IMG/VR virus record: IMGVR_UViG_646862327_000001
Source: a virus
Taxonomy: Duplodnaviria; Heunggongvirae; Uroviricota; Caudoviricetes
Direction: 5' to 3' (one strand)
DNA length: 47,020 nt
Shown here: in pieces, positions 1 to 47,020 of the stretch
How the letters are laid out: every line of letters starts with the position of its first letter
How positions within the stretch are numbered: the first letter of the stretch is position 1
Notes under the pieces: model-generated
Told to the model about the DNA's origin: nothing
Databases searched by the model: none
The model's input: the letters and a program-made list of their open reading frames with translations, nothing else
Made by a program: the position numbers and the translations under genes

Positions 1-1143
1 CTATGCTGTTTTGATATCTACGATAATCCAGTCTTTACCACGATCATCATTGTATCGGTCGGTCATTTTTCTGGATTTATGGCCTAACAACTTTTGCGTA
101 TCCAGACCCTGTTCCCGATATAACCGTTCTGACAGAGATCGCTGCTCATGAAATGTGGGCGCAGTTCCTTGCTCCCATTTTATGCCACATTTTTCCCTGG
201 CCTTTTTAAAAGCCGTTGTCAGAGTATTCGCAGAAACCTGGTCTCCTCTGTTTGCTTGAGAGGTTGTGTGACGGTAATGGACCAGATATTTACTAACAAC
301 AGCATCCCTGCACTGAGATATAACTTCACGAAGGGTAATATTCAGAGCATCGCATTTCAGGTTAAGCGGAATAGCAAGTTTTGAACCGGTTTTTTCCTGA
401 GTAATGTGCAACATGTCGTCCCAGATATCAGAGAATTTCAAATTGCAGATATCGCCTAAACGTTGTCCAGTGACAAGAGCAAGTAGCATCCCGCATTTTA
501 AATAGGGCTGCCGTCTGCTTACGCTGTCAAATATTGCCTGCCATTCGGGCAGTGATAATCTTTGGCGGTTTACTCGATTTCGCGGTTGTTTTGTTGCCTG
601 CGCTGGGTTAAATCCTGGCGGAACATGTCCTGCGTGTTGTGCTTCTTTGAAGACGTCGATTAACACCATTCTCACGACTTGCGCCATCCTGTTATGACCT
701 TCAGCCTTTACAGCATCAATTATTTCGGCAATATCAAGTGCGGTAATATCCTTGAGGTGTTGCATTCCACAATGCTCACGGAAAAGACGAATGGGTTTGC
801 CTTTTTGCCGATAGGAGTTGGGTCTTAGTTCATTATGTTGCAGCCTGTCCTCCTGGATAGAAATATATTTATCAAGCCATTCTGTCACCGTAATGTCTGA
901 GCGCCTGCCTTTCATTCTTTCCAGACGCTCATTGACGCTTAATATTTGTCGGGTACGTTGTTCAGCAATAATGGTATTTGCTTCAGTAGCAACTTGTTTT
1001 GCTTCATTCTCATCAGTTCCTAAGCTATGAAAACGACCGGATAGTGGATGTTTGTATTGCCAATATACCTTTCCGGTTCGCTTATCTAATTTGCAATATA
1101 AATTGGGTATAGAGATTTTGTGAGATCGGGGTCTAGCAGCCAT
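1..1143 (-). CDS. int: Phage tyrosine integrase (lambda Int-like)
   Basis: 380-aa ORF with lambda-Int-like layout: Arg-rich N-terminal arm-binding region, C-terminal catalytic region (...HEQRSLSERLY...LLGHKSRKMTDRYNDDRG). First gene of the prophage, followed by xis. Confidence 0.9.
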   Translation of the reverse strand: MAARPRSHKISIPNLYCKLDKRTGKVYWQYKHPLSGRFHSLGTDENEAKQVATEANTIIAEQRTRQILSVNERLERMKGRRSDITVTEWLDKYISIQEDRLQHNELRPNSYRQKGKPIRLFREHCGMQHLKDITALDIAEIIDAVKAEGHNRMAQVVRMVLIDVFKEAQHAGHVPPGFNPAQATKQPRNRVNRQRLSLPEWQAIFDSVSRRQPYLKCGMLLALVTGQRLGDICNLKFSDIWDDMLHITQEKTGSKLAIPLNLKCDALNITLREVISQCRDAVVSKYLVHYRHTTSQANRGDQVSANTLTTAFKKAREKCGIKWEQGTAPTFHEQRSLSERLYREQGLDTQKLLGHKSRKMTDRYNDDRGKDWIIVDIKTA

Positions 1144-1369
1144 CAGCGATTATCCGTTGGAGTTTTGGGTTTGCGTTTATTGGGAGTTGCGGTTCTGCAA
1201 GCGTTCCTACAAAACGGGAATTTCGGTCAATCATCCAGTAGCGACCAACTTTTATAGCGGGTGGGGCCATCATTTTCCCTTGCGCGTATTTTTTCAGAAC
1301 TCGCTCACTTGGTGCTAAGTCCCCAAATTCTTCTTTAGCCCAGTCCTGTAAAGTGATTAGTCGAGACAT
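1133..1369 (-). CDS. xis: Excisionase-like DNA-binding protein
   Basis: 78-aa ORF; ATG at 1367-1369 preceded by GAGGAGG; overlaps int start by 11 bp in the canonical int-xis arrangement. Confidence 0.7.
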   Translation of the reverse strand: MSRLITLQDWAKEEFGDLAPSERVLKKYAQGKMMAPPAIKVGRYWMIDRNSRFVGTLAEPQLPINANPKLQRIIADGC

Positions 1370-1508
1370 TTGTCCTCCTCTTAGCTGCTGAGGGAGTTTG
1401 TGACCGATATATCTGACATGATATTAAGCTCATGGCAGGTACATCTCTTGACTGGTCATAGAGATAAATTTAATGCTGAGAAATGCAGTATTGAATTTAT
1501 CAAATTTT

Positions 1509-1748
1509 CTATTTCCTGCGTATGGCACGTAACTTCTTAATGTGTTCTGCCGTTTCGATCTCTTCTGCTATCCGATCTGCATCAGCTTTATTCACAGGTT
1601 CAAAGTCATGATTAAAGCGGAACATGCTGGCGATACATGTTCTGCCTTTTCGGATGTAGTGAACTTTGTTGTGGGTAGAACGCAGGATTTTGCAGGGAGT
1701 GCCGTGGTGGTCGACGTACCAGGTGTTAGGAAAAATGATTCTGAACAT
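1509..1748 (-). CDS. Hypothetical early-left protein (79 aa)
   Basis: ATG at 1746-1748 preceded by GAGGTG; same strand as the pL operon; no recognisable domain by eye. Confidence 0.45.
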   Translation of the reverse strand: MFRIIFPNTWYVDHHGTPCKILRSTHNKVHYIRKGRTCIASMFRFNHDFEPVNKADADRIAEEIETAEHIKKLRAIRRK

Positions 1749-1795
1749 TTTTACACCTCAGTTGGACGATGTTGAAATTTGCTGCTTTGAGGCCA

Positions 1796-2014
1796 TCACA
1801 GTCCCCATTGTTTGTTCTTAAGTTCGATCTCCTCCTGGCAACTTGCACAAGTCCGACAACCCTGAACGGCCAGGCGTCTTCGTTCATCTATCGGATCGCC
1901 ACACTCACAACAATGAGTGGCAGATATAGCCTGGTGGTTCAGGCGGCGCATTTTTATTGCTGTGTTGCGCTGTAATTCTTCAATTTCTGATGCTGAATCA
2001 ATGATGTCTGCCAT
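1796..2014 (-). CDS. TraR/DksA-family C4 zinc-finger protein (72 aa)
   Basis: Translation has the CxxC-(17)-CxxC pattern (CCECGDPIDERRRLAVQGCRTCASCQ) typical of phage TraR/DksA-like proteins. Confidence 0.65.
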   Translation of the reverse strand: MADIIDSASEIEELQRNTAIKMRRLNHQAISATHCCECGDPIDERRRLAVQGCRTCASCQEEIELKNKQWGL

Positions 2015-2112
2015 CTTTCATTAATCCCTGAATTGTTGGTTAATACGCTTGAGGGTGAATGCGAATAATAAAAAAGGAGCCTGTAGCTCCATGATGATTT
2101 TATTTTTCATGT

Positions 2113-2328
2113 TCACCGTTCCTTAAAGACGCCGTTTAACATGCCGATCGCCAGGCTTAAATGAGTCGGTGTGAATCCCATCAGCGTTACCGTTTCGCGG
2201 TGCTTCTTCAGTACGCTACGGCAAATGTCATCGACGTTTTTATCCGGAAACTGCTGTCTGGCTTTTTTGATTTCATAATTAGCCTGACGGGCAATACTGC
2301 GAAGGGCGTTTTCTTGCTGAGGTGTCAT
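2113..2328 (-). CDS. Hypothetical small early-left protein (71 aa, MTPQQENALRS...)
   Basis: Internal ATG at 2326-2328 chosen over the ORF-track start at 2394; position between xis and exo matches lambda small early ORFs. Confidence 0.45.
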   Translation of the reverse strand: MTPQQENALRSIARQANYEIKKARQQFPDKNVDDICRSVLKKHRETVTLMGFTPTHLSLAIGMLNGVFKER

Positions 2329-2404
2329 TGAACAAGTCCCATGTCGGCAAGCATAAGCACACAGAATATGAAGCCCGCTGCCAGAAAAATGCATTCAGTG
2401 GTTG

Positions 2405-2596
2405 TCATACCTGGTCTCTCTCATCTGCTTCTGCTTTCGCCACCATCATTTCCAGCTTTTGTGAAAGGGATGTGGCTAACGTATGAAATTCTTCGTCTGT
2501 TTCTACTGGTATTGGCACAAACCTGACTCCAATTTGAGCGAGGCTATGTGCCATCTCGATACTCGTTCTTAACTCAACGGGAGATGCTTTGTGCAT
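2405..2596 (-). CDS. Hypothetical small early-left protein (63 aa)
   Basis: ATG at 2594-2596; small acidic protein in the same leftward gene string. Confidence 0.45.
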   Translation of the reverse strand: MHKASPVELRTSIEMAHSLAQIGVRFVPIPVETDEEFHTLATSLSQKLEMMVAKAEADERDQV

Positions 2597-2757
2597 ACAG
2601 CCCCCCGTTTATTATTTATCTCCTCAGCCAGCCGCTGGGCTTTCAGTGGATTTTGGATAACAGAAAGGCCGGGAAATACCCAGCCTCGCTTTGTAACGGA
2701 GTAGACGAAAGTGATCGCGCCTACCCGGATATTATCGTGAGGATGCGTCATCGCCAT
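2569..2757 (-). CDS. Hypothetical small protein (62 aa) directly downstream of exo
   Basis: ATG at 2755-2757 preceded by GGGGAG; overlaps the exo stop by 10 bp and the next ORF by 28 bp (compact phage-like packing). Confidence 0.4.
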
Positions 2758-3428
2758 TGCTCCCCAAATACAAAACCAATTTCAGCCAGTGCCTCGTCCA
2801 TTTTTTCGATGAACTCCGGCACCATCTCGTCAAAACTCGCCATGTACTTTTCATCCCGCTCAACCACGACATAATGCAGTCCTTCACGCTTCATACGCGG
2901 GTCATAGTTGGCAAAGTACCAGGCATCTTTTCGCGTCACCCACATGCTGTACTGCACCTGGGCCATGTAAGCCGACTTTATGGCCTCGAAACCACCGAGC
3001 CGGAACTTCATGAAATCCCGGGAGGTAAACGGGCATTTCAGCTCAAGGCCATTGCCGTCACTGCATAAACCATCGGGAGAGCAGGCGGTGCGCATACTTT
3101 CGTCGCGATAGATGATCGGGGATTCAGTAACATTCACGCCGGAAGTGAATTTAAACAGGGTTCTGGCGTCGTTCTCGTACTGTTTTCCCCAGGCCAGCGC
3201 CTTAGCATTAACTTCCGGAGCCACACCGGTGCAAACCTCAGCCAGCAAGGTGTGGAAGTAGGACATTTTCATGTCAGGCCACTTCTTTCCTGAGCGGGGC
3301 TTTGCTATCACGTTGTGAACTTCTGAAGCGGTGATGACGCCGAGCCGTAATTTGTGCCATGCATCATCCCCCTGTTCGACAGCTCTCACGTCGATCCCGG
3401 TACGCTGCAGGATAATGTCCGGTGTCAT
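2748..3428 (-). CDS. exo: Lambda exonuclease (Red-alpha)
   Basis: 226-aa translation ([40 protein letters not shown]...GFVFGEQWR) recognised as essentially identical to lambda Exo from memory. Confidence 0.95.
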
Positions 3429-4210
3429 GCTGCCACCTTCTGCTCAGTGGCTTTCTGTTTCAGGAATCCAAGAGCTTTCACTGCTTCGGCTTGTGTCAGT
3501 TCTGACGATGCGCGAATGTCGCGGCGAAATATCTGGGAACAGAGCGGCAATAAGTCGTCATCCCATGTTTTATCCAGGGCGATCAGCAGAGTGTTAATCT
3601 CCTGCATGGTTTCATCGTTAACCGGAGTGATGTCGCGTTCCGGCTGACGTTCCGCAGTGTATGCAGTATTTTCGACAATGCGCTCGGCTTCATCCTTGTC
3701 ATAGATACCAGCAAATCCGAAGGCCAGACGGGCACACTGAATCATGGCTTTATGCCGTAACATCCGTTTGGGATGCGACTGCCACGGCCCCGTGATTTCT
3801 CTGCCTTCGCGAGTTTTGAATGGTTCGCGGCGGCATTCATCCATCCATTCGGTAACGCAGATCGGATGATTGCGGTCTTTGCGGTAAATCCGGCACGTAC
3901 ATGATTCATTGTCCTGCTCAAAGTCCATGCCATCAAACTGCTGGTTTTCATTGATGATGCGGGACCAGCCATCAACGCCCACCACCGGAACGATGCCGTT
4001 CTGCTTATCAGGGAAGGCGTAAATTTCTTTCGTCCACGGATTAAGGCCGTACTGGTTGGCGACGATCAGCAATGCGATGAACTGCGCATCGCTGGCATCA
4101 CCTTTAAATGCCGTCTGACGAAGAGTGGTGATCAGTTCCTGTGGGTCGACAGAATCCATGCCGACACGTTCAGCCAGCTTCCCGGCTAGCGTTGCGAGTG
4201 CTGTACTCAT
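3425..4210 (-). CDS. bet: Single-strand annealing protein Bet (Red-beta)
   Basis: 261-aa translation ([68 protein letters not shown]...) matches lambda Bet; 4-bp overlap with exo. Confidence 0.95.
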
Positions 4211-4215
4211 CCGTT

Positions 4216-4512
4216 TTATACCTCTGAATCAATATCAACATGGTGGTGAGCAATGGTTTCAACCATGTACCGGATGTGTTCTGCCATGCGCTCCTGAAAC
4301 TCAACATCGTCATCAAACGCACGGGTAATGGCTTTTTTGTTGGCCCCGCAGCGTTGCAAATGATCGATGCAGAGTGATTCAAACAGGTGCTGTGGAAGAC
4401 CTTTTTCCATGTCGTCTGCCAGTTCTGCCTCTTTCTCTTCACGGGCGATCTGCTGGTAGTGACGCGCCCAGCTTTGAGCCTCAAGACGATCCTGAATGTA
4501 ATAAGCGTTCAT
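4216..4512 (-). CDS. gam: Gam (RecBCD inhibitor), short form only
   Basis: 98-aa translation ([48 protein letters not shown]...) matches lambda GamS. Upstream in-frame codons still read ...IFRSSA but end at a stop at 4567-4569, so no long form. Confidence 0.9.
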
Positions 4513-4587
4513 GGCTGAACTCCTGAAAATGGCTGTGAAAATATCGCCTGCGAAATGCCGGGCTGATTAGGTAAACAGGAAAGGGGA

Positions 4588-4878
4588 TTAGTGATTCAGG
4601 CCGTTGCCGCGTCCGTCGAGAAAAACTTCCACGAGCAAATCACGGGTATAAGTGCGCTCGATGCCGCGATGCAGATAAAGCCGTCCGCGTAAATTAGCTG
4701 ATGCAGTCCAGGTACCATCTTTGTGTTTGACCAGCATTCCTGGCATGACCGCACCGCGATTAACGGTCTGCGTTCCGTAATGTTGATGAACCATAAAAAC
4801 TCCTGCCCGTAAGCTGGGCTGCTGAACATATAGAGACTTCTGCGCGTATTCAGGCGGTGGATGGCCGCCGGTTGTCAT
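4588..4878 (-). CDS. Hypothetical pL-proximal protein (96 aa from ATG at 4876-4878; TTG-extended frame reaches 4998)
   Basis: First ORF downstream of the putative pL, in the slot lambda uses for N; extended frame begins with an Arg-rich stretch (SRLRGVRGVKRTRERR). No boxA/boxB recognised. Confidence 0.35.
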
Positions 4879-5074
4879 AACTAAGCCGCCTCGTTGAAGC
4901 GACTGAGGTATGAGGTGTTGAGTTGATTTCAGCTGGTCACACCGACGTTCACGCGTCCGCTTCACCCCTCGCACTCCCCGGAGCCTGCTGAAATTCAAGC
5001 TGCGGATCTAAGCGGTCATCGCAACGGTGAATCAGGTGATTGCCGTATCGTTGTGTTGTTGCGACATGGTGATA

Positions 5075-5157
5075 ATAGCTATTGTTATTGGCTGTATCAA
5101 TACTTATTGCTATTGATTGATGTGTTTTGATATTAACTGTTTGATAGCAAAAAGAAT
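5075..5157. promoter_or_regulatory. Putative OL operator cluster / pL region
   Basis: Three 14-bp sites ATAGCTATTGTTAT (5075-5088), ATACTTATTGCTAT (5100-5113), GATAGCAAAAAGAAT (5143-5157, inverted) resemble the three OR sites beside cI. Confidence 0.45.
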
Positions 5158-5238
5158 TAATTTTGTGACTTGTATCGCATAGCGATAACTGAAGGGAGGA
5201 TGTGGTGGTTTTTCGAACGGTTTGTGTGATGAGGGGAC

Positions 5239-5265
5239 AAAAGAAAACCCGGCACGGTGGCCGGG
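5239..5265 (-). terminator. Rho-independent terminator ending the cI-cargo operon (tImm analogue)
   Basis: Minus-strand hairpin CCCGGC-caccgt-GCCGGG followed by UUUUCUUUU, 4 bp after the stop of the 125-aa ORF. Confidence 0.6.
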
Positions 5266-5269
5266 ATTC

Positions 5270-5647
5270 TTACGCAGGTAGGTAAAGATATGATTGTGGT
5301 GGCTTAATATTACTACCTAGAGCAGAGATAGGAATTGGTTCTTTATATCTTTCCACTTCACCAATTTTTATTGCGTAGGCCTTTTCTCTACCTGAATAAT
5401 ATGAGTCATAAAATTGCTTAGAAATACCTGCGTGTTTTTCCGTCTTTTTCCAAAGAGATTCCGGTTCGTCACTTAGTATTGATTCAATACGGAATTGACC
5501 AACAACTTTACCTAATGGCATCGTGGCATAAATAACAACGGTGCTAATTTGCGGATTTTTGAATATACCTTTACGAAACTCGAACCGCTTTGTTCCGTTC
5601 AATATTTTTTCTGCAAACTCAGGCTTAATGGATAATAAAACTTTCAT
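5270..5647 (-). CDS. ASCH-domain (PUA-like) protein, 125 aa
   Basis: N-terminus MKVLLSIKPEFAEKILNGTKRFEFRK...VVIY...GKVVGQFRIESI fits the ASCH family signature; overlaps the upstream gene by 23 bp; AT-rich codon usage. Confidence 0.6.
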   Translation of the reverse strand: MKVLLSIKPEFAEKILNGTKRFEFRKGIFKNPQISTVVIYATMPLGKVVGQFRIESILSDEPESLWKKTEKHAGISKQFYDSYYSGREKAYAIKIGEVERYKEPIPISALGSNIKPPQSYLYLPA

Positions 5648-6686
5648 TTATCTTGCCTAACTCGATGATCTTTAAGAACTGCTCATTTGTGAGTTTAAAG
5701 TGACTCCATCGGAATGCACGCGAACCATTTAGCCCCACATGATCTATTAAAATAGCACGATTGGGTCTCTTTGGCAAAGACAGATTGTATGTGAATCTTA
5801 TAATGAAAGGGTATCGACGTTCTTTATAGATTTTTCTGAGTTCATCTTCAGAAAATACGCTAAAACGAATACAATAGTCTACAAAACTATCTTCGCTTAA
5901 AAATTCAGAAATATTTTTTACGCTCTCAACTACACATAATGTACTGGCTACAGAACGATAGCGAGCTGGCCCTTTTTTGTCTCCGGTTCTATAGATGACA
6001 ATGATATCTCCTCTTTTCATTCCCATCACAGAACGCATTCCACATATGTAAATTTTATGAATGCTGTTAGCATGGGATATATCTTTGACAATATCTGGTG
6101 ATTCATTTACAAGTTTTGAATCAGGGAATAGTCTAGTGTGATATTCGGGATAAATCGCCAGTAAATATTTGTTGGCCCTTGATGTCATTATTCGAGGGTA
6201 ATCTAATAAAATATCACCATAAGGCTCATGCAAAGACCTCGCATATACAAACTCTTTCCCGTTATGTGTTTCTTTTTCACCATGAATGTAAAATCCGTAC
6301 GTTTGGAAAAGTTTTATTAGATGGACGTGTTTGTCGAAAACAGTAACATAAATATCATCAGATTTTGATGAAAATGCATGGTCAAACGCTTTTTTTAGAA
6401 ATCGTTGTCCGCGAAGGGTGCCTTTAGATTCAAATTTGAATGTTCCTATCTTTAGATGACGTCCTGGTGGGAGCGCTGGATTAATGTCATTTGCATCATC
6501 ATTTTCTTTTAGATACATAAAACCTTCGATTTTATGCTTGTCATCATAGAGCACATAAGCTGATTCTCCTTCTCTGGCTTTTTTTTCTAACCAAAGAGGA
6601 AACTCTTTATAATCTTTTTTTAAAGAGTCAAAAAATGGGTCATTGTGATCAAAATCAGAGAATTTCTCATATTTTAAAGTATCCAT
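5625..6686 (-). CDS. Two-domain protein: GNAT-like acetyltransferase fold (N) fused to PUA-like ASCH/EVE-type domain (C), 353 aa
   Basis: Start moved to ATG 6684-6686 (GGAGA RBS). N-terminal ~155 aa looks GNAT-like by eye (...LKIGTFKFESKGTLRGQRFLKKAF...LFQTYGFY). C-terminal part repeats the ASCH-like pattern (KYLLAIYPEYHTRLF...GMKRGDIIVIYRTGD). Same strand as cI, in the rexA/rexB slot. Confidence 0.55.
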   Translation of the reverse strand: MDTLKYEKFSDFDHNDPFFDSLKKDYKEFPLWLEKKAREGESAYVLYDDKHKIEGFMYLKENDDANDINPALPPGRHLKIGTFKFESKGTLRGQRFLKKAFDHAFSSKSDDIYVTVFDKHVHLIKLFQTYGFYIHGEKETHNGKEFVYARSLHEPYGDILLDYPRIMTSRANKYLLAIYPEYHTRLFPDSKLVNESPDIVKDISHANSIHKIYICGMRSVMGMKRGDIIVIYRTGDKKGPARYRSVASTLCVVESVKNISEFLSEDSFVDYCIRFSVFSEDELRKIYKERRYPFIIRFTYNLSLPKRPNRAILIDHVGLNGSRAFRWSHFKLTNEQFLKIIELGKINESFIIH

Positions 6687-6766
6687 TAAGTTCTCCATTC
6701 TAAAATGAATAATTAAGTTGTTTTACTGAATGAGCACAATGCCCGGTTGATAATTTTTAATTGGTA

Positions 6767-7459
6767 CTATCCATGCTTCCTATACGTCTGCGGCATGCTC
6801 CCAATAACTTTCCCGAAGATAAATACCCGGTTCATCTCATCTTTCTCGATCGGGTCCCACGGTGAGTAGCTTTTGTTATCAGAGATAACCAGCAGCTTAT
6901 CCTTCATCATTTGCAGGCGCTTTACATGGGCTGTGTCGTCGTACAGAAACGCATAGATACCATCACCGTCGAAAGATTTAACCGTGATATCAACGAATAG
7001 AAGATCACCAGGTTCAATCGTTCCTGACATGCTGTCACCGCGTACGTTAATGATGCGGATATTTTCTGCCTTCCTACCATCGAACATGTGACGAGCATCG
7101 TCAAACGAGTACTCAACCGAGCGTAGAACTTCTACAAACTCACGGTTGATGACTCCCGGCCCGGCACTCACTTCTATATCAAGAACGTCAATCTTGAAGT
7201 ATTTGGGATGGTTGGCAGTAGGCTTCCCTAATTGTTGACCGTCATTTCTCATCGGGCCTATGCCTGATGAGAGCCACTCTGTTCGAACACCCAATGCATT
7301 AGCTATTTCAACAATTTTTGTTGAGCCGCGCGCGTTGCCGCTTGTCAGTCTCCAGATTGTGGGTTGAGCTACGCCAGACGCCTTTGCAAGAGCGCCTTGA
7401 GACATTCCAGATTGTTCCATCGCTAGGTTTAAGCGATCAGCAAGAGTTTCTTTTTTCAT
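6767..7459 (-). CDS. cI: Prophage repressor cI (HTH + LexA-like S24 peptidase domain)
   Basis: N-terminal HTH (GMSQGALAKASGVAQPTIWRL) and C-terminal S24 autocleavage module (GDSM...VKRL); start set to ATG 7457-7459 (MKKETL...) rather than the TTG at 7495; divergent to cro. Confidence 0.85.
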   Translation of the reverse strand: MKKETLADRLNLAMEQSGMSQGALAKASGVAQPTIWRLTSGNARGSTKIVEIANALGVRTEWLSSGIGPMRNDGQQLGKPTANHPKYFKIDVLDIEVSAGPGVINREFVEVLRSVEYSFDDARHMFDGRKAENIRIINVRGDSMSGTIEPGDLLFVDITVKSFDGDGIYAFLYDDTAHVKRLQMMKDKLLVISDNKSYSPWDPIEKDEMNRVFIFGKVIGSMPQTYRKHG

Positions 7460-7471
7460 AAGTTTTAATTT

Positions 7472-7535
7472 ATACGCTTGCGTATTGATGGTCAAAACAC
7501 GTTTTGCTATTGTTATGATTAATACGCATTGCTAT
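7472..7535. promoter_or_regulatory. OR operator cluster with pRM/pR
   Basis: Three 14-bp sites at ~25-bp spacing between cI and cro: ATACGCTTGCGTAT (7472-7485, perfect dyad), ACACGTTTTGCTAT (7497-7510), ATACGCATTGCTAT (7522-7535). Confidence 0.6.
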
Positions 7536-7569
7536 TATTTATTCATTGTAATACCAATAGGAATTAATA

Positions 7570-7797
7570 ATGACAAATCAAACCATTCAACTCGCAATCA
7601 GTATTACAGGTAGTCAAAAACGACTGGCAGATCTATGCGGTGTAGCCCAGCCCACTGTTTGGCGTTGGCTACACGGTGGCGGAATTGATGCCCGCTATGT
7701 AATGAAAATTGTCTCAGCCACTGGTGGAAAGATTAAACCAGCAGATATTCGTCCCGACCTCGCACCATTGTTTAACGCGAGTAATTCTGCCGCCTAA
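7570..7797 (+). CDS. cro: Cro-like HTH repressor (YdaS-type)
   Basis: 75 aa with HTH (QKRLADLCGVAQPTVWRW); first gene rightward of OR. Confidence 0.8.
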   Translation: MTNQTIQLAISITGSQKRLADLCGVAQPTVWRWLHGGGIDARYVMKIVSATGGKIKPADIRPDLAPLFNASNSAA

Positions 7798-7821
7798 TCT
7801 GCGGCGTTAACTGATAAGGCA

Positions 7822-8367
7822 ATGACTATGCAACCACTTACATACCAACAGACTAGCGGATTTAGCCCGACTGCGGTGATAAATCGTTCTCAAACAAAAC
7901 AGGCGCCAGGCCACGAAAAAATCCGTGATGCCGTTCGCGCCTGGTCGGCTGCAGATAATCAGGATGTTGTTGCCGCACTCATTGTGAATGAGTATCGGGA
8001 GCAGGGCGGCGGCACCATCGATTTTCCTGATGATGTCAGCCGTGCACGCCAGAAGCTGTTCCGCTTCCTCGATAACAAATTCGATTCTGAAAAATACCGA
8101 AATAACGTGCGTGAACTGACCCCGGCAATTCTGGCGGTACTACCGCTGGAATATCGCGGCCACCTGGTTGAGCAGGATAGCTTCATGGCTCGGCTGGCTG
8201 AAATGGAAAAGGAACTCAGTGAGGCAAAACAGGCTGTCATTCTCAACGCACCACGCCACCAGAAACTGAAGGAGATGAGTGAAGGCATTGTGTCGATGTT
8301 TCGTGTGGACCCGGATCTGGCTGGTCCACTGATGGCGATGGTCACCACCATGCTGGGGGCAATATGA
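7822..8367 (+). CDS. cII-position regulator, YdaT-like family (181 aa)
   Basis: Occupies the cII slot between cro and O; motifs EYREQGGG and PAILAVLPLEYRGHL resemble the Rac YdaT / phage CII family as remembered. Confidence 0.55.
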   Translation: MTMQPLTYQQTSGFSPTAVINRSQTKQAPGHEKIRDAVRAWSAADNQDVVAALIVNEYREQGGGTIDFPDDVSRARQKLFRFLDNKFDSEKYRNNVRELTPAILAVLPLEYRGHLVEQDSFMARLAEMEKELSEAKQAVILNAPRHQKLKEMSEGIVSMFRVDPDLAGPLMAMVTTMLGAI

Positions 8368-8453
8368 CAGGTTCGGAAATGGCGAAAGCCGGTCTGCGCG
8401 AACAGAACCGACTTTCAGGTGCAAATCGTAACACACTCATTGCGGGAGGAATT

Positions 8454-9383
8454 ATGGCAAACACTGCTGAGATATTCAATTTTCCAGTGCCGGATGTGGC
8501 ACAAAAGGAGCCGCGCGTGGCAGATCTCGATGATGGTTATACGCGCATTGCAAATGAGTTGCTGGAAGCTGTGATGCTGGCCGGATTAACACAGCACCAG
8601 CTTCTGGTCTTCCTGGCTGTCATGCGCAAAACATATGGCTTTAATAAAAAACTGGATTGGGTGAGCAACGAGCAACTTTCCGAGTTGACCGGGATATTGC
8701 CGCACAAGTGTTCTGCTGCAAAAAGTGTTCTGGTAAAGCGTGGGATTTTTATTCAGAGCGGGCGGAATATCGGCATTAATAATGTGGTCAGTGAATGGTC
8801 AACATTACCCGAATCAGGTAAGAAAAATAAAGTTTACCTGAAAGAGGTAAATTTACCTGAATCAGGTAAGAAAAGTTTACCCAAATCAGGTAAAGGCGTT
8901 TACCCGAATCAGGTAAACACAAAAGACAAACTAACAAAAGACAATATAAAACCTTTTTCGTCCGAGAATTCTGACGAATCCTCTGACCAGCCAGAAAACG
9001 ATCTTCCTGTGGTGAAACCGGATGCTGCAATTCAGAGCGGCAGCAAGTGGGGGACAGCAGAAGACCTGACCGCCGCAGAGTGGATGTTTGACATGGTGAA
9101 GACCATCGCGCCATCAGCCAGAAAACCAAATTTTGCAGGGTGGGCTAACGATATCCGCCTGATGCGTGAACGTGACGGACGTAACCACCGCGACATGTGC
9201 GTGCTGTTCCGCTGGGCATGCCAGGACAACTTCTGGTCCGGTAACGTGCTGAGTCCGGCCAAACTCCGCGACAAGTGGACTCAACTCGAAATCAACCGTA
9301 ACAAGCAACAGGCTGGCGTGACAGCCGGAAAATCAAAACTCGACCTGACAAACACTGACTGGATTTACGGGGTGGATTTATGA
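8454..9383 (+). CDS. O: Replication initiator O (mosaic: divergent N-terminal DNA-binding domain, lambda-like C-terminal domain)
   Basis: Start set to ATG 8454 (MANTAEIFNF..., GGGAGGA RBS). C-terminal ~100 aa (...GWANDIRLMRERDGRNHRDMCVLFRWACQDNFWSGNVLSPAKLRDKWTQLEINRNKQQAGV...DWIYGVDL) matches lambda O; N-terminal half differs; iterons lie inside the gene. Confidence 0.85.
   Translation: MANTAEIFNFPVPDVAQKEPRVADLDDGYTRIANELLEAVMLAGLTQHQLLVFLAVMRKTYGFNKKLDWVSNEQLSELTGILPHKCSAAKSVLVKRGIFIQSGRNIGINNVVSEWSTLPESGKKNKVYLKEVNLPESGKKSLPKSGKGVYPNQVNTKDKLTKDNIKPFSSENSDESSDQPENDLPVVKPDAAIQSGSKWGTAEDLTAAEWMFDMVKTIAPSARKPNFAGWANDIRLMRERDGRNHRDMCVLFRWACQDNFWSGNVLSPAKLRDKWTQLEINRNKQQAGVTAGKSKLDLTNTDWIYGVDL
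8805..8955. repeat. Replication origin: five iteron-like repeats plus AT-rich tract inside O
   Basis: Repeats TTACC(C/T)(G/A)AA(T/A)(C/G)AGGTAA at 8805-8822, 8834-8850, 8853-8870, 8877-8893, 8900-8916, each with a TTACC...GGTAA dyad, followed by an A-rich stretch 8917-8955. Confidence 0.75.
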
Positions 9384-10081
9384 AAAACATCGCCGCACAG
9401 ATGGTTAACTTTGACCGTGAGCAGATGCGCCGGATCGCCAACAACATGCCGGAACAGTACGACGAAAAGCCGCAGGTACAGCAGGTAGCGCAGATCATCA
9501 ACGGTGTGTTCAGCCAGTTACTGGCAACTTTCCCGGCGAGTCTGGCTAACCGTGACCAGAACGAACTGAACGAAATCCGCCGCCAGTGGGTTCTGGCTTT
9601 CCGGGAAAACGGGATCACCACAATGGAACAGGTTAACGCAGGAATGCGCGTAGCCCGTCGGCAGAATCGACCATTTCTGCCATCACCCGGGCAGTTTGTT
9701 GCATGGTGCCGGGAAGAAGCATCCGTTATCGCCGGACTGCCAAACGTCAGCGAGCTGGTTGATATGGTTTACGAGTATTGCCGGAAGCGAGGCCTGTATC
9801 CGGATGCGGAGTCTTATCCGTGGAAATCAAACGCGCACTACTGGCTGGTTACCAACCTGTATCAGAACATGCGGGCCAATGCGCTTACTGATGCGGAATT
9901 ACGCCGTAAGGCCGCAGATGAGCTTGTCCATATGACTGCGAGAATTAACCGTGGTGAGGCGATCCCTGAACCAGTAAAACAACTTCCTGTCATGGGCGGT
10001 AGACCTCTAAATCGTGCACAGGCTCTGGCGAAGATCGCAGAAATCAAAGCTAAGTTCGGACTGAAAGGAGCAAGTGTATGA
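9380..10081 (+). CDS. P: Replication protein P (helicase loader)
   Basis: 233-aa translation (MKNIAAQMVNFDREQMRRIANNMPEQYDEKPQVQQVAQIINGVF...) recognised as near-identical to lambda P; 4-bp overlap with O. Confidence 0.95.
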   Translation: MKNIAAQMVNFDREQMRRIANNMPEQYDEKPQVQQVAQIINGVFSQLLATFPASLANRDQNELNEIRRQWVLAFRENGITTMEQVNAGMRVARRQNRPFLPSPGQFVAWCREEASVIAGLPNVSELVDMVYEYCRKRGLYPDAESYPWKSNAHYWLVTNLYQNMRANALTDAELRRKAADELVHMTARINRGEAIPEPVKQLPVMGGRPLNRAQALAKIAEIKAKFGLKGASV

Positions 10082-10380
10082 CGGGCAAAGAGGCAATTAT
10101 TCATTACCTGGGGACGCATAAGAGCTTCTGTGCACAGGACGTTGCCGCGGTAACAGGCGCAACCGTAACCAGCATAAATCAGGCTGTGGCTAAAATGGCG
10201 CGGGCAGGAATCCTGGTCGTTGATGGTAAGGTCTGGCGAACGGTGTATTATCGGTTCGCTACCAGAGAAGAACGGGAAGGAAAGGTGAGCGCGAATTTGA
10301 TTTTTAAGGAGTGTCGCCAGAGTGCCGCGATGAAACGGGTATTGAGGGTATATAAAAGAACATCAATGGGTACACAATGA
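10078..10380 (+). CDS. ren: Ren-like protein
   Basis: MTGKEAIIHYLGTHKSFCAQDVAAVTGATVTSINQAVAKMARAGILVVDGKVWRTVYYRFATREEREGK... matches lambda Ren from memory; 4-bp overlap with P. Confidence 0.85.
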   Translation: MTGKEAIIHYLGTHKSFCAQDVAAVTGATVTSINQAVAKMARAGILVVDGKVWRTVYYRFATREEREGKVSANLIFKECRQSAAMKRVLRVYKRTSMGTQ

Positions 10381-10447
10381 TGAAACAGGTGAGTTGAGTT
10401 CAAACTGTAGTACAATTCTCTCCAGTTTGAACAGGAAAGAATATGCT

Positions 10448-10780
10448 ATGAACCCTTATATTTATCTTGGTGGTGCAATACTTGCAGAGGTCATTGGTAC
10501 AACCTTAATGAAGTTTTCAGAAGGTTTTACACGGTTATGGCCATCTGTTGGTACAATTATTTGTTATTGTGCATCATTCTGGTTATTAGCTCAGACGCTG
10601 GCTTATATACCTACAGGGATTGCTTATGCTATCTGGTCAGGAGTCGGTATTGTCCTGATTAGCTTACTATCATGGGGATTTTTCGGCCAACGGTTGGACC
10701 TGCCAGCCATTATAGGCATGATGTTGATTTGTGCCGGTGTGTTGGTTATTAATTTATTGTCACGAAGCACACCACATTAA
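10448..10780 (+). CDS. emrE: Small multidrug resistance efflux protein EmrE
   Basis: 110 aa from ATG 10448 (MNPYIYLGGAILAEVIGTTLMKFSEGFTRLWPSVGTIICYCASFWLLAQTLAYIPTGIAYAIWSGVGIV...), recognised as E. coli EmrE (a DLP12 prophage gene in K-12); the TTG-extended ORF start at 10394 was rejected. Confidence 0.95.
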   Translation: MNPYIYLGGAILAEVIGTTLMKFSEGFTRLWPSVGTIICYCASFWLLAQTLAYIPTGIAYAIWSGVGIVLISLLSWGFFGQRLDLPAIIGMMLICAGVLVINLLSRSTPH

Positions 10781-10797
10781 AAATAATTTATTTTTAA
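10775..10797. repeat. Direct repeat copy 1 (CATTAAAAATAATTTATTTTTAA) at emrE 3' end
   Basis: 21/23 identical to a second copy at 12848-12870; the pair brackets the serine-recombinase gene. Confidence 0.7.
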
Positions 10798-11035
10798 ACG
10801 ACTAAAATATGGAGGTTCGTATATTTGTATGGGCCTCGTTTTATGCTTTTTGTTAATGTCTTTAGTTTTTATTCATTCTTTTGATCTTTCAAGACCATGG
10901 TGTAAGAAAATTGCAATACGATTATTGTTGTATATTCAAGATAATGTGACCTTAATTGTCTTTTTAAATAAAAATTAAACAAAAATCATATCTCACCACT
11001 AAGGTTTATAAAAGCATACTTTAGCAGGTGTCACC

Positions 11036-12562
11036 ATGAAAAAAGCCATAGCATATATGCGATTTTCATCACCAGGTCAGATGTCTGGTGATTCATTAAA
11101 CCGCCAGAGAAGGCTTATTACTGAATGGCTAAAGGTAAATAGTGATTATTACCTTGATACCGTAACGTATGAAGATTTGGGGTTAAGCGCATTCAATGGA
11201 AAGCATGCACAATCAGGAGCTTTTTCGGAATTTTTAGATGCTATAGAACATGGTTACATATTGCCAGGGACTACATTGTTAGTTGAAAGTCTGGACAGAC
11301 TTTCAAGAGAAAAAGTCGGTGAAGCGATTGAGCGTCTGAAATTGATTTTGAATCACGGTATTGATGTTATAACTCTTTGCGATAATACAGTCTATAATAT
11401 AGACTCATTGAATGAGCCATATTCATTAATAAAAGCCATACTTATAGCACAAAGGGCAAATGAAGAAAGCGAGATAAAGTCAAGTCGGGTTAAATTATCA
11501 TGGAAGAAAAAACGGCAGGATGCACTGGAATCAGGCACGATTATGACGGCGTCTTGTCCGAGATGGCTCTCATTGGATGACAAAAGAACAGCTTTTATTC
11601 CAGACCCCGACAGGGTGAAAACGATTGAGCTAATTTTTAAACTCAGGATGGAAAGGCGATCATTGAATGCAATAGCTAAGTATTTAAATGATCATGCTGT
11701 AAAAAATTTTTCAGGAAAAGAAAGTGCATGGGGGCCTTCTGTAATTGAAAAATTATTAGCGAATAAAGCTCTGATAGGTATATGCGTACCTTCATATCGT
11801 GCAAGAGGGAAAGGGATAAGTGAAATCGCTGGCTATTATCCCAGAGTCATATCAGATGATTTGTTTTACGCTGTACAGGAAATTCGGTTGGCACCTTTTG
11901 GTATTAGCAATAGTAGCAAGAATCCTATGCTAATAAATCTACTTCGAACAGTTATGAAGTGTGAGGCTTGTGGTAATACCATGATTGTTCATGCGGTATC
12001 TGGACGTTTGCATGGCTATTATGTTTGTCCGATGAGAAGATTACATCGATGTGACAGGCCATCAATAAAAAGAGATTTGGTTGATTATAATATCATTAAT
12101 GAATTGCTTTTTAATTGTAGCAAAATTCAACCAGTTGAAAACAAGAAAGATGCTAATGAAACTTTAGAGTTAAAAATTATTGAGCTTCAGATGAAAATTA
12201 ATAATTTAATCGTTGCATTGTCTGTCGCGCCTGAAGTTACCGCTATAGCAGAGAAAATAAGACTATTAGATAAGGAATTACGAAGGGCTTCGGTATCATT
12301 AAAAACTTTGAAGAGTAAAGGGGTGAGTTCACTTGGTGATTTTCATGCTATTGATTTAACCAGTAAAAATGGGCGAGAGCTATGTCGTACACTTGCCTAT
12401 AAAATATTCGAAAAAATTATAATTAATACAGATAATAAAACCTGTGATATCTATTTTATGAATGGCATTGTTTTTAAACACTATCCTTTAATGAAAGTAA
12501 TATCCGCCCAGCAGGCGATAAGTACTCTTAAATATATGGTTGATGGTGAGGTTTATTTTTGA
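11036..12562 (+). CDS. ybcK: Large serine recombinase (YbcK-like, 508 aa)
   Basis: N-terminal resolvase/invertase catalytic motif (AIAYMRFSSPGQ...LLVESLDRLSR) followed by a long recombinase extension with Cys clusters; AT-rich gene after emrE as in DLP12. Confidence 0.85.
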   Translation: MKKAIAYMRFSSPGQMSGDSLNRQRRLITEWLKVNSDYYLDTVTYEDLGLSAFNGKHAQSGAFSEFLDAIEHGYILPGTTLLVESLDRLSREKVGEAIERLKLILNHGIDVITLCDNTVYNIDSLNEPYSLIKAILIAQRANEESEIKSSRVKLSWKKKRQDALESGTIMTASCPRWLSLDDKRTAFIPDPDRVKTIELIFKLRMERRSLNAIAKYLNDHAVKNFSGKESAWGPSVIEKLLANKALIGICVPSYRARGKGISEIAGYYPRVISDDLFYAVQEIRLAPFGISNSSKNPMLINLLRTVMKCEACGNTMIVHAVSGRLHGYYVCPMRRLHRCDRPSIKRDLVDYNIINELLFNCSKIQPVENKKDANETLELKIIELQMKINNLIVALSVAPEVTAIAEKIRLLDKELRRASVSLKTLKSKGVSSLGDFHAIDLTSKNGRELCRTLAYKIFEKIIINTDNKTCDIYFMNGIVFKHYPLMKVISAQQAISTLKYMVDGEVYF

Positions 12563-12847
12563 GTAATAATCACTTTTTCAACCGTGCTATGGTATGAAAG
12601 TAAAGTAACTAATATGATATTAACTATCTTGAACGAAGCGCCCTGAGCTATAGTTTTACTATAGGCACTGTCACTGGATGTTGGCATTCTTGCTCTAGTA
12701 GCTCAACAATACCCAATCACAAAACAATTCACTGATAACAAACTTTGTGCACGTGCTTGGTTATGGCGAACAGGTGATGTTAACCTCTTGCCAGAATGCC
12801 ACTCCACTTCATTAAGTATCTGAGCACCGAGAGGCTGGTCACGCCCC

Positions 12848-12870
12848 CATTAAAAATAATTTCTTTTGAA
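12848..12870. repeat. Direct repeat copy 2 (CATTAAAAATAATTTCTTTTGAA)
   Basis: Partner of 10775-10797; lies ~285 bp downstream of the ybcK stop. Confidence 0.7.
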
Positions 12871-12883
12871 TCGAGTGAAATAG

Positions 12884-12911
12884 GTTAGCCCGCATAAGTG
12901 CGGGCTGCTTT
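12884..12911 (+). terminator. Rho-independent terminator between convergent ybcK and esterase genes
   Basis: Hairpin AGCCCGCA-taag-TGCGGGCT followed by GCTTTTT on the plus strand; abuts the esterase stop codon. Confidence 0.6.
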
Positions 12912-13955
12912 TTACAGGTCAGCGTTTGTTTTTTGTTGTTGGGTAGCGGTTTTTATGGGGGTTCCCAGGTTTTTAGTAAACCACTCAACAACTCTGTTTA
13001 TAATAATTGGCTGATACCATGTATTATCGCCATGCTCGGCCCCTTCTACCAGCACGTACTCAGCGTTATCACCGTTCTTCTTCAACATCCTGAATAGTTT
13101 GGCGCTTTGCTCAGGTGAAACCAGAGTGTCTTTGCTACCATGCATAATAAGAAATGGGGGTTTTACTCCTTTCATATGTCCGATTGGACTGGCGTTTAGC
13201 GCTTTTTCTTTTGACGCTGTGATGGGGGCTCCCGCAAAATTTCTGAATGCAGGGCCATTGATCATTAAGGCTTCGGTTACGGCAGGAGAGCGATGAACCT
13301 CCTGCACTGATTCAGGGAACCCCTCGCCAATATTCAACAAGTCAGAAATCCCATAAAGTGTGGCAACTGCCTGAACATCTGAGGATTGCTGAAGAAAGTC
13401 ACCTTTATCAAAGGTTTTGTCACCATTTGTAGTTCCCATCATCTGGGCAAGCCATCCACCGGCAGAGTCACCCAGAACTCCGATTCTTTGAGGATCAATC
13501 CCATAATTGCTGGCATGCTCTCTCAGGTAACGTATTGCAGCTTTTCCATCCTCAACTGGTGCTGGAAATGTATCAGGAATTGTTCTGTATTCTACAGCGG
13601 CCACAACAAAACCAGCTTCTGCCAGAGCCATTCTCATTTCAATAAATTTGTCATGTTCAGAAGACATGAATCCGCCGCCGGGATAATAAATAATGGCTGG
13701 TTTTAAATCATTTGTTCGCGGGACAAGAACTGACATGTGAAGCTGTCTGACAGAACGAGTTCCTTTTATCTGGGAATAAACAACATCACCAATGAGATCG
13801 ACCTGGTTTCTGGTCGGTGAAACACTAATGATATCTGCACCCGGGGTGTAACCAGGAAGATTAGTCTGGACAGGTGTTGCACAACTCCCGACCGACATGG
13901 CCATTGACATACCATACAATAGTGTTGCAGATGATAATATCTTGTTAATTTTCAT
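12912..13955 (-). CDS. Secreted alpha/beta-hydrolase (HSL-type esterase/lipase), probable lipoprotein
   Basis: 347 aa; N-terminal signal ending in a lipobox-like SVGSC; YYPGGGF oxyanion-hole motif, GDSAGG nucleophile elbow, downstream Asp/His (HGSKDT, AEHGD). Confidence 0.8.
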   Translation of the reverse strand: MKINKILSSATLLYGMSMAMSVGSCATPVQTNLPGYTPGADIISVSPTRNQVDLIGDVVYSQIKGTRSVRQLHMSVLVPRTNDLKPAIIYYPGGGFMSSEHDKFIEMRMALAEAGFVVAAVEYRTIPDTFPAPVEDGKAAIRYLREHASNYGIDPQRIGVLGDSAGGWLAQMMGTTNGDKTFDKGDFLQQSSDVQAVATLYGISDLLNIGEGFPESVQEVHRSPAVTEALMINGPAFRNFAGAPITASKEKALNASPIGHMKGVKPPFLIMHGSKDTLVSPEQSAKLFRMLKKNGDNAEYVLVEGAEHGDNTWYQPIIINRVVEWFTKNLGTPIKTATQQQKTNADL

Positions 13956-14402
13956 GTTTTACATGCCTTGACTTATCGGATGAAATTCTCTTACTGAATT
14001 TAACGGCAGTTTAATAGCCGTACAACTCGTGGTAGCCAGGGAAATATCCCAGTCGTGGTTAAGGTTGTACTTGACGGCTATTATTTCAACAATGCTTAAA
14101 GTGAGAGCTTAAGGTTATGCGTATGTTTTACAGTCCGAGTAGATTCTGACCAATAGCTTCTTTGTATAATTCTGTCAGAAATAAATCTTGGCTTGCATGA
14201 AGTTTGAGACCTTATCTTGTTTGATTATGAATAATCAATTCGCCATAATTGTATCACCGGAGCCTGAACAACTCCGGTGACTTCTGCGCTAAACGGGGAC
14301 GTTTATGCGCACACACAATCCAAACTCTCTTCTCCCTTCACAGATGCAGAAATGCACCTGCGTTTTTTTGCATCCAGCGTCTGACCTCTGTGGAGGTGAA
14401 GC

Positions 14403-14858
14403 GTGAACCTACCACAAGATGGCATCAAACTGCATCGCGGTAACTTCATCGCTATCGGCCAGCAGATCCAGCCTTATCTGGAGGACGGAAAATGCTTTCG
14501 CATGGTGCTTAAACCGTGGCGTGAGAAACGCAGTCTTTCCCAGAATGCACTCAGCCATATGTGGTACAGCGAAATCAGTGAATACCTCATCAGCAGGGGG
14601 AAATCGTTCGCTACCGCAGCATGGGTAAAAGATGCTCTCAAACACACATACCTCGGTTATGAAACCAAGGACCTGGTTGATGTCGTAACCGGCGAAATCA
14701 CTACTATCCAGTCGTTACGCCATACCTCCGATCTTGATACCGGAGAGATGTATGTCTTCCTGTGTAAGGTTGAAGCCTGGGCGATGAATATTGGCTGCCA
14801 CCTGACTATTCCGCAGAGCTGCGAGTTCCAGCTGCTGCGCGACAAGCAGGAGGCGTAA
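14403..14858 (+). CDS. ybcN: YbcN-like protein (151 aa)
   Basis: GTG start at 14403 after GGAGGTG; [58 protein letters not shown]... recognised as DLP12 YbcN family. Confidence 0.8.
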
Positions 14859-15028
14859 TGGCTACACCGCTTATTCGTGTCATGAACGGACACATCTACA
14901 AAGTACCAAATCGTCGTAAGCGTAAACCTGAGCTGAAGCCATCCGAAATACCAACACTGCTCGGGTATACCGCCAGCCTGGTTGATAAAAAATGGTTGCG
15001 ACTGGCAGCAAGGAGGAATCATGGCTGA
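14858..15028 (+). CDS. ninE: NinE-like protein (56 aa; not in ORF track)
   Basis: ATG 14858 overlapping the ybcN stop (TAATG); hand translation [56 protein letters not shown]. Confidence 0.7.
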   Translation: MATPLIRVMNGHIYKVPNRRKRKPELKPSEIPTLLGYTASLVDKKWLRLAARRNHG

Positions 15029-15311
15029 TTTGAGAAAAGCAGCGCGTGGTCGGGAATGCCAGGTAAGAATCCCTGGCGTATGTAATGGCAATCCTGAAAC
15101 GTCAGTACTGGCACATATCCGGCTGGCTGGATTGTGCTGTACCGGTATCAAACCGCCAGACCTGATTGCCACCATTGCATGTTCTGCCTGCCACGACGAA
15201 ATCGACCGTCGCACGCATTTTGTTGACGCTGGATATGCAAAAGAATGCGCGCTGGAAGGTATGGCGAGAACACAGGTTATCTGGTTGAAAGAGGGGGTTA
15301 TTGAGGCGTGA
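15021..15311 (+). CDS. ybcO: YbcO-like protein (96 aa, Cys-rich, putative nuclease)
   Basis: ATG 15021 after AGGAGGAA ([34 protein letters not shown]...); overlaps the ninE stop. Confidence 0.75.
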
Positions 15312-15670
15312 ATACCTACAGCATCACATTACCCTGGCCGCCGAGCAATAATCGCTATTACCGCCATAATCGCGGACGCACGCATATCAGCGCAGAGGGG
15401 CAGGCATACCGCGATAATGTCGCCCGAATCATTAAAAACGCAATGCTGGATATCGGCCTGGCTATTCCTGTGAAAATCAGCATTGAGTGCCACATGCCGG
15501 ATCGCCGTCGCCGTGACCTTGATAATCTGCAAAAGGCCGCTTTTGACGCACTCACCAAAGCAGGTTTCTGGCTGGATGATGCTCAGGTCGTTGATTACCG
15601 CGTTGTGAAGATGCCCGTTACCAAAGGTGGGAAGCTGGAGCTGACTATCACTGAACTGGGAGATGAATGA
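15308..15670 (+). CDS. rusA: Holliday-junction resolvase RusA
   Basis: 120-aa translation ([42 protein letters not shown]...[33 protein letters not shown]...) matches RusA. Confidence 0.95.
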
Positions 15671-15807
15671 TGTTTGAGTCTTATATGGCAGAGCGTCTTC
15701 GCCGCCGCTGGGTGCGCCTGCGCTTATATCGTTTTCCTGGTTCTGTTTTGACCGATTACCGAATACTGAAGAATTACGCCAAAACCCTGACAGGAGCAGG
15801 AGTATGA
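15667..15807 (+). CDS. ylcG: YlcG-like small protein (46 aa; not in ORF track)
   Basis: ATG 15667 overlapping the rusA stop (ATGA); hand translation [46 protein letters not shown]. Confidence 0.6.
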
Positions 15808-15892
15808 AGTCAGAGATAACAATCAACTAATACTGTTTTGTTGATTTTTGCTTGTAATTGGCGTTCTGGTCTGATTTTTGTGGAGTAAGTTG

Positions 15893-16276
15893 ATGCGTGA
15901 TATTCAGATGGTTCTTGAGCGTTGGGGAGCGTGGGCGGCTAATAATCATGAAGATGTGACCTGGTCGTCCGTTGCCGCCGGTTTTAAGGGATTAATTCCT
16001 TCAAAAGTAAAATCTCGCCCGCAATGTTGTGACGATGACGCGATGATCATTTGCGGGTGCATGGCCCGTCTGAAAAAGAACAACAGCGATTTACACGATT
16101 TATTAGTAGATTATTATGTATGTGGTATGACATTCATGTCACTGGCAAGTAAGCATTGCTGCTCGGATGGTTATATCGGGAAAAGGTTACAGAAGGCTGA
16201 GGGCATAATTGAAGGGATGTTAATGGCATTAGATATCCGGTTAGATATGGATATCGTTGCTAATAATTCTAATTGA
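15893..16276 (+). CDS. quuD: Late-gene antiterminator Q (phage 82/21-type, QuuD-like)
   Basis: ATG 15893 ([34 protein letters not shown]...) with Cys-rich zinc-binding region [12 protein letters not shown]; last nin-region gene before the lysis cassette. Confidence 0.85.
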
Positions 16277-16300
16277 TATGCAATTGTTTACTAAAAGTTA

Positions 16301-16326
16301 TTAAAAATGGGGCGTGGAAACGCCCC
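16301..16326 (-). terminator. Candidate minus-strand terminator downstream of the porin gene
   Basis: Hairpin GGGGCG-tttcca-CGCCCC followed by AUUUUUAA on the minus strand. Confidence 0.45.
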
Positions 16327-16413
16327 CAAAATAAAGGGTAATATATAACAGAAGGTTTATATAGTAAGAAGCAAGGTAGTGCTTCTAAAGGAAGTGGCTT
16401 GAGGGCTCCACTT

Positions 16414-16455
16414 ATATGTTGCGGAGGCAAAGCCTCCCGCAACATATCTTTTTCG
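16414..16455 (+). terminator. Candidate tR'-like plus-strand terminator downstream of Q
   Basis: Long hairpin ATATGTTGCGGAGG-caaag-CCTCCCGCAACATAT followed by CTTTTTCG, ~140-180 nt after the Q stop (position expected for pR'/tR'). Confidence 0.5.
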
Positions 16456-16464
16456 TAAGTCAGA

Positions 16465-17547
16465 TTAGAACTGATAAACCAGACCTACAGCGACGATGTC
16501 GTCGGTATCAATACCAGCTGTTTTGGTAAACTTACTATCGTCAATTAAGTTGATTTTGTAATCAACAAAAGTGGACATGTTTTTATTAAAGTAGTAAGTA
16601 GCACCGACATCGACATACTTGACTAAGTCTCGGTCACCATGAACACCAAGGTCTTTACCTTTTGACTGAAGGTAAGCAACAGATGGTCGCAGACCGAAGT
16701 CAAACTGATATTGTGCTACTGCTTCAAAGTTTTGTGCTTTGTTTGCAATATGGTTATTACCAAAAACGGTCATATTCTGAGTTTCAGAATATGTGGTAGC
16801 CAGATAGATATTGTTCGCATCATATTTCAGGCCTGCAGCCCATACTTCCGCATTTTTGCCGGAGGCATTGAATTTGCTCTTACCATAGGCGACCTGACCG
16901 TCAGTGCGATCTGATTTAGCATAGGTTGCACCCACGCCGAATCCTTCATACTCATAAGTAGTGGAGAAACCGAAACCATCACCATTGACTTCAGTTACGT
17001 CAGTGCGGTCATTTTTACCCTGATACTGAGCAGCAAAGTTCAGGCCATCGACCAGACCAAAGAAGTCGTTGTTACGATAAGTTGCAACACCAGTAGTGCG
17101 ACCAGTCATGAACACATCTGTTTGGGTCCAGGTATCACCACCGAATTCTGGCAGGACGTCAGTCCACGCACCGATGTCGTATGCTACACCGTAGTTACGG
17201 CCGTAATCGATTGAGCCGTAATCACCAAATTTCAGGCCTGCAAATGCAAGACGGGTTTTGTCTTTGGAAGAACCTTGAGATTCAGCACGGTTGCCTTTGA
17301 ATTCATATTCCCACTGACCGAAACCAGTCAGTTGATCGTTGATTTGGGTTTCACCTTTGAAGCCAAGACGGGCATAAGTAGTATCACCATCATCTGCATC
17401 ATTAGAGGAGAAGTAGTGCTTGGCATTAACTTTCCCGTATAGATCCAGCTTGTTACTGTCTTTATTATAAATTTCAGCTGCCTGAGCAGACATCGCCATC
17501 AGTACTGATGCAGCTACAGCAGAAATTGCCACTGTTAATTTTTTCAT
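16465..17547 (-). CDS. nmpC: Outer-membrane general porin (NmpC/OmpD-like, OmpC/F family), intact
   Basis: 360 aa with signal peptide ([23 protein letters not shown]), porin beta-barrel signature and C-terminal ...VAVGLVYQF; antisense to the late operon between Q and S as in DLP12. Confidence 0.95.
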
Positions 17548-17974
17548 TGTACGCCCTTTTTTTTGAACTATTATTAAAAAATGATGTCACTGCGCGATAA
17601 ATATTCATCTAATCAATGCGATTATTTCAAGATGTAAGTTTTAGTTTCTCATTTAATTTGTGAAGTAGATCTCTATTTTTATCTGAACCTTTTCTATCTA
17701 ATCCTATTCATGGCTCTTGTTTGAACGAAAATAAATCTATTAGCTAATTTATATTAATGGCACTTATTTATAAGCGCTCTATAATTCTTTAGCTTAATTT
17801 AAACAAACTAAAAATAACATCGGAAATTATTCATTGGTTATTTGTTGAAGTTTTCTTATGTATTTGTGGTGGTGTTTTGAACACTCGGTGGCATTCTCAC
17901 AAATATCATTTAGTAGTTTACGTACGTAAAAAATTGGTTATGCTGTTAAGAGTGGTTACTTCGTCACACAGCTT

Positions 17975-18007
17975 AAACCCGCCGTCGAGCGGGTTTTTCC
18001 ATTTTTT
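17975..18007 (+). terminator. Plus-strand rho-independent terminator upstream of the lysis cassette
   Basis: Hairpin AAACCCGC-cgtcga-GCGGGTTT followed by TTCCATTTTTT. Confidence 0.55.
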
Positions 18008-18136
18008 GAGTCTCGATATTAGCTGATAACCCAATACCTGAGTTATTCACTGACTCCGAATCTGTTACGTTTCTGCCTTTATTGCGATACGTAGTATCCC
18101 CTTAATTTACACCCGCTTTGTCTGCGAGGTGGGGTT

Positions 18137-18352
18137 ATGAAATCCATGGATAAGTTAACAACGGGTGTCGCCTATGGCACCTCAGCAGGTAGTGCCGGGT
18201 ACTGGTTTTTACAGTTGCTCGATAAAGTCACGCCCTCACAGTGGGCGGCAATAGGTGTGCTGGGTAGTCTGGTATTTGGCTTGCTGACGTATCTGACAAA
18301 CCTTTATTTCAAGATTAAAGAAGATAAGCGTAAGGCTGCGAGAGGTGAATAA
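18137..18352 (+). CDS. essD: Holin (phage 21 S-type pinholin, dual-start)
   Basis: 71 aa, MKSMDK dual-start motif, GxxxSxxxG-like TM pattern ([13 protein letters not shown]...), charged C-terminus; RBS GAGGTGGGG. Confidence 0.9.
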
Positions 18353-18849
18353 TGTCGCCATCATTACGCAAGGCTATTGCTGCTGCTATTGGTGGTGGGG
18401 CTGTTGCCATAGCGTCTGTGCTCATCACTGGTCCGAGTGGTGACGATGGCCTGGAAGGTGTCAGCTACATACCATACAAAGATATCGTTGGCGTATGGAC
18501 TGTATGTCACGGACACACCGGAAAAGACATCATGCTCGGTAAAACGTATACCGAAGCAGAATGCAAAGCCCTCCTGAATAAAGACCTTGCCACTGTCGCC
18601 AGACAAATTAACCCGTACATCAAAGTCGATATACCGGAAACAACGCGCGGCGCTCTTTACTCGTTCGTTTACAACGTGGGCGCTGGCAATTTCAGAACAT
18701 CGACGCTTCTTCGCAAAATAAACCAGGGCGATATCAAAGGCGCATGTGATCAGCTACGGCGCTGGACATACGCTGGCGGTAAGCAATGGAAAGGGCTGAT
18801 GACTCGCCGTGAGATTGAGCGTGAAGTCTGTTTGTGGGGGCAACAATGA
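18352..18849 (+). CDS. rrrD: SAR endolysin (T4-lysozyme-type, phage 21 R-like)
   Basis: 165 aa; Gly/Ala-rich N-terminal signal-anchor-release segment ([20 protein letters not shown]) then lysozyme domain. Confidence 0.9.
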
Positions 18850-19289
18850 GCAGAGTAACCGCGATTATCTCCGCTCTGGTTATCTGCATCATCGTCTGCC
18901 TGTCATGGGCTGTTAATCATTACCGTGATAACGCCATCGCCTACAAAGAGCAGCGCGACAAAGCCGCATCTACTATCGCTGACATGCAGAAGCGTCAACG
19001 TGATGTAGCAGAACTCGACGCCAGATACACAAAGGAGCTTGCTGATGCTAACGCGACTATCGAAAGTCTACGTGCTGATGTTTTTGCTGGTCGTAAGTGG
19101 CTGCGCGTCAAAGCAGTCTGTCCGGACATGCATAAAACCACCGCCGCCTCCGGCGTGGATGATGGTGCCAGCCCCAGACTTACTGACACCGCTCAACGGG
19201 ATTATTTCGTTCTCAGAGAGCGCATCGAAACCGTAACTAACCAATTGAATGGTCTGCAAGAGTATGTGAGATCACAGTGTTCATATTAG
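18846..19289 (+). CDS. Rz: Inner-membrane spanin Rz
   Basis: ATG 18846 overlapping the R stop; N-terminal TM helix then coiled-coil-like region; contains embedded Rz1 in the +1 frame. Confidence 0.8.
19045..19236 (+). CDS. Rz1: Outer-membrane lipoprotein spanin Rz1 (embedded in Rz)
   Basis: ATG 19045 after AGGAG; lipobox LVVSGC; Pro-rich mature part ([27 protein letters not shown]). Confidence 0.7.
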
Positions 19290-19327
19290 AAAAGTCTTAT
19301 CATAAGATTTTTGTATATGGATGCATT

Positions 19328-19702
19328 ATGTCTCAATACGCTCAAGCCGCTTTAAATGCTTATCAATTGGTTGCTCATAACTCAATGTCTCCTCGTGATG
19401 CATGGGAGGCTGCTGTCGCTGAGGTTACAGAAAGCGAATCGGCAAGAAAGAAGGGATGCCCAAGGGCAACGTTTCTCGCTCTGGCGGATAGCGGTTATCT
19501 GAAGAATGTAAAACAACATCATGGGGAGAAAAAGATCGGTAAGTTGTACCAAAGGGCAATTGAAGTTGCGAATCTGATTCTTGATTTACCCGGAATTAGC
19601 AAAGCTGAGCTAGTTGATAAAACTTGCTATAAAGACAGGCAAGGGTCTTATGACATTGCTCTAACTCTCGCTCAGCACGGATTACTCCAGCGTCCTCAAT
19701 AA
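19328..19702 (+). CDS. Hypothetical protein between lysis cassette and cos (124 aa from ATG 19328; GTG alternative at 19277)
   Basis: Followed by a terminator; occupies the moron slot where lambda has bor and DLP12 has ybcV/ybcW. Family not recognised. Confidence 0.45.
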   Translation: MSQYAQAALNAYQLVAHNSMSPRDAWEAAVAEVTESESARKKGCPRATFLALADSGYLKNVKQHHGEKKIGKLYQRAIEVANLILDLPGISKAELVDKTCYKDRQGSYDIALTLAQHGLLQRPQ

Positions 19703-19720
19703 GATATTAAGTGATTTATG

Positions 19721-19745
19721 GCCTCGCTTTTAGCGGGGCTTTTTC
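19721..19745 (+). terminator. Rho-independent terminator
   Basis: Hairpin GCCTCGC-tttta-GCGGGGC followed by TTTTTC. Confidence 0.55.
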
Positions 19746-20105
19746 ATATCTGAATCTCACCATGCATATCATCACCTGACTGGAACGTCAGGAGAATTCG
19801 TTACCGGGATTCGATAAAGGTATTCAAGCCTGACACATTATGCGCTGTATCGTCGCCGTATTCCTGCATTAACCATGACCGTAGCCCGACGGGGAATTCC
19901 TTCTGCGCGAGTGTGCGGGAATAATCAAAAACGATGCACACCGGGTTTTTACCGCGTTTATTATTCGCGGGTTTGTCCCTCATGCTCGCCAGTCCTGTGC
20001 GGGGGTGGAAGAAACAGGACGTGTATTCAGGTCTGTCAGATATTGAATTCATTGCGAATAAACCAGAACGCCTGCGGGTCCTTTCCGGCGATCCGACAGG
20101 TTACG

Positions 20106-20117
20106 GGGCGGCGACCT
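20106..20117. other. cos: cos site (cosN 12-nt cohesive end GGGCGGCGACCT) with flanking cosQ/cosB
   Basis: Sequence ...TCCGACAGGTTACG|GGGCGGCGACCT|CGCGGTTTTTCACTATTTATGAAAATTTT... matches the lambda cos junction from memory; lies immediately upstream of the terminase small subunit gene. Confidence 0.85.
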
Positions 20118-20293
20118 CGCGGTTTTTCACTATTTATGAAAATTTTTCAGGGAAAATCGTGTCGGTACTTCTCGAATATAACTTTTTGTTTTTTTTAATA
20201 TTGCATTCGTAAAGGTCCGACATGAAAGTGTCCGAAAATGCCTTTTTCTGGCGTTTTCATGTCGGGCCTTGTATTTGATAATGGGTTGTTTTC

Positions 20294-20842
20294 ATGAAGG
20301 TTAATAAAAAGAGGCTTGCCGAAATTTTCAACGTGGACCCGCGGACGATTGAACGCTGGCAGTCTCAGGGACTCCCTTGCGCCTCCAAAGGTAGTAAGGG
20401 CATTGAATCTGTATTTGATACTGCCATGGCAATTCAGTGGTATGCGCAGAGGGAAACTGATATCGAAAACGAAAAGCTCCGCAAAGAACTGGACGATTTG
20501 CGTGCGGCAGCGGAGTCAGATTTACAACCCGGCACCATTGACTATGAACGCTACCGGCTCACAAAAGCGCAGGCAGATGCGCAGGAACTGAAAAATGCCC
20601 GTGAAGACGGAGTAGTGCTGGAAACTGAACTGTTTACCTTCATTCTGCAACGTGTGGCACAGGAGATTTCGGGGATACTTGTGCGTGTGCCGTTGACATT
20701 ACAGCGTAAATATCCGGACATTTCACCATCACACCTTGATGTGGTGAAAACTGAAATCGCGAAAGCCTCCAATGTTGCAGCTAAGGCCGGTGAAAACGTG
20801 GGCGGGTGGATCGATGATTTCAGACGCGCAGAAGGCAGCTAA
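20294..20842 (+). CDS. nu1: Terminase small subunit (Nu1-like)
   Basis: [28 protein letters not shown]... with winged-HTH and conserved ...[48 protein letters not shown] as in lambda Nu1. Confidence 0.9.
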
Positions 20843-22742
20843 TGCAGCCGGTGCGATAGCTACAGGGCTTTTATCTCTCATTATTCCTGTTCCACTGACG
20901 ACAGTTCAGTGGGCCAATAAACATTATTACCTTCCTAAAGAGTCGTCTTATACCCCGGGGCGGTGGGAAACACTGCCGTTTCAGGTTGGCATCATGAACT
21001 GTATGGGCAACGATCTGATTCGCACGGTTAACCTGATTAAATCTGCCCGTGTTGGTTATACAAAGATGTTGCTGGGAGTGGAGGCTTATTTTATTGAGCA
21101 TAAATCACGCAACAGCCTTCTTTTTCAGCCCACGGACTCAGCTGCTGAAGATTTTATGAAATCTCATGTTGAGCCAACGATAAGGGATGTTCCTGCATTG
21201 CTGGAGCTGGCTCCATGGTTCGGAAGAAAACACCGCGATAATACGCTCACCCTGAAGCGTTTTTCCTCCGGTGTGGGGTTCTGGTGTCTGGGTGGTGCGG
21301 CAGCAAAAAACTACCGTGAAAAATCCGTGGATGTGGTCTGTTATGACGAGCTTTCCTCGTTCGAACCGGATGTTGAAAAAGAGGGTTCGCCAACCCTGCT
21401 GGGGGATAAACGTATTGAGGGCTCTGTATGGCCAAAATCCATTCGCGGCTCGACGCCTAAAATCAAAGGCTCCTGCCAGATCGAAAAAGCCGCTAACGAG
21501 TCGGCACACTTCATGCGTTTTTATGTGCCCTGTCCGCACTGTGGGGAGGAGCAGTATCTGAAATTTGGCGATGATGCCTCGCCTTTCGGTCTTAAGTGGG
21601 AGAAGAATAAGCCAGAAAGTGTTTTCTACCTTTGTGAGCATCATGGCTGTGTGATCCATCAGTCTGAGCTTGACCAGAGTAACGGGCGGTGGATCTGTGA
21701 AAACACGGGCATGTGGACCCGTGACGGCCTGATGTTTTTCAGCGCCCGGGGTGATGAAATTCCGCCGCCGCGCTCCATCACTTTCCATATCTGGACGGCG
21801 TACAGTCCGTTCACCACCTGGGTACAGATTGTCTATGACTGGCTGGATGCACTGAAAGATCCCAACGGCCTAAAAACCTTTGTGAACACCACGCTGGGCG
21901 AGACCTGGGAAGAGGCTGTGGGCGAAAAACTCGATCACCAGGTGCTGATGGATAAGGTTGTGCGTTACACGGCGGCGGTGCCTGCCCGGGTGGTTTATCT
22001 GACGGCGGGCATTGACTCGCAGCGAAACCGTTTTGAGATGTATGTCTGGGGATGGGCTCCGGGAGAGGAAGCCTTTCTGGTGGATAAAATCATCATTATG
22101 GGGCGTCCCGATGAGGAAGAGACGCTGTTACGTGTGGATGCGGCGATCAACAAAAAATACCGCCATGCAGACGGAACCGAAATGACTATTTCCCGTGTCT
22201 GCTGGGACATCGGGGGGATCGATGGCGAAATCGTTTATCAGAGGTCAAAAAAACACGGTGTTTTCCGGGTGCTGCCGGTAAAAGGCGCATCTGTCTATGG
22301 CAAGCCGGTGATCACCATGCCAAAAACCCGCAATCAGCGGGGCGTGTATCTGTGTGAAGTGGGGACGGACACCGCAAAAGAAATTCTCTATGCCCGTATG
22401 AAAGCCGATCCCACGCCTGTGGATGAAGCCACGTCGTATGCCATCCGTTTTCCTGATGATCCGGATATTTTTTCGCAGACAGAGGCGCAGCAACTGGTCG
22501 CGGAAGAGCTTGTGGAGAAGTGGGAAAAAGGAAAGATGCGTCTGCTGTGGGATAACAAAAAGCGGCGTAACGAAGCGCTGGACTGCCTGGTGTATGCCTA
22601 CGCGGCATTACGTGTGTCCGTGCAACGCTGGCAGCTTGATCTGGCTGTACTGGCAAAATCCCGGGAAGAAGAGACGACCCGGCCAACCCTTAAAGAACTG
22701 GCAGCGAAGCTGTCCGGAGGAGTGAATGGTTACAGTCGCTGA
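20814..22742 (+). CDS. A: Terminase large subunit (gpA-like)
   Basis: Start set to ATG 20814 (GGGTGGA RBS), overlapping the nu1 3' end; long collinear similarity to lambda gpA (e.g. [54 protein letters not shown]). Confidence 0.95.
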
Positions 22743-22932
22743 ACTGCAGGCGCTGCGTCAGGCGCGCCTTGATTTATTAACCGGTAAACGGGTGGTGTCT
22801 GTCCAGAAAGATGGTCGCAGAATTGAATATACGGCGGCTTCTCTGGATGAGCTTAACCGGGCGATCAATGATGCGGAGTCGGTACTGGGGACAACCCGGT
22901 GTCGCCGTCGTCCGCTGGGAGTGAGGTTATGA
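22726..22932 (+). CDS. W: Head-tail joining protein W
   Basis: 68 aa, ...LTGKRVVSVQKDGRRIEYTAASLDELNRAI... as in lambda gpW. Confidence 0.9.
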   Translation: MVTVAELQALRQARLDLLTGKRVVSVQKDGRRIEYTAASLDELNRAINDAESVLGTTRCRRRPLGVRL

Positions 22933-24521
22933 AACGAACGCCTGTCCTGATTGATGTGAACGGCGTTCCGCTTCGTGAGAGTCTCAGCTACAACGGGGGC
23001 GGTGCAGGATTTGGCGGGCAAATGGCTGAGTGGTTGCCACCGGCGCAGAGTGCCGATGCGGCCCTGCTGCCCGCGTTGCGTCTGGGGAATGCCCGGGCAG
23101 ATGATCTGGTGCGCAATAACGGAATAGCGGCTAATGCGGTGGCTCTGCATAAGGATCACATTGTCGGGCATATGTTTCTGATCAGCTACCGTCCGAACTG
23201 GCGCTGGCTGGGGATGCGGGAGACCGCAGCAAAAAGCTTTGTCGATGAGGTGGAGGCGGCCTGGTCGGAATACGCCGAAGGGATGTTTGGCGAGATCGAC
23301 GTGGAAGGAAAACGCACGTTCACGGAATTTATCCGTGAAGGTGTGGGCGTTCATGCGTTTAACGGCGAAATCTTTGTGCAGCCGGTCTGGGATACGGAAA
23401 CCACGCAGTTATTCCGTACGCGTTTTAAAGCCGTGAGTCCGAAACGGGTGGACACGCCTGGACACGGTATGGGGAACCCTTTTCTGCGGGCCGGTGTGGA
23501 GGTCGATCGATATGGCCGTGCCGTCGCGTACCATATCTGTGAGGATGATTTTCCGTTCTCTGGTAGTGGACGATGGGAACGGATCCCGCGTGAACTTCCC
23601 ACCGGGCGTCCGGCCATGTTGCATATTTTCGAGCCGGTGGAGGACGGGCAGACCCGTGGGGCTAATCAGTTTTACAGCGTCATGGAACGGCTGAAGATGC
23701 TCGATTCCCTGCAGGCAACACAGCTTCAGTCGGCCATAGTGAAGGCGATGTATGCAGCGACGATTGAAAGTGAACTTGATACCGAAAAGGCCTTTGAATA
23801 TATCGCCGGCGCGCCACAGGAGCAGAAGGATAATCCGCTTATTAATATTCTGGAGAAGTTTTCCAGCTGGTATGACACGAATAACGTGACACTGGGCGGT
23901 GTCAAAATTCCGCACCTTTTCCCTGGTGATGATCTGAAACTACAGACTGCGCAGGATTCAGACAATGGATTTTCTGCGCTTGAACAGGCGCTGCTGCGGT
24001 ATATCGCCGCCGGTCTTGGCGTTTCCTACGAACAGTTGTCCCGTGATTACTCGAAGGTCAGTTACTCAAGTGCCCGCGCCTCCGCCAATGAGTCGTGGCG
24101 CTATTTTATGGGGCGGCGAAAATTTATTGCGGCCCGGCTGGCCACGCAGATGTTTTCCTGCTGGCTGGAAGAGGCACTTCTTCGGGGGATTATTCGTCCG
24201 CCACGGGCACGTTTTGATTTTTATCAGGCGCGATCAGCCTGGTCACGGGCAGAGTGGATTGGTGCCGGAAGAATGGCCATTGACGGGCTCAAGGAAGTCC
24301 AGGAATCAGTGATGCGCATTGAGGCCGGACTGAGCACGTATGAGAAAGAGCTGGCGCTGATGGGCGAGGATTATCAGGACATTTTCCGCCAGCAGGTCAG
24401 GGAATCTGCTGAGCGGCAAAAAGCCGGACTCTCACGTCCGGTGTGGATAGCGCAGGCGTATCAGCAGCAGATAGCGGAGAGTCGTAGGCCGGAAGAGGAG
24501 ACAACACCACGTGAGACGTAA
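22929..24521 (+). CDS. B: Portal protein (gpB-like)
   Basis: Start ATG 22929 overlapping the W stop; collinear with lambda gpB (VRNNG..ANA, FEPVEDGQTRGAN.FYSVME, LQSAIVKAMYAATIESELDT). Confidence 0.95.
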   Translation: MKRTPVLIDVNGVPLRESLSYNGGGAGFGGQMAEWLPPAQSADAALLPALRLGNARADDLVRNNGIAANAVALHKDHIVGHMFLISYRPNWRWLGMRETAAKSFVDEVEAAWSEYAEGMFGEIDVEGKRTFTEFIREGVGVHAFNGEIFVQPVWDTETTQLFRTRFKAVSPKRVDTPGHGMGNPFLRAGVEVDRYGRAVAYHICEDDFPFSGSGRWERIPRELPTGRPAMLHIFEPVEDGQTRGANQFYSVMERLKMLDSLQATQLQSAIVKAMYAATIESELDTEKAFEYIAGAPQEQKDNPLINILEKFSSWYDTNNVTLGGVKIPHLFPGDDLKLQTAQDSDNGFSALEQALLRYIAAGLGVSYEQLSRDYSKVSYSSARASANESWRYFMGRRKFIAARLATQMFSCWLEEALLRGIIRPPRARFDFYQARSAWSRAEWIGAGRMAIDGLKEVQESVMRIEAGLSTYEKELALMGEDYQDIFRQQVRESAERQKAGLSRPVWIAQAYQQQIAESRRPEEETTPRET

Positions 24522-26016
24522 TCTTTCACACATTATTGCCGCAGCATTCAATGAACCGCTGCTTCTGGAGCCCGCCTATGCGCGGGTTTTCTTTTGCGCG
24601 CTCGGGCGCGAGATGGGGGCAGCAAGTCTTTCGGTACCACAACAGCAGGTACAGTTTGATGCTCTCGGAATGCTGGCTGAAACGGACGAGTACATGGCCG
24701 GAGGTAAACGACCGGCCCGTGTTTACAGGGTGGTGAACGGTATTGCTGTACTGCCGGTGACCGGCACGCTGGTGCACCGGCTGGGTGGTATGCGGCCATT
24801 TTCCGGAATGACAGGCTATGACGGTATTGTCGCCTGTCTTCAGCAGGCAATGGCGGATAGCCAGGTGCGGGGCGTACTGCTGGACATTGACAGTCCGGGC
24901 GGGCAGGCCGCCGGCGCGTTTGACTGCGCTGACATGATTTACCGCCTCCGTCAGCAGAAGCCGGTCTGGGCACTGTGCAATGACACGGCCTGTTCTGCAG
25001 CCATGCTGCTGGCGTCGGCCTGCTCCCGACGGCTGGTTACCCAGACATCCCGTATCGGTTCCATTGGCGTGATGATGAGCCATGTCAGCTATGCCGGTCA
25101 TCTGGCGCAGGCCGGTGTGGATATCACGCTGATTTACTCAGGGGCGCACAAGGTGGATGGCAATCAGTTTGAAGCGTTGCCGGCAGAGGTTCGCCAGGAC
25201 ATGCAGCAGCGGATTGATGCGGCGCGCCGGATGTTTGCCGAAAAAGTGGCGATGTTTACCGGTCTGTCTGTTGATGCAGTCACAGGAACAGAGGCCGCTG
25301 TTTTTGAAGGTCAGTCCGGCATTGAGGCCGGGCTGGCGGATGAATTAATCAATGCGTCGGATGCCATCAGTGTGATGGCCACGGCGCTGAACAGTAATGT
25401 CAGAGGAGGCACTATGCCGCAATTAACTGCAACGGAAGCCGCCGCGCAGGAGAACCAGCGAGTGATGGGGATCCTGACATGCCAGGAAGCGAAAGGACGT
25501 GAACAGCTTGCCACGATGCTGGCAGGACAACAGGGCATGAGCGTTGAACAGGCCCGGGCGATTCTGGCCGCGGCGGCACCGCAGCAGCCGGTGGCATCCA
25601 CGCAGAGTGAAGCCGATCGCATTATGGCGTGTGAAGAAGCGAACGGTCGTGAACAACTGGCGGCAACGCTGGCGGCGATGCCGGAGATGACGGTGGAAAA
25701 AGCCCGCCCGATCCTGGCTGCTTCACCGCAGGCGGATGCCGGACCATCACTCCGTGATCAGATCATGGCACTGGATGAGGCAAAAGGGGCTGAGGTGCAG
25801 GCTGAACAGCTGGCTGCCTGCCCGGGAATGACTGTGGAGTGCGCCCGGGCTGTGCTGGCTGCGGGATCAGGTAAGGCAGAACCGGTCTCTGCATCCACAA
25901 CCGCCATGTTTGAACATTTCATGGCGAACCATTCACCGGCAGCGGTACAGGGTGGCGTGCCACAGACGTCAGCAGACGGTGATGCGGACGTGAAAATGCT
26001 CATGGCCATGCCATGA
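24511..26016 (+). CDS. C: Head maturation protease / scaffold (gpC with nested Nu3-like C-terminal region)
   Basis: GTG start 24511; S49/ClpP-like protease core (GVLLDIDSPGG...TACSAAMLLASACSRRLVTQTSRIGSIGVMMSH); C-terminal region has three tandem copies of the IMG/A-x-EA-x-GRE-QLA...MTVE-AR-ILAA motif. Confidence 0.9.
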   Translation: MRRNLSHIIAAAFNEPLLLEPAYARVFFCALGREMGAASLSVPQQQVQFDALGMLAETDEYMAGGKRPARVYRVVNGIAVLPVTGTLVHRLGGMRPFSGMTGYDGIVACLQQAMADSQVRGVLLDIDSPGGQAAGAFDCADMIYRLRQQKPVWALCNDTACSAAMLLASACSRRLVTQTSRIGSIGVMMSHVSYAGHLAQAGVDITLIYSGAHKVDGNQFEALPAEVRQDMQQRIDAARRMFAEKVAMFTGLSVDAVTGTEAAVFEGQSGIEAGLADELINASDAISVMATALNSNVRGGTMPQLTATEAAAQENQRVMGILTCQEAKGREQLATMLAGQQGMSVEQARAILAAAAPQQPVASTQSEADRIMACEEANGREQLAATLAAMPEMTVEKARPILAASPQADAGPSLRDQIMALDEAKGAEVQAEQLAACPGMTVECARAVLAAGSGKAEPVSASTTAMFEHFMANHSPAAVQGGVPQTSADGDADVKMLMAMP

Positions 26017-26052
26017 AGCCAGTGCTGACCATCAATAGGAGGTTTTAACAAT

Positions 26053-26400
26053 ATGGTGACGAAAACCATCACTGAACAGCGTGCGGAAGTACGTATTTTT
26101 GCCGGTAATGATCCGGCTCATACCGCCACAGGCAGCAGCGGGATTTCTTCTGCAACACCGGCTCTGACGCCCCTGATGCTGGATGAAGCCACCGGGAAAC
26201 TGGTGGTCTGGGACGGACAGAAAGCCGGTAGTGCGGTTGGCATACTGGTACTGCCGCTTGAAGGCACAGAGACGGCGCTGACGTATTACAAGTCGGGAAC
26301 CTTTGCGACGGAGGCAATCCACTGGCCTGAAAGTGTGGATGAACACAAAAAGGCCAACGCCTTTGCTGGCAGTGCCCTGAGTCACGCGGCGCTGCCGTAA
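26053..26400 (+). CDS. D: Head decoration protein D
   Basis: 115 aa; DPAHTAT...TPLMLD...KLV.WDG...AVGIL motifs as lambda gpD; RBS AGGAGG. Confidence 0.9.
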   Translation: MVTKTITEQRAEVRIFAGNDPAHTATGSSGISSATPALTPLMLDEATGKLVVWDGQKAGSAVGILVLPLEGTETALTYYKSGTFATEAIHWPESVDEHKKANAFAGSALSHAALP

Positions 26401-26457
26401 CACGTTATCAGGCCACCGCGCTGGCCTGACTGATTTCTGAATGAAAGGAACTGATTT

Positions 26458-27486
26458 ATGGGATTGTTTACGACCCGCCAGTTACTCGGTTATACCGAAC
26501 AAAAAGTTAAATTTCGTGCGCTGTTTCTGGAACTGTTTTTCCGCCGTACGGTGAATTTCCATACCGAAGAGGTGATGCTGGACAAAATTACCGGAAAAAC
26601 GCCGGTGGCGGCCTATGTCTCCCCGGTTGTTGAAGGAAAAGTGCTGCGTCATCGTGGTGGTGAAACCCGCGTGTTGCGTCCGGGCTACGTCAAGCCGAAA
26701 CACGAATTTAATTACCAGCAGGCGGTTGAGCGCCTTCCTGGTGAAGATCCATCTCAACTGAATGATCCGGCTTACCGCCGTCTGCGTATCATTACCGATA
26801 ACCTCAAACAGGAAGAGCACGCGATTGTCCAGGTGGAAGAAATGCAGGCGGTAAATGCTGTGTTGTATGGCAAATACACCATGGAAGGAGACCAGTTCGA
26901 GAAAATTGAGGTCGATTTTGGCAGGTCGACGAAGAATAACATCACTCAGGGTAGTGGTAAGGAGTGGTCAAAACAGGATCGTGACACGTTCGATCCTACA
27001 CATGATATTGACCTCTACTGCGACCAGGCCAGCGGTCTTGTGAATATTGCCATTATGGACGGTACCGTCTGGCGTCTTCTGAATGGTTTTAAGCTGTTCC
27101 GCGAAAAACTGGATACCCGTCGCGGTTCAAATTCTCAACTCGAAACGGCAGTGAAAGATCTGGGCGCAGTGGTGTCCTTCAAGGGGTATTACGGCGATCT
27201 GGCCATTGTGGTGGCGAAAATGTCTTATATAGCAGAAGACGGTATCGAAAAACGTTATCTTCCAGATGGCATGCTGGTTCTGGGGAATACTGCTGCAGAT
27301 GGGATCCGTTGTTACGGTGCCATTCAGGATGCTCAGGCGTTGTCCGAAGGTGTGGTGGCCTCTTCCCGTTATCCGAAACACTGGCTGACGGTAGGGGATC
27401 CCGCCCGTGAATTTACCATGACGCAGTCCGCGCCGCTGATGGTGTTGCCGGACCCGGATGAGTTTGTGGTGGTACAGGTGAAATAA
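26458..27486 (+). CDS. E: Major capsid protein E
   Basis: 342 aa, collinear with lambda gpE (PGYVKPKHE, AIVQVEEMQAV, KLDTRRGSNS.LETAVKDLG, TGDPAREFTM.QSAPLM). Confidence 0.95.
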   Translation: MGLFTTRQLLGYTEQKVKFRALFLELFFRRTVNFHTEEVMLDKITGKTPVAAYVSPVVEGKVLRHRGGETRVLRPGYVKPKHEFNYQQAVERLPGEDPSQLNDPAYRRLRIITDNLKQEEHAIVQVEEMQAVNAVLYGKYTMEGDQFEKIEVDFGRSTKNNITQGSGKEWSKQDRDTFDPTHDIDLYCDQASGLVNIAIMDGTVWRLLNGFKLFREKLDTRRGSNSQLETAVKDLGAVVSFKGYYGDLAIVVAKMSYIAEDGIEKRYLPDGMLVLGNTAADGIRCYGAIQDAQALSEGVVASSRYPKHWLTVGDPAREFTMTQSAPLMVLPDPDEFVVVQVK

Positions 27487-27494
27487 TCCGTGAG

Positions 27495-27524
27495 CGGGGG
27501 CGAAATGCCCCCGTGTCTTTTTTC
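27495..27524 (+). terminator. Hairpin/terminator after the major capsid gene
   Basis: CGGGGGC-gaaat-GCCCCCG followed by TGTCTTTTTTC immediately after the E stop. Confidence 0.55.
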
Positions 27525-27537
27525 ACAGGGGGCTGAT

Positions 27538-27912
27538 ATGGCAACGAAAGAGCAAAATCTGAAACGGCTTGATGAACTGGCCCTGATTCTGGGGCGTGAG
27601 CCGGATATATCCGGGAGTGCCGCAGAGATAGCGCAGCGGGTGGCAGAATGGGAAGAGGAAATGCAGTCATCCGGCGATGATGTACAGGTTATGAATATGG
27701 ATATCCGGGAGCGGGAAACCGCGGCTCATGATGTTCGTGAGGAAACATCCGGCGCGTTAACGCGCATCAGAGTTCTGACCTGCCTCCATCTCTGTGGCGT
27801 TGATGGTGAAACGGGGGAATCCGTTGAGCTTGCGGATGTTGGTCGGGTGATTCTGATTATGTCCTCAGATGCAAAAACACACGTTGATGGTGGAATGGCT
27901 GTTTATGCGTGA
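27538..27912 (+). CDS. FI: DNA-packaging protein FI-like
   Basis: ATG 27538 (MATKEQNLKRLDELA...); position between E and FII; acidic middle region; the TTG-extended ORF start was rejected. Confidence 0.75.
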   Translation: MATKEQNLKRLDELALILGREPDISGSAAEIAQRVAEWEEEMQSSGDDVQVMNMDIRERETAAHDVREETSGALTRIRVLTCLHLCGVDGETGESVELADVGRVILIMSSDAKTHVDGGMAVYA

Positions 27913-28258
27913 TTTTCAGAATGCCTTTGATGCCGCCCTTGCCGGGGTGGACAGTACGATTGTTGAAGTGATGGGCATCAGTGCGCAGTTCACCTCCGGT
28001 GCACAGCGTGGCGGCGAGGTTCATGGCGTTTTTGACGATCCGGAGTCGCTGGGTTTTGCCAGTAGTGGGATCCGTATTGAAGGAAGTAACCCGTCATTAT
28101 TTGTGCTTACGGATACGGTTTGTGCTGTACGGCGTGGTGACACGCTGACCATTAACGGCGAGATGTTCTGGGTGGACCGTGTTTCTCCGGATGACGGAGG
28201 GAGTTGTTATCTCTGGCTCAACCGGGGGCAACCACCTGCCGCCAGCCGTCGTCGCTGA
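27905..28258 (+). CDS. FII: Head-tail connector FII
   Basis: ATG 27905 (MRDFQNAFDAALAG...); C-terminus ...WVDRVSPDDGGSCYLWL.RG.PPA..RRR as lambda FII. Confidence 0.85.
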   Translation: MRDFQNAFDAALAGVDSTIVEVMGISAQFTSGAQRGGEVHGVFDDPESLGFASSGIRIEGSNPSLFVLTDTVCAVRRGDTLTINGEMFWVDRVSPDDGGSCYLWLNRGQPPAASRRR

Positions 28259-28269
28259 AAGGGGGATGT

Positions 28270-28848
28270 ATGGCCATACAGGGTCTTGAGCAGGCCGTTG
28301 AAAACCTCAGCCGTATCAGCAAAACGGCGGTGCCCGGTGCCTCCGCAATGGCCATTAACCGCGTTGCTTCATCCGCGATATCGCAGTCTGCGTCACAGGT
28401 TGCCCGTGAGACAAAGGTACGCCGGAAACTGGTAAAGGAAAGGGCCAGGCTGAAAAGGGCCACGGTCAAAAATCCGCAGGCCAGAATCAAGGTTAACCGG
28501 GGGGATTTGCCCGTAATCAGGCTGGGTAACGCGCGGGTTGTCCTGTCCCGACGCAGGCGTCGTAAAAAGGGGCAGCGTTCATCCCTGAAAGGTGGCGACA
28601 GCGTGCTTGTGGTGGGAAACCGTCGTATTCCCGGCGCGTTTATTCAGCAACTGAAAAATGGCCGGTGGCATGTCATGCAGCGTGTGGCCGGGAAAAAACG
28701 TTACCCCATTGATGTGGTGAAAATCCCGATGGCAGTGCCGCTGACCACGGCGTTTAAACAGAATATTGAGCGGATACGGCGTGAACGTCTTCCGAAAGAG
28801 CTGGGCTATGCGCTGCAGCATCAACTGAGGATGGTAATAAAGCGATGA
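28270..28848 (+). CDS. Z: Tail completion protein Z
   Basis: ATG 28270 (MAIQGLEQAVENLSRISKTAVPGASAMAINRVASSAISQSASQVARETKV...), near-identical to lambda gpZ from memory. Confidence 0.9.
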   Translation: MAIQGLEQAVENLSRISKTAVPGASAMAINRVASSAISQSASQVARETKVRRKLVKERARLKRATVKNPQARIKVNRGDLPVIRLGNARVVLSRRRRRKKGQRSSLKGGDSVLVVGNRRIPGAFIQQLKNGRWHVMQRVAGKKRYPIDVVKIPMAVPLTTAFKQNIERIRRERLPKELGYALQHQLRMVIKR

Positions 28849-29240
28849 AACATACAGAACTCCGTGCAGCCGTACTGGATGCACTGGAAAAACATGACAC
28901 CGGGGCGACGCTTTTTGATGGTCGCCCCGCTGTTTTTGATGAGGAGGATTTTCCGGCAGTTGCCGTTTATCTCACCGGCGCTGAATACACGGGCGAAGAG
29001 CTGGACAGCGATACCTGGCAGGCGGAGCTGCATATTGAAGTTTTCCTGCCTGCTCAGGTGCCGGATTCAGAGCTGGATTCGTGGATGGAGTCCCGGATTT
29101 ATCCGGTGATGAGCGATGTCCCGGCACTGTCAGATTTGATCACCAGTATGGTGGCCAGTGGCTATGACTACCGGCGCGACGATGATGCGGGCCTGTGGAG
29201 TTCAGCCGATCTGACTTATGTCATTACCTATGAAATGTGA
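28845..29240 (+). CDS. U: Tail terminator protein U
   Basis: 131 aa, [52 protein letters not shown]... as lambda gpU. Confidence 0.9.
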
Positions 29241-29247
29241 GGACGAT

Positions 29248-29988
29248 ATGCCTGTACCAAATCCAGTAATGCCGGTGAAAGGGGCCGGGACCACACTGTG
29301 GGTTTATAAGGGGAACGGTGACCCTTATGCGAACCCGCTTTCAGACGTTGACTGGTCGCGTCTGGCTAAAGTTAAAGACCTGACGCCCGGCGAACTGACC
29401 GCTGAGTCCTATGACGACAGCTATCTCGATGATGAAGATGCGGACTGGACTGCGACCAGGCAGGGGCAGAAATCTGCCGGAGATACCAGCTTCACGCTGG
29501 CGTGGATGCCCGGAGAGCAGGGGCAGCAGGCGCTGCTGGCGTGGTTTAATGAAGGGGATACCCGTGCCTATAAAATCCGCTTCCCGAACGGCACGGTCGA
29601 TGTGTTCCGCGGCTGGGTCAGCAGTATCGGTAAGGCGGTGACGGCGAAGGAAGTGATCACCCGCACGGTGAAAGTCACCAACGTGGGACGTCCGTCGATG
29701 GCAGAAGATCGCAGCACGGTGACGGCGACAACCGGCATGACGGTGACACCCGCCAGTGCTTCCGTAGTGAAAGGGCAGAGCACTACGCTGACCGTGGCAT
29801 TCCAGCCGGAGGGCGCAACCGACAAGAGCTTCCGTGCGGTGTCTGCGGATAAAACAAAAGCCACCGTGTCGGTCAGCGGTATGACCATCACCGTGAACGG
29901 CGTTGCTGCAGGCAAGGTCAACATTCCGGTTGTATCCGGTAATGGTGAGTTTGCTGCGGTTGCAGAAATCACCGTCACCGCCAGTTAA
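29248..29988 (+). CDS. V: Major tail tube protein V (with C-terminal Ig-like domain)
   Basis: ATG 29248 ([22 protein letters not shown]...); C-terminal Big_2-like repeat region ([27 protein letters not shown]). Confidence 0.9.
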
Positions 29989-30003
29989 TCCGGAGAGTCA
30001 GCG

Positions 30004-30426
30004 ATGTTCCTGAAAACCGAATCATTTGAATATAACGGCGTGACCGTCACGCTTTCTGAACTGTCAGCCCTGCAGCGTATTGAGCATCTCGCCCTGATGA
30101 AACGGCAGGCAGAACAGGCGGAGTCAGACAGCAACCGGAAGTTTACTGTGGAAGACGCCATCAGAACCGGCGCGTTTCTGGTGGCGATGTCCCTGTGGCA
30201 TAACCATCCGAAGAAGACGCAGATGCCGTCCATGAATGAAGCCGTTAAACAGATTGAGCAGGAAGTGCTTACCACCTGGCCCACAGAGGCAATTTCTCAT
30301 GCTGAAAACGTGGTGTACCGGCTGTCCGGTATGTATGAGTTTGTGGTGAATAATGCCCCCGAACAGGCAGAGGACGCCGGGCCTGCAGAGCCTGTTTCTG
30401 CGGGAAAGTGTTCGACGGTGAGCTGA
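30004..30426 (+). CDS. G: Tail assembly chaperone G
   Basis: 140 aa; ends ...PVSAGKCSTVS; slippery heptamer G GGA AAG at 30402-30408 near its 3' end. Confidence 0.9.
   Translation: MFLKTESFEYNGVTVTLSELSALQRIEHLALMKRQAEQAESDSNRKFTVEDAIRTGAFLVAMSLWHNHPKKTQMPSMNEAVKQIEQEVLTTWPTEAISHAENVVYRLSGMYEFVVNNAPEQAEDAGPAEPVSAGKCSTVS
30402..30408 (+). promoter_or_regulatory. Programmed -1 ribosomal frameshift site (G GGA AAG) producing the G-T fusion
   Basis: Heptamer in X XXY YYZ register of the G frame; the T reading frame opens in the -1 frame at this point. Confidence 0.8.
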
Positions 30427-30842
30427 GTTTTGCCCTGAAACTGGCGCGTGAGATGGGGCGACCCGACTGGCGCGCCATGCTTGCCGGGATGTCATCCACG
30501 GAGTATGCCGACTGGCACCGCTTTTACAGTACCCATTATTTTCATGATGTTCTGCTGGATATGCACTTTTCCGGGCTGACGTACACCGTGCTCAGCCTGT
30601 TTTTCAGCGATCCGGATATGCATCCGCTGGATTTCAGTCTGCTGAACCGGTGTGAGGCTGACGAAGAGCCTGAAGGTGATGTGCTGATGCAGAAAGCGGC
30701 AGGGCTTGCCGGAGGTGTTCGTTTTGGTCCGGACGGGAATGAAGTTATCCCCGCCTCCCCGGATGTGGCGGACATGACGGAGGATGACGTAATGCTGATG
30801 ACAGTATCAGAAGGGATCGCAGGAGGAGTCCGGTATGGCTGA
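30408..30842 (+). CDS. T: T portion of the G-T tail assembly chaperone (expressed only by -1 frameshift from G)
   Basis: -1 frame ORF beginning at the slippery site and ending at the start of H; no independent start expected. Confidence 0.8.
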   Translation: MFDGELSFALKLAREMGRPDWRAMLAGMSSTEYADWHRFYSTHYFHDVLLDMHFSGLTYTVLSLFFSDPDMHPLDFSLLNRCEADEEPEGDVLMQKAAGLAGGVRFGPDGNEVIPASPDVADMTEDDVMLMTVSEGIAGGVRYG

Positions 30843-33396
30843 ACCGGTAGGCGATCTGGTCGTTGATTTAAGTCTGGATGCGGCCAGATTTGACGAGCAG
30901 ATGGCCAGAGTCAGGCGTCATTTTTCCGGTACGGAAAGTGATGCGAAAAAAACAGCGGCAGTCGTTGAACAGTCAATGAACCGACAGGCGCTGGCTGCAC
31001 AGAAAGCGGGGATTTCCGTCGGGCAGTATAAAGCCGCCATGCGTATGCTGCCTGCACAGTTCACCGACGTGGCCACGCAGCTTGCAGGCGGGCAAAGCCC
31101 GTGGCTGATCCTGCTGCAACAGGGTGGTCAGGTTAAGGACTCCTTCGGCGGGATGATCCCCATGTTCAGGGGGCTTGCCGGTGCGATCACCCTGCCGATG
31201 GTCGGGGCCACCTCGCTGGCGGTGGCGACCGGTGCGCTGGCGTATGCCTGGTATCAGGGTAACTCAACCCTGTCCGATTTCAACAAAACGCTGGTCCTTT
31301 CCGGTCATCAGTCGGGTCTGACGGCAGATCGTATGCTGGTCCTGTCCAGAGCCGGGCAGGCGGCAGGGCTGACGTTTAACCAGACCAGCGAGTCACTCAG
31401 TGCACTGGTTAAGGCGGGGGTAAGCGGTGAGGCTCAGATTGTGTCCATCAGCCAGAGTGTGGCGCGTTTCTCCTCTGCATCCGGCGTGGAGGTGGACAAG
31501 GTCGCTGAAGCCTTCGGGAAGCTGACCACAGACCCGACGTCGGGGCTGACGGCGATGGCACGTCAGTTCCATAACGTGACGGCGGAGCAGATTGCGTATG
31601 TTGCTCAGTTGCAGCGTTCCGGCGATGAAGCCGGGGCATTGCAGGCGGCGAACGAGGCCGCAACGAAAGGGTTTGATGACCAGACCCGCCGCCTGAAAGA
31701 GAACATGGGCACGCTGGAGACCTGGGCAGACAGGACCGCACGGGCATTCAAATCCATGTGGGATGCGGTGCTGGATATTGGTCGTCCTGATACCGCGCAG
31801 GAGATGCTGATTAAGGCAGAGGCCGCGTTTAAGAAAGCAGACGATATCTGGAATCTGCGCAAGGATGATTATTTTGTTAACGATGAAGCACGGGCGCGTT
31901 ACTGGGATGATCGTGAAAAGGCCCGTCTTGCGCTTGAAGCCGCCCGAAAGAAGGCTGAACAGCAGAGTCAACAGGACAAAAATGCGCAGCAGCAGAGCGA
32001 TACCGAAGCGTCACGGCTGAAATATACCGAAGAGGCGCAGAAGGCTTACGAACGCCTGCAGACACCGCTGGAGAAATATACCGCCCGCCAGGAAGAACTG
32101 AACAAGGCACTGAAAGACGGGAAAATCCTGCAGGCGGATTACAACACGCTGATGGCGGCGGCGAAAAAGGACTATGAAGCGACGCTGAAAAAGCCGAAGC
32201 AGTCCGGCGTGAAGGTGTCTGCGGGCGATCGTCAGGAAGACAGTGCTCATGCTGCCCTTCTGACGCTTCAGGCAGAACTCCGGACGCTGGAGAAGCATGC
32301 CGGAGCGAATGAGAAAATCAGCCAGCAGCGCCGGGATTTGTGGAAAGCGGAAAATCAGTTCGCAGTACTGGAGGAGGCAGCACAACGTCGCCAGCTGTCT
32401 GCACAGGAGAAATCCCTGCTGGCGCATAAAGATGAGACGCTGGAGTACAAACGCCAGCTGGCTGCACTTGGCGACAAGGTTACGTATCAGGAGCACCTGA
32501 ACGCGCTGGCGCAGCAGGCGGATAAATTCGCACAGCAGCAACGGGCAAAACGGGCCGCCATTGATGCGAAAAGCCGGGGGCTGACTGACCGGCAGGCAGC
32601 GCGGGAAGCCACGGAACAGCGCCTGAAGGAGGAGTATGGCGATAATCCGCTGGCGCTGAATAACGTCATGTCAGAGCAGAAAAAGACCTGGGTGGCTGAA
32701 GACCAGCTTCGCGGGAGCTGGATGGCAGGCCTGAAGTCCGGCTGGAGTGAGTGGGAAGAGAGCGCCACGGACAGTATGTCGCAGGTAAAAAGTGCAGCCA
32801 CGCAGACCTTTGATGGTATTGCACAGAATATGGCGGCGATGCTGACCGGTAGTGAGCAGAACTGGCGCAGCTTCACCCGTTCCGTGCTGTCCATGATGAC
32901 AGAAATTCTGCTTAAGCAGGCAATGGTGGGGATTGTCGGGAGTATCGGCAGCGCCATTGGCGGGGCTGTTGGTGGCGGCGCATCCGCGTCAGGCGGTACA
33001 GCCATTCAGGCCGCTGCGGCGAAATTCCATTTTGCAACTGGAGGATTTACGGGAACCGGCGGCAAATATGAGCCAGCGGGGATTGTTCACCGTGGTGAAT
33101 TTGTCTTCACGAAGGAGGCAACCAGCCGGATTGGCGTGGGGAATCTCTACCGGCTGATGCGCGGCTATGCCACCGGCGGTTATGTCGGTACACCGGGCAG
33201 CATGGCAGACAGCCGGTCGCAGGCGTCCGGGACGTTTGAGCAGAATAACCATGTGGTGATTAACAACAACGGCACGAACGGGCAGATTGGGCCACAGGCG
33301 CTGAAGGCTGTGTATGACATGGCCCGCAAGGGTGCCCGTGATGAAATTCAGGCACAGATGCGTGATGGTGGCTTGTTATCCGGAGGTGGACGATGA
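30835..33396 (+). CDS. H: Tail tape measure protein H
   Basis: 853 aa, long alpha-helical/coiled-coil Ala/Gln/Glu-rich central region, Gly-rich C-terminus; lambda gene order. Confidence 0.95.
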   Translation: MAEPVGDLVVDLSLDAARFDEQMARVRRHFSGTESDAKKTAAVVEQSMNRQALAAQKAGISVGQYKAAMRMLPAQFTDVATQLAGGQSPWLILLQQGGQVKDSFGGMIPMFRGLAGAITLPMVGATSLAVATGALAYAWYQGNSTLSDFNKTLVLSGHQSGLTADRMLVLSRAGQAAGLTFNQTSESLSALVKAGVSGEAQIVSISQSVARFSSASGVEVDKVAEAFGKLTTDPTSGLTAMARQFHNVTAEQIAYVAQLQRSGDEAGALQAANEAATKGFDDQTRRLKENMGTLETWADRTARAFKSMWDAVLDIGRPDTAQEMLIKAEAAFKKADDIWNLRKDDYFVNDEARARYWDDREKARLALEAARKKAEQQSQQDKNAQQQSDTEASRLKYTEEAQKAYERLQTPLEKYTARQEELNKALKDGKILQADYNTLMAAAKKDYEATLKKPKQSGVKVSAGDRQEDSAHAALLTLQAELRTLEKHAGANEKISQQRRDLWKAENQFAVLEEAAQRRQLSAQEKSLLAHKDETLEYKRQLAALGDKVTYQEHLNALAQQADKFAQQQRAKRAAIDAKSRGLTDRQAAREATEQRLKEEYGDNPLALNNVMSEQKKTWVAEDQLRGSWMAGLKSGWSEWEESATDSMSQVKSAATQTFDGIAQNMAAMLTGSEQNWRSFTRSVLSMMTEILLKQAMVGIVGSIGSAIGGAVGGGASASGGTAIQAAAAKFHFATGGFTGTGGKYEPAGIVHRGEFVFTKEATSRIGVGNLYRLMRGYATGGYVGTPGSMADSRSQASGTFEQNNHVVINNNGTNGQIGPQALKAVYDMARKGARDEIQAQMRDGGLLSGGGR

Positions 33397-33722
33397 AAAC
33401 CTTCCGCTGGAAAGTGAAACCCGGGATGGATGTGACATCGGCTCCTTCCGTCAGGGAGGTGCGCTTTGGTGATGGCTATTCCCAGCGTGCGCCTGCCGGG
33501 CTGAATGCCGACCTGAAAACGTACAGCGTGACGCTTTCTGTTCCCCGTTGGGAGGCCACGGCGCTGGAGTCGTTTCTGGCTGAGCACGGGGGCTGGAAGG
33601 CCTTTCTGTGGACGCCGCCTTATGGTTACAGGCAGATAAAGGTGACCTGCGCAAAATGGTCGTCGCAGGTCAGTATGTTGCGTGTTGAGTTCAGCGCAGA
33701 GTTTAAACAGGTGGTGAACTGA
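33393..33722 (+). CDS. M: Minor tail protein M
   Basis: 109 aa; 4-bp overlap with H; lambda gpM-like (MKTFRWKVKPGMDV...). Confidence 0.9.
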   Translation: MKTFRWKVKPGMDVTSAPSVREVRFGDGYSQRAPAGLNADLKTYSVTLSVPRWEATALESFLAEHGGWKAFLWTPPYGYRQIKVTCAKWSSQVSMLRVEFSAEFKQVVN

Positions 33723-34420
33723 TGCAGGATATCCGACAGGAAACACTGAATGAATGCACCCGTGCGGAGCAGTCGGCCAGCGTGGTGCTCTGGGAAATCG
33801 ATCTGACAGAGGTCGGTGGCGAGCGTTATTTTTTCTGTAATGAGCAGAACGAAAAAGGTGAGCCGGTCACCTGGCAGGGGCGACAGTATCAGGCGTATCC
33901 CATTCAGGGGAGCGGTTTTGAACTGAATGGCAAAGGCACCAGTACGCGCCCCACGCTGACGGTTTCTAACCTGTACGGTATGGTCACCGGGATGGTGGAA
34001 GATCTGCAGAGTCTGGTCGGCGGAACGGTGGTCAGGCGTAAGGTTTACGCCCGTTTTCTGGATGCGGTGAATTTCGTCAACGGAAACAGCGATGCCGATC
34101 CGGAGCAGGAGGTGATCAGCCGCTGGCGCATTGAGCAGTGCAGCGAACTGAGCGCGGTGAGTGCCTCTTTTGTACTGTCCACGCCGACGGAAACGGACGG
34201 CGCTGTTTTTCCGGGACGTATCATGCTGGCCAACACCTGCACCTGGACCTATCGCGGCGATGAGTGCGGTTATCACGGTCCGGCGGTCGCGGATGAATAT
34301 GACCAGCCAACGTCCGATATCACGAAGGATAAATGCAGCAAATGCCTGAGTGGCTGTAAGTTTCGCAATAACGTCGGCAACTTTGGCGGCTTCCTTTCCA
34401 TTAACAAACTTTCGCAGTAA
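33722..34420 (+). CDS. L: Minor tail protein L
   Basis: 232 aa; lambda gpL-like with C-terminal Cys cluster (CGYHG...CSKCLSGC). Confidence 0.9.
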   Translation: MQDIRQETLNECTRAEQSASVVLWEIDLTEVGGERYFFCNEQNEKGEPVTWQGRQYQAYPIQGSGFELNGKGTSTRPTLTVSNLYGMVTGMVEDLQSLVGGTVVRRKVYARFLDAVNFVNGNSDADPEQEVISRWRIEQCSELSAVSASFVLSTPTETDGAVFPGRIMLANTCTWTYRGDECGYHGPAVADEYDQPTSDITKDKCSKCLSGCKFRNNVGNFGGFLSINKLSQ

Positions 34421-34425
34421 ATCCC

Positions 34426-35169
34426 ATGACACAGACAGAATCAGCGATTCTGGCGCACGCCCGGCGATGTGCGCCAGCGGAGTCGTGCGGCTTCGTGGTG
34501 AGAACGCCGGAGGGGGAAAGATATTTTCCCTGCGTGAATATCTCCGGTGAGCCGGAGGATTATTTCCGGATGTCGCCGGAGGACTGGCTGCAGGCAGAAA
34601 TGCAGGGTGAGATAGTCGCGCTGGTCCACAGCCACCCCGGTGGTCTGCCCTGGCTGAGTGAGGCCGACCGGCGGCTGCAGGTGCAGAGTGATTTGCCGTG
34701 GTGGCTGGTCTGCCGGGGGACGATTCATAAGTTCCGCTGTGTGCCGCATCTCACCGGGCGGCGCTTTGAGCACGGGGTGACGGACTGTTACACGCTGTTC
34801 CGGGATGCTTATCATCTGGCGGGGATTGAGATGCCGGATTTTACGCGGGAGGATGACTGGTGGCGTCACGGTCAGAATCTCTATCTGGATAATCTGGAGG
34901 CAGCGGGGCTGTATCAGGTGCCGTTGTCAGCGGCGCAGCCGGGCGATGTGCTGCTGTGCTGCTTTGGTTCATCGGTGCCGAATCATGCCGCTATTTACTG
35001 TGGTGATGGCGAGCTGCTGCACCATATTCCTGAACAACTGAGCAAACGAGAGAGGTATACCGACAAATGGCAGCGACGCACACACTCCCTCTGGCGTCAC
35101 CGGGCATGGCACGCATCTGCCTTTACGGGGATTTACAACGATTTGGCCGCCGCATCGATCTTCGTGTGA
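34426..35169 (+). CDS. K: Tail assembly protein K (JAB/MPN + NlpC/P60-like)
   Basis: MTQTESAILAHARRCAPAESCGFVV...HSHPGG...; overlaps the start of I as in lambda. Confidence 0.85.
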   Translation: MTQTESAILAHARRCAPAESCGFVVRTPEGERYFPCVNISGEPEDYFRMSPEDWLQAEMQGEIVALVHSHPGGLPWLSEADRRLQVQSDLPWWLVCRGTIHKFRCVPHLTGRRFEHGVTDCYTLFRDAYHLAGIEMPDFTREDDWWRHGQNLYLDNLEAAGLYQVPLSAAQPGDVLLCCFGSSVPNHAAIYCGDGELLHHIPEQLSKRERYTDKWQRRTHSLWRHRAWHASAFTGIYNDLAAASIFV

Positions 35170-35738
35170 AAACGGGGGCTGAAGCTATCCGGGCGCTGGC
35201 CACACAGCTCCCGGCGTTTCGTCAGAAACTGAATGACGGCTGGTATCAGGTACGGATTGCCGGGCGGGATGTCAGCACGTCCGGATTAACGGCGCAGTTA
35301 CATGAGACTCTGCCTGATGGCGCTGTGATTCATATTGTTCCCAGAGTCGCCGGGGCCAAGTCAGGTGGTGTATTCCAGATTGTCCTGGGAGCTGCCGCCA
35401 TTGCCGGATCATTCTTTACTGCCGGAGCCACCCTTGCAGCATGGGGGGCAGCCATTGGGGCCGGTGGTATGACCGGCATCCTGTTTTCTCTCGGTGCCAG
35501 TATGGTGCTCGGTGGTGTGGCGCAGATGCTCGCACCGAAAGCCAGGACGCCCACAGCGACCAGCACGGATAACGGTAAGCAGAACACCTATTTCTCTTCA
35601 CTGGATAACATGGTTGCCCAGGGCAATGTTTTGCCTGTTCTGTACGGTGAAATGCGCGTGGGGTCACGCGTGGTTTCTCAGGAGATCAGCACGGCAGACG
35701 AAGGGGACGGTGGTCAGGTTGTGGTGATTGGTCGCTGA
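35067..35738 (+). CDS. I: Tail assembly protein I
   Basis: 223 aa with Gly/Ala-rich hydrophobic segment; lambda gpI-like. Confidence 0.9.
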   Translation: MAATHTLPLASPGMARICLYGDLQRFGRRIDLRVKTGAEAIRALATQLPAFRQKLNDGWYQVRIAGRDVSTSGLTAQLHETLPDGAVIHIVPRVAGAKSGGVFQIVLGAAAIAGSFFTAGATLAAWGAAIGAGGMTGILFSLGASMVLGGVAQMLAPKARTPTATSTDNGKQNTYFSSLDNMVAQGNVLPVLYGEMRVGSRVVSQEISTADEGDGGQVVVIGR

Positions 35739-35798
35739 TGCAAAATGTTTTATGTGAAACCGCCTGCGGGCGGTTTTGTCGTTTATGGAGCGTGAGGA

Positions 35799-36152
35799 AT
35801 GGGTAAAGGCAGCAGTAAGGGGCATACCCCGCGCGAAGCGAAGGACAACCTGAAGTCCACGCAGTTGCTGAGTGTGATCGATGCCATCAGCGAAGGGCCG
35901 ATAGAAGGTCCGGTGGATGGATTAAAAAGCGTGCTGCTGAACAGTACACCGGTGCTGGACAGTGAGGGAAATACCAACATCTCCGGCGTCACGGTGGTGT
36001 TCCGGGCAGGTGAGCAGGAGCAGACACCGCCGGAGGGATTTGAATCCTCCGGTTCCGAGACGGTGCTGGGTACGGAAGTGAAATATGACACGCCGATCAC
36101 CCGCACCATTACGTCTGCAAACATCGACCGTCTGCGCTTTACCTTCGGTGTG
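35799..36152 (+). pseudogene. J: Tail tip/host-specificity protein J, 5' fragment (codons 1-118), interrupted by an IS element
   Basis: MGKGSSKGHTPREAKDNLKSTQLLSVIDAISEGPIEGPVDG... matches the lambda J N-terminus; reading frame is broken at 36152 by the IS and resumes in-frame at 38739. Confidence 0.9.
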
Positions 36153-36345
36153 TGCGTATTTTCATGAAAGGAGATCACTCAATAACTTCCATCGAGATCG
36201 GGTAATAACATTTGAACAGATCGCTGAATAACATCGATGGAGATCACTTTTGACTCATTTTGTTATTCAGTGATCTCCATCAATGTTATTGGAACTTCAC
36301 AGGTGTGTTGATCTGTATCTTTTGCCATTCCGGTAAAGGATACCT

Positions 36346-37887
36346 ATGCCAACAGTTCCAATTTCTATGAGAAAACTTAAAGAAATTCTTAGGCTTAAAT
36401 ACGGTGTTGGACTCAGCCATCGACAAATTGGTCGTAGTCTTGCAATCTCCCCTTCCGTTGTATCCAGATATGCTAATCGGGCGGCTCAACTTGGCATAAA
36501 GCAGTGGCCCTTACCTACAGGATGGGATGATACAAAACTAAAACATGCGTTCCTTCAGACCCAGGTTAAGATGAAGAAGCACTCTCTGCCTGACTGGGCT
36601 ACAGTACACCGGGAACTGCGTAATAAATGCGTGACGCTGCAGCTACTCTGGGAAGAATACTGTGAGCGTAATCCAGGCGGTTTTTACAGCTATAACCATT
36701 ACTGCCGGATGTACCGTGAATGGCTCAAAACCACTTCACCATCAATGCGTCAGGTACATAAAGCTGGCGAAAAACTTTTCGTTGATTACTGTGGACCTAC
36801 CGTTGGCGTTACCGACCCTGAGACCGGAGAAATAAGAACTGCTCAGGTCATCGTAGCTGTTCTCGGGGCATCAAGTTACACATGGGCAGAGGCCACCTGG
36901 TCTCAGCAGCTTGAAGACTGGGTGATGAGTCATGTTCGCTGCTTCCAGTGGTTGGGTGGCGTTCCTGAACTTGTTGTTCCGGACAATCTGAAAAGCGCCA
37001 CATCCAGGGCATGTAAGTATGATCCTGACGTTAACCCTACCTACCAGCAGATGCTTGAGCATTATAATGTCGCAGTTTTGCCTGCGCGGCCACGTAAACC
37101 GAAAGATAAAGCCAAAGCTGAAGTTGGCGTTCAGGTTGTTGAACGCTGGATCATGGCCCGAATCAGGCATGAGATCTTCTACAGCCTTGCATCGCTTAAT
37201 CAGCGCATTCGGGAGTTGCTGGAAAGACTGAATAACAAAATAATGCAGAAGTTGGGTTATTCACGTGCAGAACTCTTCATCCAGCTTGATAAACCCGCAC
37301 TGAAGCCTCTTCCTGAAGCCAGTTACAGTTACACCCTGGTGAAGAAAGTCAGAGTTCATGCCGATTACCACGTGGAAATCGACAAACATTACTACTCGGT
37401 TCCATGTTCGCTGTTAGGCCAGCAACTGGAAGCATGGATCTCCGGAGAACTGGTAAGACTCTTCAATCAGGGGCAGGAGGTTGCTGTGCACCCGCGCAAG
37501 CGTACTTATGGCTACAGTACCCGCAACGAGCACATGCCTGAAGCTCATCGACAGCATGCCACCTGGACGCCAGAGCGTCTTCTGGAATGGGCGGGGCACA
37601 TAGGCAGTGAAACTCATAGTTATGTGCTTCATATACTGAACTCTCGTCCACATCCGGAACAAAGCTATCGCTTCTGCCTTGGACTCCTGAACCTTCATAA
37701 AAAATACAGTAAAGCCAGACTTAATGCAGCATGTGCAAGAGCTCTGAAAACAAAGGTATGGCGTCTGTCAGGTATTAAATCGATCCTGGAAAAAGGTCTG
37801 GATAAACAACCTGTTCAGGATCCAAAACCAGATCTGTTATCCACGATGGAACACGAAAACGTACGCGGCAGTGAGTATTACCACTGA
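36346..37887 (+). CDS. istA: IS21-family transposase IstA (513 aa)
   Basis: N-terminal HTH (LSHRQIGRSLAISPSVVSRY) then DDE integrase-like core; followed by istB. Confidence 0.8.
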   Translation: MPTVPISMRKLKEILRLKYGVGLSHRQIGRSLAISPSVVSRYANRAAQLGIKQWPLPTGWDDTKLKHAFLQTQVKMKKHSLPDWATVHRELRNKCVTLQLLWEEYCERNPGGFYSYNHYCRMYREWLKTTSPSMRQVHKAGEKLFVDYCGPTVGVTDPETGEIRTAQVIVAVLGASSYTWAEATWSQQLEDWVMSHVRCFQWLGGVPELVVPDNLKSATSRACKYDPDVNPTYQQMLEHYNVAVLPARPRKPKDKAKAEVGVQVVERWIMARIRHEIFYSLASLNQRIRELLERLNNKIMQKLGYSRAELFIQLDKPALKPLPEASYSYTLVKKVRVHADYHVEIDKHYYSVPCSLLGQQLEAWISGELVRLFNQGQEVAVHPRKRTYGYSTRNEHMPEAHRQHATWTPERLLEWAGHIGSETHSYVLHILNSRPHPEQSYRFCLGLLNLHKKYSKARLNAACARALKTKVWRLSGIKSILEKGLDKQPVQDPKPDLLSTMEHENVRGSEYYH

Positions 37888-37898
37888 TACGGGATCCA

Positions 37899-38648
37899 AT
37901 GATGAATCATCTTTACGAACAACTGACCGCACTTAAACTCACCGGCTTCCGTGATGCGCTTAAAAAGCAACTTGCTCAACCGGGCACATACCAGGAGCTG
38001 GGCTTCGAAGAACGCCTGTCATTACTGACAGCAGAAGAACTAACCTGCCGTGAAAACAGGAAGGCAGAGCGTCTGATCAAACATGCACGGTTCAGACTTA
38101 ATGCTGAGTTATCAAAGCTGGATTATCGTAACAATAGAGGGCTGGACAGGGCCCTCATCCGTTCACTCAGTCAGGGAAACTGGTTAACCCTGAAACAAAA
38201 TATTTTACTGACCGGGGCCACCGGCAGCGGTAAAACGTTCCTGGCATGTGCACTTGGTCATAATGCCTGCCGACAGGGATACAAGGTCTACTATTATCGC
38301 CTTAAAGCGCTGATGGAACAGTGCTATCAGGGGCATGCTGATGGAAGATACAGCAAACTTTTGACCAGGCTGAATAATAGCGATCTGCTGCTTCTGGATG
38401 ACTGGGGGCTGGAACCTCTCTCATCAGAACAGCGTAGCGACCTGCTGGAAATAGTGGATCTGATGTACCAACGAGGCTCAATCATCGTAGTGAGCCAGTT
38501 GCCGGTGGAAAACTGGTACAAAATGATCGGAGACTCCACACATGCGGATGCCATCCTAGATCGACTGGTTCATGGCAGTATCAAGATCGAACTTAAAGGA
38601 GAATCAATGCGGAAAATACAATCTCCGTTGACCGAAGGAGATCAGTGA
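37899..38648 (+). CDS. istB: IS21-family ATP-binding helper IstB
   Basis: AAA+/DnaC-like with Walker A GATGSGKT and Walker B LLLLDDWG. Confidence 0.85.
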   Translation: MMNHLYEQLTALKLTGFRDALKKQLAQPGTYQELGFEERLSLLTAEELTCRENRKAERLIKHARFRLNAELSKLDYRNNRGLDRALIRSLSQGNWLTLKQNILLTGATGSGKTFLACALGHNACRQGYKVYYYRLKALMEQCYQGHADGRYSKLLTRLNNSDLLLLDDWGLEPLSSEQRSDLLEIVDLMYQRGSIIVVSQLPVENWYKMIGDSTHADAILDRLVHGSIKIELKGESMRKIQSPLTEGDQ

Positions 38649-38738
38649 AGGTAATTTAAAAACGGTTCTGTGAAAGTGACACGAACCGATCTCCATCGAT
38701 GTTACTCACCGATCTCCTTCACGGTAATACGCAGTGTG

Positions 38739-41700
38739 CAGGCACTGGTGGAAACCACTTCAAAGGGGGACCGTAATCCGTCGGAAGTCCGCCTGCTGGT
38801 TCAGATACAGCGTAACGGTGGCTGGGTGACGGAAAAAGACATAACCATTAAGGGCAAAACCACCTCGCAGTATCTGGCCTCGGTGGTGGTGGATAACCTG
38901 CCTCCGCGCCCGTTCAATATCCGGATGCGCAGGATGACACCGGACAGCACCACAGACCAGCTGCAGAACAAAACGCTCTGGTCGTCATACACCGAAATCA
39001 TCGATGTGAAACAGTGCTACCCGAACACGGCACTGGTCGGCGTGCAGGTGGACTCGGAACAGTTCGGCAGCCAGCAGGTGAGCCGTAATTATCATCTTCG
39101 CGGGCGCATTCTGCAGGTGCCGTCGAACTATAACCCGCAGACGCGGCAATACATCGGTATCTGGGACGGGACGTTTAAACCGGCATACAGCAACAACATG
39201 GCCTGGTGTCTGTGGGATATGCTGACCCACCCGCGCTACGGCATGGGTAAACGTCTTGGTGCGGCAGATGTGGATAAATGGGCGCTGTATGTCATCGGCC
39301 AGAATTGCGACCAGTCGGTGCCGGACGGTTTTGGCGGCACGGAGCCGCGCATCACCTGTAACGCTTACCTGACCACACAGCGCAAGGCGTGGGATGTGCT
39401 CAGTGATTTCTGCTCGGCGATGCGCTGTATGCCGGTATGGAACGGGCAGACGCTGACGTTCGTGCAGGACCGGCCATCGGATAAGGTGTGGACCTATAAC
39501 CGCAGTAATGTGGTGATGCCGGAAGATGGCGCGCCGTTCCGCTACAGCTTCAGCGCCCTGAAGGACCGTCATAATGCCGTTGAGGTGAACTGGATTGACC
39601 CGGATAACGGCTGGGAGACGGCGACAGAGCTTGTGGAGGACACGCGGGCCATTGCCCGTTACGGTCGTAATGTCACGAAGATGGACGCCTTTGGCTGTAC
39701 CAGCCGGGGGCAGGCACACCGAGCCGGGCTGTGGCTGATTAAAACGGAGCTGCTGGAAACGCAGACCGTGGACTTTAGCGTGGGTGCTGAAGGGCTTCGC
39801 CATGTACCGGGCGATGTCATTGAAATCTGCGATGATGACTATGCCGGTATCAGCACCGGCGGGCGCGTGCTGGCGGTGAACAGCCAGACCCGGACGCTGA
39901 CGCTCGACCGTGAAATCACGCTGCCATCCTCCGGCACCACGCTGATAAGCCTGGTTGACGGGCAGGGTAATCCGGTGAGCGTGGAGGTTCAGTCCGTCAC
40001 CGACGGCGTGAAGGTGAAAGTGAGCCGGGTTCCTGACGGCGTTGCCGAATACAGCGTGTGGGGGCTGAAGCTGCCGACGCTGCGCCAGCGCCTGTTCCGC
40101 TGTGTGAGTATCCGTGAGAATGACGACGGTACGTATGCCATCACCGCCGTGCAGCATGTACCGGCAAAAGAGGCCATCGTGGATAACGGGGCGCACTTTG
40201 ACGGCGACCAGAGCGGAACGGTAAACGGTGTCACGCCGCCAGCAGTACAGCACCTGACCGCAGAAGTCACCGCAGACAGCGGGGAATACCAGGTGCTGGC
40301 GCGCTGGGATACGCCGAAGGTGGTGAAGGGGGTGAGCTTTATGCTTCGCCTGACCGTGGCAGCGGATGACGGCAGTGAGCGGCTGGTCAGCACGGCCCGG
40401 ACGACGGAAACCACATACCGCTTCACGCAACTGGCGCTGGGAAACTACAGGCTGACAGTCCGGGCGGCAAATGCCTGGGGGCAGCAGGGCGATCCGGCAT
40501 CGGTATCGTTCCGTATTGCCGCACCGGCAGCGCCGTCGCGGATTGAGCTGACGCCGGGCTATTTTCAGATCACCGCCACGCCGCATCTTGCCGTTTATGA
40601 TCCGACGGTACAGTTTGAGTTCTGGTTCTCGGAAAAGCGGGTTGCGGATATCAGGCAGGTTGAAACTACAGCCCGCTATCTTGGCACGGCGCTGTACTGG
40701 ATAGCTGCCAGTATCAATATCAAGCCGGGCCATGATTATTATTTTTATATCCGCAGTGTGAATACTGTTGGCAAATCGGCATTCGTGGAGGCTGTCGGTC
40801 GGGCGAGCGATGATGCGGAAGGTTACCTGGATTTTTTCAAAGGCCAGATAACCGAATCCCATCTCGGCAAGGAGCTGCTGGAAAAAGTCGAGCTGACGGA
40901 GGATAACGCCAGCAAACTGGAGGAGTTCTCGAAAGAGTGGAAAGACGCCAACGATAAATGGAATGCCATGTGGGGTGTCAAAATTGAGCAGACCGAAGAC
41001 GGCAAACATTATGTCGCGGGGCTTGGCCTCAGCATGGAGGATACAGAGGAAGGCAAACTGAGCCAGTTCCTGGTTGCCGCTAACCGTATCGCGTTTATTG
41101 ACCCGGCAAACGGGAATGAAACGCCGATGTTTGTGGCGCAGGGCAACCAGATATTCATGAACGAAGTGTTCCTGAAGTATCTGACGGCTCCCACCATTAC
41201 CAGCGGCGGCAATCCGCCGGTATTTTCCCTGACACCGGACGGGCGGCTGACGGCGAAAAATGCCGATATCAGCGGTAACGTGAATGCGAACTCCGGGACG
41301 CTCAATAATGTCACGATTAACCAGAACTGTCGGATTATGGGAAAACTGTCTGCCAACCAGATTGAAGGTGATATTGTCAAAACGGTGGGAAAAGCCTTTC
41401 CGAGAAATGGCAGTTATGCCAGCGGTACAATAACGGTCACTGTGTACGATGACCAGGCTTTTGACCGTCAGATAGTAATCCCACCCGTTCTGTTTCGCGG
41501 TGGTAAGCATGAAAACTTCAACAGCAACAACCAACAGTCATACTGGTATTCAACCTGTAAGCTGCAGGTACTGAAGAACGGACAGGAAATCTTTCAGCAA
41601 CCCGCGACGGATGTCAGCAGGGTATTTTCATCAGTCATTGATATGCCTGCCGGACACGGCCATGTCACCCTGACTTTCAATGTTTCTTCATATGGTGCTA

Positions 41701-41783
41701 ATAACTGGACGCCAACGACCAGTATCAGCGACCTTCTTGTTGTTGTGATGAAGAAATCTACAGCCGGTATCAGTATCAGTTGA
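38739..41783 (+). pseudogene. J: Tail tip/host-specificity protein J, 3' fragment (central fibronectin-like region + C-terminal receptor-binding region)
   Basis: Resumes exactly at ...[29 protein letters not shown]... collinear with lambda J; the ORF-track N-terminal extension (38670-38738) is IS-derived sequence. Confidence 0.9.
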
Positions 41784-41802
41784 ATTTTATAACCCAGATA
41801 CG

Positions 41803-41830
41803 GGTGCCAGAAATGGCGCCTTTTTTATTT
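41803..41830 (+). terminator. Rho-independent terminator after J
   Basis: GGTGCC-agaaat-GGCGCC followed by TTTTTTATTT. Confidence 0.55.
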
Positions 41831-41841
41831 GTGGAGTGAAT

Positions 41842-43770
41842 ATGGCAGTACAGATTTCAGGCGTGCTGAAAGACGGTGCAGGAAAACCGATACAGAACTG
41901 CACCATTCAGCTCAAAGCAAAACGTAACAGCACCACGGTTGTGGTGAACACGGTGGCCTCAGAAAATCCGGATGAAGCCGGACGTTACAGCATGGATGTC
42001 GAGTATGGCCAGTACAGCGTTATCCTGCTGGTTGAAGGTTTTCCGCCTTCACATGCCGGGACCATCACCGTGTATGAGGATTCTAAGCCGGGGACGCTGA
42101 ATGATTTTCTGGGGGCCATGACGGAAGAGGATGTCATGCCGGAGGCATTGCGTCGTTTTGAGGTAATGGTGGAGGATGTGGCACGCAACGCTGAAGCCGC
42201 CTCTCAGAGCGCAGCGGCAGCAAAGAAATCAGAAACAGCAGCGGCATCGTCCAGGAACGCGGCGAAAACATCAGAGACGAATGCAGGTAACAGCGCGAAA
42301 GCGGCAGCTTCTTCAAAAACAGCCGCACAAAACGCAGCAACAGCGGCAGAACGTTCAGAGACAAATGCCCGTGCGTCAGAAGAAGCCTCCGCAGACAGTG
42401 AAGAGGCTTCCCGCCGTAATGCAGAGTCAGCCGCTGAAAATGCCGGAGTCGCCACCACAAAAGCGCGGGAGGCTGCAGCAGACGCAACAAAGGCCGGGCA
42501 GAAAAAGGATGAGGCTCTGTCGGCAGCGACACGAGCTGAAAAGGCGGCAGACCGCGCAGAAGCCGCAGCGGAAGTGACTGCAGAGCCCTATGCGAATATA
42601 GTGCCGCCGCTGCCTGATGTGTGGATACCGTTTAACGATTCACTGGATATGATTGCGGGTTTTTCTCCGGGCTATAAAAAAATAGCTATTGGTGACGATG
42701 TGGTTCAGGTCGCCAGTGATAAACAGGTTAATTTCAGTCGCGCATCAACGGCAACATATATCAACAAATCTGGCGAACTGAAAACGGCGGAAATTAATGA
42801 GCCGCGATTTGAGTGTGATGGCCTGCTTATTGAGGGACAAAGAACGAACTACATGCTCAATTCGGAAAGTCCAGCCAGCTGGGGGAAGTCATCAAACATG
42901 GATGTGCCCGAAACTGGGACGGATAGTTTTGGTTTTACTTATGGAAAGTTTGTCTGCAACGATTCTCTGGTTGGGCAAACTTCGGCTATTAATATGGCAT
43001 CAATTGCTGCAACAAAGTCAGTTGATGTCTCAGGCGATAACAAGTACGTGACAACCTCATGCCGTTTTAAAACAGAACGACAGGTAAGGTTACGTATACG
43101 GTTTGATAAGTATGATGGTAGTGCAACAACTTTTCTTGGCGATGCGTACATTGATACGCAAACGCTTGAAATTAATATGACAGGTGGTGCTGCCGGCAGA
43201 ATTACGGCACGAGTCAGGAAGGATAAGACCACGGGCTGGATTTTTGCAGAGGCAACGATTCAGGCAATTGATGGTGAGTTAAAAATAGGCTCTCAGATAC
43301 AGTATTCTCCTGAGCAGGGTGGGGCAACAGTATCTGGTGACTATATTTATCTTGCCACCCCACAAGTAGAGAATGGGCCGTGTGTATCATCATTTATTAT
43401 TTCAGGAGGCAGCGCAACGACAAGAGCCAGTGATTTGGTTAGTATCCCCACCAGAAATAATCTTTATAAGTTACCATTTACTTTTTTACTTGAGATTCAT
43501 AAAAACTGGGATATTGCACCAAACGCCGCACCCCGCGTGTGGGATATAGCAGCCAATACCGGGCAATCAGCAATTGCAGCAATCAACAGAGGTAGTGGTA
43601 AGTTATATATGAGTCTGTCAAACCCTTCAGGCTCGTATGTTAATAGCGCAGCGACAGATGTATTTGCAGAGAAAACCACATTTGGATGTATTGCAAAAGC
43701 TGATGGTCACTTTCATGTGGTGACAAATGGTAAAGCGGTTAATGAAGTTTATTGTGAATATAATGGGTAA
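41842..43770 (+). pseudogene. stf: Side tail fibre protein Stf, 3'-truncated by IS66-family insertion
   Basis: ATG 41842 after GGAG; N-terminus MAVQISGVLKDGAGKPIQNCTIQLKAKRNSTTVVVNTVASENPDEAGRYSMDVEYGQYSVIL... as lambda Stf; stop codon TAA (43768-43770) is created at the IS left end; original last 44 codons lie at 46307-46439. Confidence 0.8.
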
Positions 43771-43851
43771 GCGTAAACTGACCGCCGTATGTAGCCATCA
43801 GACGAGAATTGGTAACTTAGACGCCCATCTGATATAGACGGACATCTAAGT

Positions 43852-44277
43852 ATGGAATTACAGGACTGGCGAAAAGAACCTCGTAAAAACTATTCGAATG
43901 AATTCAAACTTCGTATGGTGGAACTGGCATCACAACCTGGAGCTTGTGTTGCACAGATTGCACGTGAAAATGGCGTCAATGATAATGTTATTTTCAAATG
44001 GCTCAGGCTCTGGCAGAACGAAGGGCGTGTTTCGCGGCGTCTTCCGGTAACGACCTCTTCTGACACTGGCGTTGAATTATTACCTGTAGAAATAACGCCG
44101 GATGAGCAGAAAGAACCTGTGGCGGCCATTGCGCCGTCTTTATCCACTTCCACTCAGACCAGAGTCAGTGCCAGTTCCTGCAAGGTGGAATTCCGTCACG
44201 GTAACATGACGCTGGAAAATCCATCGCCAGAGCTGCTCACAGTGTTGATCCGTGAACTGACCGGGAGGGGAAGATGA
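43852..44277 (+). CDS. IS66-family accessory protein (orf1/TnpA)
   Basis: 141 aa with N-terminal HTH (ACVAQIARENGVNDNVIFKWL); first ORF of the IS66 triad. Confidence 0.8.
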   Translation: MELQDWRKEPRKNYSNEFKLRMVELASQPGACVAQIARENGVNDNVIFKWLRLWQNEGRVSRRLPVTTSSDTGVELLPVEITPDEQKEPVAAIAPSLSTSTQTRVSASSCKVEFRHGNMTLENPSPELLTVLIRELTGRGR

Positions 44278-44624
44278 TCTCACTCCCATCAGGTACCCGT
44301 ATCTGGCTCGTTGCCGGCGTTACCGATATGCGTAAATCCTTCAACGGACTGGGAGAACAGGTACAACATGTGCTGAATGATAATCCCTTCTCCGGTCACC
44401 TGTTTATCTTCCGTGGCCGACGGGGTGACACCGTCAAAATTCTTTGGGCTGATGCTGATGGTCTGTGCCTGTTCACCAAACGCCTGGAGGAAGGCCAGTT
44501 TATCTGGCCTGCGGTACGTGACGGCAAGGTATCCATTACCCGCTCGCAACTGGCAATGCTCCTCGATAAGCTGGACTGGCGTCAGCCAAAAACATCCAGC
44601 CGTAACTCACTGACAATGTTGTAA
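44274..44624 (+). CDS. IS66-family accessory protein (orf2/TnpB)
   Basis: 116 aa, 4-bp overlap with orf1; conserved IS66 orf2 pattern (...RKSFNGLGEQVQHVL...GHLFIFRGRRGDTVKILW...). Confidence 0.8.
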   Translation: MISLPSGTRIWLVAGVTDMRKSFNGLGEQVQHVLNDNPFSGHLFIFRGRRGDTVKILWADADGLCLFTKRLEEGQFIWPAVRDGKVSITRSQLAMLLDKLDWRQPKTSSRNSLTML

Positions 44625-44654
44625 AAAACTCCTGACCGCATTATAAAAACGGTC

Positions 44655-46268
44655 ATGAGTCAGAAATACCTCATTCGCATCGCAGAGCTGGAAAGGTTGC
44701 TCTCTGAGCAGGCTGAAGCCCTCCGTCAGAAAGACCAGCAACTGAGTCTGGTTGAAGAGACGGAAGCCTTCCTGCGCTCTGCACTGACACGTGCCGAAGA
44801 AAAGATCGAAGAAGATGAACGGGAAATAGAACATCTGCGGGCTCAGATAGAAAAACTGCGCCGGATGCTGTTCGGTACCCGTTCTGAAAAACTGCGTCGT
44901 GAAGTTGAACTGGCTGAGGCTCTGCTGAAACAACGTGAACAGGACAGCGATCGTTACAGTGGGCGGGAAGACGATCCTCAGGTTCCCCGCCAGTTGCGAC
45001 AGTCGCGCCATCGTCGTCCGTTACCGGCACACCTTCCCCGTGAAATACACCGCCTGGAGCCAGAAGAAAGCTGTTGCCCGGAGTGTGGCGGTGAGCTGGA
45101 TTATCTGGGGGAAGTCAGCGCTGAACAGCTGGAACTGGTGAGCAGTGCCCTGAAAGTGATCCGCACAGAACGGGTAAAAAAAGCCTGTACAAAATGTGAC
45201 TGTATTGTTGAAGCACCGGCGCCGTCCCGCCCGATAGAGCGTGGTATCGCGGGCCCCGGATTACTTGCCCGCGTGTTAACGGGAAAATACTGCGAACATC
45301 TGCCACTGTATCGTCAGAGTGAAATCTTTGCCCGCCAGGGTGTCGAACTGAGCCGGGCCTTACTCTCCAACTGGGTTGACGCGTGCTGCCAGTTAATGAC
45401 ACCGGTGAATGATGCCCTGTACCGTTATGTAATGAATACCCGCAAGGTTCACACTGATGACACACCGGTAAAGGTACTGGCACCGGGTCAGAAAAAGGCG
45501 AAAACAGGGCGTATCTGGACGTATGTCCGGGATGATCGCAATGTGGGTTCGTCATCTCCTCCAGCGGTCTGGTTCGCGTACTCGCCGAACCGGCAGGGGA
45601 AACACCCGGAGCAACACCTCCGCCCCTTCCGGGGTATCCTGCAGGCGGATGCGTTCACAGGTTACGACAGGTTGTTCAGTGCAGAACGTGAAGGTGGTGC
45701 ACTGACAGAAGTTGCGTGCTGGGCCCATGCCCGGCGAAAAATCCACGATGTATACATCAGCAGCAAAAGTGCGACGGCAGAAGAAGCCCTGAAGCGAATC
45801 AGTGAACTGTACGCCATCGAGGATGAAATACGGGGATTACCGGAGTCAGAGCGTCTTGCCGTCAGGCAGCAGCGAAGCAAAGTGTTACTGACGTCGCTGC
45901 ATGAATGGATGGTGGAGAAGAATGGTACGCTGTCGAAAAAATCCAGACTGGGCGAAGCGTTCAGCTATGTACTGAATCAGTGGGATGCCCTCTGTTATTA
46001 CAGTGATGACGGTCTGGCGGAGGCGGATAATAATGCTGCGGAAAGAGCGCTTCGTGCAGTCTGTCTCGGAAAGAAAAACTTTATGTTCTTTGGCAGCGAT
46101 CACGGCGGCGAGCGTGGAGCACTGTTGTACGGGCTGATCGGCACCTGCCGTCTGAACGGTATCGATCCGGAAGCGTATCTGCGCCATATCCTGAGCGTAC
46201 TGCCGGAATGGCCTTCCAACCGAGTTGACGAACTCCTGCCATGGAACGTAGTACTCACCAATAAATAA
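44655..46268 (+). CDS. IS66-family transposase (orf3/TnpC, 537 aa)
   Basis: N-terminal coiled-coil/leucine-zipper, CxxC zinc-finger (CCPECGGE...CTKCDC), DDE-type core. Confidence 0.85.
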   Translation: MSQKYLIRIAELERLLSEQAEALRQKDQQLSLVEETEAFLRSALTRAEEKIEEDEREIEHLRAQIEKLRRMLFGTRSEKLRREVELAEALLKQREQDSDRYSGREDDPQVPRQLRQSRHRRPLPAHLPREIHRLEPEESCCPECGGELDYLGEVSAEQLELVSSALKVIRTERVKKACTKCDCIVEAPAPSRPIERGIAGPGLLARVLTGKYCEHLPLYRQSEIFARQGVELSRALLSNWVDACCQLMTPVNDALYRYVMNTRKVHTDDTPVKVLAPGQKKAKTGRIWTYVRDDRNVGSSSPPAVWFAYSPNRQGKHPEQHLRPFRGILQADAFTGYDRLFSAEREGGALTEVACWAHARRKIHDVYISSKSATAEEALKRISELYAIEDEIRGLPESERLAVRQQRSKVLLTSLHEWMVEKNGTLSKKSRLGEAFSYVLNQWDALCYYSDDGLAEADNNAAERALRAVCLGKKNFMFFGSDHGGERGALLYGLIGTCRLNGIDPEAYLRHILSVLPEWPSNRVDELLPWNVVLTNK

Positions 46269-46306
46269 GCGTCAATACGGTGCTCCGTTGACGCTTACTA
46301 TAATGG

Positions 46307-46439
46307 CGTGACCGCTGATAAAAATATCCGATTTGGAGGGCAGACGAATACTGGAGAACGACATCTGTTTGGCCATATTCGCAATTTCCGCATATGGCAT
46401 AAAGAATTAAATGACAGGCAATTAAAAGAGGTCGTATGA
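46307..46439 (+). other. stf: Displaced 3' end of stf (last 44 codons, LamG-like C-terminal motif)
   Basis: Joining 43766 to 46307 restores the frame: ...EYNG|VTADKNIRFGGQTNTGERHLFGHIRNFRIWHKELNDRQLKEVV*, ending at TGA 46437-46439, which overlaps the next ATG. Confidence 0.7.
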
Positions 46440-46714
46440 AAGATTTAACTTTGAAGTTTCATGACAAACTGCAGTTTAAGGCCTTCCTGTCATCTCTTGG
46501 CTGGGCGGAAGATGAAGACCTCCAGAATAAACTGTTAGTTGATGAAATTGGTTTCACCTACACAGAAACAGGGGTAACAGAAGAGGGAGAACCTGTCTGT
46601 ATCCGGAATGATGGTTATTTTGTCAACATTCGCATTCTTGATGACTTGTTTGATGTTTCTGTATTCTCTGATTATGTCGTGGAGCTGGAAACACCGCTTC
46701 GGGAATGGAGCTGA
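46436..46714 (+). CDS. Hypothetical acidic protein (92 aa) translationally coupled to the original stf 3' end
   Basis: ATG overlaps the reconstructed stf stop (ATGA); position expected for a tail-fibre assembly/chaperone gene but shorter than lambda Tfa and not recognised. Confidence 0.5.
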   Translation: MKDLTLKFHDKLQFKAFLSSLGWAEDEDLQNKLLVDEIGFTYTETGVTEEGEPVCIRNDGYFVNIRILDDLFDVSVFSDYVVELETPLREWS

Positions 46715-46726
46715 AAGGAGGAAATA

Positions 46727-47020
46727 ATGGATATAAGCCCCTTACTTCATGCACTTTGTGCTGTGGCTGCGCAGATACTGGTTGGTCTTTTTACCGGAAA
46801 CTGGGCTTACGGAGCGATAGCCGGTTGTACGTTCTTCATTGCGCGTGAACATACCCAGGCAGAATATCGCTGGATTGAAATGTTCGGGCATGGCAAGCGA
46901 ATGAATATGCCGTGGTGGGGCGGTTTTGATCCGCGTGCTTGGGATGTGGCAAGCCTGATGGATTTTGCTGTGCCGGTGGTGGCGTGTCTGCTGGTCTGGC
47001 TGTTGGTTAATCGTGGGTGA
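46727..47020 (+). CDS. Hypothetical membrane protein (at least 97 aa; runs to window end without a stop)
   Basis: RBS AGGAGG upstream of ATG 46727; two hydrophobic segments (LLHALCAVAAQILVGLF..., DFAVPVVACLLVWLLV). Confidence 0.4.
   Translation: MDISPLLHALCAVAAQILVGLFTGNWAYGAIAGCTFFIAREHTQAEYRWIEMFGHGKRMNMPWWGGFDPRAWDVASLMDFAVPVVACLLVWLLVNRG

Follow-up and report, generated by a model that had tools for sequence, protein, structure and literature searches.

A two-gene cassette between the cI-like repressor gene and the OL/pL region of a 47,020-nt virus sequence (Caudoviricetes; IMG/VR record IMGVR_UViG_646862327_000001, hereafter the window) is a GNAT-EVE + ASCH pair known from earlier predictions, a database entry and existing names (GevT/GevA). 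With moderate confidence, we favour the reading that GevTA is a toxin-antitoxin-like conflict or defence module expressed in the lysogen, in which the GNAT domain would acetylate a base, the EVE domain would target the enzyme and the ASCH protein would reverse or block the modification. The entity is already known, and the value of the analysis therefore lies in mechanism.

An earlier, sequence-only reading had not recognised the pair as a described system, which proved incorrect on three counts. First, Bell, Wolf & Koonin (2020, BMC Biol, PMC7641849), in purely computational work, predicted GNAT-EVE+ASCH operons as toxin-antitoxin (TA) systems and found the PIN-less form to be common in beta- and gammaproteobacterial prophages, with earlier treatment by Iyer et al. 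(2013). The layout that they describe, in which a GNAT domain is joined at its C-terminal side to an EVE-type domain and a distinct downstream gene encodes the ASCH protein, is reproduced here; the present copy shows no essential difference and has neither the PIN domain nor the AAA_17 neighbour. Second, PADLOC assigned GevT to PDC-M11A (E = 2e-133) and GevA to PDC-M11B (E = 7e-52), adjacent and nearly end to end. Other PDC-M11A models, 444-501 aa long, aligned with GevT through no more than their last ~350 residues and therefore carry an N-terminal extension that is absent in GevT, probably the PIN domain. We take the PDC label in PADLOC to denote a candidate rather than a validated system. 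Third, the genes of Escherichia phage PhiR47_2 (GenBank PV340567.1) are annotated “GevT toxin / GevA antitoxin”. The cassette shared 99.2% nucleotide identity with this phage over 1645 nt, GevT was 100% identical as a protein, and in both phages the pair lay between cI and kil, with no sequence-level difference setting the two GevT/GevA pairs apart. PhiR47_2 is said to be part of the Brenes and Laub 2025 phage set, reportedly the source of the GevT/GevA names. The open literature that we searched on GevT, GevA, GevTA and PDC-M11 contained nothing mechanistic and no biochemistry.

The cargo slot between cI and the OL/pL region

Two genes with a 23-bp overlap had been proposed to lie behind cI in the slot that holds rexAB in lambda, and both the layout (ORFs 5625-6698 and 5270-5647) and the position, bounded by OL-like repeats, a pL-like promoter and a terminator, were confirmed (Table 1). 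The repressor ORF in the ORF list spans 6767-7495 on the minus strand from a TTG start at 7495, while the PhiR47_2 counterpart is annotated cI and its 690-nt version begins MKKETL. The gevT ORF encodes 357 aa, and its conserved start, ATG 6686 with GGAG six nt 5′, yields 353 aa.

Table 1 Features of the cI-OL interval, listed in the direction of minus-strand transcription.
Feature	Position (strand)	Description	Basis
PRM-like promoter (putative)	7467..7495 (-)	TTGACC-17-TAAATT; end ~8 nt before cI ATG	Consensus scan
cI-like repressor	6767..7459 (-)	HTH + S24 peptidase; probable ATG 7459	Peptidase_S24 E 1.5e-18, HTH_3 (Pfam)
cI-gevT intergenic spacer	6687..6766 (-)	GGAG Shine-Dalgarno 6693-6696	Sequence
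gevT	5625..6686 (-)	353-aa GNAT-EVE fusion; stop 5625-5627	
GNAT (acyl-CoA N-acyltransferase) domain	6222..6686 (-)	GevT residues 1-155	
EVE-type PUA-like domain + C-terminal helical tail	5628..6209 (-)	GevT residues 160-353	
gevT/gevA overlap	5625..5647 (-)	23 nt	
gevA	5270..5647 (-)	125-aa stand-alone ASCH protein	
Intrinsic terminator	5239..5265 (-)	Reads 5265->5239; CCCGGC-loop-GCCGGG, then TTTTCTTTTG	
Conserved non-coding block	within 5072..5238	Palindrome TATCGCATAGCGATA at 5173-5187	
OL-like operators	about 5086-5115	Repeats match OR repeats at 7483-7537	
pL-like promoter	5100->5072 (-)		Consensus scan

The PRM-like element may act as a promoter, judging from its match to the consensus. 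No minus-strand terminator or strong promoter was found by promoter and terminator scanning of the spacer between cI and gevT, so the two genes are likely co-transcribed, and the cI-like repressor gene would be the upstream gene of one transcription unit with gevT-gevA. Promoter-like matches inside the interval were no more frequent than chance in the consensus scan (8 observed vs 8.7 expected), and an Rfam scan of the whole window gave zero matches. Translation of gevA is probably coupled to that of gevT via the overlap.

The rho-independent terminator noted before the OL-like operators is present, although it is a backbone feature and not part of the cassette. It is kept in four sister phages, whose sequences part exactly beyond the stem, and together with ~190 nt beside it is common to sister phages bearing other cargo, and therefore belongs to the phage backbone. 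As the element that closes the cI-cargo operon, it forms one boundary of the cargo slot. The suggestion of AT-rich acquired cargo was borne out by the GC scan, with values of about 0.34-0.37 over 5350-6850 vs 0.50-0.55 in both flanks. The slot of sister phages, for which a survey had been proposed, contained other TA-like cargo between cI and the terminator, namely PDC-M63, a HipA-like kinase with DUF3037 (PDC-M66) or an MqsA-like module. These results indicate that the cassette is horizontally acquired cargo in a variable slot between cI and the pre-OL/pL terminator.

With lambda RexAB the pair shares the genomic slot and presumably the expression logic, that is, a cI operon active in the lysogen with a terminator before OL, but GevT and GevA have no sequence or fold similarity to RexAB and position alone is common to both. 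Homology to RexAB or to a validated defense system was considered and rejected, with PADLOC returning PDC-M11 alone and the folds being GNAT, EVE and ASCH.

Predicted domains of GevT and GevA

Pfam returned no family for GevT at E ≤ 0.1, with neither a GNAT (Acetyltransf_*) nor an EVE model significant, and NCBIfam likewise gave no significant match, which made structure prediction necessary. The AF2 model (pLDDT 86.7) agreed with the proposed fusion of a GNAT to a PUA-like domain of EVE/ASCH type: the N-terminal domain is predicted to have the mixed beta-sheet, beta-bulge and acyl-CoA site of the GNAT fold, and the C-terminal domain a beta-barrel of EVE type. GevT also matched the PHROG acetyltransferase family phrog_6345 (E = 1e-186). 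By sequence, the GNAT domain came closest to the polyamine acetyltransferase PaiA (PDB profile, E = 1.4e-5), which was also a weak NCBIfam match. In a check for the pyrophosphate-binding loop of motif A and for a general-acid Tyr ahead of the G-F of motif B, the alignment of 78 species showed G93, R95 and K98 in at least 76 of them and Y130-G131-F132 in at least 77. GevT F127 aligns with the PaiA Tyr that is the usual general acid of GNAT enzymes and was Phe or Leu in 71/80, and Y130, three residues further on, was nearly or fully invariant. With Phe or Leu at the general-acid position, the chemistry of GevT may therefore differ from standard acetyl transfer.

In GevT, the EVE domain is similar to proteins that read modified cytosine in DNA (THYN1, VcaM4I and McrB-N); it lacks the K/E/R motif of ASCH proteins, as would be expected of a reader and not of an eraser. 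GevA and the GevT C-terminal domain have a common fold, with no family-level relationship detectable by hhalign; a close paralogy of the two was rejected, as the alignment reached 29% probability and covered the first strand and helix only.

Assignment of the small protein to ASCH was upheld, with a Pfam ASCH score of 35 bits against a cut-off of 21.2 and a match to ZmASCH (5GUQ) at E = 1e-17. GevA K20, E23, R25, Y40, W66, Y83 and P117 were conserved in 80/80 species, as was S119, which together with Y40 is the counterpart of the nucleic-acid-binding residues of ZmASCH. The octapeptide GxKxxExR reads G18-T-K20-R-F-E23-F-R25, with G18 present in 77/80 species. The conserved residues of GevA lie in the ASCH catalytic/nucleic-acid cleft and not on a separate surface, and the protein is not extended by a DNA-binding segment or a disordered toxin-binding one. 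GevA further matched NF008917, an ASCH fused to ribosomal protein L22 (E = 2.8e-15).

The invariance of the K/E/R motif across GevA proteins lends weight to the comparison with YqfB/ASCH amidohydrolases made in the sequence-only reading. The motif Lys and Glu form the catalytic dyad in N4-acetylcytidine (ac4C) deacetylation (bioRxiv 10.64898/2026.02.27.708502; YqfB, PMC6972931), and YqfB-type ASCH enzymes have a role in ac4C catabolism (PMC6972931). The GK[T/S]R variant of YqfB was not found in GevA, which carries Glu instead of Thr/Ser and groups with ZmASCH, a GKER-type protein inactive on free ac4C. ZmASCH is the closest relative of GevA with a solved structure, and the two are alike in fold, in sequence, in the GxKxxExR motif and in the Tyr and Ser of nucleic-acid binding. 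It binds ssRNA and ssDNA (PMC5615036), is a reported ssRNA ribonuclease and is weak or inactive on ac4C, with neither hydrolysis of free ac4C nor a drop in ac4C levels in vivo (bioRxiv 10.64898/2026.02.27.708502). GevA differs from ZmASCH, YqfB, TthASCH, EOLA1 and TRIP4 in that these were studied as stand-alone proteins, none as the partner of a GNAT-EVE protein.

Pairing, distribution and genomic context

Homologues formed 1631 clusters for gevT and 2443 for gevA, with 45-77% identity across phyla (45-74% in a comparison of unrelated phyla), and on sequence grounds both are real genes rather than chance ORFs. Pairing was nearly strict: the ASCH gene was found in 80/80 genome loci and was adjacent in 79/80 viral loci (159/160 paired), and an overlap of about 23 nt recurred in 77/80 genome loci from many phyla. 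The cassette was present in 275 of 5426 complete E. coli genomes (5%), always in a chromosomal prophage. Hundreds of relatives occurred in phages of enterobacteria and Lactobacillus, in a Methanothermobacter virus, and on plasmids and chromosomes of many phyla, including positions away from phages.

In about 57 of 80 viral loci, the cassette lay directly behind a same-strand HTH/S24/CI repressor, as judged by eye from N-terminal sequences; Pfam HTH_3 was matched in 11/27 neighbour clusters of the viral loci. In Klebsiella 186-like prophages it is located between CI and int, and in SopEPhi it occupies the A-Q slot, the P2 A-Q defense hotspot, where Klebsiella relatives carry ThsB-TIR, GmrSD, HEPN, PIN or KAP NTPase genes. 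A lysogeny operon is not the only setting, since the cassette of Lj965 precedes terS. Among the genes immediately upstream in 74 genome loci, AAA_17 occurred occasionally (5/74) and no other partner was conserved, and there were no conserved metabolic neighbours across phyla. In Klebsiella prophages, the pair is preceded by a 355-aa gene that proved to be neither a GevT paralogue nor a PADLOC family, and no attC-like repeats that would mark the Vibrio variants as integron cassettes were detected. Two E. coli genomes had gevT broken by IS1 or a frameshift and gevA intact, an asymmetry that is anecdotal because just two or three decayed copies were seen.

Candidate mechanism and alternatives

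In the model that we favour, the lysogen would most likely express gevT-gevA on a common transcript with cI. Within GevT, the GNAT domain would acylate an exocyclic amine of a nucleic-acid base, with acetyl-CoA as the probable donor and cytosine N4 in RNA or ssDNA as the preferred candidate target, and the EVE domain would be the reader that docks GevT on its (modified) substrate. GevA, with its intact K/E/R amidohydrolase motif, would protect the cell from death, either as an eraser of the modification or as a competitor for the substrate, or in both ways. Phage infection would upset this balance, such that acetylation blocks translation or replication and the infection is aborted. Gene structure, folds, conserved residues, strict pairing and the mobile-element, prophage and hotspot contexts are established by the analysis; co-transcription with cI, toxicity, the substrate, eraser activity and a defense phenotype are what we infer for GevTA. 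We counted as support the identity with the PADLOC and PhiR47_2 entries, the GevA motif and its ZmASCH homology, strict pairing, low GC, the mobile-element, prophage and hotspot contexts, the anecdotal loss of gevT with gevA kept and the prior prediction; F127 in place of Tyr, the lack of a significant Pfam GNAT or EVE model on GevT, PaiA as the closest match, the failure of ZmASCH to act on free ac4C or to lower ac4C in vivo and the Lj965 location count against it. The acetylation-based exclusion or toxin/modulator pair put forward earlier as a candidate function agrees with the genomic contexts, the in silico predictions (PMC7641849) and the GenBank annotation.

A classical type II TA system, in which GevT acetylates the amino group of charged tRNA as AtaT, TacT and ItaT do, the EVE domain recognises a tRNA modification and GevA neutralises GevT by protein binding rather than catalysis, is an unlikely alternative that nevertheless has several points in its favour. 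Established GNAT toxins act on aminoacyl-tRNA by acetylation, a target that Bell et al. (2020) also proposed (PMC7641849), the gene overlap gives a fixed stoichiometry, and the match of GevA to the L22 fusion hints at the translation apparatus. GevA and the GevT C-terminal domain not only share a fold but begin with a similar first strand (LLSIKPEF vs LLAIYPEY), so a GevT-GevA heterodimer or mimicry is conceivable. With AtaT, TacT, KacT and ItaT and their RHH/DUF1778 partners, however, GevTA has in common the GNAT fold and a two-gene operon, whereas those toxins are single-domain proteins of about 170 aa with a catalytic Tyr and an upstream DNA-binding antitoxin; in GevTA the GNAT domain, with Phe/Leu at the Tyr position, forms a fusion with EVE, and the gene for the ASCH partner comes second. 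Searches of Pfam, PADLOC and NCBIfam gave no match to AtaT/TacT-type toxins or DUF1778/RHH antitoxins, and in GevA the absence of a DNA- or toxin-binding extension and the confinement of conserved residues to the ASCH cleft likewise argue against it. The analogy to tRNA-acetylating AtaT/TacT toxins drawn in the sequence-only reading thus found no backing from architecture or sequence.

Counter-defense akin to that of Mom of phage Mu, with GevT modifying phage or host DNA bases against restriction and GevA limiting collateral modification, seems improbable to us. Mom is itself a GNAT-fold enzyme, one that modifies adenine in DNA, and the likeness of the EVE domain to readers of modified DNA cytosine also fits. 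DNA-base acetylation by GNAT-EVE proteins was proposed by Iyer et al., and Bell et al. raised protection against restriction-modification systems (PMC7641849). Against this, lambdoid and 186-like copies sit in the repressor operon, expressed in lysogens and not in lytic growth, the cassette is also found in chromosomes and plasmids away from phages, and sister phages carry TA-like modules in the same slot. A metabolic or housekeeping pair with no conflict role, in which a small-molecule (e.g. polyamine) acetyltransferase is combined with an acetyl-cytidine salvage amidohydrolase, as the best match to PaiA, a spermidine/spermine acetyltransferase, and the part of YqfB-type enzymes in ac4C catabolism (PMC6972931) might suggest, is highly improbable given the fusion of GNAT to a nucleic-acid reader domain, the strict pairing with patchy cross-phylum distribution on mobile elements and no conserved metabolic neighbours, the prophage hotspot locations and the membership of GevA in the GKER/ZmASCH type that is inactive on free ac4C.

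The favoured GevTA model follows a logic in which the toxin writes and the antitoxin erases, and this parallels DarTG by analogy, not membership. In DarTG the toxin marks nucleic acid covalently, a downstream-encoded antitoxin erases the mark, and the system defends against phages by abortive infection; it uses ADP-ribosylation and a macrodomain rather than GNAT and ASCH, and folds and chemistry are unrelated. As a tentative extension to which we give a low probability, GevTA may be an acetylation immune module in which EVE reads a base, possibly phage-specific and modified, GNAT writes on an exocyclic amine of an RNA or DNA base, such as cytosine N4, and an ASCH deacetylase protects self. If true, such a writer/reader/eraser GevTA would be the acetyl counterpart of DarTG and the first case of ASCH eraser activity with a biological function in conflict systems.

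Recent work on ac4C deacetylation by ASCH proteins makes the writer/eraser hypothesis testable. The cargo slot of this group of lambdoid phages, running cleanly from the cI stop codon to the conserved terminator, is well suited to mining for lysogen-expressed systems. Should the writer/eraser hypothesis hold, base acetylation would join the covalent nucleic-acid marks of bacterial immunity.

Operon layout and the cargo slot

Open reading frames and a terminator and operator scan bore out every element observed in the sequence-only reading, which had placed two overlapping same-strand genes behind cI, followed by a terminator and OL-like operators. The genes, gevT and gevA, overlap by 23 nt and are probably translationally coupled, and the spacer between cI and gevT contained neither a terminator nor a convincing promoter. 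The ORF finder started gevT at 6698 (357 aa), but homologues use the second ATG at 6686 (353 aa), which has GGAG six nt upstream, so the boundary of 6686 originally proposed was the right one. GC content was 0.34-0.37 over the cassette vs. 0.50-0.55 in both flanks, in agreement with the AT-richness first noticed.

Features of the window and of comparison loci (L-numbers; coordinates within each locus)
Locus	Feature	Coordinates	Strand	Remark
Window	PRM-like promoter	7495->7467	minus	upstream of cI-like gene
Window	cI-like HTH/S24 repressor	6767-7459, or to 7495 with TTG start	minus	
Window	spacer, 80 nt		minus	between cI-like gene and gevT
Window	gevT	5625-6686	minus	
Window	gevA	5270-5647	minus	
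Window	intrinsic terminator	stem 5248-5265, T-run to 5239	minus	
Window	non-coding block	5140-5238		between terminator and OL
Window	palindrome	5173-5187		TATCGCATAGCGATA
Window	OL-like operators	about 5086-5115		match OR repeats at 7483-7537
Window	pL-like promoter	5100->5072	minus	reads into kil, gam, bet, exo
Window	YdaS-family gene	7570-7797		cro position
Window	YdaT-family gene	7822-8367		cII position
L090	cI-to-terminator slot	4684-6206		sister phage
L091	cI-to-terminator slot	4679-6033		sister phage
L092	cI-to-terminator slot	4668-6123		sister phage
L093	cI-to-terminator slot	4690-6263		sister phage
L082	gene upstream of gevT	6909-7976		Klebsiella 186-like prophage
L163	gene upstream of gevT	5216-5995		viral contig
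L151	gene upstream of gevT	4835-5971		viral contig
L082-L089	A-portal slot	1-1900		Klebsiella P2/186-like prophages
L013	convergent variant	8001-10080		Vibrio/Photobacterium

Four sister phages of the same collection (PhiR70_1, PhiR30_1, PhiR68_2 and PhiR5_1) have in common the ~190 nt that reach from OL to the end of the terminator stem; their sequences part company exactly past the stem, indicating that the terminator is a backbone feature closing the cI operon. Judged by these alignments, cargo is swapped between the cI stop codon and the terminator hairpin. A survey of this slot in related phages, suggested in the sequence-only reading, found PADLOC candidate PDC-M63 in PhiR30_1, a HipA-like kinase with DUF3037 (PDC-M66, annotated HipA/HipD) in PhiR5_1, three genes including an MqsA-like antitoxin in PhiR70_1, and, in PhiR68_2, two overlapping genes for 341- and 149-aa proteins that matched nothing in Pfam or PADLOC. 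The slot is a hotspot of toxin-antitoxin-like and defence-candidate cargo; lambda carries rexAB at the same position. PDC-M63 here consisted of DUF6932 and a 310-aa protein, and the PDC-M66 kinase was a HipA_2.

The ~100-nt non-coding block between the terminator and OL was near-invariant across five phages despite differences in operators and cargo, as in PhiR5_1, whose immunity is different. A perfect 15-nt palindrome lies within the block, which may serve as a binding site for a regulator or encode a small RNA. No N-like antiterminator gene was present from the pL-like promoter to kil (4998-5100), and YdaS- and YdaT-family proteins take the positions of cro and cII. Rfam gave no match anywhere in the window.

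Identity and domains of the pair

The pair had not at first been recognised as a described defence system, but both proteins matched PADLOC candidate PDC-M11 over virtually their whole length, GenBank PV340567.1 (phage PhiR47_2) has a 99.2% identical copy annotated "GevT toxin" and "GevA antitoxin", and such operons are discussed by Bell et al. 2020 (PMC7641849), so the pair is already known and named. PhiR47_2 belongs to the PhiR phage set of Brenes & Laub 2025, and several deposited phages carry the cassette at 100% identity. Almost every (PIN-)GNAT-EVE operon includes an ASCH gene, and the PIN-less form is common in beta- and gamma-proteobacterial prophages; a toxin-antitoxin function was predicted, none of the modules having been characterised at that time (PMC7641849), and DNA-base acetylation was proposed by Iyer et al. 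(as cited in PMC7641849). Full-text literature searches found no other paper using the GevT/GevA names and, for "GNAT-EVE", only the Bell paper and its preprint.

Profile and structure comparisons upheld the GNAT, EVE-type PUA-like and ASCH folds predicted earlier. Pfam assigns GevA to ASCH (35 bits vs. a cut-off of 21.2), and its profile found ZmASCH (E 1e-17). It retains G18-x-K20-x-x-E23-x-R25, with K, E and R present in 80/80 species, as well as Y40 and S119, the counterparts of the nucleic-acid-binding Y47 and S128 of ZmASCH. GKER-motif ASCH proteins strip ac4C from tRNA, with Lys and Glu essential (bioRxiv 10.64898/2026.02.27.708502), and YqfB hydrolyses N4-acetylcytidine (PMC6972931). 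Residues 3-123 of GevA also matched NCBIfam NF008917 (E 2.8e-15), annotated as a fusion of ribosomal protein L22 with a C-terminal "unknown domain", and the match falls on that domain. Some bacteria therefore have a GevA-like ASCH joined to a ribosomal protein, a hint that the substrate may be RNA or the ribosome.

Comparison figures for the GevT C-domain were 13.0 for ZmASCH, 10.7-11.4 for the EVE structures 2gbs, 1wmm and 2ar1 and for THYN1 with 5mC DNA, 9.4 for the EVE-HNH enzyme VcaM4I, about 9 for YTH domains, 7.4-8.6 for McrB N-domains and 7.4 for YqfB, placing it among the PUA-like readers of modified bases, in the EVE/ASCH-family-2/YTH cluster. The ASCH octapeptide is missing from this domain, since the Lys position (K191) is Ile in 54/80 species. 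Within the GNAT domain, G93, R95, K98, Y130-G131-F132 and E145 were kept in at least 76/78 species of that alignment, but the position aligned with the general-acid Tyr of the polyamine acetyltransferase PaiA, the nearest sequence relative, is Phe or Leu, so that GevT is likely an acyl-CoA-dependent transferase whose chemistry is not certain.

Distribution and co-inheritance

Homologue clusters numbered 1631 for GevT and 2443 for GevA. A scan of one genome per species gave 215 relatives, and the 80 loci kept span Gamma-, Beta-, Alpha-, Delta- and Epsilon-proteobacteria, Bacteroidota, Firmicutes, Acidobacteria and Verrucomicrobia at 45-74% identity. An ASCH homologue was present in all 80, directly downstream with a 13-23-nt overlap in 77. 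In IMG/VR (222 relatives, 80 loci kept) the ASCH gene was adjacent in 79, the one exception being cut by the contig end. A GNAT domain, an EVE-type reader and an ASCH protein with an intact catalytic motif are strictly co-inherited and mobile across phyla.

Reading N-terminal sequences by eye, we found a same-strand HTH, S24 or CI-type repressor upstream in ~57/80 viral loci (Pfam HTH_3 matched 11/27 upstream-neighbour clusters), while most others had one hypothetical gene ahead of gevT. Such genes, of 260 aa or 355-379 aa, lie directly upstream in about 18/80 and may belong to the module as a third component or be cargo in their own right. In a similar arrangement, Klebsiella 186-like prophages have the order CI, 355-aa hypothetical gene, GevT, ASCH, int, with CI just upstream of the 355-aa gene; the one such gene tested had no precomputed Pfam domain, PADLOC match or similarity to GevT.

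In Salmonella phage SopEPhi the pair is flanked by replication gene A and the portal gene, a slot occupied in Klebsiella relatives by ThsB-TIR, GmrSD/HEPN, PIN or KAP NTPase genes. In Klebsiella P2/186-like prophages this slot was strain-variable (ThsB-TIR, PIN_12, GmrSD_N + HEPN, or KAP NTPase), in keeping with the P2 defence hotspot, and SocA_Panacea-domain genes sat just outside int in some strains. GevTA occupies phage slots with predicted lysogen expression or with a known record of defence cargo. The pair also lies ahead of terS in Lactobacillus prophage Lj965 and on plasmids of rhizobia, Pseudomonas, Rahnella and others, and a distant relative lies inside "inserted fragment IFa" of Methanothermobacter phage psiM100. 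Immediate upstream neighbours at non-phage genome loci varied (AAA_17 five times, Fic, Mom, resolvase, relaxase, restriction endonuclease), with no housekeeping context among them. In a Vibrio/Photobacterium variant (L013, L017, L022) the ASCH gene lies on the other strand, converging on gevT rather than overlapping it; a 506-522-aa gene abuts the gevT start in L013 and L022, and integron-type repeats were not found at these variants.

The exact cassette occurred in 275/5426 complete E. coli genomes, in every case as one chromosomal copy of at least 99% identity. Two genomes had a broken gevT (IS1 in one, a frameshift in the other) and an intact gevA, and a third assembly had many frameshifts across the whole region. 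At these damaged loci, L095 (E138), L177 (UID2404240032) and L176 (SCU-485), the preceding repressor has a different N-terminal DNA-binding part and an identical C-terminus, indicating recombination inside cI.

A candidate conflict module and its alternatives

The simplest reading is a writer/reader/eraser module, in which GevT would acylate an exocyclic base amine in RNA or ssDNA, the EVE domain would guide it, GevA would undo the acylation or compete for substrate, and infection would shift the balance to toxic modification and so be aborted. DarTG follows the same logic with other chemistry. We lean modestly towards GevTA being a toxin-antitoxin-like conflict module; the eraser step specifically is less likely than not. 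Caveats on the writer/eraser reading are the weak or absent activity of ZmASCH on ac4C (bioRxiv 10.64898/2026.02.27.708502) and the proximity of the GNAT domain to PaiA.

That GevA instead neutralises by sequestration and the target is aminoacyl-tRNA seems unlikely, given that the searches run gave no match to AtaT/TacT systems, that Phe replaces Tyr in the GNAT domain and that GevA conservation is centred on the catalytic cleft. Placement in a repressor operon makes a Mom-like anti-restriction role improbable, and fusion to a reader domain and distribution on mobile elements leave a metabolic role very improbable. What is still of interest in this already named pair is its biochemistry, along with the sharply bounded cargo slot.

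What the first reader, a model, noticed from the sequence alone, without database searches (positions are those of the whole stretch)
10775..12870. Large serine recombinase gene bracketed by 23-bp direct repeats next to emrE
A 23-bp AT-rich sequence at the emrE 3' end (CATTAAAAATAATTTATTTTTAA, 10775-10797) recurs with 21/23 identity at 12848-12870, so the repeats bracket a ~2.07-kb AT-rich segment whose only gene is the 508-aa serine recombinase. The repeat core is a near-dyad, like the short sites used by serine recombinases. This looks like the footprint of a small recombinase-borne insertion or an invertible/excisable cassette inside the nin region, not just a cargo gene. The prophage already has a tyrosine integrase, so this is a second, independent recombination system.
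Basis: seen in the sequence. Interest (0 to 1): 0.55.

Follow-up and report, generated by a model that had tools for sequence, protein, structure and literature searches.

The report
Recombination scar beside prophage recombinase ybcK
The two short repeats around the ybcK recombinase gene are real, but they are most likely two diverged copies of the tail end of the neighbouring emrE gene, left when two related prophage modules were joined out of register; this is ordinary phage mosaicism, not evidence that the recombinase moves this DNA.

Summary
The 23-mer recurs at 21/23 identity, and the match extends to 38 nt at 84% with a 15-nt perfect core, 2,073 bp apart. Shuffled sequence gives no such match.

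The window is a DLP12-like lambdoid prophage identical to one in E. coli DA33135 and LF82. The predicted empty site exists. Two of 5,426 complete genomes, four IMG/VR contigs and two metagenome contigs have emrE followed by a single repeat copy, a terminator and the esterase gene.

The evidence still favours a mosaic scar over recombinase att sites:
- Each repeat copy is the emrE stop codon plus 3' UTR, followed by a different terminator.
- The right end of the bracketed segment is a truncated, frameshifted P22AR_C gene that is intact in related prophages.
- Occupied prophages resemble ybcK/P22AR_C prophages on the left and empty-type prophages on the right.
- All eight empties share one private emrE allele, so there is no sign of recurrent excision.
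- No inversion or circle junction was found.
- Other ybcK arrangements, K-12 included, have no second copy.
- The dyad is polymorphic.

YbcK itself is an intact large serine recombinase under purifying selection (dN/dS about 0.07). Its target remains unknown. Interest is low to moderate.

The parts
10448..10780 (+). emrE (SMR efflux pump, 110 aa). Its last codon and stop codon lie inside repeat copy 1.
   Evidence: Pfam Multi_Drug_Res E=2e-35; annotated emrE in the identical RefSeq prophage.
10772..10809 (+). Repeat copy 1: the last emrE codons, the stop codon and the 3' UTR, variant 1. The 15-nt perfect core is 10775-10789. Copy 1 is a 10-1-10 palindrome in this allele only.
   Evidence: At least 5 sequence variants of this copy occur among related loci.
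10812..10847 (+). Terminator-like hairpin plus T-run directly after copy 1 (emrE terminator, variant 1). The ylcJ start codon (10829) lies inside it.
   Evidence: Terminator scan.
10829..10978 (+). ylcJ-like small ORF (49 aa).
   Evidence: Pfam PF23688 YlcJ E=1e-28; annotated ylcJ in K-12-type records.
11036..12562 (+). ybcK, a large serine recombinase (508 aa), intact.
   Evidence: Resolvase, Recombinase and Zn_ribbon_recom domains; phrog_95 integrase; invariant R9, S11, Q15, D87, R88, R91; dN/dS about 0.07.
12563..12842 (+). ybcK-downstream spacer plus the decayed 5' half of a P22AR C-terminal-domain gene (5-nt deletion, in-frame stops). Homology to the intact gene stops at 12842.
   Evidence: Alignment with MINF_2E L002, where the 107-aa gene is intact.
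12843..12844 (.). Novel joint: 2 nt that can be assigned to neither parent.
12845..12882 (+). Repeat copy 2: a vestigial emrE tail (CC-CAT-TAA) plus 3' UTR variant 2. It is identical to the single copy in empty-type prophages. The core is 12848-12862.
   Evidence: Invariant in 21 occupied loci.
12886..12917 (+). Strong plus-strand intrinsic terminator (GCCCGCA-TAAG-TGCGGGC, then T-run). In empty-type prophages it is the emrE terminator.
   Evidence: It is absent where the esterase sits next to a different gene.
12912..13955 (-). Alpha/beta-hydrolase (BD-FAE esterase) cargo gene; right flank of the insertion/deletion difference.
   Evidence: Pfam BD-FAE E=5e-45; phrog_3341 esterase.
1..1143 (-). 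Lambda-type tyrosine integrase of the prophage (context only).
   Evidence: Arm-DNA-bind_1 and Phage_integrase domains.

Best explanation
The two repeats are diverged copies of the same piece of DNA: the end of emrE (last codon and stop) plus about 30 nt of its 3' UTR, up to the terminator. Lambdoid prophages carry two variants of the emrE module. In variant 1 the UTR runs into terminator 1, ylcJ and ybcK, followed in some phages by an intact P22AR_C gene. In variant 2 the UTR runs into terminator 2 and a convergent esterase gene, with no ybcK.

The arrangement in this window arose by one out-of-register, non-homologous or micro-homologous join between a variant-1 phage and a variant-2 phage. 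The break in the variant-1 phage was in the middle of P22AR_C. The break in the variant-2 phage was about 9 nt before the emrE stop. The product kept a full emrE-ylcJ-ybcK block, half a P22AR_C gene that has since decayed, a vestigial emrE tail (copy 2), terminator 2 and the esterase.

The repeat is therefore a mosaic scar of phage module shuffling and not a pair of recombinase sites. YbcK is a functional serine recombinase carried as conserved cargo, tightly linked to emrE. Its substrate is not identified here.

What is shown: the anatomy, the parentage of each flank, and the single origin of the empties. What is inferred: the order of events and the enzymology of the join. The phage's own Exo/Bet (Red-type) system or host illegitimate recombination are candidates.
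For: 1. Both copies sit between the emrE-type stop codon and a plus-strand terminator hairpin, at 10812-10837 and 12886-12907. In prophages where the esterase follows an inverse-autotransporter gene, homology starts only at the esterase stop (window 12908). Copy 2 and terminator 2 therefore belong to an emrE module and not to the esterase.
2. Window 12563-12842 aligns at about 85% to the ybcK-downstream region and the 5' half of an intact 107-aa P22AR_C gene in MINF_2E and phage Turner. It has a 5-nt deletion, and homology stops at 12842. Similarity to the emrE tail starts at 12845.
3. Flank parentage differs on the two sides. In the ren segment upstream of emrE, occupied prophages resemble the MINF_2E arrangement (emrE-ylcJ-ybcK with an intact P22AR_C gene): 5-8 mismatches per 300 nt. 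Empty-type prophages differ there by 18-22 per 300 nt. To the right, occupied SCU-301 and empty F467 differ by only 3 of about 1,100 nt.
4. The two copies differ at 6 of 38 positions, while emrE itself differs by about 1% among lineages. They are old alleles from different lineages, not a fresh duplication.
5. All 8 empties share one emrE allele, with 0 mismatches in the 400 nt left of the junction and 2 private SNPs in the last 130 nt of emrE. They sit behind at least 3 different upstream modules, and the allele is absent from the 13 occupied loci whose left flank is held.
6. The other ybcK arrangements checked, MINF_2E and K-12, have no second copy.
7. An independent parallel exists. A 59% YbcK homologue in another lambdoid nin region is bracketed by a roughly 200-nt, 86%-identical partial duplication of a DUF1367 gene.
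8. The phage encodes Exo (YqaJ) and Bet (RecT).
Against: The break on the emrE side falls within about 9 nt of the stop codon. In K-12 the ybcK block also lies between the emrE stop and sequence homologous to the chromosomal emrE-ybcL spacer, where homology resumes 14 nt past the stop. Two junctions this close to the same AT-rich spot are somewhat unlikely for random illegitimate joins and hint at a hot spot or a specific site. A survivorship argument reduces this objection but does not remove it: longer emrE duplications would be lost by homologous deletion. That argument is an inference.

The empty site is also exactly what an attB would look like. The recombinase gene lies 260 bp from copy 1, which is typical of integrase-att spacing. 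Copy 2 reads CCCCATTAA where present-day empties read CCACATTAA, so the exact variant-2 parent is not among the sampled sequences. No experiment was done.
Confidence: 0.6

Rival explanations
1. The repeats are attL and attR of a small integrative cassette (ylcJ-ybcK-P22AR_C') that YbcK inserted site-specifically into the AT-rich dyad at the emrE stop codon. The empties are unoccupied attB sites.
For: Single-copy hybrid empty sites exist. YbcK is an intact large serine recombinase with its catalytic residues, under purifying selection. It lies 260 bp from copy 1. Copy 1 is a 10-1-10 palindrome in this allele. Every full-length ybcK in E. coli sits next to emrE: 1,397 genomes against 1,398 with the joint block. 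In K-12 the block also starts right at the emrE stop relative to the chromosomal emrE-ybcL locus.
Against: The element's right end would lie inside a truncated pseudogene that is intact in relatives. The inner arm of copy 1 is itself the native emrE 3' UTR in ybcK prophages that have no second copy, so the supposed attP would be made of emrE sequence. The dyad is polymorphic while ybcK stays constrained, and symmetry does not extend beyond 10 bp (read from the sequence). The left flank of occupied prophages is not empty-type. All empties share a single origin. No circle or inversion junction was found. No similar site lies near six homologues, and Erwiniaceae plasmid homologues have no flanking repeats. 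No candidate directionality factor was seen in the segment, and serine integrases normally need one to recombine attL with attR (general knowledge).
Confidence: 0.15
2. The occupied arrangement is the older one. The empties arose from it by a single deletion between the two direct repeats, with the crossover in the 15-nt core, through Red- or RecA-mediated short-homology recombination or replication slippage, without YbcK. Copy 2 would still have originated as an emrE-tail vestige.
For: The empty junction equals the left flank of copy 1, the core, and the right flank of copy 2. The bases just left of the core in the empties (CCA) match copy 1 and not copy 2 (CCC). The empty-type esterase allele nests within the diversity of occupied prophages. 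The phage has Exo/Bet.
Against: The empties' ren-emrE allele is at most 97.5% identical to any ybcK-carrying prophage among 5,426 genomes, so extra recombination events are needed. Only one origin is seen, although about 170 occupied genomes offered opportunities.
Confidence: 0.2
3. The repeats are a target-site duplication made by a transposition-type insertion, or a chance similarity of AT-rich sequence.
For: They are direct repeats flanking a recombinase gene.
Against: Copies that are 38 nt long and only 84% identical are not what a fresh target duplication looks like. Serine recombinases do not make long duplications (general knowledge). Shuffles give zero chance matches. Copy 2 is identical to the real emrE 3' end of the empties.
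Confidence: 0.02

Closest known systems
emrE-ylcJ-ybcK block of the DLP12 cryptic prophage of E. coli K-12
   Same: Same gene order between ren and the ybcN/ninE/rusA genes. The block is about 96% identical from emrE to 9 nt past the ybcK stop. ybcK is annotated only as 'recombinase family protein'.
   Different: K-12 continues into ybcL-ybcM. It has no P22AR_C remnant, no esterase, and no second copy of the emrE tail within 3 mismatches.
Large serine recombinase integrative elements (phiC31, Bxb1 and A118 integrases; TnpX of Tn4451), from general knowledge
   Same: Same domain architecture (Resolvase, Recombinase, Zn ribbon) and conserved catalytic Ser and Arg residues. An occupied/empty difference with a single-copy site exists.
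   Different: There is no defined element end, no independent insertions, no conserved dyad and no directionality factor. The prophage integrates with its own tyrosine integrase. No solved-structure relative is detectable by sequence.
Lambdoid mosaic joints and 'morons' (promoter-gene-terminator cargo in the nin region; Hendrix and Juhala-type mosaicism; Red-promoted recombination between diverged short homologies), from general knowledge
   Same: Similarity changes sharply at a gene boundary, each flank has a different closest relative, the cargo is AT-rich, and terminators flank the cargo.
   Different: Here the joint left a recognisable 38-nt vestige of the neighbouring gene's end, so it mimics a pair of att sites around a recombinase gene.
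Chromosomal emrE-ybcL-ybcM islet next to fliE (E. coli W and about 2,300 other complete genomes)
   Same: emrE is about 92.7% identical. Homology with the prophage copy ends about 10 nt after the stop codon, at the same spot as the left repeat.
   Different: It is not in a prophage, has no ylcJ-ybcK, and has a different 3' UTR.

Membership tests
Large serine recombinase (protein family) | N-terminal resolvase catalytic domain with the Ser nucleophile and conserved Arg/Asp residues | tested here: met
   PF00239 E=8e-19. Y7, R9, S11, Q15 and D87-R88-L89-S90-R91 are invariant in 15 homologues down to 29% identity.
Large serine recombinase (protein family) | Recombinase domain followed by a zinc-ribbon domain with Cys ligands | tested here: met
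   PF07508 E=2e-14 and PF13408 E=5e-8. C309, C312, C331 and C339 are nearly invariant.
Large serine recombinase (protein family) | Demonstrated recombination of cognate att sites | not testable with these tools
   No experimental paper on YbcK recombination was found.
Serine-integrase-borne integrative cassette (attL/attR) | An empty site with one hybrid copy exists in relatives | tested here: met
   F467, Rb-50, 4 IMG/VR contigs and 2 metagenome contigs.
Serine-integrase-borne integrative cassette (attL/attR) | The same two element ends wherever the recombinase occurs | tested here: not met
   The right boundary differs among arrangements: window 12571, 12628, 12780, 12842 and 12847. There is no second copy in MINF_2E or K-12. 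The right end lies in a truncated gene.
Serine-integrase-borne integrative cassette (attL/attR) | Evidence of repeated movement (independent insertions or excisions, circle junctions) | tested here: not met
   All 8 empties share one private emrE allele. No circle junction appears in IMG/VR. ybcK is never found away from emrE.
Serine-integrase-borne integrative cassette (attL/attR) | Dyad-symmetric half-sites conserved around a central dinucleotide | tested here: inconclusive
   The 10-1-10 palindrome is perfect only in the window-class allele. At least 5 variants occur elsewhere. There is no symmetry beyond 10 bp (read from the sequence). The sequence is AT-rich and of low complexity.
DNA invertase switch (Hin/Gin/Pin type) | Inverted repeats flanking the segment, with both orientations present in populations | tested here: not met
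   The repeats are direct. The inversion-junction query covers at least 80% in 0 of 5,426 genomes and has 0 IMG/VR matches.
Transposon with target-site duplication | Short identical duplication created at insertion | tested here: not met
   The repeat is 38 nt at 84% identity. Copy 2 is identical to another lineage's emrE 3' UTR.
Lambdoid mosaic joint / moron boundary | Each side of the joint has a different closest relative, and similarity changes sharply at the joint | tested here: met
   The left side matches the MINF_2E arrangement up to 12842. The right side matches the empty type from 12845.
Lambdoid mosaic joint / moron boundary | The cargo unit carries its own terminator (and promoter) and an atypical base composition | tested here: inconclusive
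   Terminators are predicted after both UTR variants. GC is 0.28-0.40 against 0.50-0.56 in the flanks. Promoter-like hits are no more frequent than in shuffles.

The most novel reading that the evidence does not exclude
YbcK is an active large serine recombinase whose natural target is the AT-rich dyad overlapping the emrE stop codon. In that case ylcJ-ybcK, with variable trailing cargo, would be a minimal serine-recombinase-borne cassette that homes to the 3' end of emrE inside prophages and chromosomal islets. The K-12 and LF82-type arrangements would be two separate outcomes of that targeting.
Probability: 0.12. Interest if true: 0.6.

Novelty: new member of a known kind. Interest (0 to 1): 0.25.

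Why it matters
If the scar reading is right, this is a clean worked example of how lambdoid module shuffling can leave direct repeats around a recombinase gene that look like att sites. That is a caution for automated searches for serine-integrase att sites that rely on occupied/empty comparisons.

The analysis also gives ybcK, an uncharacterised K-12 gene, a clearer status. It is intact, under strong purifying selection, present in about a quarter of complete E. coli genomes, and always linked to emrE, yet it has no identifiable substrate. That makes it a reasonable target for a simple recombination assay.

If the minority reading is right, it would define a new small integrase with a known 40-bp target in E. 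coli.

Tried and rejected
- **Chance repeat.** Rejected by shuffles.
- **Target-site duplication.** Rejected because the copies are only 84% identical and copy 2 equals another lineage's emrE 3' end.
- **Invertible segment.** A synthetic inversion junction found nothing in 5,426 genomes or in IMG/VR.
- **Circle or joined-end junction.** None in IMG/VR.
- **Repeat belongs to the esterase gene's 3' end.** Rejected: in about 500 genomes the esterase sits next to an inverse autotransporter and homology begins only at its stop codon.
- **A second repeat copy at the end of a larger cassette in other arrangements.** None within 3 mismatches in MINF_2E or K-12. An 11-nt TTAAAAAATAA in K-12 (L004:6443) was noted, but it lies 38 nt before homology to the emrE-ybcL spacer resumes, so it is not convincing.
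- **A conserved site near YbcK homologues.** Best matches within 800 nt of six homologues are at the shuffle level. There are no flanking repeats in three Erwiniaceae plasmid loci.
- **Empty site for the Duffyella plasmid homologue.** The gene sits between two unrelated modules, with no clean empty site.
- **Known RNA in the spacers.** Rfam found nothing.
- **Defence-system membership.** No PADLOC hit.
- **Solved-structure relative by sequence.** None.
- **Literature on ybcK recombination or on emrE/DLP12 module structure.** Nothing relevant.
- **Vestigial 'Ala-Pro-His-stop' reading of copy 2.** An early idea of mine that came from miscounting the C-run.
Full report
**1. The observation**

The sequence is as described. 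The 23-mer at 10775-10797 recurs at 12848-12870 with two mismatches. No match with up to three mismatches appeared in 100 dinucleotide-preserving shuffles. Ungapped extension gives 38 nt (10772-10809 against 12845-12882) at 84% identity, 2,073 bp apart. The first 15 nt, CATTAAAAATAATTT, are identical in both copies. Copy 1 in this window is a perfect 10-1-10 palindrome.

The emrE stop codon is at 10778-10780. The repeat therefore consists of the last emrE codon, the stop codon and about 30 nt of 3' UTR.

The bracketed segment holds more than the recombinase:
- a ylcJ-like ORF at 10829-10978 (Pfam YlcJ, E=1e-28);
- ybcK at 11036-12562;
- about 280 bp that prove to be a gene remnant (section 3).

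Low GC (0.28-0.40) begins at emrE, not at the repeat. A lambda-type tyrosine integrase lies at 1-1143 on the minus strand. Exo and Bet homologues lie at 2748-4210.

**2. What the locus is**

The region is 100% identical to a lambdoid prophage of E. coli DA33135 and LF82. Its gene order is O, P, ren, emrE, (ylcJ), ybcK, alpha/beta hydrolase (minus strand), ybcN, ninE, ybcO, rusA, quuD. The same arrangement is present in the sequenced free phage Lambda_4C10. It is a relative of K-12's DLP12.

YbcK has the Resolvase, Recombinase and Zn-ribbon domains and matches the PHROG integrase family. R9, S11, Q15 and the DRLSR motif are invariant across homologues down to 29% identity. Among E. coli alleles dN/dS is 0.06-0.08, at dS up to 0.16. 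It is therefore a functional protein and not a relic. I found no paper that tests its recombination activity.

**3. Comparative anatomy**

Searches of 5,426 complete E. coli genomes show several arrangements downstream of emrE:

| Label | Arrangement | Where found |
|---|---|---|
| W | Chromosomal fliE / emrE-ybcL-ybcM, no ybcK, emrE about 92.7% identical | about 2,300 genomes |
| B | emrE-ylcJ-ybcK-464 nt-ybcL-ybcM | K-12 |
| C | emrE-ylcJ-ybcK, intact 107-aa P22AR_C gene, hypothetical gene, ybcN | MINF_2E; free phage Turner |
| D | The arrangement in this window | about 170 genomes, always +2,073 or 2,074 bp |
| E | Same prophage backbone; emrE followed directly by one repeat copy, the terminator and the hydrolase | F467 and Rb-50, the only two full matches to a synthetic empty-site query |
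| F | P, inverse autotransporter, hydrolase | about 500 genomes |

The E junction reads: left flank of copy 1, core, right flank of copy 2.

Three further observations bear on the interpretation.
- Window 12563-12842 aligns at about 85% with the ybcK-downstream spacer and the 5' half of the intact P22AR_C gene of arrangement C. It carries a 5-nt deletion and stop codons. Homology ends at 12842, and similarity to the emrE tail begins at 12845. The right end of the bracketed segment is therefore a break inside a gene.
- Each repeat copy is followed within a few bases by a different plus-strand terminator hairpin, at 10812-10837 and 12886-12907.
- In arrangement F, homology to the window starts only at the hydrolase stop codon (window 12908). 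Copy 2 and terminator 2 therefore belong to an emrE module and not to the hydrolase.

Together these show that the repeat is the emrE 3' end in two module variants.

**4. Parentage of the flanks**

*Left of the junction.* In the ren segment, occupied (D) prophages resemble arrangement C, with 5-8 mismatches per 300 nt. Arrangement E differs from both by 18-22 per 300 nt. The E ren-emrE allele is at most 97.5% identical to anything else in the 5,426 genomes.

*Right of the junction.* Occupied SCU-301 and empty F467 differ at 3 of about 1,100 nt, and at 0 in the first 400 nt. Two occupied subclasses differ from each other at about 15 positions.

D therefore looks like a C-type left part joined to an E-type right part.

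Six more empties were found, four IMG/VR contigs and two metagenome contigs. All eight empties have an identical 400 nt to the left of the junction, with two private SNPs in the last 130 nt of emrE. They sit behind at least three different upstream modules. None of the 13 occupied loci whose left flank is held carries that allele. The emrE-terminator-hydrolase module is thus one coherent old haplotype that has moved between phage backbones. It is not the product of repeated excision.

**5. Tests of the cassette or att-site idea**

| Test | Result |
|---|---|
| Second copy of the repeat in arrangement C or K-12 (up to 3 mismatches) | None |
| Right boundary of ybcK-linked sequence | Differs among arrangements: window 12571, 12628, 12780, 12842 |
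| Sequence of copy 1 | At least five variants; the perfect dyad exists only in the window class |
| Sequence of copy 2 | Invariant in 21 loci |
| Inversion junction | 0 of 5,426 genomes; none in IMG/VR |
| Joined-end (circle) junction | None in IMG/VR |
| Full-length ybcK against the joint emrE+ybcK block | 1,397 against 1,398 genomes, so ybcK is never found elsewhere |
| Similar site within 800 nt of six homologues (40-61% identity) | None above the shuffle level |
| Flanking repeats in three plasmid homologue loci | None |
| Known RNA family in the spacers | None |
| Defence-system hit | None |

One homologue (59% identity) lies in another lambdoid nin region. It is bracketed by a roughly 200-nt, 86%-identical partial duplication of a DUF1367 gene. 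This is the same kind of out-of-register scar.

**6. Most likely mechanism**

I estimate about 0.6 for the following account. One out-of-register join between a C-type and an E-type phage produced D. It left a vestigial emrE tail (copy 2) downstream of ybcK and a broken P22AR_C gene that has since decayed. The 6/38 divergence between the copies, against about 1% divergence within emrE, fits alleles from different lineages and not a duplication made at insertion. The enzyme responsible is inferred, not shown. The phage's Exo/Bet system or host illegitimate recombination are candidates.

**7. What keeps the rivals alive**

- The break on the emrE side is only about 9 nt from the stop codon.
- In K-12 the ybcK block also lies between the emrE stop and sequence homologous to the W-type emrE-ybcL spacer, where homology resumes 14 nt after the stop.
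- Two junctions at the same AT-rich spot hint at a hot spot.
- An attB would look exactly like the E junction, and ybcK lies 260 bp from copy 1.

I give the YbcK att-site reading about 0.15. I give about 0.2 to the variant in which the empties arose once by deletion between the repeats. The base just left of the core in the empties matches copy 1 and not copy 2.

**8. Comparison, novelty and score**

YbcK passes the protein-family tests for a large serine recombinase. The locus fails most tests for a serine-integrase-borne element, for an invertase switch and for a target-site duplication. It passes those for a lambdoid mosaic joint.

The gene block is the known DLP12 emrE-ylcJ-ybcK block. As far as I could find, the occupied/empty difference and the vestigial emrE tail have not been described, but they are a new instance of a well-known process.

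Interest is 0.25. The most novel reading not excluded is that YbcK homes to the emrE stop-codon dyad. I give it a probability of about 0.12 and an interest of 0.6 if true.

Noticed in passing
window 36346-38648: An IS21-family element sits between tail gene I (35067-35738) and a J-like tip attachment gene (38670-41783). It consists of a 513-aa IstA-like transposase (rve domain) and a 249-aa IstB. The J-like ORF is 1,037 aa, starts with GTG, and matches the FNIII-A profile only from position 31. The IS probably interrupts the 5' end of J, which would make this copy of the prophage tail-defective.
   Followed up: partly
window 44655-46268: An IS66-family transposase (537 aa) lies near the tail-fibre end of the prophage. 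An ISEc23 (IS66-like) element also sits next to the esterase gene in strain 463.
   Followed up: no
window 16465-17547 (-): An OmpC/NmpC-like porin gene is carried as late-region cargo downstream of quuD, as in DLP12.
   Followed up: no
window 10812-10837 and 10829: The start codon of the ylcJ-like ORF lies inside the predicted emrE terminator hairpin. ylcJ translation and emrE termination may therefore interfere with each other.
   Followed up: no
window 12912-13955 (-) and loci L005, L020, L021: The BD-FAE-type esterase gene is a mobile nin-region cargo gene found in three left-hand contexts: after ybcK, directly after emrE, and after a 1,421-aa inverse autotransporter. Its left boundary lies exactly at its stop codon.
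   Followed up: partly
L019 5652-5851 and 8633-8831: A 59%-identical YbcK homologue lies in another lambdoid nin region, together with KGG and DinI genes. It is bracketed by a roughly 200-nt, 86% direct repeat that is a partial duplication of a DUF1367 gene. A SIR2_2 gene lies nearby.
   Followed up: partly
L014 6001-7530 and 8070-8432: In an Atlantibacter genome a 59% YbcK homologue is the last gene of a prophage with Mu-like baseplate genes. It lies about 540 nt from the 3' end of the tmRNA gene and next to smpB, the position expected for that prophage's integrase.
   Followed up: partly
L011 4851-6608: On a Duffyella plasmid the 51% homologue sits exactly between two modules that occur separately on other plasmids. 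One is an AraC/aldo-keto reductase module, 96% identical in Rahnella, Kosakonia and Erwinia. The other is an iron ABC transporter module. The family may mark module junctions more generally.
   Followed up: partly
L001 4069-5928: About 2,300 complete E. coli genomes carry a chromosomal emrE-ybcL-ybcM islet next to fliE, outside any prophage. Its emrE is about 92.7% identical to the prophage copy. K-12's DLP12 looks like this islet with ylcJ-ybcK and about 300 nt inserted right after the emrE stop.
   Followed up: partly
window 10381-10780 versus 10781-12562: emrE is much more conserved among prophage lineages (0-3 differences per 100 nt) than the adjacent ylcJ region and ybcK (up to 12 per 100 nt). 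This suggests a separate history, or stronger constraint, for emrE.
   Followed up: no

What the first reader, a model, noticed from the sequence alone, without database searches (positions are those of the whole stretch)
35799..41783. IS21-family insertion splits the J tail-tip gene with a 5-bp duplication
J is interrupted after codon 118 by a 2581-bp IS21-family element (istA/istB) flanked by GTGTG duplications; the frame resumes exactly collinear with lambda J. Together with the IS66 hit in stf, both adsorption determinants are independently inactivated, while the head, packaging and lysis genes look intact. This pattern suggests the prophage is a grounded element whose virions, if made, would lack functional fibres. 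The recombination, regulatory and cargo functions appear retained.
Basis: partly seen in the sequence, partly recalled or inferred. Interest (0 to 1): 0.45.

Follow-up and report, generated by a model that had tools for sequence, protein, structure and literature searches.

The report
ISEc12 insertion splits prophage J gene
A common E. coli jumping gene (ISEc12) has landed in the essential tail-tip gene J of an otherwise intact lambda-like prophage, which almost certainly stops it making infectious particles; this is a real but ordinary case of prophage decay.

Summary
A 2581-bp IS21-family element (window 36153-38733) has TG...CA ends, istA and istB, and a 5-bp duplication GTGTG. It sits exactly after codon 118 of J. 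Removing it and one repeat copy restores a 1132-aa protein that aligns without gaps to lambda J.

The element is ISEc12, a named IS found in 1908 of 5426 complete E. coli genomes.

The window is E. coli SE15 (AP009378.1, ST131 clade A). Apart from this IS and one synonymous SNP, it is identical to the plaque-forming phage Lambda_4C10 (LR595861, Bievrevirus). A second, independent draft assembly has the same left junction, so this is not a misassembly. No complete E. coli genome in the collection carries this junction. 128 records match the empty-site sequence (IS and one repeat removed) at 99% or more.

The interpretation needs two corrections:
- **stf::IS66 (ISEc23) is not disabling.** It is ancestral and is present in phages that form plaques.
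- **The predicted phenotype is different.** J starts tail assembly, so I expect DNA-filled heads with no tails, not virions lacking fibres.

J loss alone grounds the prophage. Lysis and replication genes are intact, so induction should still kill the cell. This is a known kind of event and of low interest.

The parts
35799..36152 (+). J' 5' fragment: codons 1-118 of the tail-tip gene J. The ORF runs on into the IS to a stop at 36165-36167, adding CVFS (122 aa in all).
36148..36152 (.). Left copy of the 5-bp target-site duplication GTGTG
36153..38733 (+). ISEc12 (IS21 family), 2581 bp, TG...CA ends, same orientation as the late operon
   Evidence: It is 2581/2581 identical to a copy in E. coli DA33135.
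36346..37887 (+). istA, a 513-aa DDE transposase
   Evidence: rve, Mu-transpos_C_2. (NF033546, 310.5 bits against a cut-off of 160).
37899..38648 (+). istB, a 249-aa AAA+ helper ATPase
   Evidence: IstB_IS21. (NF038214, 270 bits against a cut-off of 200).
38677..38733 (+). Right terminal inverted repeat, containing two direct repeats whose starts are 23 bp apart (38677 and 38700)
   Evidence: family D1. The 23-bp spacing matches IS21 TIR repeats described in PMC10122671.
38734..38738 (.). Right copy of the 5-bp target-site duplication GTGTG
38739..41783 (+). 'J 3' fragment: codons 119-1132 plus the stop. Gene callers extend it to a GTG at 38670 inside the IS, giving 1037 aa.
41842..43766 (+). 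Side-tail-fibre gene stf, truncated about 44 codons before its end by ISEc23
43767..46298 (+). ISEc23 (IS66 family), 2532 bp, carrying tnpA, tnpB and the transposase gene. The 8-bp duplication TATAATGG lies at 43759-43766 and 46299-46306.
46307..46439 (+). Displaced 3' end of stf, the last ~44 codons

Best explanation
A copy of ISEc12 that was already in the host lineage transposed into the prophage's J gene by ordinary IS21-type transposition. IstA makes cuts staggered by 5 bp in the target, and IstB supplies the target DNA. The event happened recently, within a small branch of E. coli ST131 clade A that includes strain SE15.

The prophage is a Lambda_4C10-type (Bievrevirus) phage integrated at icd. 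It already carried ISEc23 in stf and was still infectious in that state.

The new insertion cuts J between residues 118 and 119, inside the FNIII-A domain that is nested in the hub domain. That leaves a 122-aa stub and a promoter-distal fragment with no convincing translation start. J is the trimeric hub and central fibre on which tail assembly begins, so induction should still give replication, DNA packaging into heads and lysis, but no tails and no plaques.

Shown here: the anatomy, the identity of the IS, the ancestry and the empty site. Inferred: the timing, the donor copy and the tailless phenotype.
For: - **Boundaries and restored ORF:** IS limits, the 5-bp duplication and the rebuilt 1132-aa ORF; gapless alignment to lambda J.
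- **IS identity:** IstA and IstB are IS21-family equivalogs. The IS is 100% identical to annotated ISEc12 copies.
- **Possible donor:** a 2581/2581 identical copy lies in DA33135, a genome that carries the same prophage with intact J.
- **Typical duplication:** three other ISEc12 copies also have exact 5-bp duplications, as reported for IS21 (PMC10122671).
- **Ancestry:** the window equals Lambda_4C10 apart from the IS and one synonymous SNP.
- **Ancestor is infectious:** bv_4C10 forms plaques.
- **Rarity:** the junction is absent from 5426 complete genomes, from the GTDB species representatives and from JGI metagenomes. 128 records match the empty site at 99% or more.
- **Source and independent support:** the junction is present in SE15 (AP009378.1) and in an independent draft, BFTM01000040.1, which differs by 2 SNPs.
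- **Role of J:** J initiates tail assembly (PMC3224144). FNIII-A spans residues 72-215 and is nested in the hub (PMC10721106). Pfam FNIII-A_GpJ is split at profile position 35|36.
Against: No experiment on SE15 is available, so the phenotype is inferred from lambda genetics.

An in-frame GTG at 38670, 22 nt after the istB stop, could in principle allow weak re-initiation and give J lacking residues 1-118. I saw no Shine-Dalgarno sequence by eye and the scan found no outward promoter, but expression was not excluded.

Rescue by recombination with, or complementation by, another lambdoid J in the same cell cannot be excluded. Genomes that carry this J segment have a median of 2 copies of it.
Confidence: 0.87

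Rival explanations
1. The junctions are an assembly artefact: an IS copy was wrongly placed in J when repeats were resolved.
For: IS elements are classic sources of misjoins. No genome in the complete-genome collection shows this junction.
Against: A misjoin would not create a perfect 5-bp duplication and an exactly restorable 1132-aa ORF. The left junction is also present in an independent draft assembly (GCA_005388705.1). That assembly differs by 2 SNPs over 10.5 kb and its contig stops 117 nt into the IS, which is how short-read assemblies normally break at a real IS. In all, 4 contigs carry the junction-specific 122-aa product.
Confidence: 0.02
2. The insertion was selected as domestication. 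Grounding the prophage would fix its cargo in the lineage: sitABCD, a porin, an SMR pump and the PDC-M11 candidate defence genes.
For: The cargo genes are intact. The allele is inherited by more than one isolate. ISEc12 also disrupts a tape-measure gene in another prophage.
Against: Losing J does not protect the host cell. Repressor, replication and lysis genes are identical to those of an inducible phage, so induction should still kill the cell. The allele is confined to a few assemblies, whereas 127 genomes hold the right-hand 8.3-kb stretch (J from codon 119 to the window end, including stf::ISEc23) nearly whole, and all 25 listed are 100% identical with a full-length gpJ annotated. Neutral mutational decay explains the data equally well.
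Confidence: 0.07
3. The prophage is still mobile as a helper-dependent element. Its filled heads would join tails made by a co-resident lambdoid prophage, or Red recombination with another J gene would regenerate a viable phage.
For: Lambda heads and tails assemble separately and join afterwards (PMC3224144). The exo, bet and gam genes are intact. Genomes that carry this J segment have a median of 2 copies of it.
Against: I could not show that SE15 has another lambdoid prophage; it has a small 4.72-Mb genome. With the IS the genome would be about 51.76 kb, roughly 106.7% of lambda. That is at or above lambda's upper packaging limit of about 105% (my own knowledge of Feiss et al. 1977; I could not find a citable source in the library).
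Confidence: 0.04

Closest known systems
ISEc12 (IS21 family), as annotated by PGAP in E. coli genomes
   Same: 100% identical over all 2581 bp to many annotated copies. It has the same istA/istB pair, TG...CA ends and 5-bp duplications.
   Different: Only the insertion site differs. This site in J was not found in 5426 complete genomes.
Escherichia phage Lambda_4C10 (LR595861, Bievrevirus) and its near-identical relatives 4A7, 1W and 3W
   Same: About 44.4 kb of the window matches with one synonymous mismatch, including the stf::ISEc23 insertion.
   Different: Those phages have an intact 1132-aa J, and bv_4C10 and the 4A7 phage were titrated as plaques. The window has J::ISEc12.
Lambda J-defective mutants
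   Same: They lose the tail-tip hub and central fibre protein that starts tail assembly (PMC3224144). The expected result is heads without tails.
   Different: Here the lesion is an IS insertion, not a point mutation. Reversion would need precise excision or recombination.
Lambda PaPa stf frameshift compared with Ur-lambda
   Same: The side fibre gene is broken while the phage stays fully plaque-forming (PMC12617516). This parallels stf::ISEc23 in Lambda_4C10.
   Different: Here the lesion is an IS66-family insertion that removes about 44 C-terminal residues, not a frameshift.
ISEc12 in the tape-measure gene of a P2-like prophage of E. coli AR_0081
   Same: The same IS, a 5-bp duplication (CTGGT), and a disrupted prophage tail gene.
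   Different: A different prophage type and a different gene.

Membership tests
IS21 family / ISEc12 | Two consecutive genes: istA (DDE transposase with an N-terminal HTH) followed by istB (AAA+ helper ATPase) | tested here: met
   NF033546 at 310.5 bits (cut-off 160). NF038214 at 270 bits (cut-off 200). Pfam rve, Mu-transpos_C_2 and IstB_IS21.
IS21 family / ISEc12 | Terminal inverted repeats ending 5'-TG...CA-3' | tested here: met
   TGCGTATT... and ...AATACGCA. The first 8 nt of the two ends are identical and 13 of the first 17 match. The boundaries are confirmed by the identical copy in DA33135, which has different flanks.
IS21 family / ISEc12 | Several subterminal direct repeats (L1/L2, R1/R2), about 23 bp apart | tested here: met
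   Right end: repeats at 38677 and 38700, with starts 23 bp apart. Left end: GGAGATCACT-type repeats at 36163 and 36232, plus an inverted copy at 36269. The 23-bp spacing is given in PMC10122671.
IS21 family / ISEc12 | 5-bp target-site duplication | tested here: met
   GTGTG on both sides. Three other copies have exact 5-bp repeats: CTGGT, CGGGT, CGGGT. The DA33135 copy has TGCTC, or 6 bp (GTGCTC) if the preceding G is counted.
IS21 family / ISEc12 | Near-identity to copies named ISEc12 | tested here: met
   100% over 2581 bp to PGAP-annotated 'IS21-like element ISEc12 family' copies.
IS21 family / ISEc12 | Transposition activity of this copy | not testable with these tools
   Both ORFs and both ends are intact and identical to widespread copies, which fits activity but does not prove it.
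Lambda gpJ tail-tip / central fibre protein | Full-length collinear similarity to lambda J, with its set of domains | tested here: met
   The rebuilt protein aligns 1-1131 to 8iyk_J at 2314 bits. Pfam FNIII-A_GpJ, Phage-tail_3, Ig_J, Ig_J_second, Phage_Tail_Tip and Ig_GpJ_C.
Lambda gpJ tail-tip / central fibre protein | Gene position after H-M-L-K-I in the tail operon | tested here: met
   Gene order in the matching phage and genome records and in the SE15 locus.
Lambda gpJ tail-tip / central fibre protein | One uninterrupted reading frame, meaning a functional gene | tested here: not met
   It is split into a 122-aa ORF and a 1014-codon remainder by 2586 bp.
IS66 family / ISEc23 | Three genes (tnpA, tnpB, transposase), an 8-bp duplication and GTAAGCGT inverted repeats | tested here: met
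   NF047595, NF033819 and NF033517 are all above their cut-offs. TATAATGG is duplicated and the ends read GTAAGCGT. PGAP names it ISEc23.
Lambda_4C10-type phage (Bievrevirus) | Genome-wide nucleotide identity and the same gene order | tested here: met
   Three collinear blocks cover the whole window outside the IS, with 1 mismatch.
Lambda_4C10-type phage (Bievrevirus) | Production of plaque-forming particles | not testable with these tools
   This is reported for bv_4C10 itself. I predict it is lost here.

The most novel reading that the evidence does not exclude
The J::ISEc12 prophage of SE15 still packages its roughly 51.8-kb genome into heads. It might then behave as a helper-dependent element, spreading its sitABCD, porin and candidate defence cargo only when a co-resident or superinfecting lambdoid phage supplies tails or a recombining J gene. 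That would be a naturally occurring intermediate between a phage and a satellite.
Probability: 0.06. Interest if true: 0.35.

Novelty: already known. Interest (0 to 1): 0.1.

Why it matters
It matters little beyond correct annotation. The two 'host specificity protein' ORFs in the E. coli SE15 genome are halves of one J pseudogene. This prophage should be scored as defective even though prophage-prediction tools would probably call it intact.

It is a clean, datable example of the first step of prophage decay. There is one IS hit on a background identical to a phage that is active in the laboratory. It could therefore serve as a natural control when asking which single lesions ground a prophage.

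It also shows that an IS in a tail-fibre gene need not be disabling: stf::ISEc23 is carried by plaque-forming phages.

Tried and rejected
1. **Misassembly.** Rejected because of the exact duplication, the restorable ORF and an independent assembly with the same junction.
2. **Exact 40-nt junction scans.** The GTDB species representatives and the JGI metagenome contigs both gave 0 hits. A look-up by the junction-specific 122-aa product then found the source.
3. **Expression of the downstream J fragment.** The promoter and terminator scan of 35600-39000 found nothing facing out of the IS right end. By eye there is no Shine-Dalgarno sequence before the in-frame GTG at 38670. I treat a functional J lacking residues 1-118 as unlikely, but it was not excluded.
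4. **Both fibres knocked out.** Rejected for stf on the evidence of plaque-forming phages carrying the same stf::ISEc23.
5. **Target-site preference.** BLAST alignments of some ISEc12 left ends ran 14-20 nt into the J flank. Inspecting five copies showed only a loose C/T-rich...GGT-like resemblance, which is too few sites to call a preference.
6. **Citable source for lambda's upper packaging limit.** The one paper found did not state it. That point rests on my own knowledge.
7. **Published description of this insertion in SE15.** I found none in the EC958/SE15 comparison or in the H-NS paper.
Full report
**Anatomy.** Reading window 35700-39000 shows that the J start codon at 35799 is followed by 354 nt of J. 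The sequence TGCGTATTTTCATGAAAGGAGATC... then begins at 36153. The element ends ...CACGGTAATACGCA at 38733, so it is 2581 bp with TG...CA termini. The first 8 nt of the two ends are identical as inverted repeats, and 13 of the first 17 match. GTGTG lies immediately outside both ends, at 36148-36152 and 38734-38738.

Inside the element are two + strand ORFs: 36346-37887 (513 aa) and 37899-38648 (249 aa). They score as an IS21-family transposase (NF033546, 310.5 bits, cut-off 160) and as the IstB helper ATPase (NF038214, 270 bits, cut-off 200). Pfam finds rve, Mu-transpos_C_2 and IstB_IS21.

The ends carry the repeated GGAGATC-type motifs expected of IS21 terminal repeats. Two direct repeats at the right end have starts exactly 23 bp apart. 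That is the spacing described for IS21 (PMC10122671).

**Restoring J.** Deleting the IS and one GTGTG copy gives a 3399-nt ORF of 1132 aa. It aligns over residues 1-1131 with lambda J (PDB 8iyk chain J) in one gapless stretch of 2314 bits, and the sequence is identical across the junction. The Pfam FNIII-A_GpJ profile is cut between positions 35 and 36.

**What the IS is.** The 2581 bp are 100% identical to copies that PGAP annotates as 'IS21-like element ISEc12 family'. The element occurs in 1908 of 5426 complete E. coli genomes, with a median of 3 places per genome that has any.

Four other copies that I inspected have these flanking repeats:
- CTGGT
- CGGGT
- CGGGT
- TGCTC, or 6 bp (GTGCTC) if the preceding G is counted

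One of these copies splits the tape-measure gene of a P2-like prophage.

**What the prophage is.** Outside the IS, the window is collinear with phage Lambda_4C10 (LR595861, genus Bievrevirus) in three blocks, with a single mismatch. That mismatch is a synonymous Leu codon in the large terminase gene. The same tail region, including the three 'mobile element' genes in stf, is in phages 4A7, 1W and 3W.

bv_4C10 is induced from its lysogen and titrated as plaques on E. coli C, at about 5.5e6 PFU/ml spontaneously (bioRxiv 10.64898/2026.05.26.727859). The head, packaging, lysis, recombination and regulatory genes here are therefore intact by identity to a working phage.

In genomes with the intact version, the prophage sits at icd and carries sitABCD just beyond the right end of the window.

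**The stf insertion.** Comparison with phage 21 places an IS66-family element at 43767-46298 (2532 bp). It has an 8-bp duplication TATAATGG and GTAAGCGT ends. PGAP names it ISEc23, and its three genes pass the IS66 models. It removes about 44 of roughly 685 Stf residues.

The plaque-forming phages above carry this same insertion, and lambda's side fibres do not affect plaque number (PMC12617516). This hit is therefore older and tolerated, not a second disabling blow.

**How rare is J::ISEc12, and is it real?**
- A 400-nt query across the left junction found no record covering it among 5426 complete genomes.
- The rebuilt empty site matches 128 records at 99% or more, and all 30 listed are 100% identical.
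- 127 genomes hold the right-hand 8.3-kb stretch (J from codon 119 to the window end, including stf::ISEc23) nearly whole. All 25 listed are 100% identical and have a full-length gpJ annotated.
- Exact-match scans of the GTDB representatives and of the JGI metagenomes gave nothing.
- Looking up the junction-specific 122-aa product found it on four contigs.
- One of those contigs is E. coli SE15, AP009378.1. Its positions 1167015-1187383 match window 25799-46167 with 0 mismatches. AP009378.1 is named as SE15 in PMC4720273, and SE15 belongs to ST131 clade A (PMC4134206).
- Another is the draft contig BFTM01000040.1. It differs by 2 SNPs and ends 117 nt into the IS.

The insertion is therefore genuine and is inherited within a small lineage. 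DA33135, which carries the intact prophage, holds a 2581/2581 identical ISEc12 copy elsewhere in its chromosome. A donor within the host genome is therefore plausible.

**Consequence (inferred).** Lambda tail assembly starts with J (PMC3224144). In the lambda tail structure, FNIII-A spans residues 72-215 and is nested in the HDII-insertion hub domain. Together with HDII and the HDII-insertion domain, it contacts gpI (PMC10721106). A break after residue 118 separates the first hub strands from the rest of the protein.

The upstream ORF ends after four IS-encoded residues. The downstream fragment has only a GTG at 38670 with no visible ribosome-binding site, and the scan found no outward promoter.

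I therefore expect induction to give replication, filled heads and lysis, but no tails and no plaques. Lysis genes are intact, so the lesion should not protect the host cell. That argues for neutral decay over selected domestication.

The IS also raises the genome from 49,169 bp to about 51,755 bp. The 49,169 figure is LR595861 without its 38-nt adapter tail. The new length is about 106.7% of lambda, which by my own knowledge is at or above lambda's upper packaging limit.

**Verdict.** The IS, the phage, the source genome and the phenomenon are all already catalogued. Interest is low.

Noticed in passing
window 5270-6698 (- strand): Two adjacent ORFs lie beside the repressor gene, roughly where lambda has rexAB. 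One is 357 aa with no Pfam hit; the other is 125 aa with an ASCH domain. They match the PADLOC candidate defence system PDC-M11A/B at E = 2e-133 and 7e-52.
   Followed up: partly
window 10448-13955: A block of accessory genes sits in the nin region: an SMR/EmrE-like pump (10448-10780), a 508-aa large serine recombinase (11036-12562; Resolvase, Recombinase, Zn_ribbon_recom) and a BD-FAE alpha/beta hydrolase (12912-13955, - strand). A second recombinase inside a phage that already has a tyrosine integrase may mark a nested mobile element.
   Followed up: no
window 16465-17547 (- strand): A 360-aa OmpC/NmpC-like porin gene (Porin_1, E = 3e-151) lies between the Q antiterminator and the lysis genes. 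It is a likely lysogenic-conversion gene.
   Followed up: no
L002 (LR595861.1) 49170-49207: The GenBank record of phage Lambda_4C10 ends with 38 nt that include CTGTCTCTTATACACATCT, which I recognise as the Nextera adapter sequence. The true genome length is 49,169 bp.
   Followed up: yes
L005 (E. coli DA33135, NZ_CP029576.1) 3180-5820: This ISEc12 copy is inserted inside the right-end sequence of an ISEc23 element. Its flanks reproduce the ISEc23 right terminus seen at window 46255-46298. It is an IS-in-IS nesting next to the CP4-44-like cbtA/yeeW region.
   Followed up: partly
L009 (E. coli AR_0081, NZ_CP027534.1) 2080-6217: ISEc12 splits the tape-measure gene of a P2-like prophage, with a CTGGT duplication. 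In strains S9 and NR2550 the IS abuts a 'phage virion morphogenesis protein' gene. Prophage structural genes are repeatedly hit by this IS.
   Followed up: partly
window 21872: This is the only base substitution relative to phage Lambda_4C10 in about 44.4 kb: A instead of G, CTA instead of CTG, Leu353 of the large terminase, synonymous.
   Followed up: yes
window 46436-47020: Two small ORFs (92 and 97 aa) without Pfam hits follow stf, in place of lambda's tfa. They are conserved in phage 21, where the second is annotated as a membrane protein. No tail-fibre assembly chaperone homologue was found in this position.
   Followed up: no

Follow-up and report, generated by a model that had tools for sequence, protein, structure and literature searches.

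The stretch of 47,020 nucleotides analysed here (the window) is a Bievrevirus prophage of the lambdoid group, of the type of phages 4A7 and Lambda_4C10, with a tail-fibre region that is a close relative of the one in classical phage 21. The side-fibre gene stf lies directly downstream of J, which ends at position 41783, as for the lambda-type Stf. The encoded protein displays a lambda-type N-terminal domain (Pfam phage_tail_N, PF08400, residues 1-131, E 5e-69), an Ala-rich coiled-coil shaft and a receptor-binding module which is 43 aa short. An insertion sequence, the orphaned 3' end of stf and two small ORFs complete the region (Table 1). The J gene of this prophage is also broken, by a private element of the IS21 family (ISEc12-like).

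Table 1. Features of the interrupted side-fibre region, in positions of the window
Feature	Position	Strand	Size and description	Basis
Truncated stf	41842..43770	+	642 aa	ORF list; Pfam phage_tail_N
Left target-site duplication	43759..43766		TATAATGG, 8 bp	
ISEc23 (IS66 family)	43767..46298	+	2,532 bp	inverted repeats; identical RefSeq-annotated copies
Left inverted repeat	43767-43790		24 nt	
tnpA (IS66)	43852..44277	+	141 aa, helix-turn-helix accessory protein	Pfam HTH_Tnp_1 E 5e-12; RefSeq annotation of identical copies
tnpB (IS66)	44274..44624	+	116 aa, IS66 Orf2-like accessory protein	Pfam TnpB_IS66 E 1e-36
tnpC (IS66)	44655..46268	+	537 aa, DDE transposase	Pfam DDE_Tnp_IS66 E 9e-98, zf-IS66, LZ_Tnp_IS66, DDE_Tnp_IS66_C
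Right inverted repeat	46275-46298		24 nt	
Right target-site duplication	46299..46306		TATAATGG, 8 bp	
Orphaned stf 3' end	46307..46439	+	last base of codon 642, 43 sense codons (VTADKNIRFGGQTNTGERHLFGHIRNFRIWHKELNDRQLKEVV) and TGA	in silico excision; identity to uninterrupted alleles
92-aa ORF	46436..46714	+	acidic protein, pI 4.2, PHROG 1361	ORF list; synteny, co-divergence
97-aa ORF	46727..47020	+	hydrophobic protein, PHROG 1443	putative membrane protein by phage 21 annotation

An ISEc23 copy within stf

The three consecutive ORFs, the terminal repeats, the 8-bp duplication, the existence of an empty site and the nucleotide identity to known copies are those of an IS66-family element. Full-length copies 100% identical over 2,532 bp are found in many E. 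coli genomes, and the name ISEc23 is taken from the RefSeq label of these identical copies ("IS66-like element ISEc23 family"); the element of the window is a standard copy, with the same ORFs, repeats and duplication and no difference. Its inverted repeats (GTAAGCGTAAACTGACCGCCGTAT / ATACGGTGCTCCGTTGACGCTTAC) are imperfect, 83% complementary over 24 nt, and begin with GTAAGCG. The flanking 8-mers are identical, a match expected by chance with a probability of 4^-8 (about 1.5e-5) once the ends are set by the inverted repeats.

An earlier reading made from the sequence only had proposed that an IS66-family element flanked by an 8-bp duplication supplies the TAA which ends stf, and all the parts of this arrangement are found in place. 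The stop codon (43768-43770) lies entirely within the left inverted repeat, and the third base of the last codon, GGG, is also supplied by the IS; the boundary is not between GGG and TAAGCG, as had been drawn, but between G and GTAAGCG. In silico deletion of positions 43767-46306 restores the stf frame through GERHLFGHIRNFRIWHKELNDRQLKEVV and gives a protein of 685 aa, the 44 further codons announced by that reading being 43 sense codons, or 44 if the stop is counted. As it had also predicted, the restored stop codon (TGA, 46437-46439) and the start codon of the following ORF (ATG from 46436) share bases in the form ATGA.

Uninterrupted and interrupted alleles

After excision, the sequence matches those of E. 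coli A13 and CMZE120, in which the site is empty, at 100% over 1,895 nt. The restored Stf is identical to the uninterrupted ORF of E. coli A13 (685/685) and nearly so to the Stf of classical phage 21 (675/686; OL657228.1, CPT_21_22), compared with which the window stf is cut by ISEc23 and has one Ala codon fewer. These homologues all continue at their 3' end as the sequence-only reading had anticipated. The intact order in phage 21 is stf, the 92-aa gene, the 97-aa gene and sitDCBA, the two small genes (CPT_21_23 and CPT_21_24) following in the same order as in the window; Lambda_4C10 and 4A7, like phage 21, carry sitDCBA just past the point where the window ends. The backbones differ, that of the window being of the 4A7/4C10 type (Bievrevirus) whereas phage 21 is a Jouyvirus.

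The interrupted form is shared with several phages. Lambda_4C10 (LR595861), 4A7, 1W and 3W show 100% identity over the whole window, ISEc23-interrupted stf included, and the same arrangement (100% over 4,421 nt in these four) is also present in phage D2; the truncated Stf is identical to that of Lambda_4C10 (642/642). J is intact in the first four phages, whereas that of the window has the extra ISEc12-like insertion. Altogether, six records, coming from at least two laboratories and covering five phages, contain the interrupted allele, and two of these phages are plaque-forming: Lambda_4C10 and 4A7 can be induced and yield PFU on E. coli C, in assays that include no comparison of phages carrying the IS with phages lacking it (bioRxiv 10.64898/2026.05.26.727859). 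Among 5,426 complete E. coli genomes the IS-stf junction occurs in 123, and the uninterrupted form of the site, found in 453 genomes, is about 3.7 times commoner. The damaged stf allele and its intact form are thus both already in public genomes, and the finding is correct but ordinary.

Since E. coli genomes carry many copies of the IS66 family (as many as 47 matching places in one genome) and such repeats are a known cause of mis-joins, a chimeric assembly in which an IS was collapsed into the fibre gene was also considered. The perfect target duplication at the IS ends, the exact empty site in other genomes and the recurrence of the junction in independently closed genomes and in phage records of separate laboratories rule it out for practical purposes.

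Domains of the restored fibre tip

The tip of the restored Stf consists of two beta-sandwich domains, the first related to the head spike fibre of RcGTA and the second, terminal, of concanavalin/LamG-like type. The first is recognised by the NCBIfam model GTA_spike_fiber (NF048003) at residues 329-529, with 55.7 bits for a cut-off of 36. A profile of the tip family compared to PDB sequences retrieves the RcGTA head spike fibre Rcc01080 (6TB9 chain F3) with an E of 1.7e-42, so that the adaptor and first beta-sandwich are clearly homologous by sequence to this protein; they are also homologous to the PB1-like baseplate proteins E217 gp45 and Pa193 gp46 (E about 1e-16). The match to Rcc01080, a protein of 325 aa, stops short of the terminal domain of the tip. 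Moreover, these three proteins sit on the capsid vertex or baseplate, while the tip of the window is borne by a trimeric coiled-coil side fibre.

For the terminal domain, the Pfam model Laminin_G_3 (PF13385) matches residues 561-680 with an E of 3.5e-5 and 24.4 bits, under the gathering threshold of 27.6, and assignment to the ConA/LamG family therefore rests on the fold and on profile evidence. The C-terminal 140 positions of the tip-family profile match pentraxins, the lectin-like domain of BoNT Hc and domain 4 of AbnA, and some close relatives (P0053 and P0088) carry a precomputed PF13385 match. The AlphaFold model of the tip (pLDDT 93.5) retrieves CBM40 and pentraxins with Foldseek, and its terminal domain has the jelly-roll beta-sandwich fold of the concanavalin A-like superfamily, although the tip shares just 7-18% sequence identity with members of this superfamily (LamG/Laminin_G_3, pentraxins, BoNT HcN, CBM40). 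The lectin-like C-terminus previously proposed for the restored fibre is thus borne out as to its fold, but it comprises two domains and not one. As the ligand of the RcGTA head fibre is capsule polysaccharide (PMC7296036), the fold and this homologue suggest that the intact tip most likely binds a surface polysaccharide.

The intact tip is a mobile cassette of about 430 aa which is found at the C-terminal end of unrelated fibre shafts. It is composed of a short adaptor starting at the motif PLPDVWIPFNDSL, the GTA-head-spike-like domain and the LamG-like domain. What precedes this module varies: an N-terminus of the P2 gpH type in P0088, one of the PF03406 type in P0120, and elsewhere a siphovirus shaft that is unrelated. 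The tip family amounts to 2,886 representative proteins at E <= 0.001. Compared to the Stf of lambda, that of the window shares the N-terminal domain (PF08400), the place after J, the status of an accessory, non-essential fibre that can be lost in laboratory and natural lineages (e.g. the stf frameshift of lambda PaPa), and the association of the tip with a small gene that follows it. The two proteins have no relationship in their C-terminal receptor-binding parts: the lambda tip binds OmpC and needs Tfa (Caudo_TAP), whereas that of the window is GTA-spike-like and LamG-like and its partner is a 92-aa acidic protein unrelated to Tfa (for the lambda facts, background and 10.1101/2022.09.30.509847).

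Consequences of the insertion and the downstream gene

The best overall explanation, which we hold with high confidence, is a hit of ISEc23 on a phage-21-type stf with loss of the terminal tip domain. ISEc23 transposed into codon 642, making the 8-bp target duplication typical of its family, and the insertion ends Stf 43 residues early. According to the secondary structure of the model, the orphaned 3' end encodes the last two beta-strands and the terminal helix of the LamG-like domain; it includes H419, R424 and W426 of the module, which hardly vary in the family. The IS also removes the most conserved motif of the family, HIRNFRIWH; with these losses, the terminal domain of the truncated tip is very probably unable to fold. 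Receptor binding by the side fibre was probably lost. The truncated Stf keeps an intact GTA-spike-like domain, and this domain could still bind. The occurrence of the interrupted allele in many genomes and in plaque-forming phages indicates that the lesion is tolerated, side fibres being accessory.

The truncated allele could alternatively be a selected variant, the shortened Stf keeping or changing its binding, or the loss of the side fibre being advantageous as in the lambda PaPa frameshift. This would explain the persistence of the allele in circulating, viable phages and its repeated finding in bacterial genomes and phage records. In phage D2 the N-terminal third of Stf differs while the truncated end is identical, so that recombination has swapped either the IS-bearing cassette or the N-terminal part while the lesion was kept, and neither the stf 3' remnant nor the 92-aa gene shows any decay (100% identity). 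However, a recent neutral lesion, inherited clonally and by phage, gives the same counts, uninterrupted alleles predominate, and the segment lost from Stf contains both the most conserved residues of the family and two strands of the sandwich core, a loss that speaks against a terminal domain that still folds. We consider selection of the truncated form unlikely, and retain the loss of the terminal tip domain by insertion.

The insertion also separates stf from the 92-aa gene, which normally overlaps its stop codon. This gene lies 0-3 nt downstream of the fibre gene in 79 of 80 IMG/VR loci, the single exception being at a contig edge, and is never missing from the 89 loci whose module shares 40% identity or more with that of the window; throughout the pooled loci, defined by a full-length module match, the fibre stop and the 92-aa start overlap as ATGA or TAATG. 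It overlaps the fibre gene directly upstream in lambda-like, P2-like and other prophages, and in Leclercia, Silvania, Buttiauxella and Aeromonas, where acidic homologues of 93-104 aa are found downstream of distant fibres, adjoining the fibre gene in 6 of 8 loci. Conservation of this ORF with stf-like genes, on which the sequence-only reading depended, is therefore seen in every lineage examined, for fibre genes whose module is complete and whose downstream sequence is long enough. One P2-like prophage has a 74-aa remnant of Caudo_TAP after the cassette. The identity of the 92-aa protein is correlated with that of the tip (Spearman 0.77): for tips 60-80% identical, it averages 54%, against 92% for the 97-aa protein, a neighbour which does not co-vary with the fibre tip. 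At least 982 sequence clusters belong to the family, and every one of them bears the name "hypothetical".

Being immediately downstream of the tip, co-inherited and co-diverging with it, the 92-aa gene has the position of known chaperone genes, and its product takes the place held by the Tfa/gpG chaperone in lambda and P2. Because the gene travels with the cassette, overlaps its stop, co-diverges with it and occupies this place, the protein is most likely a tip-specific assembly chaperone or a tip-bound accessory protein, a reading to which synteny and co-divergence lend roughly even chances. That it is not a folding chaperone, but a structural adhesin or cap at the tip, as T4 gp38 is, an intracellular inhibitor masking the lectin domain in the producer cell, or the product of an unrelated small gene held by the overlap, is possible if somewhat doubtful. 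Neither the 92-aa nor the 97-aa ORF has a Pfam or NCBIfam match, Caudo_TAP/Tfa included, and the 92-aa protein has no sequence or fold similarity to known chaperone families and no structural neighbour; its divergence also outpaces that of the tip, as is often the case for proteins that contact a receptor or are specific to one partner. Conversely, the strict adjacency of the two genes, with their stop/start overlap, across four phage architectures and a number of genera shows a functional pair and not a hitch-hiker, phage 21 has no gene besides the 92-aa and 97-aa ones before sitD and no other chaperone gene, and the 92-aa protein has neither a signal peptide nor a hydrophobic segment. Taking it as a tip-specific chaperone or accessory protein, we tentatively propose, at a little short of even confidence, that PHROG 1361 may represent a previously unrecognised family of such proteins, dedicated to the GTA-spike-like and LamG-like cassette and replacing Tfa/gpG wherever this cassette has been grafted, on lambda-like, P2-like and other shafts, in Enterobacterales and Aeromonas.

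The interrupted side-tail-fibre gene and its intact counterparts

The side-tail-fibre gene stf is truncated by an IS66-family element, of which the position and boundaries proposed in the sequence-only reading agree with the ORF list, the terminal inverted repeats and the duplicated 8-mers on both flanks (see table). With the ends set by the inverted repeats, the probability that the flanking 8-mers match by chance is about 1.5e-5. The stop codon that closes the interrupted frame (TAA, 43768-43770) lies within the left inverted repeat of the element, and the three ORFs inside it constitute the canonical IS66 set. Many copies in E. coli, which RefSeq names “IS66-like element ISEc23 family”, match the element end to end at 100% identity. 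The lesion is a textbook IS66-family insertion in a non-essential phage gene. Literature searches on ISEc23 and tail fibres found nothing, and those on ISEc23 and prophage returned unrelated papers only.

Features of the interrupted fibre region and of the cargo genes (window positions)
Feature	Position	Strand	Basis or description
Large serine-recombinase-like gene, cargo	11036-12562	+	
Alpha/beta-hydrolase (esterase) gene, cargo	12912-13955	-	
OmpC-like porin gene, cargo	16465-17547	-	
J gene fragments	35799-36167 and 38670-41783		
ISEc12-like IS21-family element, 2,581 bp	36153-38733		istA + istB; 5-bp duplication GTGTG
stf ORF, interrupted	41842-43770		ORF list
Target duplication, 8-mer TATAATGG	43759-43766 and 46299-46306		Identical copies on both flanks
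ISEc23 element, 2,532 bp	43767-46298		24-nt terminal inverted repeats beginning GTAAGCG
tnpA (ISEc23)			HTH_Tnp_1 (Pfam)
tnpB (ISEc23)			TnpB_IS66, E 1e-36 (Pfam)
tnpC (ISEc23)			DDE_Tnp_IS66, E 9e-98, with zinc-finger, leucine-zipper and C-terminal domains (Pfam)
97-aa hydrophobic protein, PHROG 1443	46727-47020	+	Signal sequence and two TM segments in the phage 21 annotation

Deletion of 43767-46306 yields a 685-aa ORF ending in ...HIRNFRIWHKELNDRQLKEVV, and its TGA shares bases with the start codon of the following ORF in the form ATGA. The restoration of the frame stands, with 43 sense codons recovered instead of the 44 previously counted. Real empty sites bear the reconstruction out: E. 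coli A13 and CMZE120 match the excised sequence at 100% over 1,895 nt, and 453 of 5,426 complete genomes have an uninterrupted version, so that the predicted 3' continuation is the one found in nature. At the protein level, the restored Stf is identical to the continuous A13 ORF (685/685) and matches the side tail fibre of the classical phage 21 at 675 of 686 positions. Phage 21 displays the gene order stf (686 aa), 92-aa ORF, 97-aa membrane protein and sitDCBA; no literature was found on its side fibre in relation to sitABCD, nor on the phage accession numbers. In A13 (5257-7314 of the locus) and in a second intact locus, RefSeq/PGAP splits the continuous 685-aa ORF into two overlapping features, one a pseudogene labelled “prophage tail fiber N-terminal domain” and the other a “phage head spike fiber domain-containing protein” read from an internal start; the split is an artefact of annotation that conceals the full-length fibre.

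Between J, the upstream tail-tip gene, and stf, a GC-rich hairpin followed by a T-run is present at 41802-41821, and the phage 21 annotation marks a terminator at the equivalent site. Expression of the side fibre may require read-through past this hairpin. Such sites are no more numerous in the region than in shuffled sequence. The same promoter and terminator scan (41700-47020), with a site number not above that of shuffled sequence, leaves an outward promoter of the element serving the 92-aa gene unsupported either way.

Distribution of the lesion and state of the prophage

The junction between stf and ISEc23 was retrieved in 123 of the 5,426 complete E. coli genomes, in the Bievrevirus phages Lambda_4C10, 4A7, 1W and 3W (100% over 4,421 nt) and in phage D2 (98.5%). 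A mis-assembly of the element into stf was considered and rejected, as these independent assemblies, phage records and complete genomes alike, share the junction. Apart from one extra insertion, the four Bievrevirus phages match the window at 100% identity along its whole length, integrase gene through 97-aa ORF, and the porin, serine-recombinase-like and esterase cargo genes are all three present in these identical records. In related genomes, the prophage is located at icd, and sitABCD lies just past the point where the window ends. Compared with stf at 41842-43770, the Stf of phage D2 has a clearly different N-terminal third, the same C-terminal part and the same IS-derived stop. Phages have therefore exchanged a portion of this gene by recombination, the IS staying in place.

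Prophages are eroded by IS elements and side tail fibres are dispensable, so that such lesions persist even in plaque-forming phages. Lambda_4C10 and 4A7 are reported to be inducible prophages that form plaques on E. coli C (bioRxiv 10.64898/2026.05.26.727859), which makes the truncated stf compatible with infectivity; this tolerance is expected for an accessory fibre. Public annotated records already contain the interrupted allele of stf as well as the intact one.

The extra insertion is an ISEc12-like element (98-99% identity to ISEc12 copies) that splits J, and its excision restores a 1,132-aa J. This junction was found in 0 of the 5,426 complete E. coli genomes and is absent from the otherwise identical phage records. 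The hit in J, an essential tail-tip gene, is therefore private, recent and inactivating, and the window represents a freshly inactivated prophage.

A transferable fibre tip

Stf begins with the lambda Stf domain PF08400, followed by an Ala-rich shaft. Its C-terminal ~440 residues belong to a family of 2,886 representative proteins (E <= 0.001), and in the representatives matched over full length the match ends within a few residues of the protein C-terminus. This module, composed of an adaptor, a GTA-spike-like domain and a LamG-like domain, starts at a conserved PLPDVW.P.NDSL and ends at G.RHLFGHIRN.RIWH..LTD.Q. In both family alignments the starting motif, PLPDVW(I/A)P(L/F)NDSL at residues ~255-267 of the restored Stf, is strongly conserved and marks the N-terminal boundary where the cassette joins lambda-Stf, P2-gpH, PF03406-type and other shafts; the variety of these shafts makes it a likely recombination or graft point. 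A search for an exact copy of the PF03406-type representative, P0120, matched no contig.

At the level of the fold, the evidence supports the lectin-like C-terminus proposed from the sequence and places a GTA-spike-like sandwich ahead of it. NCBIfam assigns residues 329-529 to the GTA head-spike-fibre domain (55.7 bits, cut-off 36), and the family profile matches the RcGTA head spike fibre Rcc01080 (E 1.7e-42) as well as gp45 of Pseudomonas phage E217 and gp46 of Pa193 (E ~1e-16). The last ~140 profile positions match pentraxins, the botulinum-toxin Hc lectin-like domain and AbnA domain 4, and Pfam Laminin_G_3 is found at residues 561-680 (E 3.5e-5) with a score just under the gathering score. 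AlphaFold2 folds the module with high confidence (pLDDT 93.5, pTM 0.89), and Foldseek relates the model to CBM40 and pentraxins. The IS removes model residues 397-439, comprising strands 402-405 and 418-426, the terminal helix and the nearly invariant H419, R424 and W426, and the terminal domain of the truncated Stf would thereby lose its folding. A surface glycan would be the likeliest receptor of the intact tip, by analogy with the RcGTA homologue, which binds capsule polysaccharide (PMC7296036).

The 92-aa partner gene and its significance

The 92-aa protein is acidic (pI 4.2) and belongs to PHROG 1361, of “unknown function”. Scanned against Pfam and NCBIfam at E <= 1, the 92-aa protein, the 97-aa protein and 27 family members gave noise only; a profile search of the 92-aa family returned at least 982 clusters, every one named “hypothetical”, and no literature was found on its accessions or PHROG id. 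Homologues lie directly 3' of module-bearing fibres in other lambda-like prophages (after Lom and Stf), in a P2-like myovirus, where the cassette takes the place of the gpH tip and a 74-aa Caudo_TAP remnant follows, and behind a 704-aa fibre of an unrelated siphovirus that shares only its C-terminal 437 residues (54% identity). The IMG/VR scan by family alignment brought up only relatives of at least 70% identity. In 79 of 80 IMG/VR loci the homologue starts 0-3 nt past the fibre coding sequence, the remaining locus ending at a contig edge. Of the pooled loci in which the module is matched over its full length, 89 have one with 40% or more identity to that of the window, and every one of these carries the homologue, with overlaps of the form ATGA or TAATG.

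A scan of GTDB genomes with a second alignment yielded more distant relatives. Fibres from Leclercia, Silvania, Buttiauxella and Aeromonas, with 30-56% full-length identity to the query, a distant member of the family, are again followed by a gene for an acidic homologue of 93-104 aa (25-34% identical). Two Aeromonas loci, L100 (4218-4496) and L105 (4185-4415), have one small ORF between the fibre and the acidic partner gene; it is Cys-rich, has a hydrophobic tail and carries a CCxxHDxxYG motif that recalls phospholipase A2.

Divergence of the 92-aa protein follows that of the tip (Spearman 0.77): for tips 60-80% identical, it averages 54% identity, and the 97-aa membrane protein, displaced there by 1.0-1.4 kb, 92%. 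The latter is 90-95% identical whatever the fibre tip and in many prophages lies 1.0-1.4 kb further off; it represents a distinct membrane gene, small and conserved, adjoining the sit cargo. The conservation of the downstream ORF with stf-like genes completes the three points on which the sequence-only reading could have failed, together with the 3' continuation and the lectin-like fold; all were tested and none refuted it. The 92-aa family may serve fibres that end in a LamG-like tip as a hitherto undescribed chaperone or accessory specific to that tip.

Overall, the finding mostly confirms routine biology, the residual novelty residing in the 92-aa family. For 4A7, Lambda_4C10, 1W, 3W, D2 and the 123 complete E. 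coli genomes, the annotated Stf is a truncated product, and intact stf is rendered in RefSeq as a pseudogene plus an internal-start CDS; host-range inference for ISEc23-bearing phages should rest on the restored 685-aa Stf. The fibre tip and its 92-aa partner define a portable receptor-binding cassette with a clear N-terminal junction motif, PLPDVWIPFNDSL, and in chimeric side fibres designed for phage-based delivery the two would probably have to be moved jointly.
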